Shown here: positions 1 to 64,000 of the stretch, piece after piece
Layout of the letters: the number at the start of each line of letters is the position of its first letter
How positions within the stretch are numbered: the stretch's first letter is position 1
Source: an uncultured Flavobacteriales bacterium
GTDB lineage: Bacteria > Bacteroidota > Bacteroidia > Flavobacteriales_D > Crocinitomicaceae
Length of the DNA stretch: 64,000 bases
Reading direction: 5' to 3'
NCBI GenBank assembly: GCA_943789205.1
Contig: CALSTG010000001.1
Location: forward strand, 632,182-696,181
Made by a program: the position numbers and the translations under genes
The notes under the pieces: generated by a model
What the model was told of the DNA's origin: nothing
The model's database searches: none
What the model saw: the letters and a program-made list of their open reading frames with translations, nothing else

Positions 1-1804
1 CACCACTGCAAACACCCCCTGCACTTGCGCTTGCCGCAATCCCAGAAGGAGTAGCGTTCTGGGTTGCACTTAGAGCGACTTGCTGTGTAAGTCCAGAACT
101 TGTACATGACAAATTTCCTGAAAACGAGCCTGAAGTACCAGAATTTTCTTTTACGTAAACAAGATATGAACCACTACCGGCTGCTCCGACAGTTGTCGTT
201 GATGAAAAAGTTACATTATCAGCCGAAACTTCAAAACCGGTAGGTGCTGTAACTGTTACTGATTCTGACAAATCCTCCCCTGTAGCTGTAAACGAAGACG
301 ACGACGCGGTAACACCGGAACATCTTGTACCTAGGTCAAGCGAAGCTAGTTCAAGTGTCAAACTTGGACAACCGGTGTAAGTGATTGTTGCTGTGAAAGA
401 ACCATCGGGCACGTAAGAATAGTTGGTAGCGTTGCAACCACCTGCACTACCCCAAACTCTCGTGGCTCCTAAAGTAAGGTCAAATCCCGACGCATACGTA
501 CCTATAACAAGATTTGAACAATTTATATTACTAACGTTACAAGTACCCCCAGAATTTGCACCACATTGGTACCAAAGTTGTTCTCCACCCGGACCCCCAA
601 TTTTCGTATATACCTCACTCATATATTGTCCACCTTGCGCAACATATTGCCAAGAGGCCGTTGCAGCAGTTACATTCATGGTATTACATAAATTGAAGTT
701 TATGGATTGTGAGGATACAGAAGAATAATAGCAAGTACTAACATCTCCACCATTGTATGTGGAAGTGACATCTGGATCAATAATTACTGGAAATTGTCTT
801 GTTTCATCTAACAACCAATCTGATCTTAATTTCAATGAAATTTTATACAAGCCATTAATAAGCTCAAAACTATATGCACCATAGGTAAAATTATTTTCTT
901 CTTTATCATAAGGAGCATCTGTTTCCATATAATTAGATTGTGCTGCAGTAGCATTTTCTACTGAATAACTATCATCAAAACAAAAAGCCTCTTTAATTAT
1001 GGCTTGCACTCGGCCTTTTGTATCAGTTATTTCTATTTTACCAATCCATCCTAATTCAGAAAATTCACCGTAACCATACCTCATTTCCCACCCAGAAGGC
1101 AATTCAAAATTCTCGGTAAACTCAATAAAACCACCCGATTCCGCTAAAACTGGAGAACTCTTAAGAATATAGTCTGTTTCCAGATGCCAGCGATTAATTT
1201 TATGAGCTATGTCAATATTTTCAGAAACTTCAGAAAAGTTAAGATCGTAATTATCCGAATTTTGTTTAGAGTTACTGTAATCATTTAATGTTCCCAGATC
1301 CATTAAATTTCCATTGGCATCATAAATCTCGAAACCTTTGTTTAATCCATAGTTCATGGTATTTTCTCCATTATCGAAAACCATGTGAGCTGTGCCATCT
1401 TCTAAACTGATATATCGTTGTATATCTGAATGAAATAAACCATAATTATTATCAACTTGCTCAAGATTGTTAGTATATGTTTTCCAATCGCCGTCGTAAT
1501 CTTGGTAATGCAAAGGGGACGTTGACTTCATTGTGGTGTAGGACCCATCAGGATTTATAAAATGTTTGGCATGTGATTCTCTTCTAGAAATTATTTCCTT
1601 ACCCCCGTCTGGACTAAAGAAAGATTTTTCTATTGTATTATTTACTGAGGTATTAAAATCAGAATTTACAATTTTTTGACTACTGTGTCTTGATGATTTT
1701 GAAGGAGACGTTCTGCTTTTATTTTGCGAATAGACAGAAGTATTTGTTAACATAAATGTTAGAAACAAAAGAAATGCTCCCATAAATTTCAAAGAACTTT
1801 TCAT
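1..1804 (-). CDS. Large secreted protein, N-terminal ~600 aa; the C-terminus lies beyond the window start
   Basis: ATG is the complement of 1802-1804. The translation starts MKSSLKFMGAFLLFLTFMLTNTSVYSQ, a signal-peptide-like N-terminus. I checked by hand that the frame is open at 1-480 and 1681-1804 and read it through as open in between. It is missing from the ORF track because it has no stop in the window. The distal part is Ser/Thr/Gly/Cys-rich (e.g. DLTLGATRVWGSAGGCNATNY). Confidence 0.6.
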   Translation of the reverse strand, partial: MKSSLKFMGAFLLFLTFMLTNTSVYSQNKSRTSPSKSSRHSSQKIVNSDFNTSVNNTIEKSFFSPDGGKEIISRRESHAKHFINPDGSYTTMKSTSPLHYQDYDGDWKTYTNNLEQVDNNYGLFHSDIQRYISLEDGTAHMVFDNGENTMNYGLNKGFEIYDANGNLMDLGTLNDYSNSKQNSDNYDLNFSEVSENIDIAHKINRWHLETDYILKSSPVLAESGGFIEFTENFELPSGWEMRYGYGEFSELGWIGKIEITDTKGRVQAIIKEAFCFDDSYSVENATAAQSNYMETDAPYDKEENNFTYGAYSFELINGLYKISLKLRSDWLLDETRQFPVIIDPDVTSTYNGGDVSTCYYSSVSSQSINFNLCNTMNVTAATASWQYVAQGGQYMSEVYTKIGGPGGEQLWYQCGANSGGTCNVSNINCSNLVIGTYASGFDLTLGATRVWGSAGGCNATNYSYVPDGSFTATITYTGCPSLTLELASLDLGTRCSGVTASSSSFTATGEDLSESVTVTAPTGFEVSADNVTFSSTTTVGAAGSGSYLVYVKENSGTSGSFSGNLSCTSSGLTQQVALSATQNATPSGIAASASAGGVCSG

Positions 1805-2393
1805 ATTGGTTGTTTTGGAAATAGTGGTTTTGTTGATATCGAAACTATCGAACAATGAAGGGGTAGAATTTAACATAACTTACTTTTTAAATTTATCAAA
1901 AGCATCATGTTCATAAAATAAGGGAGAACTTAATACTTTTTATAACTACTTATCAAACTTTAAAATACAAAAGAGGTTGCTAAACTTTTTAAACATTGAA
2001 TAAAGAGCAATGTTTCTCGAATATTTCGCGCTGTCTATTGAATATTAAAATCGTATAAAATTAATACTAATAATCTGTTTTGAAGCACCTTATGCCTCAT
2101 TTCATTTGTTGTTTTAGAAATTTCGCGAAGTGTTTAAATAACAACACATCACTTGTTTGTTGCGATACAAACTTGAAGTAAAAAGAAGTAAAACGGTGCT
2201 TTTTGCTTGAATTTAAGTCAAAGTTACAACGAAGTACAGAGTTAAGTTTACGTATTTGCTAGTTAGACAATACGTATAACTACGTACAGAAATATTTATT
2301 TTAGATTATATAATTGATTTATTTCATTTTTTAAAACGCCTGAAATAATAGGGTAATTAAAATGATAAAAACACTACTAACAAATTAAGTAGT

Positions 2394-2843
2394 TTATTTA
2401 CTTAGCTCTTCACGAACTATTAATGATATCAACTTTCCATCTGCTTTACCCGCAAGCTTTTTGGTAAGCACCCCCATACACTTGCCCATATCTTGTGGGC
2501 CTGATGCGCCTGTCACGTTTATAGCCTCAAGTACTTCAGCTCTAATTTCCTCTTCAGAGAGCATCTTTGGTAAAAAAGCCTCTATAATTTCTGCCTGTTC
2601 GCGCTCCTCTTTAGCAAGATCTTCCCGTCCTTGCTCTTTATATAAGGCATAGGTTTCCTTTCGCTGCTTATGAAGCTTCATGCATATTTTCAAAACGACA
2701 GCATCTGTAATTTCTTGACCACTTGCAGCAGTAGCCTCAACCATTATTTTAGATTTGATATCCCGCAAAGTGGAAAGGCGCACCTTATCTTTTGCGCGCA
2801 TAGCTGCTTTGATCGCCTGATTGATTTGTTCGGAAAGCATCAT
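2394..2843 (-). CDS. GatB/YqeY domain protein
   Basis: 149 aa. MLSEQINQAIKAAMRAKDK...RLSTLRDIKS...EIIEAFLP is the typical YqeY pattern. It lies immediately downstream of ftsZ, as is common in Bacteroidota. Confidence 0.8.
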   Translation of the reverse strand: MMLSEQINQAIKAAMRAKDKVRLSTLRDIKSKIMVEATAASGQEITDAVVLKICMKLHKQRKETYALYKEQGREDLAKEEREQAEIIEAFLPKMLSEEEIRAEVLEAINVTGASGPQDMGKCMGVLTKKLAGKADGKLISLIVREELSK

Positions 2844-4469
2844 TTAATCTACGTTATCGTGAAGGAAGCTATTGTCGCTAAGGTCTGAACCGCCGTCTTC
2901 GTCTTCAGAAAGACCAAACCTACTCGGTTTAGATTCACTCGGCTTGCTATTGTCAAGAAACAAGGATCTCCTTTTAAAAGCTGGCTCTTTTTCATAATCG
3001 GTAATACCCTCGACATTCTTGAGTCTAGAGGTATGCTCTTGGATTTTACTGACGCGGTCCTGCGTCATTTTTTGATGGTCTTCGGCAGTAGGCTTGACCT
3101 CATCTTCTATATCATCATCCAATTGGTGTTTTACCACCTCTGTTTCAGCAAACAAGTCAGGCTGGGTATCATTTTCATTCAAATTCTCTGGCACAATGGT
3201 TTCACTAATTTCCCAAGCAATTGGACCTTCATTTTTTTGCTCGTTATTGTCGCTTTCTTCCTCATTTAAATCATGAAAGACCTTTACTTCATTGGCATCC
3301 TCATTTCCTAACTCTGAAATACTATCTTCAGCAGATACTGGATCTATCGTTTTTACAAACGGTTCATCCTCTGCAACCGTCTCTTCATCGTTATTTATAG
3401 AGGCCGTGATTGGATTCTCTAAAGGCTGTTTGATTTCTTTGGTAGCAGCATCTTCTAAAGTCGTAATGATACGCTCGGCCGGCTTACCCAAAGGCACGAT
3501 TAGATCCTCTGAAGTCGCAAATCCAGTCGCTATAATAGTAACTGAAAGCTTATCGCCTAGCGCTTCATCCTCACCCACACCAAATATCACATCAGCAGTC
3601 GAACCTGCTTCTTCCTGAACATAATCTGTAATCTCACCCATCTCGTCCATGGTAATTTCATTGGACTTACTGTAGCTTATGTTTAATAAAATATAATTCG
3701 CTCCATTTATGTCATTATCATTCAGAAGCGGTGATGCTAAAGCAGCAGTAACAGCTTCCATAGCTCGATCATCACCCTCCGCTTGAGCAGAGCCCATGAT
3801 AGCATGGCCGCTGTCGCGAAGCACGGTGTTCACATCGTTAAAATCTGTATTTATCAGGCCTGTCCTAGAAATCAATTCAGCAATTCCTTTAGCAGCTACA
3901 GTCAAGATATCATCAGCATGGGCAAATGCAGCTGTCAATGCCATATTCTTTCCAAAATCTCTCAATCTTTCATTACTAATGATCAAAAGACTGTCTACAT
4001 TTTGACGCATTCTTTCAAGACCTGCCTCAGCTTGAATTCTTCTTTTCTTTCCTTCAAAGTTAAAGGGTACGGTTACAATACCTACAGTTAGAATACCTAG
4101 GTCTTTTGCAATCTGTGCGATGACAGGACCTGCACCCGTTCCTGTTCCACCGCCCATTCCAGCAGTAACAAAAAGCATTTTAGTGTTTTGACTTAACAGC
4201 TCTCGGATGTCTTCTAAATTTTCTAGAGCGGCATTCTCACCCACTTCGGGCTTCATTCCGGCACCTCGACCTTCAGTTAGCTCCGTACCTAATTGAATCT
4301 TGTATGGGACAGGAGAAATATCCAATGCTTGACGATCGGTGTTACAGATGATAAAGTCAACACCCTGAATCCCTTGATTGAACATGTGATTCACAGCATT
4401 ACTACCACCTCCACCAACACCAATTACTTTGATGTCTGAACTGTTTTCTTTTGGTATATCAAATTCCAT
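2844..4469 (-). CDS. ftsZ: Cell division protein FtsZ
   Basis: It has the tubulin signature GGGTGTG ([16 protein letters not shown]) and N-terminal [18 protein letters not shown] long acidic C-terminal linker follows. Confidence 0.97.
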
Positions 4470-4496
4470 ATCTCTAGTTTTAACGTTATCTTCTAA

Positions 4497-5789
4497 TTAA
4501 TCTTCAAAAATGCCAGTGACGCCTCTAAGTACTTTTTCAAAGAACTTTCCTCTCTTTACTGGCGCTTCTTTTTGTTCCTCAACCGGCTTTGTATTTTTCT
4601 CAAAACCCTTAAGCACAAGACCAATTCCAGTGGAGTATATTGGGCTTGTCAATGCTTCATCATTTGTATTGGCTAAATGCTCATTTGGGTAACCAATCCG
4701 AGCATCCATACCTGTTAAGTATTCTACAAGCTGGGTTAGATGTTTGAGTTTTGAACCACCACCAGTAACCACAATACCACCTATAATTTCTTTGGCATAA
4801 CCAGAATTTTGAATCTCATTGTTAACCTTCTCTATTATTTCCACCATCCTTGCTTCGATTATACTAGCTAGGTTTCGTACTGTGATTTCTTTGGATTTCT
4901 GACCACGCAGCCCAGGAATACATACGACCTCCTTATCACTGCTTTCTGATGCAAGTGCACTACCAAACTTCACTTTAAGACGCTCGGCATGACGTTCTAA
5001 AATTCTACATCCTGTTTTTATATCTTGAGTTACGATGTTTCCACCAAATGGGATAACTGCCGTATGTCGAATAATGCCATCATGGAAAATAGCAACATCA
5101 GTAGTACCTCCTCCAATATCTACGAGTACAATACCGGCCTCTTTTTCTTCATCACTCAGAACAGCATCCGCTGAGGCTATTGGTTCCAAAATCACCTCGC
5201 TGATCTCAAGACCTGCATTTTGAACGCAGTTATAAATGTTTTTCACATTGCTTACTTGACCTGTAATAATATGGAAATTAGCTTCAAGTCGCACTCCTGC
5301 CATTCCAACAGGCTCCTTTATACCTTGCTCACCATCGATTGTATATTCCTGTGGGATCACGGTAATGATTTCCTCCCCTGGATTCATTACGAGCTCATAC
5401 ATATTGTTAATGAAAGTTGTAATATCAGCTTGTGAAATTTCTTCTTCACGATTTTTACGTGTATAGCTATCACTCGTTTGCATACTCCTTATGTGCTGCC
5501 CTGCTATTCCGACAACAACATTGCTGAGCTTAAGATTTCCTTCTTTACAATTTTGTTCTGTATTTTCAATCGCAGACTGTATCGATTGTATGGTTCTGCG
5601 AATATTAGACACGACGCCTTTTTTGACACCAAGAGATTCACTTCTACCTTGTGATATGATTTCAATCTTACCATGCTCATTTTTAACACCAACAAAGCAG
5701 GCAATCTTAGTGGTACCAATATCTAAACCAACAACAACAGATTTCTTACCTGGCTCAGCTGAATTTCCTGCAAACGACTTGTCCTTCAT
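4497..5789 (-). CDS. ftsA: Cell division protein FtsA
   Basis: Actin-like ATPase motifs are present (VVGLDIGTTKI, VLVDIGGGTTDVAIF). It sits between ftsQ and ftsZ. Confidence 0.95.
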   Translation of the reverse strand: MKDKSFAGNSAEPGKKSVVVGLDIGTTKIACFVGVKNEHGKIEIISQGRSESLGVKKGVVSNIRRTIQSIQSAIENTEQNCKEGNLKLSNVVVGIAGQHIRSMQTSDSYTRKNREEEISQADITTFINNMYELVMNPGEEIITVIPQEYTIDGEQGIKEPVGMAGVRLEANFHIITGQVSNVKNIYNCVQNAGLEISEVILEPIASADAVLSDEEKEAGIVLVDIGGGTTDVAIFHDGIIRHTAVIPFGGNIVTQDIKTGCRILERHAERLKVKFGSALASESSDKEVVCIPGLRGQKSKEITVRNLASIIEARMVEIIEKVNNEIQNSGYAKEIIGGIVVTGGGSKLKHLTQLVEYLTGMDARIGYPNEHLANTNDEALTSPIYSTGIGLVLKGFEKNTKPVEEQKEAPVKRGKFFEKVLRGVTGIFED

Positions 5790-6552
5790 ATTTTAAACTT
5801 ATTTCAGTGTACTTATTCCAACCCTCAAATGGCATTGCTTCTTTATAGAAAACTTTCAGCCTATTAAATTTATCTCTAACCTCTTCACTCGTTTCTGCAG
5901 TTCCAAAAACTATTTTTTGCCTACCCAAAACAGGAATAAGAATGAAATCATTATTTTCATCGAAATACACCTGGCCTATTAAAGATTGCAGAAAGGGGTC
6001 CTTACAAACATAATTTGAAATGCGATAGATATCATCCAAAAGCCTAATACTTTTCAAGGAGTCGTTGTTGATAATTGAATTGACATTTTCAGACTGTATT
6101 CGATCCGGAATATTTCCGGAAAAAATCAATGATCTGGCCGTATGAATTGAAGAACGTCTCATTTTATTTCCATCAGCATCTAAATAAAAAGACGCATGTC
6201 CTTCGGGAAAAACTCTAGCGATAGGCTTAACGAGCTCTAGATCAATATTCCAAGAACCATTAAGCTGCTTGTAAACATCAGCATCTTTAATTTCTTGCAT
6301 GGTATCAAGAATGGACTCTACTTTTGATATATCTAACCCTGAAACAAAGCCCTGTGGATTAAAAATTTGTTGCGTTTGCAAGCGATTGACAATCTCTTTT
6401 TTAGTTAAAAAAGTGTCTTTTCCTTTTACAGAAATATGAATAACAGGCATGCTTAATTTGGCATTTGCTTCTTTATCTTGCTCCCAAATTAAAATAGCAA
6501 TAACTCCTGCAAATAGCGCGCACCACAATAAAATCTTCAACCATTTATTCAT
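5755..6552 (-). CDS. ftsQ: Cell division protein FtsQ (POTRA-containing)
   Basis: I trimmed the ORF to MNKWLKILLWCALFAGVIAILIW, which gives a single N-terminal TM. That ATG (complement of 6550-6552) overlaps the murC stop in an ATGA arrangement. The position in the dcw cluster fits. Confidence 0.8.
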   Translation of the reverse strand: MNKWLKILLWCALFAGVIAILIWEQDKEANAKLSMPVIHISVKGKDTFLTKKEIVNRLQTQQIFNPQGFVSGLDISKVESILDTMQEIKDADVYKQLNGSWNIDLELVKPIARVFPEGHASFYLDADGNKMRRSSIHTARSLIFSGNIPDRIQSENVNSIINNDSLKSIRLLDDIYRISNYVCKDPFLQSLIGQVYFDENNDFILIPVLGRQKIVFGTAETSEEVRDKFNRLKVFYKEAMPFEGWNKYTEISLKYEGQVVCRKFS

Positions 6553-7937
6553 GATGCTGCATCTACATTTTGAATTAATATATCCTTTAATGGTTCTACG
6601 ATACGATCTATATCTCCTGCACCTATTGTAACAACAATACCATTGTTTTTCTTTTGCATTAGCTCCAAAACCCTTGATGAATTTAGCACCTGCTTTTTCT
6701 TTAAACGAACCATGGACAAAAGCCATTCACTAGAAATCCCGAGTATTTCTTCCTCTCTTGCCGGGTAGATTGGCAATAAAATCAGCTCATCAAACCTAGA
6801 CAGCTGTGCCGAAAAATCGGTACCAAAATCTCGAGTTCTCGTATATAAATGAGGTTGGAAAATAGCAGTAATAGCTTGTTCAGGAAACATCATCTCTAAA
6901 GAATCAATAAGAAACCTCAGCTCCTCTGGATGGTGTGCATAATCATCGATATAAATCAATTTTTCTGACTTAAATTGAATATCGAATCGCCTGCGTACAC
7001 CTTTAAAAGTATGCAAACCCTGCTGAATCTCTTGGATAGAGAGACCTATTTTATCTAACAAAGCGATGCAAGCAAGTGCATTCAGTACATTATGCAAGCC
7101 TGGAATTTGCAGTGTGAATTTCTTGTGATTTATTGAATTTGAGTTAACAATAAACTGCATTACCCCATCAACATATTTGATGTGAGAAGCCTTATAGTCT
7201 GCAGTATCAGAATCAATCGCATAAGTAACTGAATCGCAAAGGGAAGGTAAGTTAATCCCTTCATTAACAACACAGCACCCGTTAGGATCAATCTTCATGG
7301 CATACTGACGGAATCCATCAGTGAAATTTTTAGCATCACCATATATATCGAGATGGTCCGGATCCATTGCGGTAACTATACTCGCATATGGAGAAAGGTG
7401 TAAAAAAGATCGGTCAAACTCATCTGCCTCAACCACAACCCAATCTGTTGCCTTATTTACAATTAAATTTGAATTTTTATTAGATGAAATACCTCCCAAA
7501 AATGCATTACATTTCCATGGGCTGTGATCTAATATATGAGAAAGCATGGCACTCGTTGTTGTCTTTCCATGCGTTCCAGCTACGCATAAACCTTTCATAA
7601 ACCTAGTTATCAACCCAAGAGCTTCTGCCCTTTTATAAACCACAAATCCATTCTCTCTGAAATAAGTTAGTTCCTTGTGGGATGATGCTACTGCGGGTGT
7701 ATATATAACCAATGTCTCTTCGGGAGAAGAAACAATTTTTCGAACATCAGAACCTTTGTCCTCAAAATGTATCTTACAGCCTTCTTTTATTAAATCATCA
7801 GTAATAGTTGAAGGTGTGCGATCATAACCAAAAACAGCTTTGTCATTTGACTTGAAATACCTCGCCAATGCGGACATCCCAATACCTCCAATGCCAATGA
7901 AGTAAAAGCTATTAAAATCAGTTATTTTATTCCTCAT
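6549..7937 (-). CDS. murC: UDP-N-acetylmuramate--L-alanine ligase
   Basis: Mur ligase motifs are present: FIGIGGIGMSALA and the P-loop GTHGKTTT. Confidence 0.95.
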   Translation of the reverse strand: MRNKITDFNSFYFIGIGGIGMSALARYFKSNDKAVFGYDRTPSTITDDLIKEGCKIHFEDKGSDVRKIVSSPEETLVIYTPAVASSHKELTYFRENGFVVYKRAEALGLITRFMKGLCVAGTHGKTTTSAMLSHILDHSPWKCNAFLGGISSNKNSNLIVNKATDWVVVEADEFDRSFLHLSPYASIVTAMDPDHLDIYGDAKNFTDGFRQYAMKIDPNGCCVVNEGINLPSLCDSVTYAIDSDTADYKASHIKYVDGVMQFIVNSNSINHKKFTLQIPGLHNVLNALACIALLDKIGLSIQEIQQGLHTFKGVRRRFDIQFKSEKLIYIDDYAHHPEELRFLIDSLEMMFPEQAITAIFQPHLYTRTRDFGTDFSAQLSRFDELILLPIYPAREEEILGISSEWLLSMVRLKKKQVLNSSRVLELMQKKNNGIVVTIGAGDIDRIVEPLKDILIQNVDAAS

Positions 7938-9048
7938 TATTATCTATAATTGTTTCACAAGCATCAATAATTTCAATTGTTGCATTTGGCTTTGCTAATT
8001 TTTTGATGTTTTCAGACAACTTCTTTATTTGTTCCTCATCAGTTACGAGATCAAAAATTGTTTGAACCAGACTTTTCACCGCATCACGATCTTTAACCAG
8101 TAAAGCAGCATTATTTGCTACCAATGCCATCGCATTTTTAGTTTGATGATCTTCGGCAACATTTGGGGATGGGACCAATATCGTAGCTTTACCAATCAAG
8201 CATAATTCAGAAACAGATAAAGCACCAGCCCGAGAAACAACAACATCTGCACCTGCATAAGCAGCATCCATTCTTGAAATAAAAGGCAACAGCTTGATGT
8301 GTTTCGGCAAGTCTAAATTCGCATTCAAAAGTGCTTGATAATAACCCTTTCCGCACTGCCAAATCACCTGAATATTGTTTTTTGAAATGGCCTCTATGGC
8401 GCCAGAAAGAGCATCATTCAAGGTTCTTGCACCCAAGCTTCCACCGATGACAAGAATGGTCTTACGAGAAACTTCAAGGTCAAATACTTTTAGCGCTTCC
8501 TCTCTTGTTAAACTTGAATGACTCAATTCTGCCCGTACTGGGTTGCCTGTTAATCGAATTTTACTCTTAGAAAAAAATTGTTCCAGTCCCGAATAAGCCG
8601 TACAGATTAATTTTGCTTTTTTTGACAATAGGATATTGGTCTTTCCTGGAAAAGAATTTTGTTCTTGGATTACGGTTGGCATACCAAGCAATTGTGCCAT
8701 TTTCAATGTTGGACCACTGGCATAACCCCCTACACCAATAACCAACTCCGGATCAAATTTTTTCAATACGCTTCGCGCTTTCAATAAACTTTTAAGAAGC
8801 TTAAAGGGAAGCAAAAAATTTGAAAAACTCAGTTTTCGTTTAAAACCAACAATAGGCAGACCTGTTATTTCATATCCAGCCTGAGGTACACGTTCCATTT
8901 CCATCTTTCCTTGTGCACCCACAAACAAAATAGATACTTGAGGATTCCTTTTTTTAAGCTCATTTGCTATAGCAATAGCAGGGAAAATATGCCCTCCTGT
9001 ACCACCACCTGAAATCACAACCCTATTAATCTGTTTTCTCATCTTCAT
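7927..9048 (-). CDS. murG: Undecaprenyldiphospho-muramoylpentapeptide beta-N-acetylglucosaminyltransferase
   Basis: It has the VVISGGGTGGHIFPAIA motif. The start was trimmed to MKMRKQ, and the longer ORF-track start lies inside ftsW. The start could equally be 9042. Confidence 0.9.
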   Translation of the reverse strand: MKMRKQINRVVISGGGTGGHIFPAIAIANELKKRNPQVSILFVGAQGKMEMERVPQAGYEITGLPIVGFKRKLSFSNFLLPFKLLKSLLKARSVLKKFDPELVIGVGGYASGPTLKMAQLLGMPTVIQEQNSFPGKTNILLSKKAKLICTAYSGLEQFFSKSKIRLTGNPVRAELSHSSLTREEALKVFDLEVSRKTILVIGGSLGARTLNDALSGAIEAISKNNIQVIWQCGKGYYQALLNANLDLPKHIKLLPFISRMDAAYAGADVVVSRAGALSVSELCLIGKATILVPSPNVAEDHQTKNAMALVANNAALLVKDRDAVKSLVQTIFDLVTDEEQIKKLSENIKKLAKPNATIEIIDACETIIDNNEE

Positions 9049-10213
9049 TATATTCAAATGATGTAGCTGTTGCCGTAAGCTTATTATTATTTCTTGCAAT
9101 TGATTGCACAATCCCTATAGATACACAGGCCATAATCAAGGCCGAACCTCCCATAGCCAAGAAAGGCATGTTTTGACCAGTCACAGGCACAAAACCTACA
9201 CAGACCAACATATTTATAGAAGCTTGCATCAACAGATGAATCCCTATACCCAAACATAAATAAGATTCAAAAAGCACCTCAGTTTTAAAAGCTACTCTAA
9301 AGATTCGAAGTAGTAAAACGATATATGTAAAAGCCAGAAAAAAACCTGAAAACAAACCAAATTCTTCTATAAAACTCGCAAAGTAAAAATCAGCATACGC
9401 TTCAGGGATATAGCTTTTCAAACGACCATCCCCTACCCCTTGACCAATTAGTGAACCATTAAAGATGGCGAGCTTCGCATTATTGGCTTGAGCATTTTCA
9501 ACTTTTGAAGCACCTGGATCTTGCTTTTGTTCCAGCAACCTGACAATTCTGGCTTTCCAAGTTTGATATCTAGAGAGCTGTAAATCGGGGAAAGCCTCTT
9601 GAACGGATATAAACATTAGTATCGATGCGAAAATAGAGAGCATGATTAAAAACAATTTTCGCCACGGAAAACGCGCAATAAAAAGTAGCATGAATGAAAT
9701 TGAAAAAAGCATTAAGGCTGTTGAAAGATTGTCCTTAAGAATCAAAAGACAAATAATAAAAATGGGCGCTATTACTGGGATCACCCCACCTTTCCAATCA
9801 TCTAAGAGCTTTTCTTTTTTAACCAATAGTTTGGACAAATACATCAGTAATGCAAGCTTCGCAAAATCCGAAGATTGAAAAGTCAAACCAAAAACTCTAA
9901 TCCAACGTTCAGCACCATTAACCTTAACACCAAAGAATATGGTAAATACGAGCAATGCTATTGCCAAATAATAGACGAACTGACTGATTTGATTAAAATA
10001 TTTCGTTTGAATTCTATGAACGGTAAACATACACGCAAAACCCAACAGCACATATACCAAATGCTTACCTAAATAATAAGATGGAGAACCGCCTTCAATA
10101 CGTACAAGTATAGGCACAAAACTATACACGGTCAGTAAAGAAAAAGACATGAGCAATATGACTATCATCCATATTTGGGCATCGCCCTTAAGATATTTCA
10201 GGTAATACCTCAT
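9026..10213 (-). CDS. ftsW: FtsW/RodA/SpoVE family peptidoglycan glycosyltransferase
   Basis: It is a polytopic membrane protein with the conserved C-terminal pattern TGQNMPFLAMGGSAL. It sits between murD and murG. Confidence 0.92.
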   Translation of the reverse strand: MRYYLKYLKGDAQIWMIVILLMSFSLLTVYSFVPILVRIEGGSPSYYLGKHLVYVLLGFACMFTVHRIQTKYFNQISQFVYYLAIALLVFTIFFGVKVNGAERWIRVFGLTFQSSDFAKLALLMYLSKLLVKKEKLLDDWKGGVIPVIAPIFIICLLILKDNLSTALMLFSISFMLLFIARFPWRKLFLIMLSIFASILMFISVQEAFPDLQLSRYQTWKARIVRLLEQKQDPGASKVENAQANNAKLAIFNGSLIGQGVGDGRLKSYIPEAYADFYFASFIEEFGLFSGFFLAFTYIVLLLRIFRVAFKTEVLFESYLCLGIGIHLLMQASINMLVCVGFVPVTGQNMPFLAMGGSALIMACVSIGIVQSIARNNNKLTATATSFEYNEDEKTD

Positions 10214-10668
10214 TTTTGACCTTGCGATTTTAATACGTGAGATTTAAAAGATTTGATACTAAATTCAGCATCTGAATCTGAGGCTGTAAACAATAAAATT
10301 CCTGGCCTAAAAACAAGTTTATTTACATAATCAATAGCCTCATAAATGGAAGTGACAGATATAATTTTTTCAGAACAATTATCATTTCCGTCTGGACCAT
10401 ATGACACACAGTTTTTAATTTTCAGTCCTAAATTTGAAGAACGCTTAAAAAAAGAATTTATCTCATTTTGATTTCCAATCCATAATATTTCAAATGGAAA
10501 ATTCTCAATGGTCTTATTCAAAAGTATCAGGTCTGGATTATGCCACGAAAAAGCGTCCATACCCAAGTATTTCCCCAACGGCATCATCAATAGATGTTGA
10601 TCTATCATGGAGGAACCCTGAATACGGGTGGTATTCTCTTTCTCGCTATGTGACTTGAACTTTTTCAA
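10210..10668 (-). CDS. Hypothetical protein inserted between murD and ftsW
   Basis: This 152-aa ORF is the only long ORF in the interval. Its stop overlaps the ftsW ATG (ATGA at 10210-10213). The first candidate start is TTG, 4 nt after the murD stop, with an alternative ATG at 10608. I recognised no family motif. Confidence 0.55.
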   Translation of the reverse strand: MKKFKSHSEKENTTRIQGSSMIDQHLLMMPLGKYLGMDAFSWHNPDLILLNKTIENFPFEILWIGNQNEINSFFKRSSNLGLKIKNCVSYGPDGNDNCSEKIISVTSIYEAIDYVNKLVFRPGILLFTASDSDAEFSIKSFKSHVLKSQGQK

Positions 10669-10672
10669 TCGT

Positions 10673-12016
10673 TTAAAGCATTCTTACAGCTTGCTTAAAT
10701 TGATTACCTCTATCTTCATAGCTCTCAAATAAATCGAAGCTGGCACATGCTGGAGAGAGTAACACTGACTCATCTTTACGAGCCAATCTATAAGCGTAAG
10801 CGACTGCCTCCACTGCACTTCTTGCTTCCACCAATGTCTCAACCTTATCGCAAAACGCATCCTTGATTTTATCATTGTTTTCCCCAAGGCAAATAACCGC
10901 TTTCACCTTCTCATCTACTAAGGGAAGCAATTCGCTGTAATCGTTACCCTTATCAACACCACCAACAATCCAAATGGTTGGTTTTTCCATACTCTCAAGC
11001 GCAAACCAAGTAGAGTTAATATTGGTTGCTTTTGAATCGTTTATAAACTCTATACCATTTACTTTGGCAACGAATTCTAAACGGTGTTCTACATTTACAA
11101 AGTCCTCAAGACTTTGACGCACGATATCCTTGCGAATTTCTACTATTCTAGCAGCAATCCCTGCTGCTAATGAATTTTGGGTATTGTGCTTACCCTTTAA
11201 AGCTAAATCATGAATGGACATAGATAATTGTTCTTTTATATTGATTATTAATTGATCCGAAATTGAATACCCACCATTGCTCTGTGGGTTTTTAAGAGAA
11301 AAGCCTGCCTGACGCATAGGCAATTCCATTTGTGACATTTTTTCATCGATAATTTGGTCGTCCGCATTGTAGATAAACCAATCTGAGGCACTTTGATTTT
11401 TAGTAATACGCATTTTAGAATCTGCATATAGACTCAAATTGTTCTCATATCGATCAAGATGATCTGGTGTAATATTTAATAGAATAGAGATGTCAGCTCT
11501 AAAGTCTTGTATATCGTCTAGCTGAAAGGAGCTCAGTTCAATAACGAAATACTCAGGTTCTTTTGACGCTACCTGACGGGCTAAACTTTTACCAATATTT
11601 CCTGCGAATGAGACCTCTATACCCGCATTTTTAAAGATGTGGTAAACCAGCATTGTAGTCGTTGTTTTCCCATTACTACCCGTAATACAGATCTTCTTGG
11701 CCTTCGTGAATTTTGCAGCAAACTCAATCTCCGAAATAACTTCAACTCCATGTACTTTACAGCTTTGAATAACTGCCGCTGTATTTGGAATACCAGGAGA
11801 TTTAATGACAAGGTGCGCTTGAAGTATGCGGTCTAGATCATGTCCTGACTCCTCATATTCAACATTTAGCTGCAGCAGCTCAGACTTATAGTTTTCTTTG
11901 AGCACGCCTGCATCTGAAACAAAAACATTTGCTCCCATTTTATTTGCAAGGATTGCTGCGCCAACGCCGCTTTCGCCTCCGCCAATTATTGCGATATTTT
12001 GACCCTCTAAATGCAT
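10673..12016 (-). CDS. murD: UDP-N-acetylmuramoylalanine--D-glutamate ligase
   Basis: The start was trimmed to [21 protein letters not shown]. The Mur ligase P-loop GSNGKTTT is present. The ATG overlaps the mraY stop by 1 nt. Confidence 0.93.
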   Translation of the reverse strand: MHLEGQNIAIIGGGESGVGAAILANKMGANVFVSDAGVLKENYKSELLQLNVEYEESGHDLDRILQAHLVIKSPGIPNTAAVIQSCKVHGVEVISEIEFAAKFTKAKKICITGSNGKTTTTMLVYHIFKNAGIEVSFAGNIGKSLARQVASKEPEYFVIELSSFQLDDIQDFRADISILLNITPDHLDRYENNLSLYADSKMRITKNQSASDWFIYNADDQIIDEKMSQMELPMRQAGFSLKNPQSNGGYSISDQLIINIKEQLSMSIHDLALKGKHNTQNSLAAGIAARIVEIRKDIVRQSLEDFVNVEHRLEFVAKVNGIEFINDSKATNINSTWFALESMEKPTIWIVGGVDKGNDYSELLPLVDEKVKAVICLGENNDKIKDAFCDKVETLVEARSAVEAVAYAYRLARKDESVLLSPACASFDLFESYEDRGNQFKQAVRML

Positions 12017-13257
12017 TAACGGACCTTTAATGTTACAATAGTTACAACTGCAAGAAGTACGGCAAGAATCCAAAAACGGGCAACAATTTTTGCTTCGTGC
12101 AATCCACTTTTCTGATAATGATGGTGTAAAGGAGCCATCTTAAAGATGCGCCGACCTTCGCCGTATTTTCGTCTTGAATATTTGAAATATCCTACCTGAA
12201 GCATAACAGAGAGGTTCTCTATTAGAAATACTCCACACAATACAGGAATGAGAAGCTCTTTCCGGATAGAAATAGCAAAAACAGCGATAATACCACCTAT
12301 TGCCAAACTCCCCGTATCACCCATAAATACCTGTGCTGGATAGGAGTTATACCATAAAAAACCAATACAAGCACCGACAAAAGCACTTATGAAAACAACG
12401 AGCTCCTCTGCGAAGGGGATGTACATGACATTTAGGTAGTCTGAAAAACGAACATGTGAGCTGACATAGGCCAATACGGCAAGTGCAATACCGACAATAG
12501 CTGAGGTCCCCGTGGCCAAACCATCTAAACCATCGGTCATGTTTGCTCCATTTGAAACAGCTATTACGATAAAAATAACTATGGGAATAAAAATCAGCCA
12601 ACCATAAGAAGAGTCACCTCCAAGTAACCACTTATAATTAAACTCATTGTCCTTGACAAATGGGATTGTCGTTGTCATTTCATCAGTTTCAACCCACTTA
12701 AATGATTGACTTTCTGAATTTACATGCTGATGTGTTACTAGCTTTTCATTTTCCTTTAATTGATAATCATCCGAAACACGCTTATGAACAACAACATCAT
12801 CCGAAAAATATAATACGGAGCCAACAATGAGACCAACACCAATTTGACCAACTACTTTAAATCTACCTTTTAAACCTTCCTTATTCTTTTTAAAGACTTT
12901 AATGTAATCATCAATAAATCCAATCATACCAAGCCAAACTGTTGCGAGAAGCATGGTAATCACATAAACATTCTCTAGTCGCGCCAATAATAATGTTGGT
13001 ATTAAAATAGCGCCCAAGATGATAAGCCCTCCCATGGTCGGAGTTCCTGTTTTCTCGATTTGCCCCGCAAGACCCAAATCACGAACAGTTTCTCCGATTT
13101 GTTGTCGTTGTAAACGCGCTATAATTCGCTTTCCAAAAACAATAGAAATGATTAATGAAAAAATAAGTGCCAAGGCAGAGCGAAAAGAGATATAGCTGAA
13201 AAGACCAGCTCCCGGCATATTATATTTATCGAGAAATTCAAAAAGATAGTACAGCAT
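12016..13257 (-). CDS. mraY: Phospho-N-acetylmuramoyl-pentapeptide transferase
   Basis: It is a polytopic membrane protein with MraY motifs: [20 protein letters not shown] and APLHHH. Confidence 0.95.
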
Positions 13258-14720
13258 TAGTTGTTCTTTTGGTTTGTATATTCACTTGCAATTTTATAAT
13301 CGTCGAAGTCGTGTCTGACTCCCTTTATTTCTTGATACTTTTCGTGGCCCTTACCGGCAATTAGAATGACATCTTGTTCACGTGCCAGCTTGACGGCAAG
13401 CTTGATCGCATCTCTGCGATTTAGCATTTTGAGTGCTACATCTAATTGCGCACTTGTCAACCCCGCTTGCATATCCTTAAGGATTTCTTCAGGGTCTTCA
13501 CTTCTTGGATTATCAGAGGTTAATATCAGCTCATCACTGTTAGCACTCGCTATCGAAGCCATAATCGGTCGCTTGTCTTTATCTCTATCACCTCCACAAC
13601 CCACAATCGTGATAAGTCTCGAATTGTCACTTTTGATAGCAGTTATCGTTTCTAACACATTCTTTAAGGCGTCAGGTGTATGGGCATAATCAACTATTGT
13701 TGTCGGTCCATTTTGAGCTTTTAAGTATTGAAACCTTCCTTCAACAGATTGAAGATTGCTCAAAACACCTAGGGTTTCTATTTTATCCTCATTAAGGAGC
13801 ATAGCAACAGCGTAAACGGCTAAGAGATTATATGCGTTAAAGCGACCTATAAGCCTTGAATAGAACTCGACTCCATCAAGATTAAGAATGAGACCTGAAA
13901 GTGCATTCTCCATTACCTTTGCTTTAAAATCTGCCGGCGTTTTCAATGCATAATGACGTTTCTTTGCATTCGTATTCTGGAGCATGACTAACCCATTTTT
14001 ATCATCTGTATTTACTAATGCAAATGAAGTAGATGGCAACCCATCAAAAAACTGCTTTTTTGCCTTTATGTATGCGGAAAAAGTCTTGTGATAATCTAAA
14101 TGATCATGTGAGATATTGGTAAAAACACCACCCTCAAAATAAAGTCCATAAATTCTATTTTGATCTATAGCGTGTGAGCTAACCTCCATAAAGCAATGAG
14201 AACAGCCTTCATTTACCATGTCGCGTAAAAGTGCATTCAATGCAACTGGGTTCGGTGTTGTATGTGTTGCAGGTATTTCATCTTTCCCTATTTTATTAAC
14301 AACCGTCGAGAGCAACCCGGTCTTGTAACCCAAACCAGAAAACAGATCATACATTAAAGTTGCACAAGTCGTTTTACCATTTGTTCCTGTAATACCTATA
14401 AGCTTTAGCTCGCGAGACGGATTACCATAAAATTTCGAGGCTATTAATGCCAATGCCTCACTAGAGTCGAGAACTTGAATCAAGGATATATCGTTGGCTT
14501 GAAAAACAACTCTACGGTCAACAATAAAGTTCCGACATCCCTTTTTATATGCAGCCTCAAGATAGTCATGACCATTTTGAGAAAACCCTTCAATTGCAAT
14601 GAATAAAGAATCTTTATTTGTTTCGCGAGAATCAAATTGAATCGCATGAATCGATGCGGATGCATCGCCAAGAATCACCTGATGCTTTAGAGAATCCAAT
14701 AAATAATTCAATGCTTTCAT
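13257..14720 (-). CDS. murE: UDP-N-acetylmuramoyl-L-alanyl-D-glutamate--2,6-diaminopimelate ligase
   Basis: It has the Mur ligase P-loop GTNGKTT and the DNPR motif ([10 protein letters not shown]) typical of MurE. Confidence 0.93.
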
Positions 14721-16837
14721 ATGTTCTTCAATGTCAATTTGATTAACCTTCCGTTTTCAAGATCCGTTCCTTCAGGTATGGACTGATAAACAACCTTTCC
14801 AAATCCTTTTATCTCTACGATTAGTCCCATTTTTTCTAGTAGATAGATCGCATCTTTTGCAGTCATTCCAGAAACACTTGGCACTCGATTTTCTTTAATC
14901 TCTCTAGGGATTAAATTGATTTCTTTCAGCGGGCGCACTGCGCCAATCCACTCGCCTCCACCCTCAACATTATGCTCGTAACCTAAATTTGCGAGGACAT
15001 TGGATGCATCAGCTTTATTACCCGCTTTAATTCGTGGTAAACTATTTGATTTAACCGATGCCTCATTTACAGCTTCATGATATTTTAAATTGGAGGCGAA
15101 AACTTTGTTGGCTACAGCCGCGAAAACAGTCCCAGAAACTTTTGCGCCATAGATGTACTTTTTAGGCTTGTAGATTACCACTATACAAGAGTAGAGTGGT
15201 TTATCAGCTGGAAAAAATCCACAAAAAGAGGCCTGATATTCCGACTCCGACCTGCCTAAGAATTCACGAGACTGGGAGAGTAGTTTTACTGTACCTGTTT
15301 TACCGGCAATTTTAAACTCTACGGTTTTTAGGTCCTTGCCTGTACCATCCTCCATCACACCTACCAGACAGCTTTTCACCTTTTTAATAGTTTGCATCGA
15401 GCAAATCTTTTCATCTAGGACAATTGGGTCGAATGATCGAATGATCTTTCCCGAGCTTCTAACTTCCTTTACAAACTGCGGCCGCATCATTCTTCCATTA
15501 TTGGCCACTGAATTATACAGATTCAATGTTTGCAATGGGGTTTGTTCCAATTCATAACCAATCGACATATAAGGGATTGATATTCCTGACCAAATTTTAG
15601 AGCCAGGTCTAGAAACTTTTGGACTTGGTTCTCCAGGAAGCGAAATTCCTAAAGGCTTGGTTAAACCAAATTTTTCAAGTTTAGCAATGAATTGATCTGG
15701 GTCTGACTTATATACTTTATGTATTGTAGGAGCAATAACGTTTGATGAAAGTTCGAAAGCACGTTTTAGGGAGATTTTACCATATCCATTTCCATAATTA
15801 GAATCAAATAATGACTTCTTTGATCCCTTGAATCGATACTCTCCTGCCGCATTCACCTCAGTATCTAATGTCAATTTACCATCTTCCAATGCAGCCATTA
15901 ATGCCGCGAGCTTAAAAGTTGATCCGGGAGGCGAATTGCGCCCAATAGCATAATTAAATGATTCAGAATAAGAGCTATCTGAGTTTCTTCTTAAATTCGA
16001 AATTGCCCGAATATATCCCGTTGCAACCTCCATTACAATTACACACCCTTCAGGTGCGTCCATGGTTATCAATTGTTTTTCAAGTTCGGAGTGTGCAACC
16101 TCTTGAATATCCGAATCTATAGTTGTAACGATATCTGAACCAGCAACAGATTCTTGAACAATCACGCCTGTATTTCTCCAGCCATTTGCCAGCTTTTGCT
16201 GAATCTGTTGACCTGAAACACCAGCAAGATAATTTTGGTAAGCCCCTTCAATACCAACAGCAACTTCCTTCTCTCCATCTTTTCGATAGTAGCCAAGTGT
16301 TCTTTTAGCAAGCTGACCTTTAGGATTTTTACGCACAGACGTCTCCTTACCATCGATAATACCCCCTTTAAAGGTTCCTTCTTCGAATATCGGAAGTGCC
16401 CTCAGAGACTTTCGCTGTTCATTTGTTACCTGCTTTTGGATTTGAACGTAGCGCTTACCATTTTTACGAGCATCCTTGAGCTCCTCTGAAATCTCAGCAG
16501 CGCTTTTTTCATGAAACAGGTTACTAATTCCAGCGGCTAAAGAATCAATTTTCGATTCAAAAAGAGCTTCACTAACCACAACAGGATCCATGTAAACATC
16601 ATAGTAAGAAACGGTTGTTACTAATGGGTTTAAATCTTTATCCAAAACATCTCCAGGCGTGGGTTTATCTAACACGATTCTTTCTGGAATTTTTCGATCA
16701 CCCGGCATTAATCCTGGCTCAAGCTCAGTAAACTGAATTGAAATGACTGTGTATATAATTGTTACCATAACAGTAACAAATCCAAAGAAAATCAGATATG
16801 CCCTGTTTTTCAAAACCTTCTTCTCTTTATCTATCAT
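14717..16837 (-). CDS. ftsI: Penicillin-binding protein (PBP3/FtsI-like transpeptidase) with a C-terminal PASTA-like domain
   Basis: It has an N-terminal TM and the transpeptidase motifs STFK (PPGSTFKLA), SSN and KTGT. The C-terminal GMTAKDAIYLLEKMGL stretch looks PASTA-like. Confidence 0.92.
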   Translation of the reverse strand: MIDKEKKVLKNRAYLIFFGFVTVMVTIIYTVISIQFTELEPGLMPGDRKIPERIVLDKPTPGDVLDKDLNPLVTTVSYYDVYMDPVVVSEALFESKIDSLAAGISNLFHEKSAAEISEELKDARKNGKRYVQIQKQVTNEQRKSLRALPIFEEGTFKGGIIDGKETSVRKNPKGQLAKRTLGYYRKDGEKEVAVGIEGAYQNYLAGVSGQQIQQKLANGWRNTGVIVQESVAGSDIVTTIDSDIQEVAHSELEKQLITMDAPEGCVIVMEVATGYIRAISNLRRNSDSSYSESFNYAIGRNSPPGSTFKLAALMAALEDGKLTLDTEVNAAGEYRFKGSKKSLFDSNYGNGYGKISLKRAFELSSNVIAPTIHKVYKSDPDQFIAKLEKFGLTKPLGISLPGEPSPKVSRPGSKIWSGISIPYMSIGYELEQTPLQTLNLYNSVANNGRMMRPQFVKEVRSSGKIIRSFDPIVLDEKICSMQTIKKVKSCLVGVMEDGTGKDLKTVEFKIAGKTGTVKLLSQSREFLGRSESEYQASFCGFFPADKPLYSCIVVIYKPKKYIYGAKVSGTVFAAVANKVFASNLKYHEAVNEASVKSNSLPRIKAGNKADASNVLANLGYEHNVEGGGEWIGAVRPLKEINLIPREIKENRVPSVSGMTAKDAIYLLEKMGLIVEIKGFGKVVYQSIPEGTDLENGRLIKLTLKNI

Positions 16838-17213
16838 CTTCGGAAGGTTTAATTCGAATTACTTTGGTTGCATTCAAGGACTCCTTTAAATCTCTTTCCT
16901 TGAGTTTTTCTATAAGATCCTGCCTTCTTGTTTTAAACTCAAAAGAAGATTTTACTTCAAGAAATTCTGCGGCATTTTGATTGACCTCTAGCTCCGTATT
17001 TTTGATGTCATCATTAATCTGTTTTACATAATATCCTTTGGAGACAAATAAAATCAATAACAAGAGTGCGAAGAAAATAAAGGGAAGATTGTTGAGCACA
17101 AAAGACTTTGTTAAGAATTCGCCATTGAGAATTTGCGTCAAAGCATTAGCTTTTTTCCTTGCTTTTTGACCTGACTGAGAAGTATTTTTCTTTTTAGTCA
17201 TTTCTTTCTCCAA
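16827..17213 (-). CDS. FtsL-like cell division protein (Bacteroidota type)
   Basis: This 128-aa bitopic protein has one TM (LPFIFFALLLLILFV) followed by a coiled-coil. It sits between rsmH and ftsI. Confidence 0.75.
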   Translation of the reverse strand: MEKEMTKKKNTSQSGQKARKKANALTQILNGEFLTKSFVLNNLPFIFFALLLLILFVSKGYYVKQINDDIKNTELEVNQNAAEFLEVKSSFEFKTRRQDLIEKLKERDLKESLNATKVIRIKPSEDDR

Positions 17214-18111
17214 TTCTTAACTTCGCACTGCGGGCACGAGAGTTCATATTAACTTCATCTTCATCAGGCGCCAAAGGCTTCCTTGTTATCTCTGTAAAAG
17301 GTTTAATTGGGTTTCCATAGAAATCCTTTTCAAGAGCACCTTCAAGGTTTCCTTTTTTAAGGAAATTCTTTACAAGCCTGTCTTCAAGCGAATGGTAAGA
17401 AAGCACGACCAACCTACCTCCGGGTGCAATTACATTTTCGCATTGTAAAAGCAAATCCTCGAGTACCTTAATCTCCTGATTCACCTCTATACGAACTGCT
17501 TGAAATACTTGGGCGTAATATCTATTCTCTTTAAATTTCGGAGCGAAATCAGACAGGAACTTGATGAAACCTTGAGTCGTGTCGAGACGACTAGACTGAC
17601 GAAACTTAACAAGCTCATAAGCCAATTTTTTGGCATTCCTGATTTCACCATACTTCCGGAATACTGATAACAATTCTTCCTCGGTTGAATCGTGAAGCAC
17701 ATCTGCGGCATTTCTCGATGCAGAGCTATTCATACGCATATCTAAAACACCTTCCTTGCGGATAGAAAAACCTCTTGTACCTTCATCAAATTGATGCGAA
17801 GAAACGCCCAAATCTGCCAAAATGCCATCAACTTGAGAAACACCCTTTAATTTTAACTGATTTGAAAGAAAAGAGAAGTTTGATTGTATAAAATGAAAAT
17901 TTGGTGCTTCCCAAACATTCCTTAAAGCATCTTTGTCTTGATCCAAAGCATACAATTTGCCCTTTGAAGACAACTGGCTATGTATTAATCGAGAATGACC
18001 ACCGCCACCGAAGGTAACATCGACATAAACTCCATCCGGATTGATATTCAATCCATTGATGCAAGCATCACGCAGAACCGGTATGTGGTATAAATTATTC
18101 TTTTGGTTCAT
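17194..18111 (-). CDS. rsmH: 16S rRNA (cytosine1402-N4)-methyltransferase
   Basis: It has the HIPVL motif, VDVTFGGGGHS and SYHSLEDR. Confidence 0.95.
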   Translation of the reverse strand: MNQKNNLYHIPVLRDACINGLNINPDGVYVDVTFGGGGHSRLIHSQLSSKGKLYALDQDKDALRNVWEAPNFHFIQSNFSFLSNQLKLKGVSQVDGILADLGVSSHQFDEGTRGFSIRKEGVLDMRMNSSASRNAADVLHDSTEEELLSVFRKYGEIRNAKKLAYELVKFRQSSRLDTTQGFIKFLSDFAPKFKENRYYAQVFQAVRIEVNQEIKVLEDLLLQCENVIAPGGRLVVLSYHSLEDRLVKNFLKKGNLEGALEKDFYGNPIKPFTEITRKPLAPDEDEVNMNSRARSAKLRIGERND

Positions 18112-18556
18112 CCAAGTCTCCCATTACTTCATTTGCTAAATCGGCAAAGTCCGTTATGTTTTCTTCGATCATACTGAAGTACTTGGATTTATCCCATATT
18201 TCTACGCGGTCATTATATGCTATAAGCATAACCTCCTGCCCTAAACCAATTCTTTCGGCGTGAGCCGTCGGTATTAAAACACGACCTGCATTATCAAGTG
18301 CAATTTGTTTTGCGCCTTGATGAAACAAACGATAAAACATTCGATTCTTCGGTTTAAACAAGTTCATCTGAGACAAACGCTCACTCATTTTCTCCCAATC
18401 CATTATTGGATACAAAGTGAGACAATCTTCAAATCCCTTATTTAACATAAAATCACGCTGGGCAGTCGGAGCCAACTGCTTCCTAAGACCTGCAGGGAAT
18501 AGAAACCTACCCTTGCTATCTAACTTAACCTCAAATTCTCCTACTAATCCAGCCAT
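18095..18556 (-). CDS. mraZ: Transcriptional regulator MraZ
   Basis: 153 aa. It has a duplicated SpoVT/AbrB-like pattern (KGRFLFPAGLRKQL ... AGRVLIPTAHAERIGL) and is the first gene of the dcw cluster. Confidence 0.93.
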   Translation of the reverse strand: MAGLVGEFEVKLDSKGRFLFPAGLRKQLAPTAQRDFMLNKGFEDCLTLYPIMDWEKMSERLSQMNLFKPKNRMFYRLFHQGAKQIALDNAGRVLIPTAHAERIGLGQEVMLIAYNDRVEIWDKSKYFSMIEENITDFADLANEVMGDLDEPKE

Positions 18557-18589
18557 AACGAAACTATGAGTAAAAATAATGGAATTTTA

Positions 18590-18603
18590 CCACTTTTTAC
18601 CAC
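18590..18603 (-). promoter_or_regulatory. Candidate MraZ box pair (GTGGTAAAAAGTGG in mraZ orientation)
   Basis: Two GTGG cores at 10-bp spacing lie 34-47 nt upstream of the mraZ ATG. This is a perfect inverted copy of 18708-18721. Confidence 0.5.
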
Positions 18604-18707
18604 CTAAAATCAAATTGTTGATAACTTATAACGTTAGTTTATTTTTTTTGTTTCAAAAATACATCCTTATGTCACAACTAGCAAACATTTACGTTAATAT
18701 TACATAA

Positions 18708-18721
18708 GTGGTAAAAAGTGG
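18708..18721 (+). promoter_or_regulatory. Second GTGGTAAAAAGTGG element, inverted relative to 18590-18603
   Basis: It is a perfect 14-bp reverse complement of the element next to mraZ. It lies 57 nt upstream of the divergent EamA gene. Confidence 0.45.
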
Positions 18722-18777
18722 ATAACTATTTTAAAAAGCTATTTTTATCTGCATAAGTATTTATTTAATTTTACAGG

Positions 18778-19674
18778 GTGAAAATTTCCTTAAAGTATTG
18801 GTTACTATTGCTTTTACTCTCCGTTATTTGGGGTAGCTCTTTTATTCTTATGAAAACAGCAATGTATGACTCCAGAGGTTATTCCATATTTTCATCCAAT
18901 CAAGTTGCTACACTTCGTATTCTTATCGCTAGCATAGCCCTTTTGCCCTTTAGCATATATGCAATTCGAAAAATAAATCTGAAACGAGACTTGGGCTACT
19001 TCATCATAGTCGCTTTGTGTGGGAATCTATTTCCGGCATTTCTATTCACCTATGCCGAAACTGGCATCTCCTCTGGCCTCGCAGGAATGTTGAACAGTAC
19101 AACGCCTATTTTCACCATACTGATTGCACTTGTTATTTTTAGAGATAAAATGAGTTTGCGCCAATTTTCAGGAGCCTTTATAGGCACAATTGGTGTTGGG
19201 ACCTTAGTCTATTTCGGGAAAAAAAATTCGTTAGATGGTGAATGGATCCATATCGTTAGTGTTATTTGCGCGACACTATGCTATGCCATTAGCCTTAGCG
19301 TTATTCGTTATAAATTAGGACATTACAAATCTCTAGATATTGCCTCGATTGCATTTCTTCTCCTTTTAATGCCCTCTATTTTTTTATTTTTTACTGAGCA
19401 TACTCTTGAAGCTTTTAAAAACACCCGTGAAGTGAAAAATGGCTTCATAGCAATTCTTCTTTTATCTCTAGTAGGAACAGCTTTAGCCTTATTTATATTC
19501 AATACTATTATTAAAAACACTTCTGCATTGTTTGCAAGCTCAGTAACCTACTTTATTCCCATTGTTGCAGTTATCATTGGAATCTTTTTCAATGAACACA
19601 TTAATTTGGCCCAGATAACAGGCATGGCAGTTGCATTAAGTGGTGTTTTTATAGCCAATTCGAAAAAGCACTAA
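18778..19674 (+). CDS. EamA/DMT family transporter
   Basis: It has ten predicted TM segments in two EamA-like halves. The start is GTG. Confidence 0.8.
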   Translation: MKISLKYWLLLLLLSVIWGSSFILMKTAMYDSRGYSIFSSNQVATLRILIASIALLPFSIYAIRKINLKRDLGYFIIVALCGNLFPAFLFTYAETGISSGLAGMLNSTTPIFTILIALVIFRDKMSLRQFSGAFIGTIGVGTLVYFGKKNSLDGEWIHIVSVICATLCYAISLSVIRYKLGHYKSLDIASIAFLLLLMPSIFLFFTEHTLEAFKNTREVKNGFIAILLLSLVGTALALFIFNTIIKNTSALFASSVTYFIPIVAVIIGIFFNEHINLAQITGMAVALSGVFIANSKKH

Positions 19675-19770
19675 AGTAGCATGTGATTTCATGTGAAATA
19701 TTTTGATGCATTAGAAGAAAATAGTATCTTTGTCGTCCAATTTTGGATAACTTATAATGTAATCATTGTT

Positions 19771-20121
19771 ATGTACGCAATAGTAGAGATAGCAGGGCAG
19801 CAATTTAAAGTGCAAAAAGACCAAAAAGTTTACGTTCATCGTTTAGAAGAAAAAGAAGGCTCAAAAATTGAGTTTGATAATGTTCTTTTAATTGAGGATA
19901 AAGGAACGGTAACTGTTGGCGCCCCGGCTGTAGAAGGTGCAAAGATCACCGCAAAAGTAGAAAGTCACGTTAAAGGAGACAAAGTCATTGTTTTCAAAAA
20001 GAAACGTAGAAAAGGATACAAAAAGAAAAACGGTCACAGACAATCTTTTACAGAATTGTCAATTACAGGAATTAAAATTAAGAAGCCAGCTGCAGCGAAA
20101 GCGAAAGAGGCTCAAAAATAA
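19771..20121 (+). CDS. rplU: 50S ribosomal protein L21
   Basis: The start was trimmed to [14 protein letters not shown], the canonical L21 N-terminus. A Lys-rich C-terminal tail is present. Confidence 0.95.
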
Positions 20122-20127
20122 AAGAAC

Positions 20128-20400
20128 ATGGCACATAAGAAAGGAGTCGGTAGTTCGAAAAACGGACGTGAATCACAAAGTAAAAGACTAGGTGTTAAAA
20201 TTTTTGGTGGACAGGCTGCAATTGCAGGAAATATTATCGTTCGACAAAGAGGTACTCAGCACCACCCAGGAAACAATGTAGGTATTGGTAAAGACCATAC
20301 ACTTTATGCATTAGAAGACGGATTGGTTGAGTTCAAGAAGAAGAAGAACAATAGATCATTTGTTTCAATAGTTCCATTGGAAACTGGTGTAGAAGCTTAA
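20128..20400 (+). CDS. rpmA: 50S ribosomal protein L27
   Basis: [24 protein letters not shown] is the canonical L27 N-terminus. Confidence 0.97.
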
Positions 20401-20420
20401 AAAACATATTCAATAATTAG

Positions 20421-20450
20421 AAAGGCCGACATCCGTCGGCCTTTTTTGTT
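20421..20450 (+). terminator. Rho-independent terminator after rpmA
   Basis: Perfect 10-bp stem aaaggccgac / gtcggccttt with loop atcc, followed by a T-run. Confidence 0.85.
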
Positions 20451-20471
20451 TTCTAGAAACTATATTTGTAA

Positions 20472-22109
20472 ATGATGTTGAATAAAAAAGAGCGGTATTT
20501 CAGTTCGTTGTCAGGCGGGATAATAATGTTTCTTGCTTTCCCTTTCACGGGAAGCCTTACACCACTCATTTTCATTGGACTCCTACCATTACTGATCATT
20601 GAAGACTCCGTATTAAAATCTAAATTGTCATCAAGTAATTTATTTTTACATACGTTTTTATGTTTTTTAATTTTCAATATTGGAACATCTTGGTGGCTAA
20701 TAAATGCCAGCTTGGGTGGAGCGATTTTTGCATTTTTATTCAATTCACTAGTCATGTCTCTTTGCTTTCATGCGTTTCATTTAACAAGAAAATACGTTGG
20801 GAGTAAAGAAGGCTATCTTTCTCTACCTTTTTACTGGCTGGGATTTGAATACCTTCATAACCATTGGGAGTTTGCCCATCCCTGGCTTAGTTTAGGGAAT
20901 ACTTTTTCAATCCGTACAAGTTGGGTGCAATGGTATGAATACACAGGAGTTTCAGGCGGTACCTTATGGGTGATTATTGTTAATGTAGTTTGCTTCTTGG
21001 CATATAGATCCTGGAGAAGTAAACAAAATACCCTTAGAACTTTTCTGTCTTTATGGATTGTGATTCTCACGCCACTCCTCCTTTCTTTTTATACTGGAAT
21101 TCAACATCGGTATAATATTGAAAAAGATAAAAATCAACAAAAAATAAACACAGTCATTGTTCAACCCAATATTGATCCTTACAACGAGAAATTCGACTAC
21201 TCAACCTTTCAGAATCAAAACGCGAGCATACTAAGACTCGCTTCCAAAAAGGTAAGCTCCGAAACCGAACTTATTATAGCGCCTGAAACTGCAATTAGCG
21301 CAAGCTTCGATGAATCTCAATTTAACTCATTATCTGTTTATCCCATGTATAGAGATAGTGTATTGTCATGGAATACGAATCTCTTAATAGGCGCATCAAC
21401 ACTGAATATCTTTGATAAAAAGCAATCCAAAAGTTCTAGAGCCTTAAAAGATGGACGTTTTATAGAATATTATAACTCAAGCCTGCTGCTCAGACCTGAT
21501 TCAGCAACTACATTTGTACATAAGTCAAAACTTGTTGCTGGGGTAGAACAAATCCCATATTCTAAATACATCTCTTTTTTCGAAAAACTTGCAGTAGACA
21601 ATGGTGGTACAATTGGATCTTTAGGAAAGGAAAAAAATGTAAAAGTCATGCATACAACATTTGGAAAAATAGCACCCATTGTTTGCTATGAATCTGTCTT
21701 CAGTGAATTTGTTGGGGAACAATCAAGACTTGGGGCTCAATTGCTTTGCGTAATTACAAATGATGGATGGTGGAAAGATACGCCAGGCTACAAACAACAT
21801 TTTAGCTTTGCCAGGTTGCGAGCAATTGAAAACAGAAAGTGGCTTATTCGATCGGCAAACACGGGAAAAAGCGGTGTGATTTCTTCTGATGGATCAATTA
21901 TTTCAGAAACCAAATGGTGGGAGCCAGACGTGATTTCTATATCTGTGCCGTTAATGAATACGCTAACTACATTTGCACAATACGGAGATATTCTCGGAAG
22001 AAGTTCTTCTTTTCTCAGCGTCTTCATATTTATCTTTGCCCTTTCAAAAAAAATAAGACCAAACAACGATCGACCTAAAAAATCAAAAACTAAGGAAATC
22101 GTTACTTAA
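20472..22109 (+). CDS. lnt: Apolipoprotein N-acyltransferase
   Basis: It has an N-terminal multi-TM region and a CN-hydrolase domain (VQPNIDPYNEKF, PIVCYESVF with the catalytic Cys). Confidence 0.88.
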   Translation: MMLNKKERYFSSLSGGIIMFLAFPFTGSLTPLIFIGLLPLLIIEDSVLKSKLSSSNLFLHTFLCFLIFNIGTSWWLINASLGGAIFAFLFNSLVMSLCFHAFHLTRKYVGSKEGYLSLPFYWLGFEYLHNHWEFAHPWLSLGNTFSIRTSWVQWYEYTGVSGGTLWVIIVNVVCFLAYRSWRSKQNTLRTFLSLWIVILTPLLLSFYTGIQHRYNIEKDKNQQKINTVIVQPNIDPYNEKFDYSTFQNQNASILRLASKKVSSETELIIAPETAISASFDESQFNSLSVYPMYRDSVLSWNTNLLIGASTLNIFDKKQSKSSRALKDGRFIEYYNSSLLLRPDSATTFVHKSKLVAGVEQIPYSKYISFFEKLAVDNGGTIGSLGKEKNVKVMHTTFGKIAPIVCYESVFSEFVGEQSRLGAQLLCVITNDGWWKDTPGYKQHFSFARLRAIENRKWLIRSANTGKSGVISSDGSIISETKWWEPDVISISVPLMNTLTTFAQYGDILGRSSSFLSVFIFIFALSKKIRPNNDRPKKSKTKEIVT

Positions 22110-22131
22110 GATTCGAATTCATTTAAATCAC

Positions 22132-23232
22132 ATGTCGAATAAAGCAATAAAAGAACATCAGTTATATATATCAAGCCTCGGTGTTTTGTGGAAACTTTGG
22201 AGGGCAAATAAAAAAAGCATCACGTCAATCAAGATGTGCTTGAAAATTCTTCTTTTCACAATACTTAGTGCCCCTTTTAGGCTGCTTCAAAAACTACGAT
22301 ACGATAAAAAAATAAAAAAGATAGAACTCAAAAACACACCTCCTGTATTTGTAATTGGGCATTGGAGAAGTGGAACAACACATCTTCATTATCTGCTTAC
22401 CCAGGACCCAAGGTTTTCACATCTTGAAGCATTTCAAGCCTTTTTTTTTAGAATCGCATTGGTTTCAAAAAGAACGATGAAACCCCTTCTTAATAGACTT
22501 ATGCCTAAAACCAGACCTCAAGACAATGTCATAATCAATGCAACTGCACCAACCGAAGAAGAACACCCACTAACTAATTTAACACATAGAAGTGCCATGC
22601 ATTCCTTTTTCTTCCCAAGAAATCAAAGCTACTTTAGGAAATATCATTTGTTTGAGGCAACGTCATTTTCTATTAATAAATGGAAACAAACATATAACCG
22701 AATGTTACAAGAGATAGCATTTTACAATGGTCCTGAAAAAACATTGCTCCTTAAAAACCCTCACAATACTGGAAGAGTTAAAATACTTTTGGAGCTCTAC
22801 CCTGATGCAAAGTTTATATTCATTCACAGAAACCCATATGAGGTCTATCAATCAACAACACACCTTTACAACACTACTATAAAATCTCAATTCCTTCAAG
22901 AATTTTCAGCTCAGGAAATCTCTGATACGGTCATCCAAACCTATGAATTGGTTATGAAACAGTATCTCAAGACAAAAGCCAATCTTCCAAAAAATAAAAT
23001 CAGTGAGATCTCGTTTGACGAATTGTCACGGAACCCTATAGAAACCTTGAAACGCGTTTATTCAGATTTAAATATTCAAGATTTCGATAACGCATTACCT
23101 TATTTCAATAGTTATTTAGACAAACAAAAAAATTATAAAAAAAACAAATTCAAACCACTGGCAGAGGATATCAAAAGAAAGCTTATCGACAATTGGAGCT
23201 TTGCCTTTGAAACATGGAATTATCCTGTCTGA
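22132..23232 (+). CDS. Sulfotransferase family protein
   Basis: GHWRSGTTHLHYLL matches the PAPS 5'-phosphosulfate-binding loop. Size and pattern fit Sulfotransfer-type folds. Confidence 0.7.
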   Translation: MSNKAIKEHQLYISSLGVLWKLWRANKKSITSIKMCLKILLFTILSAPFRLLQKLRYDKKIKKIELKNTPPVFVIGHWRSGTTHLHYLLTQDPRFSHLEAFQAFFFRIALVSKRTMKPLLNRLMPKTRPQDNVIINATAPTEEEHPLTNLTHRSAMHSFFFPRNQSYFRKYHLFEATSFSINKWKQTYNRMLQEIAFYNGPEKTLLLKNPHNTGRVKILLELYPDAKFIFIHRNPYEVYQSTTHLYNTTIKSQFLQEFSAQEISDTVIQTYELVMKQYLKTKANLPKNKISEISFDELSRNPIETLKRVYSDLNIQDFDNALPYFNSYLDKQKNYKKNKFKPLAEDIKRKLIDNWSFAFETWNYPV

Positions 23233-23301
23233 GAATGTTACCAAATAATCTTTTAACTCAAACTTTTTGATACCTTTGTTTTGATAAAAATTCACTGACT
23301 C

Positions 23302-24258
23302 ATGAGTATTTACTTAGATTTTGAAGAACCAATCAAAGCGATTGAAGAGCAAATTGAAAAGACAAAAGAAATTGGAGACACCTCTGATCTCGATATGACA
23401 GATAAAATTCAAGAGCTCGAGCAAAAGCTTAAAAAGAAAACCAAAGAAATCTTTACGAATTTAACACCTTGGCAAAGAGTTCAACTTTCCAGACATCCCG
23501 AAAGACCTTATACTTTAGCATATGTCAATGCCATTACCGAAGGTAAATTTATAGAACTTCACGGTGACAGAAATGTTAAGGATGACAAAGCTATGGTGGG
23601 AGGACTTGGCTTAGTTGATGGTAAATCTGTGATGTTCATTGGACACCAAAAAGGGGTAAATACCAAAATGAGACAATATCGAAATTTTGGGATGCCCAAC
23701 CCCGAGGGATATAGGAAAGCACTTCGTCTCATGAAGCTCGCTGAAAAATTCAACAAACCTATCGTAACCTTTATTGATACACCTGGTGCCTTTCCTGGTC
23801 TAGAAGCAGAAGAAAGAGGGCAAGGCGAAGCTATTGCTCGTAATATTTATGAGATGATGCGTTTAAAAGTTCCTGTTATCTGTATCATTATAGGTGAGGG
23901 AGCATCGGGAGGAGCATTAGGAATTGGCGTTGGTGATAAAGTTGTTATGCTGGAAAATACCTGGTATTCGGTAATATCTCCAGAATCATGCTCATCTATA
24001 TTATGGCGTTCATGGGAGTTCAAAGAAAAGGCAGCAGATGCATTAAAGCTTACTTCAAAAGATATGACTAAGAATAAGCTGGTCGATGATGTAATAAAAG
24101 AACCTTTAGATGGAGCACACCGTTCAGAACATCTTATTTTTGAACGTGTTAAAAAATACATTAAAAAAGCTGTTCAAGAGCTAGAAACAATTGAGCCTGA
24201 AGAACGAATCAATCAAAGAGTTGAAAAGTTCAACAAAATGGGTATCTGGAAACACTAA
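23302..24258 (+). CDS. accA: Acetyl-CoA carboxylase carboxyltransferase alpha subunit
   Basis: The motifs [19 protein letters not shown] and [10 protein letters not shown] are present. Confidence 0.95.
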
Positions 24259-24272
24259 AATAAAACTTCCTG

Positions 24273-26369
24273 ATGAACGATTTGGCTGCGACTCCTATTG
24301 AATATTTAAAGGGCGTTGGTCCTCAAAAAGCCATTTTACTCAAGAAGGAATTAGGTATTCAAACGTATGGTGATTTATTATTTCACTTCCCCTATAGATA
24401 TGTAGACAGAACCTCCTTTACAAAAATAAAAGAGCTTCAACACACAGATAGCCATGTGCTATTAAGAGGGAAAATTGATCAAATTAGAGAGACAGGAAAA
24501 GGCCGATACAAAAAACTATCTGCTCGTTTTGGAGATGAATCAGGGTATATTGAATTGGTTTGGTTTCAAGGCGCTAAGTGGATTAAAGATAGTCTAAAGG
24601 TAAATGAAGTTTATCACATATTTGGGAAAGCGAAAGTCTATGCGCAAAAGTGGTCTATGCCACATCCTGAAATGACTTTGGCTTCAAGTCAAAACACCAG
24701 AACTGGTTTTTTTCCACTTTACTCAAGCACAGAAAAATTAAGCTCCAAAGGACTGCATTCAAAAGGGATTGAAAAGCTAGTAGCTTTGATTATTCCACAG
24801 ATTGGACCATCATTCCCGGAGACGCTTTCAGATCATATTTGCGAGCAAAATAGACTCATTTCTAAAAAAGAGGCACTGGTTAAAATTCACCAACCCGCAA
24901 AGCATACGGATATTCAATCTGCCAGAATACGCTTAAAATTTGAAGAACTATTTTATCTTCAGCTCGAGCTATTGATTAGAAAAAAGCTAAGCGCTTCTCG
25001 ACACAAAGGTTTTATCTTTAATGAAATAGGAACACTATTCACAACATTTTATGATGAGCACCTTCCTTTTGAATTAACAGGCGCTCAAAAACGTGTAATT
25101 AAAGAGATTAGAAAGGACTTCTTAAGTGGCATGCACATGAATCGACTGCTACAGGGAGACGTTGGTAGTGGCAAAACTTTAGTCGCTTTAATGTCCATGC
25201 TTATTGCTGTTGGCAATAACTACCAAAGTGCAATTATGGCACCCACGGAGATCTTAGCCAATCAGCATTTAGAAACATTGAAAGAATTTACTGCTGGTTT
25301 ACCTATTAAAATAGAGCTATTGACAGGCTCGACTAAAAAGGCGAAACGAACGGAAATTCATAAGGGCCTATTGGATGGATCCTTACATATATTAGTGGGA
25401 ACACATGCCCTTCTTGAGGACACCGTTCAATTTCAGAATATTGGATTGGTTGTAATAGATGAACAACATCGTTTTGGCGTGGCACAACGCTCAAAAATGT
25501 GGAGGAAGAATAAACAACCTCCTCACATCTTAATAATGACAGCAACACCAATCCCAAGAACTTTAGCTATGACTTTTTATGGAGATCTTGAAGTATCTGT
25601 TATTGACGAGCTTCCGCCGGGTAGAAAAGAAATTAAAACATACCACAGGTATGAAAAAAATCGACTTCAGGTTTTCGAATTTATCAGAAGAGAAATAGAA
25701 AAAGGACGTCAAATCTACATGGTATTTCCACTGATTCAAGAGTCCGAAAAACTTGATTTTCATAATCTAATGGATGGATTCGAAGCTGTTACAAGAGCTT
25801 TCCCGCTTCCTCAATTCAATGTGAGTATTGTACATGGTCAAATGAAGAGTGATGAGAAGGAATTTGAAATGCAACGATTTATCAAAGGCGAAACTCAAAT
25901 TATGGTTGCGACTACGGTAATTGAGGTCGGCGTGAATGTTCCGAATGCAACGATGATGATTATAGAAAGTGCAGAACGTTTTGGCTTGTCTCAACTCCAC
26001 CAGCTTAGAGGTCGTGTTGGCAGGGGTGGCGAACAGTCTTTCTGTATTTTGATGACAAAAATAGAACTCTCAAAGGAATCTAAAAAAAGAATGCAAACGA
26101 TGGTCAATTCCAACGACGGATTTGATATAGCTGAGGTTGACCTTCAATTAAGAGGTCCAGGTGATTTAATGGGGACGCAACAGAGCGGCGAGCTTGACTT
26201 GAAGATATCAGATTTAAGAAAGGATGGCGCTATTGTAACCATGGCGAGAGAGGCAGCACGACAGCTTATAAATGACGATCCAAACTTTACAAAAAATGAG
26301 AACGCTCGAATACTTAAAACGATTGAAGTTATTTTAACCAATAAACCGGATTGGGGGAAAATAGCATAA
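24273..26369 (+). CDS. recG: ATP-dependent DNA helicase RecG
   Basis: It has Walker A GDVGSGKT, a DEQH box, an N-terminal wedge/OB region and QLRGRVGRG. Confidence 0.95.
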   Translation: MNDLAATPIEYLKGVGPQKAILLKKELGIQTYGDLLFHFPYRYVDRTSFTKIKELQHTDSHVLLRGKIDQIRETGKGRYKKLSARFGDESGYIELVWFQGAKWIKDSLKVNEVYHIFGKAKVYAQKWSMPHPEMTLASSQNTRTGFFPLYSSTEKLSSKGLHSKGIEKLVALIIPQIGPSFPETLSDHICEQNRLISKKEALVKIHQPAKHTDIQSARIRLKFEELFYLQLELLIRKKLSASRHKGFIFNEIGTLFTTFYDEHLPFELTGAQKRVIKEIRKDFLSGMHMNRLLQGDVGSGKTLVALMSMLIAVGNNYQSAIMAPTEILANQHLETLKEFTAGLPIKIELLTGSTKKAKRTEIHKGLLDGSLHILVGTHALLEDTVQFQNIGLVVIDEQHRFGVAQRSKMWRKNKQPPHILIMTATPIPRTLAMTFYGDLEVSVIDELPPGRKEIKTYHRYEKNRLQVFEFIRREIEKGRQIYMVFPLIQESEKLDFHNLMDGFEAVTRAFPLPQFNVSIVHGQMKSDEKEFEMQRFIKGETQIMVATTVIEVGVNVPNATMMIIESAERFGLSQLHQLRGRVGRGGEQSFCILMTKIELSKESKKRMQTMVNSNDGFDIAEVDLQLRGPGDLMGTQQSGELDLKISDLRKDGAIVTMAREAARQLINDDPNFTKNENARILKTIEVILTNKPDWGKIA

Positions 26370-26370
26370 A

Positions 26371-26400
26371 AAAAGGGAGACAATTGCCTCCCTTTTTTTA
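26371..26400. terminator. Bidirectional terminator between convergent recG and rpoC
   Basis: aaaaagggag-acaattgc-ctcccttttt is a short GC stem flanked by an A-run and a T-run. Confidence 0.55.
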
Positions 26401-26414
26401 TAAGAATTCATTTG

Positions 26415-29400
26415 TTATGATTCCGCTTCTTCCTTTAAGGATTCTAAAGCCTCGGCAGAACCTACAAGCATTTTTTGGAACTTACGAACTCCTGTTCCTG
26501 CTGGAATTAGATGCCCTACGATAACGTTCTCTTTCAAACCAAGTAAATGATCTTCTTTTCCTGATATCGCAGCTTCATTCAATACTTTGGTTGTTTCCTG
26601 GAAGGAAGCAGCCGATATAAACGATTGCGTCTGAAGCGATGCTCTTGTTATACCTTGTAATAGCGGTTTAGATGTAGCAGCTTTAGCCTCTCGAGCTTCA
26701 ACAAGTGCCTTGTCTTCTCTCTTCAGCTTCGCATTTTCATCACGCAACCTTCTTACCGATACGAGCTGTCCTTTTTTCAATTCAACAGAATCTCCAACCT
26801 CTTGAACAAACATCATTCCGAATAAAGCATCATTTTCTTCCATGATATCTGCTTTATGAACTGATTGACCTTCAAGGAACTTCGTGTCTCCTGAATCAAT
26901 AATTTCCGCTTTAAGCATCATCTGGCGAACAATCACCTCAAAGTGCTTGTCATTGATCTTAACACCTTGTAGTCGATATACCTCTTGAATCTCATTAACA
27001 ATGTACTCTTGTACTTTTGTAGGACCTTCAATGTTTAGAATATCTCTAGGTGTAATAGCTCCATCCGACAATGGCTGACCAGCACGAACGTAATCATTTT
27101 TCTGAACTAAGATATGCTTAGAAAGCGGTACAAGATATTTATGAACCGCACCCACCTTAGGTGTGATAATAATTTCACGATTACCTCTTTTAATGTTTCC
27201 ATAATCCGCAGTTCCATCAATTGCAGAAACAACTGCAGGATTTGATGGGTTTCTTGCTTCAAATAATTCAGTAACTCTAGGAAGACCACCAGTGATATCA
27301 CCTGTCTTACCTGCCATTCTCGGTATCTTAACTAAGATATGACCAGCCTCAAGTTTATCACCTTCACTCACAGAAATATGAGAATTCACTGGAATAGAAT
27401 ACTCTCGTAAAATCTCTTTCGTTTTTGTGTCAATGATATTAATTGCTGGAGTTTTCTTTTTGTCTTTAGTTTCAGTAATTACTTTCTCTGTAAATCCTGT
27501 CTGTTCATCAACTTCTTCTCGGTATGTAATACCTTCCTCTATGTGATCAAAAACAACAGTTCCTTTCACTTCAGAAATAATAAGAGCATTGTATGGATCC
27601 CATTTACAAATTACGTCACCTTTTTTCAGTTTTGTTTTACTCTTAACTAACAATTCAGAACCATATGGAATATTGGTATTCATTATAACAATTCCAGTTT
27701 TCTCATCTGTGATTTTAAGCTCAGCAGATCGACCAACAACTATTACCTTTGTCTTACCATCATCGCCTTTTTTCTCGATGGTTCTTAATTCATCAATTTC
27801 TAACAAACCATTTCCTTTTGCTTTAATGTCTGAAACATCAGCAATGTTCGAGGCAGTACCCCCAACGTGGAACGTTCTCAGCGTAAGCTGAGTCCCAGGC
27901 TCACCAATTGACTGTGCAGCAACAACACCAACGGAATCACCTCTTTGCGCCAATCTATGATTGGAAAGATTTCTTCCGTAACATTTAGAGCATACACCTC
28001 TTCTCATTTCACAAGTCAATACCGAACGGATTTCAACTTCCTCAATATCCGCTTCTTGAATTTTCTCTGCAACATCCTCAGAAATCAAATCTCCTGCAGA
28101 TATGATAAGCTCATCAGACTCTGGCACGTATATATCATGTACAGACGTTCTTCCAAGAATTCTATCATATAAAGGTTCAACTATTTCATCATTTTTCTTT
28201 AACGCAGTAGCTACGATTCCTCTAAGCGTACCACAATCCTCAGAATTGATAACAACATCTTGAGCAACATCAACAAGTCTTCTTGTCAAGTAACCAGCAT
28301 CTGCTGTTTTCAGTGCAGTATCCGCAAGACCCTTACGAGCACCGTGAGTTGAGATAAAATATTCAAGAATTGAAAGACCTTCTTTAAAGTTCGAAAGAAT
28401 CGGATTTTCAATAATCTCTTGAACTGACGCACCTGATTTTTGCGGCTTCGCCATCAATCCACGCATTCCTGAAAGCTGTCGAATTTGTTCTTTAGAACCC
28501 CTTGCTCCTGAATCAAACATCATATAGATAGAGTTAAAACCTTGTCTATCTGTTTTCAGTTGGTCCATTAAGGTATGCGTCAATCTTGAGTTTGTATGAG
28601 TCCAAACATCAATAATTTGATTGTAACGCTCATTATTTGTGATCAGACCCATGTTGTAATTCATCATGACCTCTTTCACTTGCGTTTCCGCCTTATCTAC
28701 AAGCTCTACTTTTTCTTTTGGAATTATAATGTCATCTAAGTTGAAAGACAAGCCTCCTTTAAACGCCATCGTATATCCTAATTCTTTGATATCATCAAGG
28801 AACTGTGCTGTTCTTGATGTACCTGAGATCTTTAGGACACCACCAATAATATCTCTTAGGGCTTTCTTTGTCAATACTTCGTTAATAAAACCTGCCTCTT
28901 GAGGCACGTGCTCATTAAATATTACACGACCACAAGTGGTTTCAATCAATTGTAATTCAGACTCACCTACATCATTTAAATCCTCAGTTTTCACTTTGAT
29001 TTTAGCATGTAAATCTAGTTTTCCTTCATTGTATGCAATAATAACTTCAGCAGGTGAATAGAAAATTCCATCCTCTCCCTTAACTACATCATTCTTTAAA
29101 GATTTTTTCTCTTTTGTAATGTAATAAAGACCAAGAACCATATCCTGAGAAGGCACAGCAATAGGTGCACCATTCGCAGGGTTAAGGATATTGTGAGATG
29201 CGAGCATTAGCATCTGAGCTTCAAGAATTGCAGCATTCCCTAAAGGAAGGTGAACCGCCATCTGGTCACCATCGAAATCGGCGTTAAATGCCGTCGTAAC
29301 CAATGGATGTAAACGAATAGCTTTACCTTCAATTAATTTAGGTTGAAAAGCCTGAATCCCCAATCTGTGAAGCGTTGGAGCCCTATTTAAAAGTACAGGA

Positions 29401-30710
29401 TGTCCTTTTAGTATATTTTCAAGAATGTCCCAAACAACTGGCTCTTTCTTATCTACTATTTTCTTAGCTGACTTCACTGTTTTTACAATACCTCTTTCGA
29501 TCATTTTACGAATGATAAATGGCTTGTATAGCTCAGCCGCCATCCCTTTAGGAAGACCACATTCGTGAAGCTTAAGGTTTGGACCGACAACAATTACAGA
29601 ACGTGCAGAATAATCAACACGCTTACCAAGAAGGTTTTGACGGAATCGACCCTGCTTTCCTTTCAAAGAATCAGAAAGTGACTTTAACGCTCGATTAGAT
29701 TCTGTTTTCACAGCACTAGACTTACGAGAGTTGTCAAATAATGAATCAACCGACTCTTGAAGCATTCGCTTTTCATTTCTCAAAATCACTTCAGGAGCTT
29801 TAATTTCAATCAATCTTTTTAGACGATTGTTTCTAATAATCACTCTTCTGTATAGGTCATTTAAATCTGAAGTTGCAAATCTTCCTCCATCAAGTGGAAC
29901 TAATGGTCTTAATTCAGGTGGAATTACCGGAACAACTTTCACAATCATCCATTCGGGACGATTTTCAACGCGTGTTTGCGAATCTTTCATCGCTTCAACA
30001 ACTTGCAATCTTTTTAAGGCTTCATTCTTTCTCTGTACAGAAGTTTCATTTTCTGCAAGGTCACGAAGTTGGTAAGACATTTCCTCTAAATTCAATGACT
30101 GAAGAAGGTCGTGAATAGCTTCAGCACCCATCTTTGCAATGAATTTATTAGGATCCGTATCATCTAAGTATTGGTTCTCTTTCGGAAGTGCATCCAAAAT
30201 ATCCAAATACTCTTCTTCCGTTAAAAAGTCCATCTTTTTCAGCTCTACCTCTGGAAGCTCATTTGCAGAACCACTTTGGATGACAACATAACGTTCGTAA
30301 TAGATAATCTGATCTAATTTCTTTGTAGGAAGACCTAATAAGTATCCAATCTTATTTGGTAATGATCTAAAATACCAGATATGAGCAACAGGAACTACTA
30401 AAGCGATATGCCCCATACGTTCTCTACGCACCTTTTTTTCTGTAACTTCAACACCACAACGGTCGCAAACTATTCCTTTATATCGGATTCTTTTGTACTT
30501 ACCACAGTGACATTCGAAGTCTTTTACAGGGCCAAAGATTCTTTCACAAAACAAACCATCTCTCTCAGGTTTATAAGTTCTGTAATTGATTGTCTCCGGT
30601 TTCAAAACTTCACCACTTGAATTCTCCAAGATGATTTCTGGAGAAGAAAGTGAAATCGTTATTTTATTAAAACTACTTTGTTTTCTTGGTGTTTCTTTTT
30701 TGAAAGCCAT
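26415..30710 (-). CDS. rpoC: DNA-directed RNA polymerase subunit beta'
   Basis: 1431 aa. It has the NADFDGDQM catalytic motif and zinc-binding Cys clusters. Confidence 0.99.
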
Positions 30711-30741
30711 TTTTTATACTAATTCGTTAGTTACTAGTTTC

Positions 30742-33700
30742 TTAATCCATTGTTACATTCAGACACAAACCTCGAAGTTCGTGAAGCAATACATTAAATG
30801 ATTCAGGTATTCCTGGCTCACCGATATTATCACCTTTCACAATACTTTCGTATGCTTTTGCCCGACCATTAACATCATCGGATTTCACTGTTAAAATTTC
30901 TTGAAGGATATTTGACGCACCGAATGCCTCTAATGCCCATACTTCCATTTCTCCAAAACGCTGACCTCCAAATTGAGCTTTACCACCCAATGGTTGTTGT
31001 GTAATCAAAGAATATGGTCCTATTGACCTTGCGTGCATCTTGTCATCTACCATGTGAGATAGTTTCAACATATATATCACTCCAACTGTTGCTGGCTGAT
31101 GGAAACGTTCTCCCGTACCACCGTCAAATAAATAGGTTTTACCTGATTGAGGCACACCGGCTTTATCTGTCCATTCATTAATTTCATCTGGAGTAGCACC
31201 ATCAAAAATTGGTGTTGAGAATTTCATACCTAATTTCTCTCCTGCCCATCCAAGAACTGTTTCATAGATTTGACCCAAGTTCATACGAGAAGGTACACCA
31301 AGTGGATTCAGTACTATATCAACTGGCGTCCCATCTTCTAGGAATGGCATATCTTCTTGACGAACAATATTTGCTACAATTCCTTTATTACCATGACGTC
31401 CTGCCATTTTATCTCCAACCTTCAGCTTTCGTTTTTTAGCTACAAAAACCTTCGCAAGTTTAATGATTCCTGCAGGTAATTCGTCACCAACAGAGATATG
31501 GAATTTTCTTCTTTTATAGTTCCCCAATATGTCATTGGCCTTAATATTGTAATTATGAATAACACGGCTTATTAATTGGTTTACTTTTTCATCAGAGGTC
31601 CACTTGAGAGGATTCACAATTGTATAATCAAGAGAGGTTAAAGCTTTCATTGAAAACTTAGCACCTTTTTTGATTAACTCCTCTTTAAAGTTATTGAATA
31701 CACCTGTAGATTTTTTATCACCGATAATCTTAATTAGCTTTTCGGCAAGTTTTTCTTTCAATGAAACAACATCCTTTTGGTATTCTTTATCAATCGACTC
31801 CAATAATGGTTTGTCTTGACTCTTCGATTTTCTATCCTTTACGGCTCTAGAGAATAATTTTTTGTCAATAACAACACCTCTTAGTGAAGGTCCTGCTTTT
31901 AAAGAAGCATCTTTTACATCTCCCGCTTTATCACCAAAAATAGCACGCAAAAGCTTTTCTTCTGGAGATGGATCAGTTTCACCTTTAGGTGTGATTTTAC
32001 CAATTAAAATATCGCCTTCCTTAATTTCTGCACCAACACGGATACATCCATGTTCATCTAAGTCTTTCGTTGCTTCCTCACTAACATTAGGTATATCAGC
32101 AGTAAGCTCCTCCATTCCTCTTTTGGTATCACGAACCTCTAAAGAGTATTCATCGATATGTATAGAAGTGAAGACGTCGTCCCTAACAACACTTTCAGAG
32201 ATAACAATCGCATCCTCAAAGTTATAACCCTTCCATGGCATGAATGCCACTTTTAGGTTTTGACCAAGAGCAAGCTCTCCTTTTTGTGTAGCATATCCCT
32301 CGCAAAGAACCTGACCTTTAACAACCTTATCACCTTTCACAACGATAGGCTTGAGGTTTATACAAGTACTTTGGTTGGTTTTCATGAATTTAATCAAAGA
32401 ATATCGAGTGACTTCACTTTCAAAGCTCACAAGCTTATCTTCTGAATTCCAATCGTATCTGATTACGATTTCATTAGCATCGACATATTCAACAATTCCA
32501 GAACCTTCAGCATTTATAAGTACCCTTGAATCTTCAGCAACTAATTGCTCAATTCCAGTACCTACAATTGGTGAATTCGGTCTCAATAACGGAACGGCTT
32601 GACGCTGCATGTTTGATCCCATTAGTGCCCTGTTAGCATCATCATGCTCCAAAAATGGAATGGATGATGCAGCAATAGAAGCAATTTGGTTAGCACCAAC
32701 ATCCATCAAGTGGAGTTTGCTTGGTTCAACAACCGGGAAGTCTCCTTCAAATCTAGCCTTAACTACATCTGATAGGAAATTTCCTTTATCATCAACCTTC
32801 GCATTTGCTTGTGCAATTATTTTTGCATCCTCTTCCTCTGCAGCAACATAAACTGGCTCTTTGTCATATTGTACTTTACCTTTTTGAACTGAACGGTATG
32901 GTGTTTCAATAAAACCAAGCTTGTTTACTTTTGCAAATACACACAAAGAAGATATTAAACCAATATTTGGACCTTCAGGTGTTTCGATTGTACAAAGTCG
33001 ACCATAGTGTGTATAGTGAACATCACGAACCTCAAAACCTGCTCTTTCACGAGATAAACCGCCTGGTCCTAACGCAGACAATCTTCTCTTGTGTGTCACC
33101 TCGGATAATGGATTTGTTTGATCCATAAACTGTGACAACTGATTCGTTCCAAAGAAAGAATTGATAACTGAAGATAATGTCTTAGCGTTAATCAAGTCAA
33201 TTGGAGTAAAGACCTCGTTATCTCTAACATTCATTCGTTCTCTAATCGTTCTTGCCATTCTTGCAAGACCAACACCAAACTGAGAATACAATTGTTCACC
33301 AACGGTTCTAACTCTACGGTTAGATAAGTGGTCAATATCATCTACATCCGCTTTTGAATTGATCAATTTTATCAAGAATTTTATGATTTTAATCATATCA
33401 TCTTTTGTGAGAACTCTTGATTGCTCCTCTTGATCTATACCTAATTTTTTATTCAATCGGAATCGACCAACTTCACCAAGATCATAACGCGTATCTGAAA
33501 AGAATAATTTCTCAAAAACACCTTTCGCCGTCTCATAGTCGGGCGGATCTGCATTTCTCAGTTGTCTATAGATATGTTCTACAGCTTCTTTTTGAGAATT
33601 AGAAATATCTTTCTGTAAAGTGTTGTAGATGATCGTATAATCAGCCGTATTTACGTTCTCCTTGTGTAGGGTAACTGATTTTGCACCAGAATCCATAATT

Positions 33701-34551
33701 GCTTCTAGATGCTCTTCTCCTATAACCAGTTCACGATCAAAAATAACCTCATTTCTTTCAATAGAAACAACCTCTCCAGTATCCTCATCGACGAAATCTT
33801 CAATCCATGTTTTTAGTACACGTGCAGCAAGTTTTCTACCTACAAGTTTCTTAAGACCTGTTTTATTGACCTTAACTTCATCTGCCAAACCAAAAATGTC
33901 TAATACATCACGGTCCGTTTCATAGCCTATAGCTCTAAATAATGTCGTTACAGGTAACTTTTTCTTTCTGTCGATGTACGCATACATGACATTATTAATA
34001 TCTGTTGCAAATTCAATCCAAGAACCTTTGAAAGGTATAATTCTTGCCGAATAAAGCTTTGTTCCATTGGCATGTCTTGATTGTCCAAAGAATACTCCTG
34101 GTGACCTGTGTAATTGCGATACAATTACTCGCTCCGCTCCATTTACAACAAAAGAACCTTTTGGTGTCATGTAAGGGATTGTACCAAGATATACATCTTG
34201 AACGATTGTTTCAAAATCTTCATGTTCAGGATCTGTACAATATAACTTGAGCTTCGCCTTAAGTGGAACACTGTAGGTCAAACCTCTTTCAATACATTCT
34301 GAAATAGAATATCGTGGTGGATCAATAAAGTAATCCAAAAATTCTAATACGAATTGATTTCTTGTATCGGTTATAGGAAAGTTTTCCGCGAAAACTTTAA
34401 AAAGTCCTTCACTTTCTCGATTTTCAGGTGTCGTTTCCAACTGGAAAAACTCCCTAAATGATTTCAATTGGATCTCTAAGAAATCCGGATAATCAAATTG
34501 ATTTTTGCCTGATGCAAAATTAATTCTGGTTGAATTATTTGATGTTGCCAA
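30742..34551 (-). CDS. rpoB: DNA-directed RNA polymerase subunit beta
   Basis: 1269 aa with the typical Bacteroidota N-terminus (..[19 protein letters not shown]). The start is TTG. A stop lies 5 codons upstream in frame and there is no ATG between. Confidence 0.98.
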
Positions 34552-34599
34552 GGATGAATGTTTTTAGTTAATGTTTTAGTATACAAAAATTGAATACCA

Positions 34600-34643
34600 C
34601 TTAAAACAAGACAAGGCCCCGCAAAAATGCGGTGCCTATCTTG
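34600..34643 (-). terminator. Hairpin plus T-run between rplL and rpoB (probable attenuator)
   Basis: The minus strand reads caagataggcaccgc-attttt-gcggggccttgtcttg followed by tttta. The stem is imperfect. The position matches the partial terminator known between rplL and rpoB in other bacteria. Confidence 0.5.
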
Positions 34644-34660
34644 TTAATAATTTGAGTTAA

Positions 34661-35038
34661 TTACTTAATCTCAACTTCAGCTCCAGCTTCTTCTAAAGAC
34701 TTCTTAAGTCCTTCAGCTTCATCTTTTGCTACACCTTCTTTTAATGTTGTAGGTGCGTTGTCTACTAAGTCTTTAGACTCTTTAAGACCTTTTCCAGTAA
34801 GTTCTTTTACAAGTTTAACTACTGCTAATTTGCTAGGTCCACCAGCTTTCAATACTACGTCGAATTCTGTTTTCTCTTCAGCAGCGTCTCCACCAGCTCC
34901 ACCAGCAGGTCCAGCTACAGCTACAGCTGCTGCTGCAGGTTCGATTCCATATTCGTCTTTCATGATCGTTGCTAACTCACTAACTTCTTTTACTGTTAGG
35001 TTTACTAGCGTTTCTGCAATTTGCTTTAAATCAGCCAT
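34661..35038 (-). CDS. rplL: 50S ribosomal protein L7/L12
   Basis: It has an Ala/Gly hinge and the C-terminal domain [19 protein letters not shown]. Confidence 0.97.
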
Positions 35039-35067
35039 TTTATTTTGTTTTTAAAAAGGTTTAATAA

Positions 35068-35589
35068 TTATGCTCGTTCTTCGAGCGTTTTTAACATGCC
35101 AGCGATAGATCCGCCAGCGCTTTGTAATCCAGACAATACATTTTGTGCTGGGCTTTGTAACAAACTAATGATATCACCAAGGAGTTCCTCTTTACTTTTA
35201 AGGGTCTCTAATGATTTCAATTGCTCATCGCCAATGAATATAGCTTCATCAACATAGGCGCCTTTCAAAATTGGTTTTGGATTCTTTTTACGGAAGTCCG
35301 TTATCAATTTAGCGGGTGCACTTGAAGATTCAGACAACATGATAGAGGTTGCTCCTTTGAGGACATCTCTCAATGATCCAAAGTCTTTTCCTTCTACACG
35401 GTCCATTGCTTTTTCCAACAATGCATTTTTAACAACTCGCATACTAACATTCGCCTGAAAACATTTTCTTCTCAATGCATTCACGCTTTCAACCGTAAGC
35501 TCTGCTGTGTCTGTAAGATAGAATACATTTGATGCTGTCAAATCAGCTGTCAAATCATCTATATACTTTACTTTTTCTTCTCTAGTCAT
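35068..35589 (-). CDS. rplJ: 50S ribosomal protein L10
   Basis: The call rests on its position between rplA and rplL, its size of 173 aa, and L10-like sequence. Confidence 0.93.
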   Translation of the reverse strand: MTREEKVKYIDDLTADLTASNVFYLTDTAELTVESVNALRRKCFQANVSMRVVKNALLEKAMDRVEGKDFGSLRDVLKGATSIMLSESSSAPAKLITDFRKKNPKPILKGAYVDEAIFIGDEQLKSLETLKSKEELLGDIISLLQSPAQNVLSGLQSAGGSIAGMLKTLEERA

Positions 35590-35600
35590 TTTCTTAAGTA

Positions 35601-36296
35601 TTATGCGTTAAGTGACTTTGCGTCTATGAGAATTCCAGGACTCATTGTAGAGGTCATATAAACACTCTTGATGTAGGTCCCTTTCGCAGACGATGGTTTC
35701 ATTTTAATCAACGTTTGTAGCAACTCATTTGCATTGTCAAAGATTTTATCTCCTTCAAAGCTCACTTTCGCTACTGACGAGTGAACGATTCCATATTTAT
35801 CGACTTTAAAGTCAATTTTTCCAGCCTTTACTTCAGTGACAGCTTTTCCTACTTCCATAGTAACTGTTCCTGTCTTTGGATTTGGCATCAAACCTCTTGG
35901 ACCTAAAATACGTCCTAGAGCTCCAACTTTACCCATAACAGAAGGCATTGTAACGATAACGTCAACGTCAGTCCATCCAGACTTAATTTTGGCGATATAG
36001 TCATCTAAGCCATAGTAATCCGCTCCAGCATCTTTTGCTTCTTGCTCCTTATCAGGAGTACAAAGCACCAATACTTTTACATCTTTACCAGTTCCATGTG
36101 GAAGCGCAACTGTACCTCTCACCATTTGATTTGCTTTTCTTGGATCAACACCTAGTCGAACACAAACATCTACTGATGCGTCAAATTTAGTTGTAGAAAT
36201 ATCTTTAACTAGATTACATGCGTCAGTCAATGAATAGGCTTTTGTTAGGTCGTGCTTTCCAAAAACCGCTTTTCTATTTTTAGTCATTTTTTTCAT
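35601..36296 (-). CDS. rplA: 50S ribosomal protein L1
   Basis: The motifs VALPHGTGK and [11 protein letters not shown] are present. Confidence 0.96.
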
Positions 36297-36304
36297 AACT
36301 TAAA

Positions 36305-36751
36305 CTATTTGGAATTTGGAGCTGTTCCGCCCTTTACATTAACACCCATACTACGTGCCGTACCCGCAACCATCATCATTGCCGAATCAACTGTAAAACA
36401 GTTTAAATCAGGAAGCTTGTCCTCAGCAATCACACGAATTTGGTCCCATGAAATGGCACCTACCTTCACACGATTAGGTTCAGACGAGCCCTTCTTAATC
36501 TTGATTTGTTCCATGATTTGCACAGCTGCCGGTGGCGTTTTTAAAACAAAGTCAAACGACTTGTCACTATATACTGTGATTACAACCGGTACTACTTTCC
36601 CTGGCTTATCTTGGGTTCTTGCATTAAATTGTTTGCAAAACTCCATGATGTTAACTCCTTTCGCACCAAGTGCTGGTCCGACTGGAGGGGCTGGGTTAGC
36701 TGCACCACCTCTGATCTGTAATTTGATCAATCCTGCTACTTCTTTAGCCAT
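36305..36751 (-). CDS. rplK: 50S ribosomal protein L11
   Basis: The sequence [21 protein letters not shown]...[12 protein letters not shown] is typical of L11. Confidence 0.97.
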
Positions 36752-36835
36752 ATATATTAAATTGTGTAGTCAAACATGAACCTTAAACGATGGGAAGCTT
36801 TAATCATCTAGTTCACTCCTACGGGTTAATACAAA

Positions 36836-37390
36836 TTAACTCTCCTTCTCGACTTGCATATAGCTAAGCTCAAGAAGATTTTTACGTCCGAAAATTTTAA
36901 CCATCACTTTCAACTTTTTCTTGTCCTCATTGATGTCGTCAATGACACCACTAAAGTTATTGAAAGGACCATCTATTACCTTAACAGACTCACCCACCAC
37001 AAATGGAATTTTTAATTCCTCTTCTGTTTCTGCCAATTCATCAACCTTTCCTAAGATTCGGTTAACTTCTGACATTCTCATAGGTACTGGCTCTCCGCCT
37101 TTCTCTGTACCTAAAAATCCAATTACGTTTGGTATGCTCCTAATAACATGTTTAACCTCTCCTACTAATGCAGCTTCGATCAAAACATACCCAGGTAAAT
37201 AAGCACGTTCTTTATTTACTTTTTTACCGTTTCGAATTTGAAATATTTTCTCAGTTGGAATAAGAACCTGATCGATATTGTCATCTAAACTTTTCATTCT
37301 TGACATCTCTATCTCCAAGTAGTGCTTTACACTCTTTTCTTTCCCACTAATCGCACGTACAACGTACCATTTTTTTGCAATTTCACTCAT
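36836..37390 (-). CDS. nusG: Transcription termination/antitermination protein NusG
   Basis: It has KWYVVRAISGKEK (NGN domain) and a C-terminal KOW (GESVKVIDGPF). Confidence 0.95.
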   Translation of the reverse strand: MSEIAKKWYVVRAISGKEKSVKHYLEIEMSRMKSLDDNIDQVLIPTEKIFQIRNGKKVNKERAYLPGYVLIEAALVGEVKHVIRSIPNVIGFLGTEKGGEPVPMRMSEVNRILGKVDELAETEEELKIPFVVGESVKVIDGPFNNFSGVIDDINEDKKKLKVMVKIFGRKNLLELSYMQVEKES

Positions 37391-37399
37391 AGCCCGTCT

Positions 37400-37612
37400 T
37401 TAGAAAAAATTGTAAATGTATCCTAGGACACCATTCCACCAAAAGTTTGGATCGTTACCAAAAACCTTATCCATTAAAAAAATGAAGAGCGAAAGCATGA
37501 TTGAAGCAACAACTACTAAAATGGTATTATTCTGAAGCTCTTGCCATGTTGGCCACGTAACATTGTGTACCAGCTCACTATATGTTTCCTGTATGTAACT
37601 AACCAATTTCAT
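37400..37612 (-). CDS. secE: Preprotein translocase subunit SecE
   Basis: 70 aa with a single C-terminal TM. The ELVHNVTWPTWQEL motif is present and the gene is directly upstream of nusG. Confidence 0.88.
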   Translation of the reverse strand: MKLVSYIQETYSELVHNVTWPTWQELQNNTILVVVASIMLSLFIFLMDKVFGNDPNFWWNGVLGYIYNFF

Positions 37613-37634
37613 TTTTCAAATTTCTATTAATTCA

Positions 37635-37707
37635 GCACGGGCGGTAGGATTCGAACCCACGACCAATGGTTTTGGAGACCACTACTCTACCAACTGAGCT
37701 ACACCCG
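37635..37707 (-). tRNA. tRNA-Trp (anticodon CCA)
   Basis: I folded the cloverleaf by hand. The acceptor is ACGGGTG/CGCCCGT, the anticodon loop is CTCCAAA, and the T-arm is GTGGG-TTCGAAT-CCTAC. Length is 73 nt. Confidence 0.93.
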
Positions 37708-37708
37708 T

Positions 37709-37734
37709 TTAAAAAGGGGAACAAAATGTTCCCC
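37709..37734 (-). terminator. Rho-independent terminator after tuf
   Basis: The minus strand reads ggggaaca-ttt-tgttcccc followed by ttttt. The stem is a perfect 8 bp. Confidence 0.7.
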
Positions 37735-37760
37735 CTGTTTTAAACTTATTTTCGTAAACC

Positions 37761-38948
37761 TTACGAAACAATCTCAGTAACCTGACCAGCACCTACGGTT
37801 CTACCTCCCTCACGGATTGCAAAACGAAGTCCTTTATCCATAGCTACAGGAACAATCAATTTAACATCGATTGATACATTGTCTCCAGGCATTACCATTT
37901 CACGACCATCAGTTAAGAAGATTTCTCCTGTAACATCTGTTGTTCTGAAATAGAATTGTGGTCTATATTTGTTATGGAAAGGAGTGTGACGTCCGCCCTC
38001 TTCTTTCTTCAATACATATATCTCTGCCTTGAATTCATGATGTGGTTTTGTAGAACCTGGCTTACAAATAACCATACCTCTTTTGATTTGAGCTTTTTCA
38101 ATACCTCTCAAAAGGATACCAACGTTATCACCAGCTTCTCCTCTATCCAAAATCTTACGGAACATCTCAACACCTGTTACTGTTGAAGTTAACTTCTCGT
38201 CACCCATTCCTAAGATCTCTACTGGATCACCAGTATTACATACACCTGTTTCAATTCTACCCGTTGCAACAGTACCACGACCTGTAATCGTAAATACGTC
38301 TTCTACTGGCATCAAGAAAGGCTTATCAACATCACGTGGAGGAAGTTCGATATAAGTATCGACAGCGTCCATCAATTCATTTACGGTAGCAACCCATTTT
38401 TCTTCATTGTTCAGAGCACCAAGTGCAGAACCTTGAATAACAGGGGTATTATCACCATCATACTGATAGAAAGAAAGAAGTTCTCTAACTTCCATTTCAA
38501 CCAATTCAAGTAATTCTTCATCATCAACCATATCCACTTTATTCATGAATACAACCAATCTTGGAACACCAACTTGTCTACCTAGAAGGATGTGCTCACG
38601 TGTTTGCGGCATCGGTCCATCTGTTGCAGCAACAACTAGAATTGCTCCATCCATTTGAGCAGCACCAGTAACCATGTTCTTTACGTAATCCGCGTGACCT
38701 GGACAGTCAACGTGCGCGTAGTGACGAGCTTTTGTTTCATACTCAATGTGAGATGTGTTAATAGTAATACCACGCTCTTTCTCTTCCGGAGCGTTGTCAA
38801 TTGAACTAAAATCTCTTGCAGCTGCAAGACCTTGGTTTGACAATACGCTTGAAATCGCAGCTGTCAAAGTTGTTTTACCGTGATCTACGTGACCAATTGT
38901 ACCAATGTTCACGTGTGGTTTGGAACGATCAAAATTTTCCTTTGCCAT
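37761..38948 (-). CDS. tuf: Elongation factor Tu
   Basis: It has [18 protein letters not shown] and NKVD. Confidence 0.99.
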
Positions 38949-39019
38949 TTTTCTATTTGTTACTTAATTAATAATTTACTTTTTTACAACATTCCTGCGC
39001 AAGCGCAATTTTTTTTTTG

Positions 39020-39091
39020 AGCCAATGACGAGAATTGAACTCGTGACCTCTTCCTTACCAAGGAAGCGCTCTACCCCTGAGCTACACCGGC
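39020..39091 (-). tRNA. tRNA-Thr (anticodon GGT)
   Basis: Folded by hand. The acceptor is GCCGGTG/CATTGGC and the anticodon loop is TTGGTAA. Length is 72 nt. Confidence 0.9.
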
Positions 39092-39107
39092 AGCTCAAAC
39101 GAAAGTG

Positions 39108-39180
39108 AGCGGGAGACGAGGGTCGAACTCGCGACATTCAGCTTGGAAGGCTGACGCTCTACCAACTGAGCTACTCCCGC
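39108..39180 (-). tRNA. tRNA-Gly (anticodon TCC)
   Basis: Folded by hand. The acceptor is GCGGGAG/CTCCCGC and the anticodon loop is CTTCCAA. Length is 73 nt. Confidence 0.92.
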
Positions 39181-39193
39181 TTATTTCTTTCTG

Positions 39194-39275
39194 TGGGGAG
39201 AGCAGGATTCGAACCTGCGAAGGTAAAACCAACAGATTTACAGTCTGTCCTCGTTGGCCGCTTGAGTATCTCCCC
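39194..39275 (-). tRNA. tRNA-Tyr (anticodon GTA)
   Basis: Folded by hand. It has a long variable arm. The acceptor is GGGGAGA/TCTCCCC and the anticodon loop is CTGTAAA. Length is 82 nt. Confidence 0.92.
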
Positions 39276-39286
39276 AACAATATCCG

Positions 39287-39360
39287 AGCCGATGGAGGGA
39301 TTCGAACCCCCGACCAGCTGATTACAAATCAGCTGCTCTGGCCAACTGAGCTACATCGGC
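39287..39360 (-). tRNA. tRNA-Thr (anticodon TGT)
   Basis: Folded by hand. The acceptor is GCCGATG/CATCGGC and the anticodon loop is TTTGTAA. Length is 74 nt. Confidence 0.92.
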
Positions 39361-39527
39361 AATTTTTGTTGGTGCACAAAAAAAAGAACGTATTCTTCCC
39401 CAAATTCTTTAATTTTAGGACTGCAAATGTATGAAACTTTTTTTTATCACAAACTTTTTTAAGAATAATTTTAATCAAGTTTTTCTTTTGAGAAAAAAGT
39501 TTATTTAAATACATTGCAAATCTAATA

Positions 39528-40661
39528 ATGAAAAACAAAAGAAAAGCCATTGTTTGTGTTTCTAACGACCTTCTTACAGATAATCGTGTTGCCAAAACAT
39601 GCGCCGTACTGCAGGAACAAAATTACGAAGTAACACTTGTCGGAAGAAAAAAAGTTGACAGTCCCAAAATGGATAAAAGGTCATACAAAACATACAGGTT
39701 AAGTTTACCTTTTGAAAGAGGCCCTTTGTTTTATGTTTTTCTCAATGTTCGATTGTTTCTTTTTCTTTTGCTCAAAAAAAGTGATTTAATTTATGCCAAT
39801 GATCTCGACACATTAGCTCCTTGTTTTCTTGTATCAAAACTTAAAACGAGTCGTTTAATTTATGACACACACGAATTATTTACCGAAGTTCCTGAACTTA
39901 CATCCCGACCAAGAGTAAAAAAGATTTGGCTAAGTATAGAGCGGTTCATTTTTCCTAAGCTTGATAATATTGTAACTGTAAATGAATCCATCGCCAAAAT
40001 TTACGAGAAGAAATATAACAAAACTGTTCGTTACGTAAGAAACGTGCCGGAACTTAAGGAGCTAGAGGATAACATTGCAAGTAGATCAGAACTCGACATA
40101 AATGAAAAAGACTTCATTTTAATTATTCAAGGTTCTGGCCTGAACAAAGATAGAGGAATAGAAGAGGCTATAATGGCTTTGGAGCATTGCAAAGACTGTG
40201 TGCTTTTACTTGTTGGAAATGGAGATGTAATCCCATTTGCAAAAAGCATGGTATTAGAAAGACAGATGCAATCTAAAGTGAAATTTATTCCAAGAATGCC
40301 TTATAAAGAGCTCATGCGTATAACAAGATGTGCTGACTTAGGTCTTTTACTAGATAAAAACACAAGTCTTAACCAAGAACTAGCACTTCCAAATAAACTC
40401 TTTGATTACATACATGCAGGCATTCCAATACTGAGCTCAGATTTAAAAGAAATAACTAAAATTATAACCAAGTACGACATTGGAGCTTTTATTAAAGGGA
40501 ATCATCCTAAGGAAATTGCGGAAGCAATAAATGCTTATAAATCTGACAAAACAAGACAGCTTAGACAACGCAGTAATTGTTTGATCGCTGCAAAAGCAGA
40601 AAACTGGCAAAAAGAAAAGGAAAGACTTATCGCGGTTATATTGTCTTCGGAGCAGGAATAG
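39528..40661 (+). CDS. Glycosyltransferase (GT-B fold, GT4-like)
   Basis: 377 aa. The C-terminal half has the nucleotide-sugar binding pattern (LIIQGSG..., LPNKLFDYIHAGIPIL). Confidence 0.75.
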   Translation: MKNKRKAIVCVSNDLLTDNRVAKTCAVLQEQNYEVTLVGRKKVDSPKMDKRSYKTYRLSLPFERGPLFYVFLNVRLFLFLLLKKSDLIYANDLDTLAPCFLVSKLKTSRLIYDTHELFTEVPELTSRPRVKKIWLSIERFIFPKLDNIVTVNESIAKIYEKKYNKTVRYVRNVPELKELEDNIASRSELDINEKDFILIIQGSGLNKDRGIEEAIMALEHCKDCVLLLVGNGDVIPFAKSMVLERQMQSKVKFIPRMPYKELMRITRCADLGLLLDKNTSLNQELALPNKLFDYIHAGIPILSSDLKEITKIITKYDIGAFIKGNHPKEIAEAINAYKSDKTRQLRQRSNCLIAAKAENWQKEKERLIAVILSSEQE

Positions 40662-41853
40662 AAGCCAGATAACAAAGCTTGTAAAAAGAAAAAAGTGTCA
40701 TGTTTGAAAAACCAATCTCTAGAAAGAATCTTGATGGTTTTATAAGGCTTCTCATTATCCATCTTAAACCTTTTGAGTCCTTGTGTTTAAAATAGACCTG
40801 AAGCACTCGTAAACGCGCTAAAAGGTCCTTGTTCTGTCCTGAAAGCTCCCATATGAAAATCAGATTATCTAAAGCTTCATCCGTTTTGTTTAAAAACTGT
40901 GTATTCGTATCAAGGTGCTCATTTAAAACAGGATTGTCAATATGCGTTATTAAAACGTTGTTCTTTTCTAATTCAAATCCAAAAAGAGTATCCTCGTGAC
41001 CATAACCACTTATTTTTTCATTAAATGGATAAGCTTTAAATGTTTGTCTTTCAATTAAAAAATTATTGGTTTTAAAAGTTAAATGAGGATGAAGCAAACG
41101 TTCTTTATAGCTTTTACTTTCAACTTTTCTACCGTACTTCCATCGAAGCCGGTAGTATATTCGTGGCGTCTCCTTTTGATATTCGCTCGCGCCAAATAAA
41201 ACGAGAGGCTTATTCGCCTTTATATTTTCCATGTAATTATTTAGGAAATTGTCGCCTATTATCATGGAATCACAATCTAAAAAAAGCAAATATGGCTCAT
41301 TAGTATGTAACAAGAATGTATTTCTAATTCTAGACCTTCCAATATTTTCTTTGAGCTTTATGACCTTGACTGTTTCGGGCAGTGCTTCATATTGGGCCAT
41401 GTACCTTTTAGAGGAAGCGTCATCAATTACTACAATCGAAACCTGATCCACTTGCAATTTAACTTGCTTCAATAATGCATCTACTAGAACGGAGACGTCT
41501 TGATTGTATACAGGAATACATACGGCAAGCATATCGGTAACTAAGCCATTGTGTTTGGCGTACCAAAGTTCATGGGAGGGGCTCTCATTTTTAGGTTCCT
41601 CAATAGCACCAAAATTCTCCTCATATTTCTTCATATTGTCTTGAAGTGCTTTTAAAAAGCGTTTTGCATTTTGAGGGTTCATTATTACTCTAGATCTCAC
41701 CTTTCCTTTAGGCATACCAGGCATAACTTGTATAAAGTCACAAACAACCTCAGAGGGTGAGTGAGTAATGACTGCTAAATTTGAATACACACCCAAAGAA
41801 GTTTCTTCAGACAATTCTATATTCATTTGTTTTTCATCCTGTGGCTTAGACAT
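40636..41853 (-). CDS. DUF3467 domain fused in frame to a family-2 glycosyltransferase
   Basis: Residues ~10-87 (NIELSEETSLGVYSNLAVITHSPSEVVCDFIQVMPGMPKGKVRSRVIMNPQNAKRFLKALQDNMKKYEENFG) match the DUF3467 pattern. From ~108 (MLAVCIPVYNQDV...VVIDDASS...LDCDS) the sequence is GT-A/GT2. I checked that no stop lies between the two parts (41530-41600). Confidence 0.7.
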   Translation of the reverse strand: MSKPQDEKQMNIELSEETSLGVYSNLAVITHSPSEVVCDFIQVMPGMPKGKVRSRVIMNPQNAKRFLKALQDNMKKYEENFGAIEEPKNESPSHELWYAKHNGLVTDMLAVCIPVYNQDVSVLVDALLKQVKLQVDQVSIVVIDDASSKRYMAQYEALPETVKVIKLKENIGRSRIRNTFLLHTNEPYLLFLDCDSMIIGDNFLNNYMENIKANKPLVLFGASEYQKETPRIYYRLRWKYGRKVESKSYKERLLHPHLTFKTNNFLIERQTFKAYPFNEKISGYGHEDTLFGFELEKNNVLITHIDNPVLNEHLDTNTQFLNKTDEALDNLIFIWELSGQNKDLLARLRVLQVYFKHKDSKGLRWIMRSLIKPSRFFLEIGFSNMTLFSFYKLCYLASIPAPKTI

Positions 41854-43195
41854 ATTCTTCTATTTCTTGTTCTTGCTCATTAAACATGATTCCATGTTCA
41901 CTCAATTCAGCAAGAATGGGTTCATAAATTTCTTTGTTTATTGGCAAGGTAACACCTTTTGTTTCAATTTGATTATTTAAAATCATTTTGGCGGCAATTG
42001 CTAGAGGTAAACCAACAGTATTTGCCATTGCTGTATATGTTTGATCTTCTCCAATATTTATCATTGATGATATTATTTTTTTCGACTTTCCTTCATGTTC
42101 GAACTCGAACTCATGATACATCACAAGCATATCCTTATCATCTTCTGCCAAAGACATTTTGCGCACCATAAGCTTCTCTAAAAGCTGAGCTGGTGTCGCA
42201 TCTTTAAATCCAAATTCTTTATCTGAACCAAAAATACCCATCCATTCAAATTGATCATACAGATACATCCTGTCTTCTCTCAAAAAGTACTTAAACTTCT
42301 GTTCTACTGACAAATTTGGAATGTATGGAAGAAACGCATTCAAAAAATCTCTTGGAGTTAATGCTTCCGCATTTGTCATAGGGAAGGAATCATCTGTCAT
42401 TCCCAATTCAATAAAAACATTAAATCCTTTACAAAAATTTGGTCTTCTTAAAGTCCCTCTATATAACGTGGCAATACCATCTAAACCATAAGTATCTTTA
42501 TATGATAAAGAATCTCTGTTAGGATATCCTACGAATTTACCATGACCCTCAATTGTAATTCTGTCTAATCGGTCAAACAACCTGTTGTAAGGAATATATT
42601 TAAACTGATGATTGTCAAGAAACATTGCAGTCCCACCTTTTCCTGCAAGAACAACATTTCTAGGGTTCCAAGTAAATTTATATCGCCATGGATTATCATC
42701 GTACTCCTCTGCAACCAAACCACCACAAAATGATTTAAAGCTATTTAATTTGCCATTAACATCTTTAATATGGTCAATGATTTTCATGGCGCTCATATGG
42801 TCGATTCCGGGATCTACTCCAATCTCATTCATAATAACAATCCCTGCAGCTTTTGCTTGTTGATCCAGGCCTCTCATTTCTTCTGAAATGTACGAAGGTG
42901 TAATTAGATTTTTTTTAAATGTTATGCAATCTTGTGCTATTTCAACATGAAATCGCGCGGGAAGCATTGAAATAACAAGGTCGGCATTTTCAATTTCTCC
43001 GATACGCTCATTGCGATCCAAAGCATTGAATGAAAGCGCCTTAGCTTCAGAAAACCCTTGAACAAGCTTTTCAACACGTTTTAAATCTCTATCAACAATC
43101 CTCAGAGACCAACCTTCTTGTTTGGAAGAGTTTAACAGATATCTAATCATGGAAGAAGCGGAAAGCCCCGCGCCAAGAACAAGTATTGTTTTCAT
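41846..43195 (-). CDS. Saccharopine dehydrogenase family protein (NADP-binding, LYS9-like)
   Basis: It has an N-terminal Rossmann motif ILVLGAGLSASSMIRYLL. Size and pattern are typical of the Bacteroidota saccharopine dehydrogenase family. Confidence 0.8.
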   Translation of the reverse strand: MKTILVLGAGLSASSMIRYLLNSSKQEGWSLRIVDRDLKRVEKLVQGFSEAKALSFNALDRNERIGEIENADLVISMLPARFHVEIAQDCITFKKNLITPSYISEEMRGLDQQAKAAGIVIMNEIGVDPGIDHMSAMKIIDHIKDVNGKLNSFKSFCGGLVAEEYDDNPWRYKFTWNPRNVVLAGKGGTAMFLDNHQFKYIPYNRLFDRLDRITIEGHGKFVGYPNRDSLSYKDTYGLDGIATLYRGTLRRPNFCKGFNVFIELGMTDDSFPMTNAEALTPRDFLNAFLPYIPNLSVEQKFKYFLREDRMYLYDQFEWMGIFGSDKEFGFKDATPAQLLEKLMVRKMSLAEDDKDMLVMYHEFEFEHEGKSKKIISSMINIGEDQTYTAMANTVGLPLAIAAKMILNNQIETKGVTLPINKEIYEPILAELSEHGIMFNEQEQEIEEYV

Positions 43196-43200
43196 TAAAT

Positions 43201-43608
43201 TTATTTTGGTGTTGTAATTAAAGGGCGTAGGGTATTAAAAAGTTCATCTTCATCCCATGGTTTTTCAATGAATTCTTCGAGAAGGTTTTCTGTTTTTAAT
43301 GCATCCACAGAAGATTTATTGGCTTGACCTGAAAGCATCACACATTTTAAATTTTGGTACTTAAGTTTCAGCTTTCGAATCAGCTCAGCACCGGTCATTG
43401 TAGGCATCTGGTAATCCACCATAACGAACATGACATCTATCTGCTCTTCGATAAGCAAATCAATATTTTCTAACGCTTGATCCGGATCGGTAAAATACTC
43501 AATAAGTGTGTAGGATTGATCCATTATTTTAGACAGCTGAAAGCCCAACATTTGTAGGATGTACGGATCATCATCAACACATACAACAGCATATCTCAAT
43601 TCGCTCAT
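43201..43608 (-). CDS. Stand-alone response regulator receiver (no output domain)
   Basis: 135 aa with VVCVDDDP, VDYQMPTMTG (phospho-acceptor Asp), MLSGQAN and KPW. The ATG overlaps the stop of the upstream kinase (ATGA). Confidence 0.9.
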   Translation of the reverse strand: MSELRYAVVCVDDDPYILQMLGFQLSKIMDQSYTLIEYFTDPDQALENIDLLIEEQIDVMFVMVDYQMPTMTGAELIRKLKLKYQNLKCVMLSGQANKSSVDALKTENLLEEFIEKPWDEDELFNTLRPLITTPK

Positions 43609-45905
43609 AATTCAAAAGTAATTATAAATTTTGTCCGTGATTCGTCTGACTCAAGAATAATGTCTGCTTTATGCTCTTTAAGCACATTTTTAACAATACT
43701 CAAACCTAATCCCGATCCGCTTTTCTTACCTTTAGTAGTATAAAATTTTTGAAAGATATTTTCAGCGATTTCCGGTGGAATCTTCGGTCCATTATTTTCA
43801 AAGATGACCTTAAGCTGTTTATCGCTTTTCTCGGCAGAAATACCTAGGAATTTTTCTTTCTGATCCGCCATGGCCTCTAATCCGTTTTTAACAATATTTG
43901 ACCAGAGCTGAAACAGTTTGATATCATAACCCATGAATTCAATAGAAGGATCCACTTCGAACTCAAGATTAACGTTAAGACTAATCTCGTAATTGAAAAC
44001 TCCTAGAACCGTTGAGATATTATCTCGAAGATTAATTTTCTTCTGCGCTACTGCGCTTTCACCTTTTATGAAAGCACGCATGTCCTGAACAACACGAACA
44101 GCCTTATCACTTGACTTTCTAATGGTTTCGAGCTGAGCCATAGCCATTTGAAGCTGATTCATTATTTGAAGGTACTCTTTGGCAAACGGTTTTGAAAGAA
44201 TCATTGAGATTTCATCTTCTTGAGTGATGTTAAATCTGCATTTAACCAATAAGTCGCAAATATCATTCAGTGCATCGGGAACCTCACCATCTATCGAATT
44301 GTTAAGATAATCTATCATCTTAGCTTTCTCTTTTCGCATTTGAAGACCACCTACATACATCTCAATTTTATTATTTTCAACGTGGTTAACAATGTGAGAC
44401 AACTCCTCTTTCGTAAAATCAGAAATAGTTCCGTTAAAAAGGCTATTCAAAATGAAATTAATATTATCCGCTCCCACTCTAATGGTTCCTAATGGAGTAT
44501 TTAAGTCATGTGCTATACCAGCTGATATTTCACCAATTGTCACCAATTTCTCTTGCTCCAGTATAGAACGGGATAAGTCCATATTTTTCTTGGTGTTCTC
44601 CATGACCTTTTTCTCTAAAGATCGATTAATCGAAGCCAACTCGTCCTTGGTGTTTTGAAGCTCCTCGATGTATGAAATTCTATTAAATACATTGAGTAAC
44701 ATTTGAGAATAAATTCTCAATAAATTCTTTTCATCTAATGTAAATGATCTTTTAGTTTTCATGATGTCAAAACCAACAAATCCAATAGCTTTATTGTCTT
44801 GCATCATCGGAATTGAAATCATACTTTTCGTCCCTTCCTCTTGAAGGACTTTAAATATTCTTTTATTATCAATTTTAGAGGTATCAGAAAATTCCACAAA
44901 CTCCCCTTTTTTATGCTTACTCAATGAGTGGGGAATCTGTGAGAAAGGCATTGACTTTAGTTCATCTATTTGGGAATGAATGCCCTCTGCAACCCATTCA
45001 TGAGTAATGGAGCAGATTTCATTCTCAAAATCATACTTAAATACATAAGCTCTATCCGCGGAAGAAAACTGAGCAATCTCAAAAAGAGAAGTGTTAATCA
45101 CCTTATCGATCTGTGAAATAGGCGCATTGATATATTCCGTGGTAATATTTAACATTATCTCTTTAAAGCTGGTCATTTGATCCATCTCTCGTTTTGCCTT
45201 TTCAACAGCAGTAACATTAAAGAAAAAAGCTTGAGAACCATTAAAATTACCTTCTTTTAAAATGGGTCTTGCGCGCCCTTTAAGAACTATTTTAGAATCC
45301 TGACTCGTTATGAATTCACAGCCTAGATTTTCTACTGAAACGCCCTCCATAAGCTTAGGCATAATTAACTCGAACTCCTTAATTGTATCATTTGTAAAAA
45401 AATCAGATATGATCCTACCTTTAACCTCTTCGAGTGATTTAAAAGACATATTCTCTAACCATGCCTCGTTAACGTACGTAATCTGTCCCTTAACATCTAG
45501 CATTTGAATCATTTCTGATGACTTATCTAATAAATCTCGATAGTGCCTTTCCTTATCCTCAATAACCTCTAAAGATTCCTTTAGGTTAAGCGTTCTGTTT
45601 TCAACGAGAGACTCTAGATTAACGACGAGCTTTTCATTTTCATTATTCTTTATATCTAATCTGGATTTCAATCTGTTTATTTTCCTTAATCGTCCGATAA
45701 TAATAACCAGTGAAATGAAAATGAAAGAAAGCAGCGTTATTAATAAATAATTAAAAACCTCTTTACTTTTTATTTTTTCATCTTTTACAGCAATTTCCAA
45801 CTTATGTTCAAGATCGTTTTGCTTATTCTTAATATCATATTCGTATTCCGCTTGTCGCTCAATTAACGCTTTTTGATTTTGTATGAGGTCCAAGCTATCT
45901 TTCAT
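43605..45905 (-). CDS. Sensor histidine kinase (coiled-coil/TM, PAS, GAF, DHp with insertion, HATPase_c)
   Basis: The TM is at LLITLLSFIFISLVIIIG. It has a PAS-like region, a GAF-like region (ADRAYVFKYD...), the H-box GIAHDLNTPLG, the N-box LWSNIVKNGLEAM and the G-box GSGLGLSIVK. Confidence 0.9.
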   Translation of the reverse strand: MKDSLDLIQNQKALIERQAEYEYDIKNKQNDLEHKLEIAVKDEKIKSKEVFNYLLITLLSFIFISLVIIIGRLRKINRLKSRLDIKNNENEKLVVNLESLVENRTLNLKESLEVIEDKERHYRDLLDKSSEMIQMLDVKGQITYVNEAWLENMSFKSLEEVKGRIISDFFTNDTIKEFELIMPKLMEGVSVENLGCEFITSQDSKIVLKGRARPILKEGNFNGSQAFFFNVTAVEKAKREMDQMTSFKEIMLNITTEYINAPISQIDKVINTSLFEIAQFSSADRAYVFKYDFENEICSITHEWVAEGIHSQIDELKSMPFSQIPHSLSKHKKGEFVEFSDTSKIDNKRIFKVLQEEGTKSMISIPMMQDNKAIGFVGFDIMKTKRSFTLDEKNLLRIYSQMLLNVFNRISYIEELQNTKDELASINRSLEKKVMENTKKNMDLSRSILEQEKLVTIGEISAGIAHDLNTPLGTIRVGADNINFILNSLFNGTISDFTKEELSHIVNHVENNKIEMYVGGLQMRKEKAKMIDYLNNSIDGEVPDALNDICDLLVKCRFNITQEDEISMILSKPFAKEYLQIMNQLQMAMAQLETIRKSSDKAVRVVQDMRAFIKGESAVAQKKINLRDNISTVLGVFNYEISLNVNLEFEVDPSIEFMGYDIKLFQLWSNIVKNGLEAMADQKEKFLGISAEKSDKQLKVIFENNGPKIPPEIAENIFQKFYTTKGKKSGSGLGLSIVKNVLKEHKADIILESDESRTKFIITFEL

Positions 45906-47009
45906 CTGAATATGCAGCCTTGATCATTTTTAGTGCCTGCTCCTGAATTATTTTCCTGCTCATAAATTTCACTAAGTAGCTTTGCTGCTTTCTGAATATT
46001 CCGAGGATAACCTATTTCTTGAGAAATTTGAAGGCTCTCTAATGCATTACGTTTAGCTTTAGCCAAATTGTTTCTTTTAAATTCAATCTCGGCAATATTA
46101 ATGGTTGAAATTGCAATACCATCTTTAAAATTTAATGCTCTCCTCAGCGCCAGACTCTTATTATGATAAATCAACGAGCTGTCAGGATTATCAATCAAGT
46201 AAAATCCAGCCAATGAGCTGTAACTATTCGACAAGCTCCTTTTATCCTGGATTTTCATTGCCATTTCTAGTGATTTCAAATAATACTTCTTAGCAAGTTT
46301 TTTATTCCCTTGCTTTTGTTCAACCGAACCAATACTGTTGTAAACACCCGAAATACTCTGCAGTTTGTTTTCTGATTGAAGCATTGGAAGACTTCTTTGA
46401 TAATAATCTAGAGCCCTTGTCAAATCATTTTGCTCTTTATAAATTGATGCTATATTATTAAGAAGCGTGGCAACACCTGTTTTATCATCTATTTCTTTTG
46501 AAATATCTAAACTCTGATGGTAATAATCTAAGGCTTTCGTAATGTTCCCTTGATCATTTAGAACGTAACCGATATTATTTAGAGCTGTAGCAATTTGATA
46601 TTTATCCCCTGTTTTTTGAACGATTATTAGACTTTGCTCCAAATAGTCTAAACATTTATCAATCGCTCCATTCGTCATATAAACAACAGCAATATTATTC
46701 AAGGCACCAGAATAAAGATTTAATAACTCCATTCTTTCTTTTTCTGAGGGTGCTTGTGCAAGCCTCGGCCCAACAATCTCAATTACCTTATTACACAAGG
46801 GGGATCATTGTATCTATATTGGAGACATACAGAATAGAGGACAATTCCAAATAGGAGTTGGCAATTGCCGTATCTGAACTATTCGGATTCTTTATTATTG
46901 CGTTGTAACGATCTATTTTTTCAGTTTCTTCTTCTGAAAATTTTTGAGCACCTACAATAAATGAAAAGCAAACAAAATACAGTAGTATTATTTTCTTTCT
47001 TGTCATCAT
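45902..47009 (-). pseudogene. Secreted TPR-repeat protein interrupted by a +1 frameshift at a C5 run
   Basis: ORF 46791-47009 (MMTRKKIILLYFVCFSFIVGAQ..., signal peptide) stops at TAA 46791-46793. ORF 45902-46798 carries multiple 40-aa TPR units (ALNNIA/GYVY..G...KALDYYQ/HQSL). Removing one C from CCCCC (plus-strand GGGGG at 46799-46803) joins them as ...NIDTMIPLCNKVIEIV.... Confidence 0.65.
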
Positions 47010-47413
47010 GGTCGCCTCTTCTTTAGTAATTCTATACTTCTTTTCAATTCTGATTCTTCCCAAGGTTTTTGCAGAAAAGCCTCCAAAAGGCCATCTCTTT
47101 CTAAAGCCTCTATTTGTGATGAATTTGCCTGGCCTGACAACATGATGCATGGAATTGCTGGATGCGTTTCCTTTAATGCTCTAATAAATTTCGCGCCTGA
47201 AATATGAGGCATCTGATAATCAACAATTACAAAAAGAATTTCTATATCCTCAAATACAAAATCCTTTATATCACGAAGTGCCTTAGCGGGCTCTGTATAT
47301 AATTCAATAATTGTATCTGAGTGATTCAAAAACTTTTCCATCTGAAACCCCAACACTTGCAGAATCAAAGGATCATCATCAATGCATATTACTGCGTGTC
47401 TAAATTGACTCAT
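47006..47413 (-). CDS. Stand-alone response regulator receiver (no output domain)
   Basis: 135 aa. By eye it is roughly half identical to the 43201-43608 protein. It has VICIDDDP, VDYQMPHISG, MLSGQAN and KPW. ATGA overlaps occur at both ends. Confidence 0.9.
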   Translation of the reverse strand: MSQFRHAVICIDDDPLILQVLGFQMEKFLNHSDTIIELYTEPAKALRDIKDFVFEDIEILFVIVDYQMPHISGAKFIRALKETHPAIPCIMLSGQANSSQIEALERDGLLEAFLQKPWEESELKRSIELLKKRRP

Positions 47414-50400
47414 TTATCTCTTTTAAATTTGATTATAAACTTTGTCACATCCTTATCGGACTCCAAAGAAATCTGGCCTTGATGCTCTTCGAGAACATTT
47501 TTGACAATATTTAATCCTAGGCCTGAACCTTTTTTCTTCCCTTTGGTCGTAAAAAATTTATTAAAAATCTTTAATTGGTTTTCTTCTGAAATCGAAGGTC
47601 CATTATTCTCAACAGTAATACTGTAATAATCTGTAGTGATTTTAGAATATAACTTTAGCGTTTTCGGACCTTTTTGATCTTCCATACTTTCCAATGCATT
47701 TTTGATCAGGTTTGACCACAATTGAAATAATCGAACATCATACCCTTTAACATTAATTGATGGGGCAACATCAAAAGTTAAGTCAACAATATTTTCAATT
47801 TTATGACTGAAAATATTAAGTACCGTTCTTATGTTGTTTTTAATATTTACAATACCTGATTTTACATTTCGCTTTTCACGAATAAATAAGCGCAGGTTCT
47901 GCACAACCTCAGATGCTCGATTGCCTGAGGTTGAAATAGTCTGAACAAAAGAGAATACGAGTCGTACATGATAAATCAAGTCTAAAAACAATGTTGGATT
48001 GACTGAGTTTAAAATAAATTGAATCTCCTTTTCATTGTCAATAAGCACTCGAGCTTTCACCATAAGAGATGCAATATTATTGAGTTTTTTATCCGAGAAA
48101 TCAACTTTTTTATTTTTTAGGTAGGATAGTAATGCTTGCTGTTCTCTTCGCATTTGAACACCACCAATGAACAACTCAAAAGAGGAATTATTCGCTCTAT
48201 TAAATGCATATTCGATTTCATCAGGCGTGCATTTTGGGATAAGATTTTTAAACAACACATCCATGGTATAGCTAACATTTTCAGTACCACTTTTTATTGC
48301 GCCAAGTGGTGTATTTAAGTCATGAGCTACACCGGAAGCTAGTTCCCCGATAGTTACCATTTTCTCTTGGTCTCGAAGTGATGAAGCCAGCTCCATATTC
48401 TTTGCTGTTTTCTCTTGAACTAATCTTTCAAGGTTTACATTTAAATCTTGAATGATCTCTTGGTTTTTTAAGCGCTCTGTAATATCAAACTCAACCATCA
48501 TGTATCCCGTATGAAAATTATCAGCATCAAATAATGGCTGGAGATTCAGTGAGACATAATAATTCAATCCACCTTTGGCTATATGTTGCATTTCTACCTC
48601 AACATTTTGTTTGTTTTTTATAGCCTCTATAAGTTTTTTATGCTCGTCAGAATTCTTTTCCTTTGAAATAAACTCTCTTGGATTTTTACCAAGCATTTCA
48701 CTCAAGGTATATCCCGACCTTTCTATCATAGCCTGATTGGCCCAAGTAATTACCATGTCCGTATTTAACATGAGTACACCATTATTTGTGTTTTTGGCGA
48801 CAAGAGATAGCTTTACGTTTTCTTCTTCTGCTATAACTCGCTGAGTAATCTCAGTTCCATATCCAATCACGACACGAACATCCCCATTCTCATCAAATAA
48901 AGGCCCCATTGTTCGATGAATCACATTTCGATTGCCATTTTTGTCAATCAGGTCATCAACCCATATCTCCCTTTTCTTTGATTTCAGAACACGATTGAAA
49001 AGAATTCTCCGTTCATCTGCCATCTCGGTTGAAATACCTTTTAAGCGACAATAATCATAATCGTTTTTTCCAATCATAAATGACCTAATCTTTTCATCCT
49101 TTATCCCTTGGGGATTGATAAACATGTAATTATGATCTTTATCAAAGACAGCAACATCCGCAGGTAAATTATTCAAAATAAATTCATAAAATTCACGTTG
49201 AGATTCAAGCTGATTATTCAATGCTTTCAATGCGCTTTCATTATTTGCATTTCGATCTCTGTACTCCGTTATATCATTAGCATATATATTCAAATATCCC
49301 ATCTCAAAGATCAATGCAATATTCACGGAATAGTAGCGAGATTTGGCTTCAATAAAGAAATGATGAAGTGGCTTTCCACTAGAAATCACCTCACTTAATA
49401 TTTGTTGGAACTTTTCATTTTTCAACTGATCCTGCTCGATCCCAATGTCGTCAAGAAAAGATTTTTCTGAATTGGCATTAAAATAGACCAAATTCAAGTC
49501 GAGATCAAATCTTAATATTGGATTAGGGTTTTCTTCAGGGAATTTAGAAATCGCCTCCATTTCCTTTTGGATACGAACAATTTCCTTGTTTTTTAAAAGA
49601 ATATTTTGAGTAATCGCCTGTGACTCTTCAAGACTTTTTCTCGAGGTTTGTTCTAAAAAGAGGAACTCTGCAATTGTATCGTGTAACGGAAAATCCTTTA
49701 CCGTAACATTGTAATTTTTTAAAGCAAATTTTGAGTTAATAATGGGTGAAGCCCATAAGTAATTATAGCTGCCTATTCGTCTCATCGTAAACTTGAAACG
49801 CTGCTGAATATCTTTAAGGTCAAGAAAATGCATTACACGAAACCACGCATCCCCAAGGTTTAAATCTTCCAAACAATCTTTACGATCGATCATAAAGTAT
49901 TTAAAAATACTATCCCCAACTTTTATTTGAGGAGTAGACTTTTTGAAATTTACTCCTATTTCAAGAATCTCAAATTTGCTATTTAGGACAAAATAATAAG
50001 GCGCACATTCATTTAGGATTTGTGAGGGTTTCCCGTCTATAAATGTCGACGCTGAAAGCAGCCTAGCTAGTTTGTCCACATAAATCTCTAAAGTTTCGAT
50101 CTGAAAAGTGTTCAAGTTTATGGCCTTTTCATCAGCAATTCCCAAAGAACCTTTAACCGATTCATTTACATCTCGAATAGGAAAACTTAAAAACGACTTT
50201 ATCTTTTCTGTTGAGTTGTTTACTGCGATTTGTGAGCCTTGAGCCAATACCTTTTCATGAATTTCATTAAACTGATCAACTGTAGACTTGTCATTTGTTA
50301 ATAGAGTACTATCATCACCTGTTAGACATCTAAAATAAACTTTCGATACGCCACAGAGTTGTTCTGTTAGGCTCAAAACCTTCTCGATTTCGAGCTTGGA

Positions 50401-50439
50401 TTCTTCACTCATATATTGTGGAAAGGATCTTGTTATCAA
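47410..50439 (-). CDS. Cytoplasmic sensor histidine kinase with an HNOBA-like module, three PAS domains, an expanded DHp and HATPase_c
   Basis: I saw no TM segment. The HNOBA-like stretch is at ~aa 141-300 (see findings). PAS signatures are present (ENPNPILRF; LPADVAVFD...; NNGVLMLN...). It has the H-box GVAHDLNTPLG, N-box LWSNLIKNALESM and G-box GSGLGLNIVK. The track start is TTG at 50439, with an alternative ATG at 50412. Confidence 0.9.
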   Translation of the reverse strand: MITRSFPQYMSEESKLEIEKVLSLTEQLCGVSKVYFRCLTGDDSTLLTNDKSTVDQFNEIHEKVLAQGSQIAVNNSTEKIKSFLSFPIRDVNESVKGSLGIADEKAINLNTFQIETLEIYVDKLARLLSASTFIDGKPSQILNECAPYYFVLNSKFEILEIGVNFKKSTPQIKVGDSIFKYFMIDRKDCLEDLNLGDAWFRVMHFLDLKDIQQRFKFTMRRIGSYNYLWASPIINSKFALKNYNVTVKDFPLHDTIAEFLFLEQTSRKSLEESQAITQNILLKNKEIVRIQKEMEAISKFPEENPNPILRFDLDLNLVYFNANSEKSFLDDIGIEQDQLKNEKFQQILSEVISSGKPLHHFFIEAKSRYYSVNIALIFEMGYLNIYANDITEYRDRNANNESALKALNNQLESQREFYEFILNNLPADVAVFDKDHNYMFINPQGIKDEKIRSFMIGKNDYDYCRLKGISTEMADERRILFNRVLKSKKREIWVDDLIDKNGNRNVIHRTMGPLFDENGDVRVVIGYGTEITQRVIAEEENVKLSLVAKNTNNGVLMLNTDMVITWANQAMIERSGYTLSEMLGKNPREFISKEKNSDEHKKLIEAIKNKQNVEVEMQHIAKGGLNYYVSLNLQPLFDADNFHTGYMMVEFDITERLKNQEIIQDLNVNLERLVQEKTAKNMELASSLRDQEKMVTIGELASGVAHDLNTPLGAIKSGTENVSYTMDVLFKNLIPKCTPDEIEYAFNRANNSSFELFIGGVQMRREQQALLSYLKNKKVDFSDKKLNNIASLMVKARVLIDNEKEIQFILNSVNPTLFLDLIYHVRLVFSFVQTISTSGNRASEVVQNLRLFIREKRNVKSGIVNIKNNIRTVLNIFSHKIENIVDLTFDVAPSINVKGYDVRLFQLWSNLIKNALESMEDQKGPKTLKLYSKITTDYYSITVENNGPSISEENQLKIFNKFFTTKGKKKGSGLGLNIVKNVLEEHQGQISLESDKDVTKFIIKFKRDK

Positions 50440-50465
50440 AACTTTGAATAGAATTAAGATTTCAC

Positions 50466-51008
50466 TTACCAGGTGATTTTAAAGCAAAGACCTTTTTCTT
50501 CAGAAGACTCCGAATCCATCTCCTTGATAGCCACAACCATGTCAAAACGTTTACCTAAACCTCTTATAAGACCTTTTAGCATTGGAACCAAGCCTTGTCT
50601 GTGTGACTTATACAAAAGTTCAACGGAGTTTTCAGTTTCGTTCTGAGTTGAAAAAAGAGGTGCTTTAAGCTCTGGCATCATATTGTTAATACGCAAATGC
50701 AACATGTCCAAATTACCAAGAAACTCGACAAATGAAGATCCTGACAAATCTAAAAGGTCACCATATCCTTGCTCTGCCGTATAAAGTATCCAATATTCAC
50801 CAAAAGCCTCCAAAATTGAATTGGCATCGGTTTTTAAAACCTTACTCGCAGCTCCTACCAGATCATAAGTCAATTTGTCTGGATACGGGCTCATTGAAAT
50901 AAAGTCAGATTCTTCAAAACCTGCTTCATCACAAATTACTGCCCAAGTATCAGCACCATGATTTTCGACAACTAAATCTTTAATTGCCTTGTTAACTAGT
51001 CCATACAT
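50466..51008 (-). CDS. hnoX: H-NOX (haem nitric oxide/oxygen-binding, HNOB) domain protein
   Basis: 180 aa with N-terminal MYGLVNKAI, TYDLVGAASKVL, a proximal-His context FLGNLDMLHLRI (His104) and a Y-x-S-x-R motif YKSHR (Tyr133/Ser135/Arg137). Confidence 0.88.
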   Translation of the reverse strand: MYGLVNKAIKDLVVENHGADTWAVICDEAGFEESDFISMSPYPDKLTYDLVGAASKVLKTDANSILEAFGEYWILYTAEQGYGDLLDLSGSSFVEFLGNLDMLHLRINNMMPELKAPLFSTQNETENSVELLYKSHRQGLVPMLKGLIRGLGKRFDMVVAIKEMDSESSEEKGLCFKITW

Positions 51009-51098
51009 ATCTTTTAGATTTTAAATAGCCTTCCAAAGTTAATCAAAGCAAACGGTTTAAAAAATATTTCAAAGTGGCGATAAGACTAGGTTCCGAGG

Positions 51099-51118
51099 AC
51101 TACGTAGTTCTACGTAGA
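51099..51118. promoter_or_regulatory. Two abutting palindromes ACTACGTAGT / TCTACGTAGA (candidate operator)
   Basis: The two 10-bp perfect palindromes share the core CTACGTAG. They lie in the 213-bp divergent region between hnoX (ATG at 51008) and the DinB gene (51222). The second extends to the 12-bp palindrome ttctacgtagaa. Confidence 0.4.
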
Positions 51119-51221
51119 AAGAACTACCATTTTTAACTTAGTTCTCCTTTTAGCCAACTATTTGTTGAAACCACAACGCTTTCTTTGTGTTAAATTTACC
51201 TAGCTAAAATAAAAATTAAAC

Positions 51222-51710
51222 ATGACGAATTTAGATTTTTTCAAAGCTTCTTTCAAAAATGAAATGCAAGCAACGTTAGATACCATAAGCGCCATTCCTG
51301 CGGATCAGTTAGAATATACGCCACACCCTATTAATAGAACAGCTTATGAGATTGCAGAGCACATTGCCGCTCATGTTTATGATTTTAGTATCATTTTACA
51401 TAATGACTCATGTGATGAAAAGCTTTCATTTCCTTTTTCAACACCTGATGAATTGGTTTCTAAAACAGAGCGTCTTTGGAAGGAGGCATCAGACATTTTA
51501 AACAATTTCGAAGTAGAAAAATGGGATAATGAAATGGTCTCCCTGTCTGTTGGCGGAAACCCTTTTGGATCTATGCCTAGATTTCAAATGATGTGGTTCT
51601 TTCTAAATGACATTATTCATCACAGAGGTCAACTTTCTGCATACCTCAGACCAATGGGGGGTAAAAACCCGGCAATTTATGGTTGGAGCGCTGATACCGT
51701 TGCTGTTTAA
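51222..51710 (+). CDS. DinB family protein
   Basis: 162 aa. The four-helix-bundle pattern has conserved His residues (EIAEHIAAH...IIHHRGQL). Confidence 0.7.
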   Translation: MTNLDFFKASFKNEMQATLDTISAIPADQLEYTPHPINRTAYEIAEHIAAHVYDFSIILHNDSCDEKLSFPFSTPDELVSKTERLWKEASDILNNFEVEKWDNEMVSLSVGGNPFGSMPRFQMMWFFLNDIIHHRGQLSAYLRPMGGKNPAIYGWSADTVAV

Positions 51711-51816
51711 ACCGGAAATTCATCCTAACCCACAGAGATTAAATTCTTATTACTGAGCCCAAAAAACGTTTGACTTATTAGGCAGTATCTTCTAGAGTTG
51801 CTTATTTTTGCAATCG

Positions 51817-54800
51817 ATGGTAAAAAAACTGAATAAACTAATCGGTGCGCTTTTTTCTATGAAGGCAATGACCTTAGGGTTGTTTGCTTTTCTAACAGCT
51901 ATTGGACTTGCGACATTTATTGAATCATCTCATGGTATTCAGGCAGCAAAAATCTTAATTTATAACGCCACGTGGTTTGAATTCCTTTTATTCTTCCTTG
52001 GCCTAAATCTCATCGCCAATATTTACCGGTATAAAATGTTTCAGCGTGAAAAAATCGCAGTGCTCTCATTTCACCTTTCTTTCCTCATAATCCTTCTTGG
52101 ATCGGTTGTAACTAGATTCGTTAGTTTTGAAGGCATCATGGTTGTTGGAGAAGGTAAAACGTCTGATTTCATTTACACATCAGACCCTCATATACTTGTA
52201 AAAATTACAGACACCGCAACAAACACGACAGAGATTAAGGGCATCAAAAAGTTCCTTTCAGAATACACGCATAATTTCGGGAATGACTTTAGCACCTCAA
52301 TTGAGCTGCCTAACCACGAAATAAAGATCGATTACATTGACTTTAAATCCAAATGTATTGACTCATTTAAAATCGACAAAAAATTAAAATCCAAGGTCTT
52401 GGACATCGTCACTGAAGGCATGGAATCTAATTACATTGGAGAAAAAGAATCTCTTATGGTAGGAGGCGTGCCGCTCATATTCGGAGAAGATGATATTGAG
52501 ATGGGAATACAAATCAAAGAAGGTGTAAATGGTTTAAAAATAAGTTCCGCTGTTCCCATGCGCTCTTTGGCAATGAGCGAAATGAGGAAAGCACGACAAA
52601 CCGGTCAAAACCCACCCGATTCCCTTTACATTAATTATGAAGAAGGAACGTGGTCTGAATTGAAAAAGACAACACTTTACCAAGTGGGAAACAGTCAATT
52701 TGTGGTAAAGAATATTTTTGACCATGCCAGAAAAGAATTGATTCATTCTGGCAACAAAAATAGAGGTTCTGATTACCTGACTGTCGAGGTAAGCGATACG
52801 CGTTCAAAAAACACCTCCCCAATACAAGTGCAATTAAAAGGCGGTATGGGTGCAGTGCCAGTTCCGAACACCTTCAAATTAAATAATTTAAGGTTACAAT
52901 TAGAGTATGGGGCGATCCGAAAACCAATACCTTATAAAATACATTGCCGGGACTTTCAGCTCGATAAATATCCAGGTTCAGAATCACCATCCTCTTTTGC
53001 TAGTGAAGTAACTTTGATTGATGAAAAAAAGAATAAAAATTGGAACAAGCGTATATTTATGAATCATGTCATGGATTATGAAGGGTATCGTTTTTTCCAA
53101 TCGAGCTATACTTTGGATGACCCGAAAACCCCCGAAAACGAAGAAGGAACTGTCCTGAGTGTTAATTATGACAAATGGGGCACAAATATCACCTATTTAG
53201 GGTATCTATTAATGGCAATTGGAATGATACTCTCCATTATTGCCCCAACAGGTAGATTCAAATCCTTGAATACAAAACTAAAGAAGTTAAAAACGAAGAA
53301 GTTAGGCGTCATAATAGCTGCCGTGACAATAGCTTCATTCAGCTCAGCTCTAAGGGCACAGGATCATCATGACCACTCAGATCATGATCACGATTCGCAT
53401 GAGATTTCCAACGAATCACCTAGTGAAAAAGCAATCATAAATGGAGAATCCTACAAAATTCTCAACGAATCCGGAGTAGAAAGTTTTTCAACACTTCTTG
53501 TACAAAGTTTTGAAGGAAGAATTATTCCAGCCCATACGCTTTGTGACCAACTACTAAGAAAAATACATAGAGATAAAGTTTATGTAACAAATAAGGAAAC
53601 ATACAATGCAGTTCAAACAATCGTAAGTATGCATATGTATCCTGCCTATTGGATGAATCAAAAGATCATTTATGTTGATCGGGCACTTCAAAAAAGACTC
53701 CAACTAGAAAAATACGTCTCCTATCAATCTACTCTAGATTCAACAGGTAATTTCAAATGGGAAAAATTATATGCCGAAAGTTTTCAAAAACTAGAGTCAA
53801 AAAGAGATGAGTTTGATAAAAAAATAATCAAATTCAAAGAGCGTTTCCAGGTGACGTACAGCATCATTTCATGGGAATACATGAAGTTAATACCGATATC
53901 AGAAGACCCCAATAATACATGGTCTTCGCCACTCAACATGGGTATAAGACAATCTACAGATTCCTTAGGTGTAATGGCCGCTTTAAATTACTTTCAATCT
54001 ATTTATGAAGAGGATAGTAAAAATGCCGATACAAATCTTAAAAAGCTTAAATCAATACAACGAAAAGTTGCCAAAAACATTGTGCCTTCTGAACAAATCG
54101 TGGCGCTCGAAATCGCCTATAATAACTTAGATGTTTTTAAGCGTACCTTCAGAGGCTATGCCCTTCTTGGGCTTTTAATGTTGGTTTTATTTTTCATTAA
54201 AATCTTCTTAAACAGAGACAACAAAATATTTGAAATCATTAGGAAGGTATTATTTGTAGGCTTGATAGGTTTCTTTCTTTTTCATGCCTCTGGATTAGCC
54301 ATGAGGTGGCTTATTTCCGGACATGCACCATGGAGTAACGGATACGAAGCCGTCGTGTTTATTGCATGGGTGAGTATGCTCGCTGGATTTTTCTTTTCAA
54401 GGAAAAATGCTGTGGTCATTGCAGGGACCGCAGTCCTTGCAGCTTTGATGATTTTTGTAACCGAAATGAACCTGCTCGATCCCGAAATCACACCACTCCA
54501 GCCCGTACTAAAATCCTATTGGCTCATGATCCATGTTGCGGTTATCACAGGAAGCTATGGCTTTTTGGGGCTTGCCTGTATTTTGAGCTTACTGAACCTC
54601 ATCTTGTATATTACACAAACTAACGGCAATAAAAGTGTGATCAAAAGAAACATCAACGAGCTCACATATGTCTCAGAAATGACGATGACCATAGGGTTGT
54701 TCATGCTTACGATCGGTACCTTTCTTGGAGGGATCTGGGCGAATGAATCTTGGGGGCGATATTGGGGTTGGGATCCAAAGGAAACATGGGCATTGGTTTC

Positions 54801-55089
54801 TGTTTTGGTCTACGCAGTGATTCTGCACCTTCGCTTTATTCCAGGTTTGAATAGTAAATTCACTTTTAACTTAGTCGCATTCTGGGGATATTCAGCAATA
54901 TTGTTTACGTTTTTTGGTGTGAACTTTGTGCTTGTCGGATTACATTCTTATGCCCAGGGAGATGGACTGAGCGACATCCCTAATTGGATATGGTATACTG
55001 CTCTTGTATTTGTAATCTTAAGCATTACGGCTTATTGGAGAAACAAAAAAATGAAAGGGCTGAAATCTTCTATAGATGGATCCAAGTAG
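51817..55089 (+). CDS. ccsBA: Fused cytochrome c biogenesis protein CcsBA (ResB-like plus CcsA)
   Basis: The N-terminal half is ResB-like, with TMs and a large extracytoplasmic domain. The C-terminal half has the CcsA WWD motif WGRYWGWDPKETWALV. I preferred the ATG at 51817 over the track's TTG at 51808. Confidence 0.85.
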   Translation: MVKKLNKLIGALFSMKAMTLGLFAFLTAIGLATFIESSHGIQAAKILIYNATWFEFLLFFLGLNLIANIYRYKMFQREKIAVLSFHLSFLIILLGSVVTRFVSFEGIMVVGEGKTSDFIYTSDPHILVKITDTATNTTEIKGIKKFLSEYTHNFGNDFSTSIELPNHEIKIDYIDFKSKCIDSFKIDKKLKSKVLDIVTEGMESNYIGEKESLMVGGVPLIFGEDDIEMGIQIKEGVNGLKISSAVPMRSLAMSEMRKARQTGQNPPDSLYINYEEGTWSELKKTTLYQVGNSQFVVKNIFDHARKELIHSGNKNRGSDYLTVEVSDTRSKNTSPIQVQLKGGMGAVPVPNTFKLNNLRLQLEYGAIRKPIPYKIHCRDFQLDKYPGSESPSSFASEVTLIDEKKNKNWNKRIFMNHVMDYEGYRFFQSSYTLDDPKTPENEEGTVLSVNYDKWGTNITYLGYLLMAIGMILSIIAPTGRFKSLNTKLKKLKTKKLGVIIAAVTIASFSSALRAQDHHDHSDHDHDSHEISNESPSEKAIINGESYKILNESGVESFSTLLVQSFEGRIIPAHTLCDQLLRKIHRDKVYVTNKETYNAVQTIVSMHMYPAYWMNQKIIYVDRALQKRLQLEKYVSYQSTLDSTGNFKWEKLYAESFQKLESKRDEFDKKIIKFKERFQVTYSIISWEYMKLIPISEDPNNTWSSPLNMGIRQSTDSLGVMAALNYFQSIYEEDSKNADTNLKKLKSIQRKVAKNIVPSEQIVALEIAYNNLDVFKRTFRGYALLGLLMLVLFFIKIFLNRDNKIFEIIRKVLFVGLIGFFLFHASGLAMRWLISGHAPWSNGYEAVVFIAWVSMLAGFFFSRKNAVVIAGTAVLAALMIFVTEMNLLDPEITPLQPVLKSYWLMIHVAVITGSYGFLGLACILSLLNLILYITQTNGNKSVIKRNINELTYVSEMTMTIGLFMLTIGTFLGGIWANESWGRYWGWDPKETWALVSVLVYAVILHLRFIPGLNSKFTFNLVAFWGYSAILFTFFGVNFVLVGLHSYAQGDGLSDIPNWIWYTALVFVILSITAYWRNKKMKGLKSSIDGSK

Positions 55090-55759
55090 TATTCTATATG
55101 AAGACAATCATTTGATTGCCCTCAATAAGAAATCTTCAGAAATTGTACAAGGTGATCGCACCGGAGACACTACAATGCCTGACACCATAAAGGCTTATTT
55201 AAAGAAAAAGTATAACAAGCCAGGAAATGTGTTTTGCGGCGTGATCCATCGATTAGATAGACCCACAAGTGGCGTTATTTTATTTGCGCGAACAAGCAAA
55301 GGGTTAGAGCGCATGAACAAACAATTTAGAGATAAAGAAACTGCTAAAACCTATTGGGCAATTCTCGAAAACAAGCCACCAAACGCCAATGGAACGCTTA
55401 TTAATTATTTAAAAAAGAACGAAAAACAAAATAAAAGCTACGTAACATCTAAGGAAACAAAAGGAGCGAAAGAAGCGATACTAAACTACCGCCTGCTGTC
55501 CTCATCTGAACGATACCACCTTGTAGAAATAAAGCTTGAAACAGGCAGGCATCACCAAATCAGAACTCAGTTTTCTAAAATCGGTTGCTGCATAAAAGGA
55601 GATTTAAAATATGGTGCAAAAAGATCAAACAATGACGGTTCTATCTGTTTACATGCGAGAAAACTAGATTTTAATCACCCAACGACAAAGGAACCTATTT
55701 CGATTAAGGCTCCATTGCCTCAAAACACATTCTGGAACCTTTTTAAATCTATAGCTTAG
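55076..55759 (+). CDS. RluA family pseudouridine synthase
   Basis: It has the catalytic motif HRLDRPTSGVILFART and TGRHHQIR. Confidence 0.88.
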   Translation: MDPSSILYEDNHLIALNKKSSEIVQGDRTGDTTMPDTIKAYLKKKYNKPGNVFCGVIHRLDRPTSGVILFARTSKGLERMNKQFRDKETAKTYWAILENKPPNANGTLINYLKKNEKQNKSYVTSKETKGAKEAILNYRLLSSSERYHLVEIKLETGRHHQIRTQFSKIGCCIKGDLKYGAKRSNNDGSICLHARKLDFNHPTTKEPISIKAPLPQNTFWNLFKSIA

Positions 55760-56387
55760 GGTTAAGCTTTGATAGATACTGAAAAGTATAGAGTGCTTCT
55801 TGAGCAATCTGCAGGCTTCTTTCTTTGTAATGCATTACTGGGTTAGGTGCGTCATCAAATTCTTTAGGATCATCATATGTAGTAGAAAACCGCTTTTTAG
55901 CTCCAGGTACCAATGGACAGTTGTCGTCAGAATCAGAACAGGTCATAATCGCAATAAAATCACTTTGAGGCAATTCATTGTCTGTATTTGCTTTAGAATA
56001 ACAATCAATAAAATTATCCGTCGAATAATAAACTTTATAATGCGGATTATCGGCCTCTAAATCAGCACATGTTATCTTAAAACCTAATTGCCTTAATGCC
56101 TCAATAGTATATGGATGACATGCTGTAGCAACAGTTCCGCCAGAATAAGTTTCAATCTCCTTATATCCAAAAAGTACTGAAGCAAGACATCCCCAAACCT
56201 GAGAAAAATGGCTGCGTCTTGAATTGTGTGTGCACAAATAAACCAATTTAACGGTATTTCCAATCTTCAATTCGCTATTGATTTCTTGTGCAATAGCCTC
56301 TAGAATTGATCTTCTCTCACTACTTATTTTAGTTCGAATATCATTTAGAATAGTTGAGCATAATTGATTTATTTCTTTGTGTAACAT
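55749..56387 (-). CDS. Low-molecular-weight phosphatase family protein (ArsC/LMW-PTP-like)
   Basis: The C-x5-R P-loop CTHNSRRS is in the context VYLCTHNSRRSHF. The start was trimmed to MLHKEINQL. Confidence 0.65.
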   Translation of the reverse strand: MLHKEINQLCSTILNDIRTKISSERRSILEAIAQEINSELKIGNTVKLVYLCTHNSRRSHFSQVWGCLASVLFGYKEIETYSGGTVATACHPYTIEALRQLGFKITCADLEADNPHYKVYYSTDNFIDCYSKANTDNELPQSDFIAIMTCSDSDDNCPLVPGAKKRFSTTYDDPKEFDDAPNPVMHYKERSLQIAQEALYTFQYLSKLNPKL

Positions 56388-56500
56388 TTGCGCCTTATTT
56401 TTGATATCACAAAGATAAAAAAGGAAAACTGAAAAAATCCAATAGCATATCAAAAATTAATGACTTCCAGCTCAATTGGAATGAATTATGGGAACAGGAA

Positions 56501-56758
56501 TTGTTTCGAAAAAAGACCTACGAGCAGATTTTCAAAGACTTTCAACTGGCAGGGATTACAATTGACATCCTTCAACTTAAAAATCATTTACTCATAGAAA
56601 CTTTGGCTCTTGAAATAGAGTCCCACATCACAAACGAGAATATCTCTCAGCTCTGCTATATTGTTGATTTAAAAAATCCATTCTCCGAGCAAATTGGAAT
56701 TGCGATACTCCAAAGAATCGCATTTAAAGTCTATTTAAGGATAAATTTATCCCGATAA
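56501..56758 (+). CDS. Hypothetical small protein (weak call)
   Basis: This 85-aa ORF has a TTG start and no recognisable motif. Its 3' end runs through the palindromic repeats upstream of dnaN. Confidence 0.25.
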   Translation: MFRKKTYEQIFKDFQLAGITIDILQLKNHLLIETLALEIESHITNENISQLCYIVDLKNPFSEQIGIAILQRIAFKVYLRINLSR

Positions 56759-56838
56759 ATTTTATCCGAATAAATACAAAGCATACTATTCTAGCTATTT
56801 CACATGAATTGTTATTTTTGTACAAAACAATTTTCGGT

Positions 56839-57954
56839 ATGAATTTTATCGCTTCCAGCGCAACATTATTAAGACATTTACAGAGCATATCAGGAGTACT
56901 AAGCACAAGTAACACCCTGCCTATTCTGGACAATTTTTTGTTCTCAATTAAAGGTAACGAGCTGACCGTTTCGGCTACGGATCTTGAAACGACCATGATT
57001 ACAAAGCTTCCTGTACAAACTGAGGAAGATGGCGTTGTAGCAATCCCAGCGAAACTCGTTTTAGAGGTACTCAAAAGCCTACCAGATCAACCTTGTACTT
57101 TTAAAGTAAATGCAACTTTTAATATTGAGGTTGCCTATGATAATGGTAAATCAAAAATGGTTGGTTTTAGTGGAGATGAATTCCCAAAGCTTCCCAAAAT
57201 AGAAAATAAAAGCGCTATTAAAATATCAGGTGATATTATTGCGAAGGCAATAAATAGAACGTTATTTGCAGCAGGTAATGATGAATTGAGACCTGCAATG
57301 AGCGGCGTCTATTGCCAATTTGATAAGAACGATATTATTTTTGTAGCGACCGATGCACACAAGCTTGTTCGTTACAAAAGAATGGATGCAAGTGCATCAG
57401 ATAGTTCTGAATTCATTCTACCGAAGAAGGCCTTGAATATGCTGAAAGCAAACCTTAAAGGAGATGAGGAAATCACTTTAGAATATAATGAATCTAATGC
57501 CGTATTTACATTTAGCGATCTGGTGTTAGTTTGCCGATTGATTGATGGAAAATATCCGAATTATGAAGCCGTAATTCCAAAAGAGAATCCTAACGTTCTT
57601 ACAATTGACAGATTACAATTATTGAATTCAATAAAACGTGTTTCAATTTTTTCAAATAAAACAACACACCAAATAAAATTAAAGCTTGCAGGTGCTGAGC
57701 TTTCGCTTTCTGCTGAGGACCTAGACTTTTCTAATGAAGCAAACGAACGATTGACATGTAATTATGATGGCTCCGATCTAGAAATAGGATTCAACTCAAG
57801 GTTTATTGTTGAAATGCTTAACAATCTTGACTCTGATGAAGTCAAACTGTCAATGAGTGAACCTAGCAGAGCTGGTATTTTAACACCCGTTTCAGGTGAT
57901 AATGACAAAGAAGATATCCTGATGCTGGTTATGCCAGTAATGTTGAATAGATAA
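56839..57954 (+). CDS. dnaN: DNA polymerase III beta sliding clamp
   Basis: The start was trimmed to MNFIASSATLLRHLQ. The three-domain clamp pattern is present (LPILDNFLF, ATDAHKLV, YPNYEAVIP). Confidence 0.93.
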   Translation: MNFIASSATLLRHLQSISGVLSTSNTLPILDNFLFSIKGNELTVSATDLETTMITKLPVQTEEDGVVAIPAKLVLEVLKSLPDQPCTFKVNATFNIEVAYDNGKSKMVGFSGDEFPKLPKIENKSAIKISGDIIAKAINRTLFAAGNDELRPAMSGVYCQFDKNDIIFVATDAHKLVRYKRMDASASDSSEFILPKKALNMLKANLKGDEEITLEYNESNAVFTFSDLVLVCRLIDGKYPNYEAVIPKENPNVLTIDRLQLLNSIKRVSIFSNKTTHQIKLKLAGAELSLSAEDLDFSNEANERLTCNYDGSDLEIGFNSRFIVEMLNNLDSDEVKLSMSEPSRAGILTPVSGDNDKEDILMLVMPVMLNR

Positions 57955-57960
57955 TCATAA

Positions 57961-59043
57961 ATGACCAAAAAGCTAAATAGCATACGGTCTCTTTCTTTAG
58001 AAGAATTACAATCTTTTCTTGTAGAAAAGGATTTACCTAAATTTCGTGCAAAACAAATTTATGAATGGCTCTGGAAAAAAAACTGTGGTTCTTTTTCTGA
58101 TATGAAGAACATTGGCAAGTCACTTCAAGAAATACTATCAGCAAACTTCAACATAGACAAAATTGTTTTAAGAGATGAGCAGCTCAGCCAAGATAAGACC
58201 TTGAAATGCGCATTTGAAATTGATGAAAGATCCATAGTTGAAGGTGTCCTCATACCTACACCACGACGAATGACCGCGTGTATTTCTTCTCAAGTTGGTT
58301 GTAGTTTAGCCTGTGCTTTTTGCGCCACAGGAAAACTAAAATTGTTAAGGAATTTATCTGAAGGTGAAATCTATGATCAAGTCTTTTATTTAAAAAAAGA
58401 GGCTGAAAAAAGACATTCAAAATCCTTATCAAACATTGTCTACATGGGCATGGGTGAACCACTTTTAAATTATAAAAATGTTTTGGGTTCCATCGAAAAA
58501 ATATGCTCGACAGACGGCCTTGGAATGTCTCCCAAAAGAATTACGGTTTCTACGGCAGGAATTCATAAAATGATAAAAAAATTAGGGGACGACGAGGTTA
58601 AATTCAACTTAGCACTCTCATTACATGCAGCTAATGACGAGAAGCGAGATAAAATCATGGAAATTAATGAGAGTAATAATCTTCAATCCCTCAAGGAGGC
58701 TTTAGAGTATTTTCATGAAAAAACAGGTTCTCGTGTTACTTTCGAGTACATTATTTTTGATCAATTTAATGATACGATAGAGGATGCTCGTGAGCTTGCT
58801 GAATTTGCAAAATGTGTTCCATGTAAGATCAATATTATCGAATACAATCCTATCGACGGTGAACCCTTTCAACAAGCCGATACGGATAAAGTCGAGAAAT
58901 TCGCTGCCTTTTTAGAAGCTAAAAATCTTATTGTAAATATCAGGAGGAGTCGTGGAAAAGATATTGATGCGGCTTGCGGTCAATTGGCAAATAAAAACAA
59001 AGCTATCTCGCTTGAGAATAGAAGCCTTAAAAACACGAAATGA
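57961..59043 (+). CDS. rlmN: 23S rRNA/tRNA (adenine-C2)-methyltransferase RlmN (radical SAM)
   Basis: It has FRAKQIYEWLW, the radical-SAM Cys motif CSLACAFCATG, and C-terminal DIDAACGQL. Confidence 0.93.
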   Translation: MTKKLNSIRSLSLEELQSFLVEKDLPKFRAKQIYEWLWKKNCGSFSDMKNIGKSLQEILSANFNIDKIVLRDEQLSQDKTLKCAFEIDERSIVEGVLIPTPRRMTACISSQVGCSLACAFCATGKLKLLRNLSEGEIYDQVFYLKKEAEKRHSKSLSNIVYMGMGEPLLNYKNVLGSIEKICSTDGLGMSPKRITVSTAGIHKMIKKLGDDEVKFNLALSLHAANDEKRDKIMEINESNNLQSLKEALEYFHEKTGSRVTFEYIIFDQFNDTIEDARELAEFAKCVPCKINIIEYNPIDGEPFQQADTDKVEKFAAFLEAKNLIVNIRRSRGKDIDAACGQLANKNKAISLENRSLKNTK

Positions 59044-59798
59044 TTATAGTAAAAAACGTTTCAAAAGAATTTAGACTTAGTAAAGAACAAAGAAAGGAGC
59101 ATCCTGCAAACGATAAGTATACATTAGCGGTCAACAATCTTAGTTTTTCTTGTAATCCAGGTGAAGTATTTTCACTTTTAGGGCCTAATGGAGCAGGTAA
59201 AACAACAACCCTGCGTATGCTTTCTACAATCCTTCAACCTAGCTCGGGCACCATTGAAATTTGTGGGGTGGATGCCGTCAAATATCCAAGAGAAGCTAGA
59301 AGAAAAATAGGCTTCTTAACAGGTTCTACTGGTTTGTATGCAAGACTTAGTGCAAATGAGGTAATAGACTATTTTGCTTCCCTTTATAATGTCCCTAATA
59401 ATGTTTTAAAAGAACGCAAGGCATATTTATACGACCTGCTCAATATGAATGAATTCGCCTCTAAAAAAATCGGGAAAATGAGTACCGGGATGAAACAAAA
59501 AGTTTCAATTTGCAGGACCATGATTCATGACCCGGAAGTTTTGATTTTAGATGAACCTACTAGTGGCTTGGATGTCATTACAGCCGAAGGTATCATCCAG
59601 CTGATTAGAGATTATAAATCGCAAAACAAAACAGTCTTATTTTCAAGTCATATTATGGGCGAAGTCGATTTACTTTCTGACCGCTTAGCCATTATTCATA
59701 ACGGCAGCTTAAAGCACGAAGGGACTATGTCAGAATTTCGCACAGAAATGCAAGGTCAGAGTCTTACTGGTGCATTTATAAACATCGTACAATCATGA
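59040..59798 (+). CDS. ABC transporter ATP-binding protein (NatA-like)
   Basis: It has Walker A GPNGAGKTT, the signature MSTGMKQK and Walker B LILDEPTSGLD. Confidence 0.9.
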   Translation: MIIVKNVSKEFRLSKEQRKEHPANDKYTLAVNNLSFSCNPGEVFSLLGPNGAGKTTTLRMLSTILQPSSGTIEICGVDAVKYPREARRKIGFLTGSTGLYARLSANEVIDYFASLYNVPNNVLKERKAYLYDLLNMNEFASKKIGKMSTGMKQKVSICRTMIHDPEVLILDEPTSGLDVITAEGIIQLIRDYKSQNKTVLFSSHIMGEVDLLSDRLAIIHNGSLKHEGTMSEFRTEMQGQSLTGAFINIVQS

Positions 59799-60988
59799 TA
59801 TTTAAAATTTTCAGAAAAGAATTAAAAGAGACTGTAAGAGATCGTAAAACGTTGCTCATCATGGTCGCAATTCCTCTATTAATATTTCCTATATTAATTA
59901 ATGTCATTGTAAATGTTTCAAGTTCATTTAGTGAATCTGCGGGTGAAAAGGTTTTAAAAATTGGTGTTATTGGTGATACCAATGATATGCTTATTCAACA
60001 GCTCAACTCAATTCCTGCGTCATTTGGACCAAAAGAGTTTATAGCTTATAATGGAGATAGCCTCAAGCTTTTTAAGGATCAAAAAGAGGAAAAAATCGAC
60101 CTTGCATTGTGGTATGATTCAGGCTTTCAAGATATTCTCGATGGACTTGGTACGGCAAACATATTATGGGCTGTTGATGAAACGAATATTGGTTACTCTG
60201 AACGTATTACGGGTTATATGAATATTCTTGAAGCAGAAGAGCGCCTTAAAAGATACGATGCACTCGGTATTGATGAACAAAAACTTCAACCCTACAAAAT
60301 AACCTATCAAAATACTGCAAGTGATCAACAAATGTTAGGTGAATTGGCAGGTGGGATTCTACCTTACATTTTTATTGCATTTGGATTCTTAGGATGCATG
60401 TATCCGGCAATTGATCTTTTTTCAGGAGAAAAAGAAAGAGGTACGATTGAAACACTTTTAACCACTCCTGTTAAAAGATGGAAAATCTTAATCGGTAAAA
60501 TGCTGGTTGTTGTTTTATCTGGCCTCATGGCATCTTGCTGCGCCTTAATAGGTTTATTCGTGTCAATTGAGTTTTTAGATTTAATACCAGATCCTAATTT
60601 AACGGCTGTTGTTTCTAAAATTTTAACCATTCCAATTATCATAAAGTTATTTGCATTATTGCTTCCACTAACCGTTTTCTTTGCAGGTATTATGATCCCG
60701 ATATCCGTGTATACGAAAAGCTTTAAAGAAGCACAAAGTATTATAACGCCGCTTAACATTGTAGTCGTACTACCGGCAATGCTAGGCCTATTTCCTGGTA
60801 TTGAACTAAATTACATAACAGCCTGTGTGCCAATACTCAACATTGTACTCACAACAAAATCATTAATTGCAGGAAACATAGATTATATATTACTTTCATT
60901 ATCATTCATTGTGATGATTGCTGTGGCTGCTGTTGCCGTTTTTGTATCGTTTCGTCAATTTGGAAAAGAGTCAAATATTGTGAATTAG
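59795..60988 (+). CDS. ABC-2 type transporter permease (NatB-like)
   Basis: It has an N-terminal TM, a large extracytoplasmic loop and a C-terminal cluster of five TMs. It is translationally coupled to the ATPase gene. Confidence 0.8.
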   Translation: MIFKIFRKELKETVRDRKTLLIMVAIPLLIFPILINVIVNVSSSFSESAGEKVLKIGVIGDTNDMLIQQLNSIPASFGPKEFIAYNGDSLKLFKDQKEEKIDLALWYDSGFQDILDGLGTANILWAVDETNIGYSERITGYMNILEAEERLKRYDALGIDEQKLQPYKITYQNTASDQQMLGELAGGILPYIFIAFGFLGCMYPAIDLFSGEKERGTIETLLTTPVKRWKILIGKMLVVVLSGLMASCCALIGLFVSIEFLDLIPDPNLTAVVSKILTIPIIIKLFALLLPLTVFFAGIMIPISVYTKSFKEAQSIITPLNIVVVLPAMLGLFPGIELNYITACVPILNIVLTTKSLIAGNIDYILLSLSFIVMIAVAAVAVFVSFRQFGKESNIVN

Positions 60989-61129
60989 ACGCTCCTTTTT
61001 TATTCTAAATATTAATTAGCTCGTGACAAATAGTCATTATGACACTAAATATTTTTTTTATCCAAATATTTTGTGCAATTTTAAGTCGTGTCAAATTGAC
61101 ACTTATTAAGTTTAACAAAATTACAACGA

Positions 61130-62899
61130 ATGAAAAAAATCTTTACATTTTTATTTTTAATTCCAGTATCTATGGCCTTTGGTCAAGTGGAAGGTACATG
61201 GAAACTAGCTCCCGAGGCTGGTGCTTTGGCTGTTGGCCCTAGTTTAAGTGATCTAAATTGGTATTCAAATACTGCTGCTGATGTTGATACGAGAGCTTGT
61301 CTTTTCGATGATGAGTACGTATTTAATGCCGATGGTACATTTCAAAATGTCCTTCAATCCGAAACTTGGCTAGAGGGTTGGCAAGGTGTTGCAGAAGGTT
61401 GTGGTGCGCCAGTTGCTCCACATGATGGTGCTGGTTCATTCACATGGACCGAAGATGCTGCTGCTGGAACTGTTACTGTTTCTGGTACAGGTGCATACTT
61501 AGGCCTTGCGAAAGTTCACAATGCAGGAGAATTAGGAAGTCCTGCTGAAGCAGTTTCCTCTATTACGTACAATGTTACCTTATCAGGTGATGGAAACAGA
61601 ATGACCTTAGATATCAATTTTGGTCCTGGATTTTGGCAATTTATTTTAGAGAAAGAGACCGGAACACCTCCTCCAGTTAATATAGAAGGTGCATGGGTTT
61701 TAGCTCCACAAGCAGGTGCTTTAGCTGTTGGTCCTTCTCTTGAGGATTTATCTTGGTATCAGAATTCTGCTGAAGATGTAGCGATCAGAGCTTGTTTATT
61801 TGATGACGAATATGTCTTTAATGCGGATGGAACATTTTCAAATGTTCTTCAGTCTGAAACGTGGTTAGAAGGTTGGCAAGGTGTTGCAGAGGGTTGTGGT
61901 GCACCAGTTGCTCCACATGACGGTTCTGCCGCAGCAACATGGTCTGCTGATGCAGCAGCTGGAACAGTTACTGTTACTGGTACTGGTGCATATTTAGGTC
62001 TTTCTAAGGTGCACAACGCTGGTGAACTAGGTAGTCCTGCTGAAGCTGTTGGAGCAATAACATACAATATGTCTTTATCTCCTGACGAAAGCACGCTTAC
62101 GCTTCAAATTAATTTTGGCCCTGGATTTTGGCAATTCATACTAGTAAGACCTACTGTTGAGGCGACTTTAGACGGTGCTTGGAGATTGATTCCAGAAGCC
62201 GGTGCTTTAGCTGTTGGACCTAGTGCTGCTGATTTGTCGTGGTACCAAAATTCTGCAGAAGATGTTGATACAAGAGCTTGTCTTTTTGACGATTTCTACG
62301 TATTCAATGAAGATGGCACTTTTGAAAACGTCTTACAATCTGAAACATGGTTAGAAGGATGGCAAGGTGTTGATGAAGGATGTGGTGCTCCAGTTGCTCC
62401 GCACGATGGAACAGGTGCTTATACTTGGTCATACGATGCTGCAACAATGAAGGCTACTGTTGAGGGAGAGGGTGCATATTTAGGCTTGGCGAAAGTTCAC
62501 AATAATGGTGAGTTAGCAAGCCCTGCAGAAGTCGTATCTTCTATCACTTATGACATCTCGTTCTCTGCTGACGGAGAAACGATGACGGCACAAATTAATT
62601 TTGGCCCAGGTGTATGGCAATATATTTTCGTAAGAGATGAACTTCCAACTGTAAGTTTGAATGAAGAGGAATTATACTTCTCGGTTTATCCAAACCCTTT
62701 TACATCTAATGTTGATGTGCGTTCTAACGAAAATATGGAATCTATTCAAGTTATTGACATAACTGGAAAAGTTGTTAAAAACATAAATACGGAAGGTAAC
62801 TTCGCAAGTTTAGATTTATCTAACCTTATGAATGGAGCTTACATGATCGTTATTAATTCTAATAATTCTGTTTCTACGAAACGAATTATTAAGAACTAA
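61130..62899 (+). CDS. Secreted protein with three tandem ~160-aa repeats and a T9SS C-terminal sorting domain
   Basis: It has a signal peptide MKKIFTFLFLIPVSMAFGQ and three copies of W[KVR]L.P.AGALAVGPS...W[YW]...A.DV..RACLFDD.YVFN.DGTF.NVLQSETWLEGWQGV.EGCGAPVAPHDG...NFGPG.WQ.I. The C-terminal ~80 aa (YPNPFTSNVDV...GAYMIVINSNN...KRIIK) look like a Por_Secre_tail. Confidence 0.85.
   Translation: MKKIFTFLFLIPVSMAFGQVEGTWKLAPEAGALAVGPSLSDLNWYSNTAADVDTRACLFDDEYVFNADGTFQNVLQSETWLEGWQGVAEGCGAPVAPHDGAGSFTWTEDAAAGTVTVSGTGAYLGLAKVHNAGELGSPAEAVSSITYNVTLSGDGNRMTLDINFGPGFWQFILEKETGTPPPVNIEGAWVLAPQAGALAVGPSLEDLSWYQNSAEDVAIRACLFDDEYVFNADGTFSNVLQSETWLEGWQGVAEGCGAPVAPHDGSAAATWSADAAAGTVTVTGTGAYLGLSKVHNAGELGSPAEAVGAITYNMSLSPDESTLTLQINFGPGFWQFILVRPTVEATLDGAWRLIPEAGALAVGPSAADLSWYQNSAEDVDTRACLFDDFYVFNEDGTFENVLQSETWLEGWQGVDEGCGAPVAPHDGTGAYTWSYDAATMKATVEGEGAYLGLAKVHNNGELASPAEVVSSITYDISFSADGETMTAQINFGPGVWQYIFVRDELPTVSLNEEELYFSVYPNPFTSNVDVRSNENMESIQVIDITGKVVKNINTEGNFASLDLSNLMNGAYMIVINSNNSVSTKRIIKN
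61187..62635 (+). repeat. Three in-frame tandem coding repeats (about 495, 486 and 468 bp)
   Basis: The repeat units start at 61187, 61682 and 62168. The protein sequences are nearly identical while the DNA differs mostly at synonymous sites. Confidence 0.9.
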
Positions 62900-62916
62900 T
62901 CATTGTTTAATTTGAG

Positions 62917-62949
62917 AAAACGGGGAGTGAAAGCTTCCCGTTTTTTTTT
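62917..62949. terminator. Bidirectional rho-independent terminator
   Basis: aaaacgggga-gtgaaagc-ttcccgtttt followed by a T-run, between convergent genes. Confidence 0.75.
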
Positions 62950-62952
62950 GCG

Positions 62953-63693
62953 CTATTTAAGAGCCTTAGATTGAAGAATACGGTAATAACCTTCACATTC
63001 TTTCAGTAAGGGTAATAAATGCTTTGGAAAAGAGGCTGTTTTTTCTTTATACGGCTGATAGCCCGTTGAACGATGGACATTGTCATACCAATACTTTGCC
63101 CAAACGCCATCTTCAGGCCTGGAACCCGCAGTCCACTTTAGCATATTTGAATCAAATGGTATACTACAAGATTTACATAGCTTTCTTAAAACACCTTCAG
63201 GATTCTTCAATAAATAAGTCGCATCAAGAACAACATGAGCTATACTATTACTTTCTAAATCTTTTAAAAGATCCACATGCGCTTTATATCCGACATCTTC
63301 AATTTTAGGATTTGAAATTACCTTATCAAAAGATGGCAGCATTTCAACAGGGTTCCGTGTTAAAATAATATTCATGCCCTTTGACAAAAATTTAATATCA
63401 GTTTTTAAAAAATGATGAGCCATATTTTTAAAAAACACAACAGGTTTTTGCTGCGGCTCGAGCATTTGATTGATTACACTTTGAAACGAGCAAGGCATTG
63501 AAGCCATTATTTCTTTTGCACCCGGATGGTAATTGTTCGCATTTGAATTTGAAAGATATGCCGCATATAAAGGCTCATCAAAAACGGCAGTATCCTTTCG
63601 CTGCGCAAATGAATACATTAGCGTTGTAGATATATTTCTCGGTCCAGACCAAAGAAAAAGTCTTTTGCAGTTATGACTTGCTTTCATTAACAA
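62953..63693 (-). CDS. Sulfotransferase-like P-loop protein (family assignment tentative)
   Basis: 246 aa. The N-terminal LFLWSGPRNISTTLMYSF resembles a PAPS/nucleotide-binding loop. The rest has the pattern of a small sulfotransferase-like family. Confidence 0.45.
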   Translation of the reverse strand: MLMKASHNCKRLFLWSGPRNISTTLMYSFAQRKDTAVFDEPLYAAYLSNSNANNYHPGAKEIMASMPCSFQSVINQMLEPQQKPVVFFKNMAHHFLKTDIKFLSKGMNIILTRNPVEMLPSFDKVISNPKIEDVGYKAHVDLLKDLESNSIAHVVLDATYLLKNPEGVLRKLCKSCSIPFDSNMLKWTAGSRPEDGVWAKYWYDNVHRSTGYQPYKEKTASFPKHLLPLLKECEGYYRILQSKALK

Positions 63694-64000
63694 TTAATTC
63701 TTCATATAAATTATCCAACTGTTTCAACAAGGAGAAATCACTCTTATTTTCAATTGCTTTGCCGTCAATACTATTTACAGGTGTTAAACCGCCAAATGTT
63801 CCCGTAACAAAAGCTTGATCGGCACTGTAGGTATCGTAGAGAGAAAAATTCTTTTCGAAGCAAGGGATATTATTACTATGACAAAGATCAATCACCTTTT
63901 GACGGGTAATCCCATTCATACAATACGCTCCAGTTGAAGTCCACAAAGCGCCATCTTTTACAATGAAAAAATTTGTAGCGTTACACGTACTTACAAAGCC
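63671..64000 (-). CDS. Class IV (branched-chain/D-amino-acid/ADC-lyase type) aminotransferase, C-terminal part; the N-terminus lies beyond the window end
   Basis: The frame stays open from 64000 and reads ...NFFIVKDGALWTSTGAYCMNGITRQKVIDL...AFVTGTFGGLTPV..IDG, the typical fold-type IV PLP enzyme C-terminus. The track shows only the TTG-truncated part. Confidence 0.7.
   Translation of the reverse strand, partial: GFVSTCNATNFFIVKDGALWTSTGAYCMNGITRQKVIDLCHSNNIPCFEKNFSLYDTYSADQAFVTGTFGGLTPVNSIDGKAIENKSDFSLLKQLDNLYEELIVNESKS

Follow-up and report, generated by a model that had tools for sequence, protein, structure and literature searches.

A standalone H-NOX gene beside a histidine kinase with a divergent HNOBA module in Bacteroidota

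H-NOX proteins and their partners

In animal soluble guanylate cyclase (sGC) the H-NOX domain is covalently attached and lies packed against the PAS and coiled-coil domains, and the relay of the heme-ligand signal has been largely, though not fully, settled by cryo-EM. The parts of the alpha1/beta1 enzyme (6JT0, 6JT2, 8HBF and 6PAS) follow one another in the order H-NOX, PAS domain of the H-NOX-associated (HNOBA) region, coiled coil and catalytic output. The same order is found at the bacterial locus described here, and a D-[FI]-P-x-H-D junction motif is common to sGC and the kinase of that locus, HK1. However, H-NOX is a separate polypeptide here and is fused N-terminal to HNOBA in sGC; the output of HK1, with three more PAS domains ahead of it, is a histidine kinase and not a class III cyclase; and HK1 is presumably a homodimer (sGC is an alpha/beta heterodimer).

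The split H-NOX/HNOBA layout has been recognised as a conserved bacterial design since 2003, as later papers cite the work (Iyer et al. 2003). A histidine-kinase operon has been given as the origin of an H-NOX of Nostoc sp. (PMC2576301), and the H-NOXA/PAS domain that an N. punctiforme signal-transduction histidine kinase carries has been crystallised (PDB 2P04 and 2P08; Ma et al. 2008, as reported in PMC2576301 and PMC2828450). The Nostoc pair resembles the one described here: its H-NOX is standalone and belongs to the same subfamily (E 2.8e-51), and the HNOBA PAS domain of its kinase is the sole PDB sequence match to HK1. HK1 differs from the Nostoc kinase in the GAF-like domain ahead of its HNOBA, in a PAS core that has diverged at the FPFH and KGQ motifs, in a long DHp insertion in its kinase core and in coming from another phylum (Bacteroidota). 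We know of no biochemical demonstration that the Nostoc H-NOX/kinase pair signals.

In the HnoX/HnoK systems of Shewanella, Vibrio and Caulobacter, as here, an H-NOX gene lies beside that for a cytoplasmic histidine kinase, and NO binding is expected to alter the interaction of H-NOX with the kinase (PMC10746521). The downstream regulators of this type include c-di-GMP enzymes, whereas both regulators at the present locus are receiver-only. HnoK-type kinases are short and, to our knowledge, not annotated with HNOBA.

A search of the literature on H-NOX in Bacteroidetes/Flavobacteria found no description of a GAF-HNOBA-PAS-kinase clade. What is new here is such a clade, divergent and from Bacteroidota, whose kinases are publicly annotated only as "PAS domain S-box protein" and the H-NOX gene as "hypothetical protein".

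The five-gene cassette

The window, a 64,000-nucleotide stretch of contig CALSTG010000001.1 from a marine Crocinitomicaceae-like (Flavobacteriales) genome, contains a five-gene two-component cassette in the order H-NOX, HK1, RR1, HK2, RR2, all on the minus strand. The first gene (50466–51008) encodes a standalone H-NOX of 180 aa, predicted to be of the NO/CO-sensor type. Its product matches PF07700 over nearly the whole profile (E 4.3e-47, positions 1–162 of 163), the Alr2278 H-NOX of Nostoc (4iah) with E 2.8e-51 and human sGC beta1 with E 2.6e-27. The proximal His104, Pro117 and the heme-propionate motif Y133-x-S135-x-R137 are present; H104, P117, Y133 and R137 show no variation among 30 H-NOX sequences of partner loci. 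The distal pocket, by comparison with Nostoc structures, is presumably formed by Ile9, Trp73 and Met143 and lacks a hydrogen-bonding Tyr. The protein is thus classed from its sequence as an H-NOX of the Nostoc/sGC type that retains its heme-ligating residues, and is predicted to be of the NO-sensing, non-O2-binding type.

The HK1 gene (47410–50439) follows after a gap of 26–53 nt, 26 nt being the distance to the start of its open reading frame. The product is of 1009 aa from that TTG or 1000 aa from the ATG at 50412, which is the start in public gene calls (L001–L006), and its exact sequence was found in NCBI/JGI/ENA. RR1 (47006–47413) encodes a receiver-only response regulator of 135 aa (Response_reg, E 3.6e-15) with the motifs DDD at 12–14, the phospho-acceptor Asp65, Ser93 and Lys116; stop and start codons overlap at both the HK1/RR1 and the RR1/HK2 boundary. 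Of 58 Bacteroidota loci, 48 have a receiver gene downstream of that for the kinase. HK2 (43605–47009) encodes a paralogous TPR-PAS-GAF histidine kinase, assigned by Pfam on its pieces: it is intact, at 1133 aa, in the near-identical contigs L001–L006 and broken into three open reading frames in the window by three single-base insertions relative to L001 (at 46796, 45939 and 45922). RR2 (43201–43608) is again a receiver-only response regulator of 135 aa (Response_reg, E 1.8e-15), 50% identical to RR1 over 127 aa (BLASTP). A promoter and terminator scan of the operon gave counts not above those of shuffled controls, and Rfam and ARAGORN over the window found only five tRNAs, which lie elsewhere than the operon.

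Domain order of HK1

HK1 is a soluble, cytoplasmic sensor histidine kinase (Pfam PAS_4, HisKA, HATPase_c and HNOBA) with the domain order GAF-like, HNOBA PAS, signalling helix, three PAS, DHp and catalytic. An earlier preliminary description of this DNA had given the order as HNOBA, three PAS domains and kinase; a full-length model bears out the three additional PAS domains ahead of the kinase core, and what had been missed is a shortened, degenerate GAF-like domain (~12–135) preceding HNOBA.

That domain (residues 1–135; 50035–50439) is assigned from the full-length model and from the GAF domains of relatives. The model has an alpha/beta domain here, with a helix at 12–29, five strands and a helix at 111–135, at a pLDDT of ~50–85. 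Pfam GAF has no match to HK1 at E<=1, but when the N-terminal 170 aa of close relatives are considered, it is found at the corresponding position in 23 of 34 aligned proteins, and an HMM built from these GAF domains matches HK1 residues 76–129 with 17.7 bits. Fusion of H-NOX at the N-termini of relatives was considered for the same region and rejected, the 23 GAF matches standing against a fused H-NOX in one protein only, the bacterial relative P0120. Another relative, P0004, is a kinase without the HNOBA PAS core.

The HNOBA/H-NOXA PAS core occupies residues 138–243 (49711–50028; AlphaFold2, Foldseek, phmmer and hhalign). It is followed by the junction motif D-F-P-L-H-D (249–254) and directly by the signalling helix or coiled coil at residues 255–299 (49543–49677), placed by a single helix in the model, by Pfam HNOBA and by alignment with sGC beta1; a coiled coil had been proposed at this position. 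The stretch 49540–50019 corresponds exactly to residues 141–300, and the three peptides quoted earlier from it map to residues 144–162, 227–265 and 269–295. A motif conserved in relatives, FPEENPNPILR (300–310), introduces the second PAS-like domain (308–389; 49273–49518), which is placed by the secondary structure of the full-length model. A third PAS domain (428–530; 48850–49158) is supported by a second stretch of PAS_4 and the model, and a fourth (554–652; 48484–48780) by PAS_4/PAS_9/PAS at 549–656 and the model.

The linker helix and DHp domain (residues 654–858; 47866–48480) are placed by the model and by a Pfam HisKA match limited to residues 698–720. The phospho-acceptor, His706, is encoded at 48322–48324 within GVAHDLNTPL (703–712). 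The two DHp helices of the model (654–736 and 815–858) are separated by four short helices, in what is predicted to be a helical insertion of ~75 aa (739–810). The catalytic ATP-binding domain (862–1006; 47422–47856; HATPase_c, E 1.5e-19) has an N box NLIKNA at 910–915, a G1 box NNGPSI at 945–950 and a G2 box GSGLGL at 971–976, and the catalytic motifs are intact in both the HK1 kinase and the RR1 receiver. Since no class III nucleotide cyclase family matched HK1 in Pfam and its output is HisKA/HATPase_c, HK1 is not an sGC; it carries only the sGC transducer module.

Identity of the HNOBA module

The preliminary description had aligned residues ~141–300 by eye with the sGC-type HNOBA region. 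That assignment is now borne out by the family HMM, by the comparison of profiles, by the predicted fold and by gene order, and residues ~138–299 are almost certainly a true homologue of the HNOBA/H-NOXA module, PAS core and signalling helix together. PF07701 matches whole HK1 with 27.6 bits (E 2.5e-6; gathering cut-off 23.4) and the 141–300 fragment with 31.5 bits (E 1.6e-7). On the fragment it is the sole Pfam family to match, with no match to generic PAS families.

The best stretch of the PF07701 match is only 50 residues long (HK1 230–279, profile positions 133–182 of 216, in the C-terminal quarter of the profile) and lies at the PAS/helix junction. Together with marginal E-values to solved structures, this could point to a generic PAS domain and a generic signalling helix, with the Pfam match coming from the helix junction only. 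The PAS core of HK1 is indeed strongly diverged, with PYYF in place of sGC FPFH and QRFKF in place of LKGQM (the KGQ strand being lost), and this is so across the whole Bacteroidota clade; it is because of the divergence at these two motifs that Pfam sees only the C-terminal part of the module. The junction signature D-[FI]-[PA]-x-H-D is retained, as DFPLHD. By HMMER the HK1 helix aligns with the junction and coiled coil of the human sGC beta1 chain (6jt0_B), in which the sGC strings given in the preliminary description do occur, from residues 215 and 305.

Direct searches of solved sequences gave little signal. Against all PDB sequences, phmmer with HK1 residues 1–330 had a sole, weak match, the H-NOXA of the Nostoc punctiforme kinase (2p08/2p04; E 0.07, residues 140–208), and a profile built from the four closest sequences found nothing relevant in the PDB. 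A Bacteroidota-only profile matches the 2p08 PAS core with 19.4 bits (E 0.007 at PDB size). [An earlier profile that reached E 1.6e-12 to 2p08 was set aside as not valid for the Bacteroidota clade, the score coming mostly from one cyanobacterial-type row, without which it falls to the values just given.] However, when the profile of the four closest relatives is compared by hhalign with 19 canonical bacterial HNOBA modules, the match has a probability of 99.8% (E 3.5e-30) and extends over 160 columns that include the whole PAS core.

The predicted fold is of the same import. In an AlphaFold2 model of residues 134–310 (pLDDT 89), a PAS core of five strands is followed by one 44-residue helix (model residues 122–165). 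The top 22 Foldseek matches to this model in the PDB are all sGC alpha/beta chains or Nostoc H-NOXA (2p08/2p04/4gj4), and phytochrome and PYP PAS domains rank below every one of the sGC/H-NOXA structures. The superposition on 2p08_A has a target-normalised TM of 0.80 and an rmsd of 2.7 A; those on sGC chains extend over 170–190 columns spanning both PAS and coiled coil, at 13–18% identity. The module is accordingly modelled as a PAS domain plus a long signalling helix, like sGC PAS-CC and Nostoc H-NOXA.

The relatives retrieved by profile speak to the same point. In an exhaustive search with the profile of the four closest sequences, matches cover profile positions ~7–160, which is almost the whole module. 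Among these relatives, 88 of the canonical type, those with the module at the N-terminus, were scanned, and Pfam HNOBA was found in 82 of them (best E 7.7e-36). With these, the fold search and the hhalign comparison all against it, a generic PAS origin for residues 141–300 is effectively refuted, its likelihood being very slight.

Gene order across bacteria

Loci with enough flank to be informative number 51 in Bacteroidota, and in 50 of them the gene for the HNOBA protein has a separate, same-strand H-NOX gene directly upstream. For the canonical type, whose loci span 34–70% GC, the figure is 53 of 56, and one more has H-NOX downstream. The order is kept in ~103 of 107 informative loci of the two groups together, with tight or overlapping spacing; standalone H-NOX followed by HNOBA protein is thus an almost invariant arrangement across two deeply divergent bacterial groups. 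This near-universal adjacency of separate H-NOX genes supports the earlier proposal that H-NOX acts in trans, as a separate protein.

HATPase_c, marking histidine kinases, is present in 69 of the 88 canonical-type proteins, and their outputs vary (kinase, GGDEF, SpoIIE and EAL), with no GAF. At one orthologous locus, L010, the HNOBA kinase is kept with no H-NOX gene, so the kinase can persist without H-NOX.

The layout had been thought unusual in bacteria. However, the exhaustive search yielded 271 clusters at 50% identity at E<=1e-3 and 56 at E<=1e-10, the 271 coming from a narrow profile, and with HNOBA kinases in hundreds of clusters, a standalone H-NOX directly upstream in nearly all sampled loci and, in Nostoc, earlier descriptions of both an H-NOX gene within a histidine-kinase operon and a kinase bearing H-NOXA, the split layout is neither rare nor new. 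What holds of the proposed split analogue of the sGC sensor/transducer is the likeness in sequence, fold and gene order, and not the rarity or novelty.

Proposed mode of action

That H-NOX regulates HK1 is likely. That it does so via the HNOBA/helix unit is somewhat favoured over other routes, and a cassette with in-trans H-NOX control of HK1 through HNOBA and helix is, on balance, the best explanation of the locus as a whole. NO-dependent control through HNOBA is what we infer from these data. Ferrous H-NOX would dock in trans on the dimeric unit of HNOBA PAS and signalling helix, much as the covalently attached H-NOX does in sGC. Binding of NO (or CO) to the heme would alter this contact, and the change would be passed along the signalling helix, through the three PAS domains and into the DHp. 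There it would alter autophosphorylation of His706 and, with it, the transfer of phosphate to Asp65 of RR1. If the pair behaves like the H-NOX/kinase pairs already characterised, the NO-bound form of H-NOX would most likely inhibit the kinase.

Adjacency speaks for functional linkage of H-NOX and HK1 and does not identify the interface, which could instead be the GAF-like domain or the kinase core. As it is mainly for dimerisation that the PAS domain of sGC and of the Nostoc kinase fragment has been documented (PMC2828450, PMC2904703), the HNOBA homologue may only dimerise or transmit, with H-NOX contacting the GAF-like domain or the DHp/catalytic core, where the unusual ~75 aa insertion could be the docking site. 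There is perhaps a minor chance of this. The canonical-type partners are equally H-NOX-linked and have no GAF, which makes HNOBA the one N-terminal element that every H-NOX-linked partner has; and since their outputs vary, HNOBA plus helix is the sole element shared. HK2 also argues against contact at the kinase core: its core is 44% identical to that of HK1 and has the same insertion, but it is without HNOBA and no H-NOX gene precedes it. With pairing close to obligatory wherever bacterial HNOBA occurs, the strongest candidate for the place where H-NOX docks is HNOBA.

The two inputs might instead be independent, the HNOBA PAS itself sensing a ligand or cofactor and H-NOX having another target or only buffering NO. 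Ligand binding is common among PAS domains, several other domains of HK1 could also receive input and L010 retains its kinase without H-NOX. However, we know of no ligand for any H-NOXA/sGC PAS domain, and it is difficult to account for an order kept across phyla with such spacing unless the two are directly coupled in function, which makes independence quite improbable.

A broader proposal, to be held tentatively and at slightly less than even chances, is that throughout bacteria HNOBA serves as the receiver module dedicated to standalone H-NOX, the contact between them reproducing the sGC relay, and that the Bacteroidota GAF-HNOBA-PAS3-kinase clade is an undescribed, genetically separable version that adds a second (GAF) input. 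If so, L010 (no H-NOX) and P0004 would be natural dissection variants of the relay. The importance of the locus is modest and the known picture of H-NOX signalling is unchanged by it. Abundant Bacteroidota of marine and fresh waters have the sGC sensor-transducer pair, H-NOX and HNOBA/coiled coil, in the form of two separate proteins, providing simple soluble two-protein systems for studying how a heme-ligand signal is relayed through a PAS/helix unit. NO-signalling capacity in these ecologically important lineages is under-reported because of the uninformative public annotation of both genes.

A closely packed H-NOX cassette

On the minus strand of the window lie, closely packed, the genes for an H-NOX protein (50466-51008, 180 aa), the histidine kinase HK1 (47410-50439; 1009 aa counted from TTG, with public gene calls starting at an ATG 9 codons later), the receiver-only regulator RR1 (47006-47413, 135 aa), a second kinase, HK2, of TPR-PAS-GAF type (43605-47009), and a second receiver-only regulator, RR2 (43201-43608). 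Between the genes for H-NOX and HK1 lie 26-53 nt, and stop and start codons overlap at the HK1/RR1 and RR1/HK2 junctions. In public annotation the H-NOX is a 'hypothetical protein', and HK1 goes no further than 'PAS domain S-box-containing protein'. No NO-metabolism gene was identified within the annotated stretch 41846-55759. A marine metagenome contig matches the window at 99.8% identity over 12.5 kb; a MAG contig labelled Crocinitomicaceae bacterium is 87.5% identical over 14.6 kb. The identical H-NOX protein is found on 86 contigs, the longest of 2.21 Mb, several of them from 'KOPF15' ENA metagenome assemblies.

Identity of the module in HK1

The preliminary description placed a soluble guanylate cyclase (sGC)-type HNOBA module at 49540-50019, which is exactly HK1 residues 141-300; the peptides quoted lie at 144-162, 227-265 and 269-295. 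The sGC beta1 peptides that it set beside them are genuine and, in the 22-sequence profile alignment to sGC beta1, fall where they had been placed. That residues ~138-299 are HNOBA is confirmed. Pfam PF07701 matches whole HK1 at 27.6 bits (gathering score 23.4) and the fragment 141-300, which no other Pfam family matches, at 31.5 bits; its best stretch is limited to residues 230-279, profile positions 133-182 of 216. When residues 1-330 were compared with all PDB sequences by phmmer, the sole match, a weak one (E 0.07, residues 140-208), was the H-NOXA/PAS domain of a Nostoc punctiforme signal-transduction histidine kinase. The four nearest sequences, taken as a profile, found nothing relevant in PDB; in an exhaustive search of 1.84 billion representative proteins this profile picked up 271 clusters at E<=1e-3, of which 56 reach E<=1e-10, with alignments covering almost the entire module. 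Compared profile to profile, the closest-relative alignment and 19 canonical modules (bacterial proteins with HNOBA at the N-terminus) match at 99.8% probability and E 3.5e-30 over 160 columns that take in PAS core and helix. A 22-sequence profile matched the Nostoc H-NOXA domain (2p08) at E 1.6e-12, and for sGC beta1/alpha1 E was 1e-3 to 7e-3; it includes one cyanobacterial-type row, on removal of which the score against the 2p08 sequence drops to 19.4 bits, E 0.007.

Residues 134-310 were modelled with AlphaFold2 on that same alignment, cyanobacterial-type row included; the model has mean pLDDT 89 and consists of a five-stranded PAS core followed by a single 44-residue helix, the coiled coil anticipated from the sequence. 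The top 22 Foldseek matches in PDB are nothing but sGC alpha/beta chains, Nostoc H-NOXA and the Manduca sGC alpha PAS. Human and Manduca sGC chains align over 164-193 columns, and therefore PAS plus coiled coil are covered; the Nostoc H-NOXA domain superposes with target-normalised TM 0.80 and rmsd 2.7 A. Phytochrome, PYP and other PAS domains rank only after these, starting at E about 1e-3, so the region does not score as just a generic PAS. A non-specific resemblance to HNOBA is thus effectively refuted and highly improbable, given this ranking, the profile-profile result and the Pfam HNOBA matches in 82 of 88 scanned distant relatives (best E 7.7e-36).

Architecture of HK1 and its relatives

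The full-length HK1 model has pLDDT 80 and pTM 0.31, so that its local structure alone is meaningful. An alpha/beta domain (residues 12-135) precedes the HNOBA PAS (138-243) and helix (255-299). Then come, in the PAS3-kinase order that had been read from the sequence, three further PAS domains (308-389, 428-530, 554-652), a long helix that runs into the DHp, which holds His706, a helical insertion of ~75 residues in four helices (739-810) that separates the first DHp helix from the second (815-858), and the ATP-binding domain (862-1006). Pfam GAF has no match in the HK1 N-terminal domain. Among 34 aligned relatives, 23 show Pfam GAF at the corresponding place, and HK1 residues 76-129 match an HMM made from these GAFs; the domain is probably a degenerate GAF-like one.

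The 34 aligned close relatives run from an N-terminal GAF through the module and PAS domains to HisKA/HATPase_c. In distant relatives the module is at the extreme N-terminus, with the consensus FPFH ... KGQ ... DFAxHD, which is the sGC signature; HATPase_c occurs in 69 of the 88 scanned, and GGDEF, SpoIIE or EAL in others. Guanylate cyclase is absent from the 25 most frequent families among these 88.

In P0004, a TARA metagenome protein aligned with the close relatives, the GAF-like N-terminus runs nearly straight into the signalling helix and the PAS domain with FPGENPNPILR. The HNOBA PAS core appears missing, which suggests that the module can be lost in one piece.

The H-NOX partner and its linkage

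Pfam PF07700 matches the upstream protein end to end (E 4.3e-47). Nearest to it are the crystallised Nostoc Alr2278 H-NOX (E 2.8e-51) and then sGC beta1 (E 2.6e-27); Shewanella-type H-NOX is much more remote (E about 1e-8). It has the proximal His104, Pro117 and a Y133-x-S-x-R137 motif, and His104, Pro117, Tyr133 and Arg137 are invariant among 30 H-NOX proteins of partner loci.

When one genome per species was scanned, 58 loci with genes for close relatives of the module came up. Their record titles are nearly all of Bacteroidota taxa, mostly aquatic MAGs (Crocinitomicaceae, Cryomorphaceae, Lishizhenia, Cyclobacteriaceae, Cytophagaceae and unclassified Bacteroidia); two are titled 'uncultured Akkermansia sp.' A receiver gene is 3′ of the kinase in 48 of the 58. 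Of the 51 with enough upstream sequence, 50 have a separate H-NOX ORF directly before the kinase gene, on its strand. The sole exception among these 51 informative Bacteroidota loci, L010 (7536-10610, Flavobacteriales MAG ERR599006_bin.43), has an orthologous HNOBA kinase with a 57% identical module, keeps its DinB and ResB neighbours and lacks both the H-NOX upstream and RR1 downstream; it is effectively a natural H-NOX-less variant. [In the window these neighbours, a DinB-family gene (51222-51710) and a gene for a fused ResB/CcsA-type cytochrome c biogenesis protein (51808-55089, 1093 aa), are on the plus strand, divergent from the H-NOX gene; they are kept in the closest relatives, L010 among them.]

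Scanning metagenomes with canonical modules turned up 62 loci of 34-70% GC, with a separate H-NOX ORF directly upstream in 53, downstream in 1 and absent in 2 (6 were too short). No H-NOX-HNOBA fusion occurs among the surveyed gene-order loci. Canonical pairs are found on contigs of 60-70% GC (L104-L107, L110-L112, L119, L122-L124) and also of 34-50% GC, and so the pairing reaches well beyond cyanobacteria and Bacteroidota.

One bacterial protein, P0120 (996 aa), has H-NOX directly fused to HNOBA and a histidine kinase, the sole such case among 155 proteins examined; because of this fusion its arrangement is sGC-like (covalent), with kinase output.

Proposed coupling in trans

Canonical partners are without GAF and their outputs vary, so HNOBA plus helix is the sole element that every H-NOX-linked partner shares. 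The case for it as the coupling module rests mainly on this. That HNOBA merely dimerises and transmits, with H-NOX docking elsewhere, is the less probable reading, at perhaps one chance in a few; that HNOBA senses a ligand of its own is improbable. With HNOBA and helix as the coupling module, ferrous H-NOX would, by analogy with sGC, whose fused H-NOX packs on PAS and coiled-coil domains, bind the dimeric HNOBA/helix unit in trans. NO binding would alter this contact, and the helix and the three PAS domains would relay the signal to DHp, affecting both His706 autophosphorylation and the transfer of the phosphoryl group to Asp65 in RR1. As in characterised H-NOX/kinase pairs, the NO-bound form would most probably inhibit the kinase. 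H-NOX systems that have been characterised show a change, on NO binding, in how H-NOX interacts with its effector kinase or c-di-GMP enzyme (PMC10746521).

Relation to known systems

One Nostoc sp. H-NOX is said to be 'from a histidine kinase operon', and in crystals the H-NOXA domain of a kinase from N. punctiforme forms a PAS dimer (PMC2576301, PMC2828450). The locus in the window therefore belongs to a known kind of system. Recognition of the split layout as a bacterial design dates from 2003, as cited in PMC2904703 and PMC1592074. The locus differs from the Nostoc systems in its phylum, in the GAF or GAF-like domain before HNOBA, in a PAS core so diverged that Pfam detects the junction region alone, and in the long DHp insertion of its kinase core. 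No description of H-NOX/HNOBA kinases in Bacteroidota was found in the literature searched. The locus represents a new and divergent clade within a known arrangement, of low to moderate novelty. Sequence, fold and synteny support the preliminary interpretation; its split analogue of sGC holds as to the separate upstream H-NOX, but has its precedent in Nostoc.

Other features of the window

The kinase core of HK1 (residues 654-858, window 47866-48480) is unusual, as is that of HK2: ~190 residues separate H box and N box, and Pfam HisKA matches with its first 23 positions alone. The two cores are 44% identical.

In near-identical metagenome contigs HK2 is an intact gene (1133 aa). In the window it is split into three ORFs by single-base insertions at 46796, 45939 and 45922, and 16 of the 19 SNPs relative to L001, a near-identical contig, are clustered in 45708-46670. 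The split gene could be a pseudogene, or reflect strain heterogeneity or consensus error.

Five clustered tRNA genes (Trp, Thr, Gly, Tyr, Thr) at 37635-39360 are an ordinary housekeeping context; ORFs nearby look, by size, like putative tuf, rpoB/rpoC and a cell-division/murein cluster.
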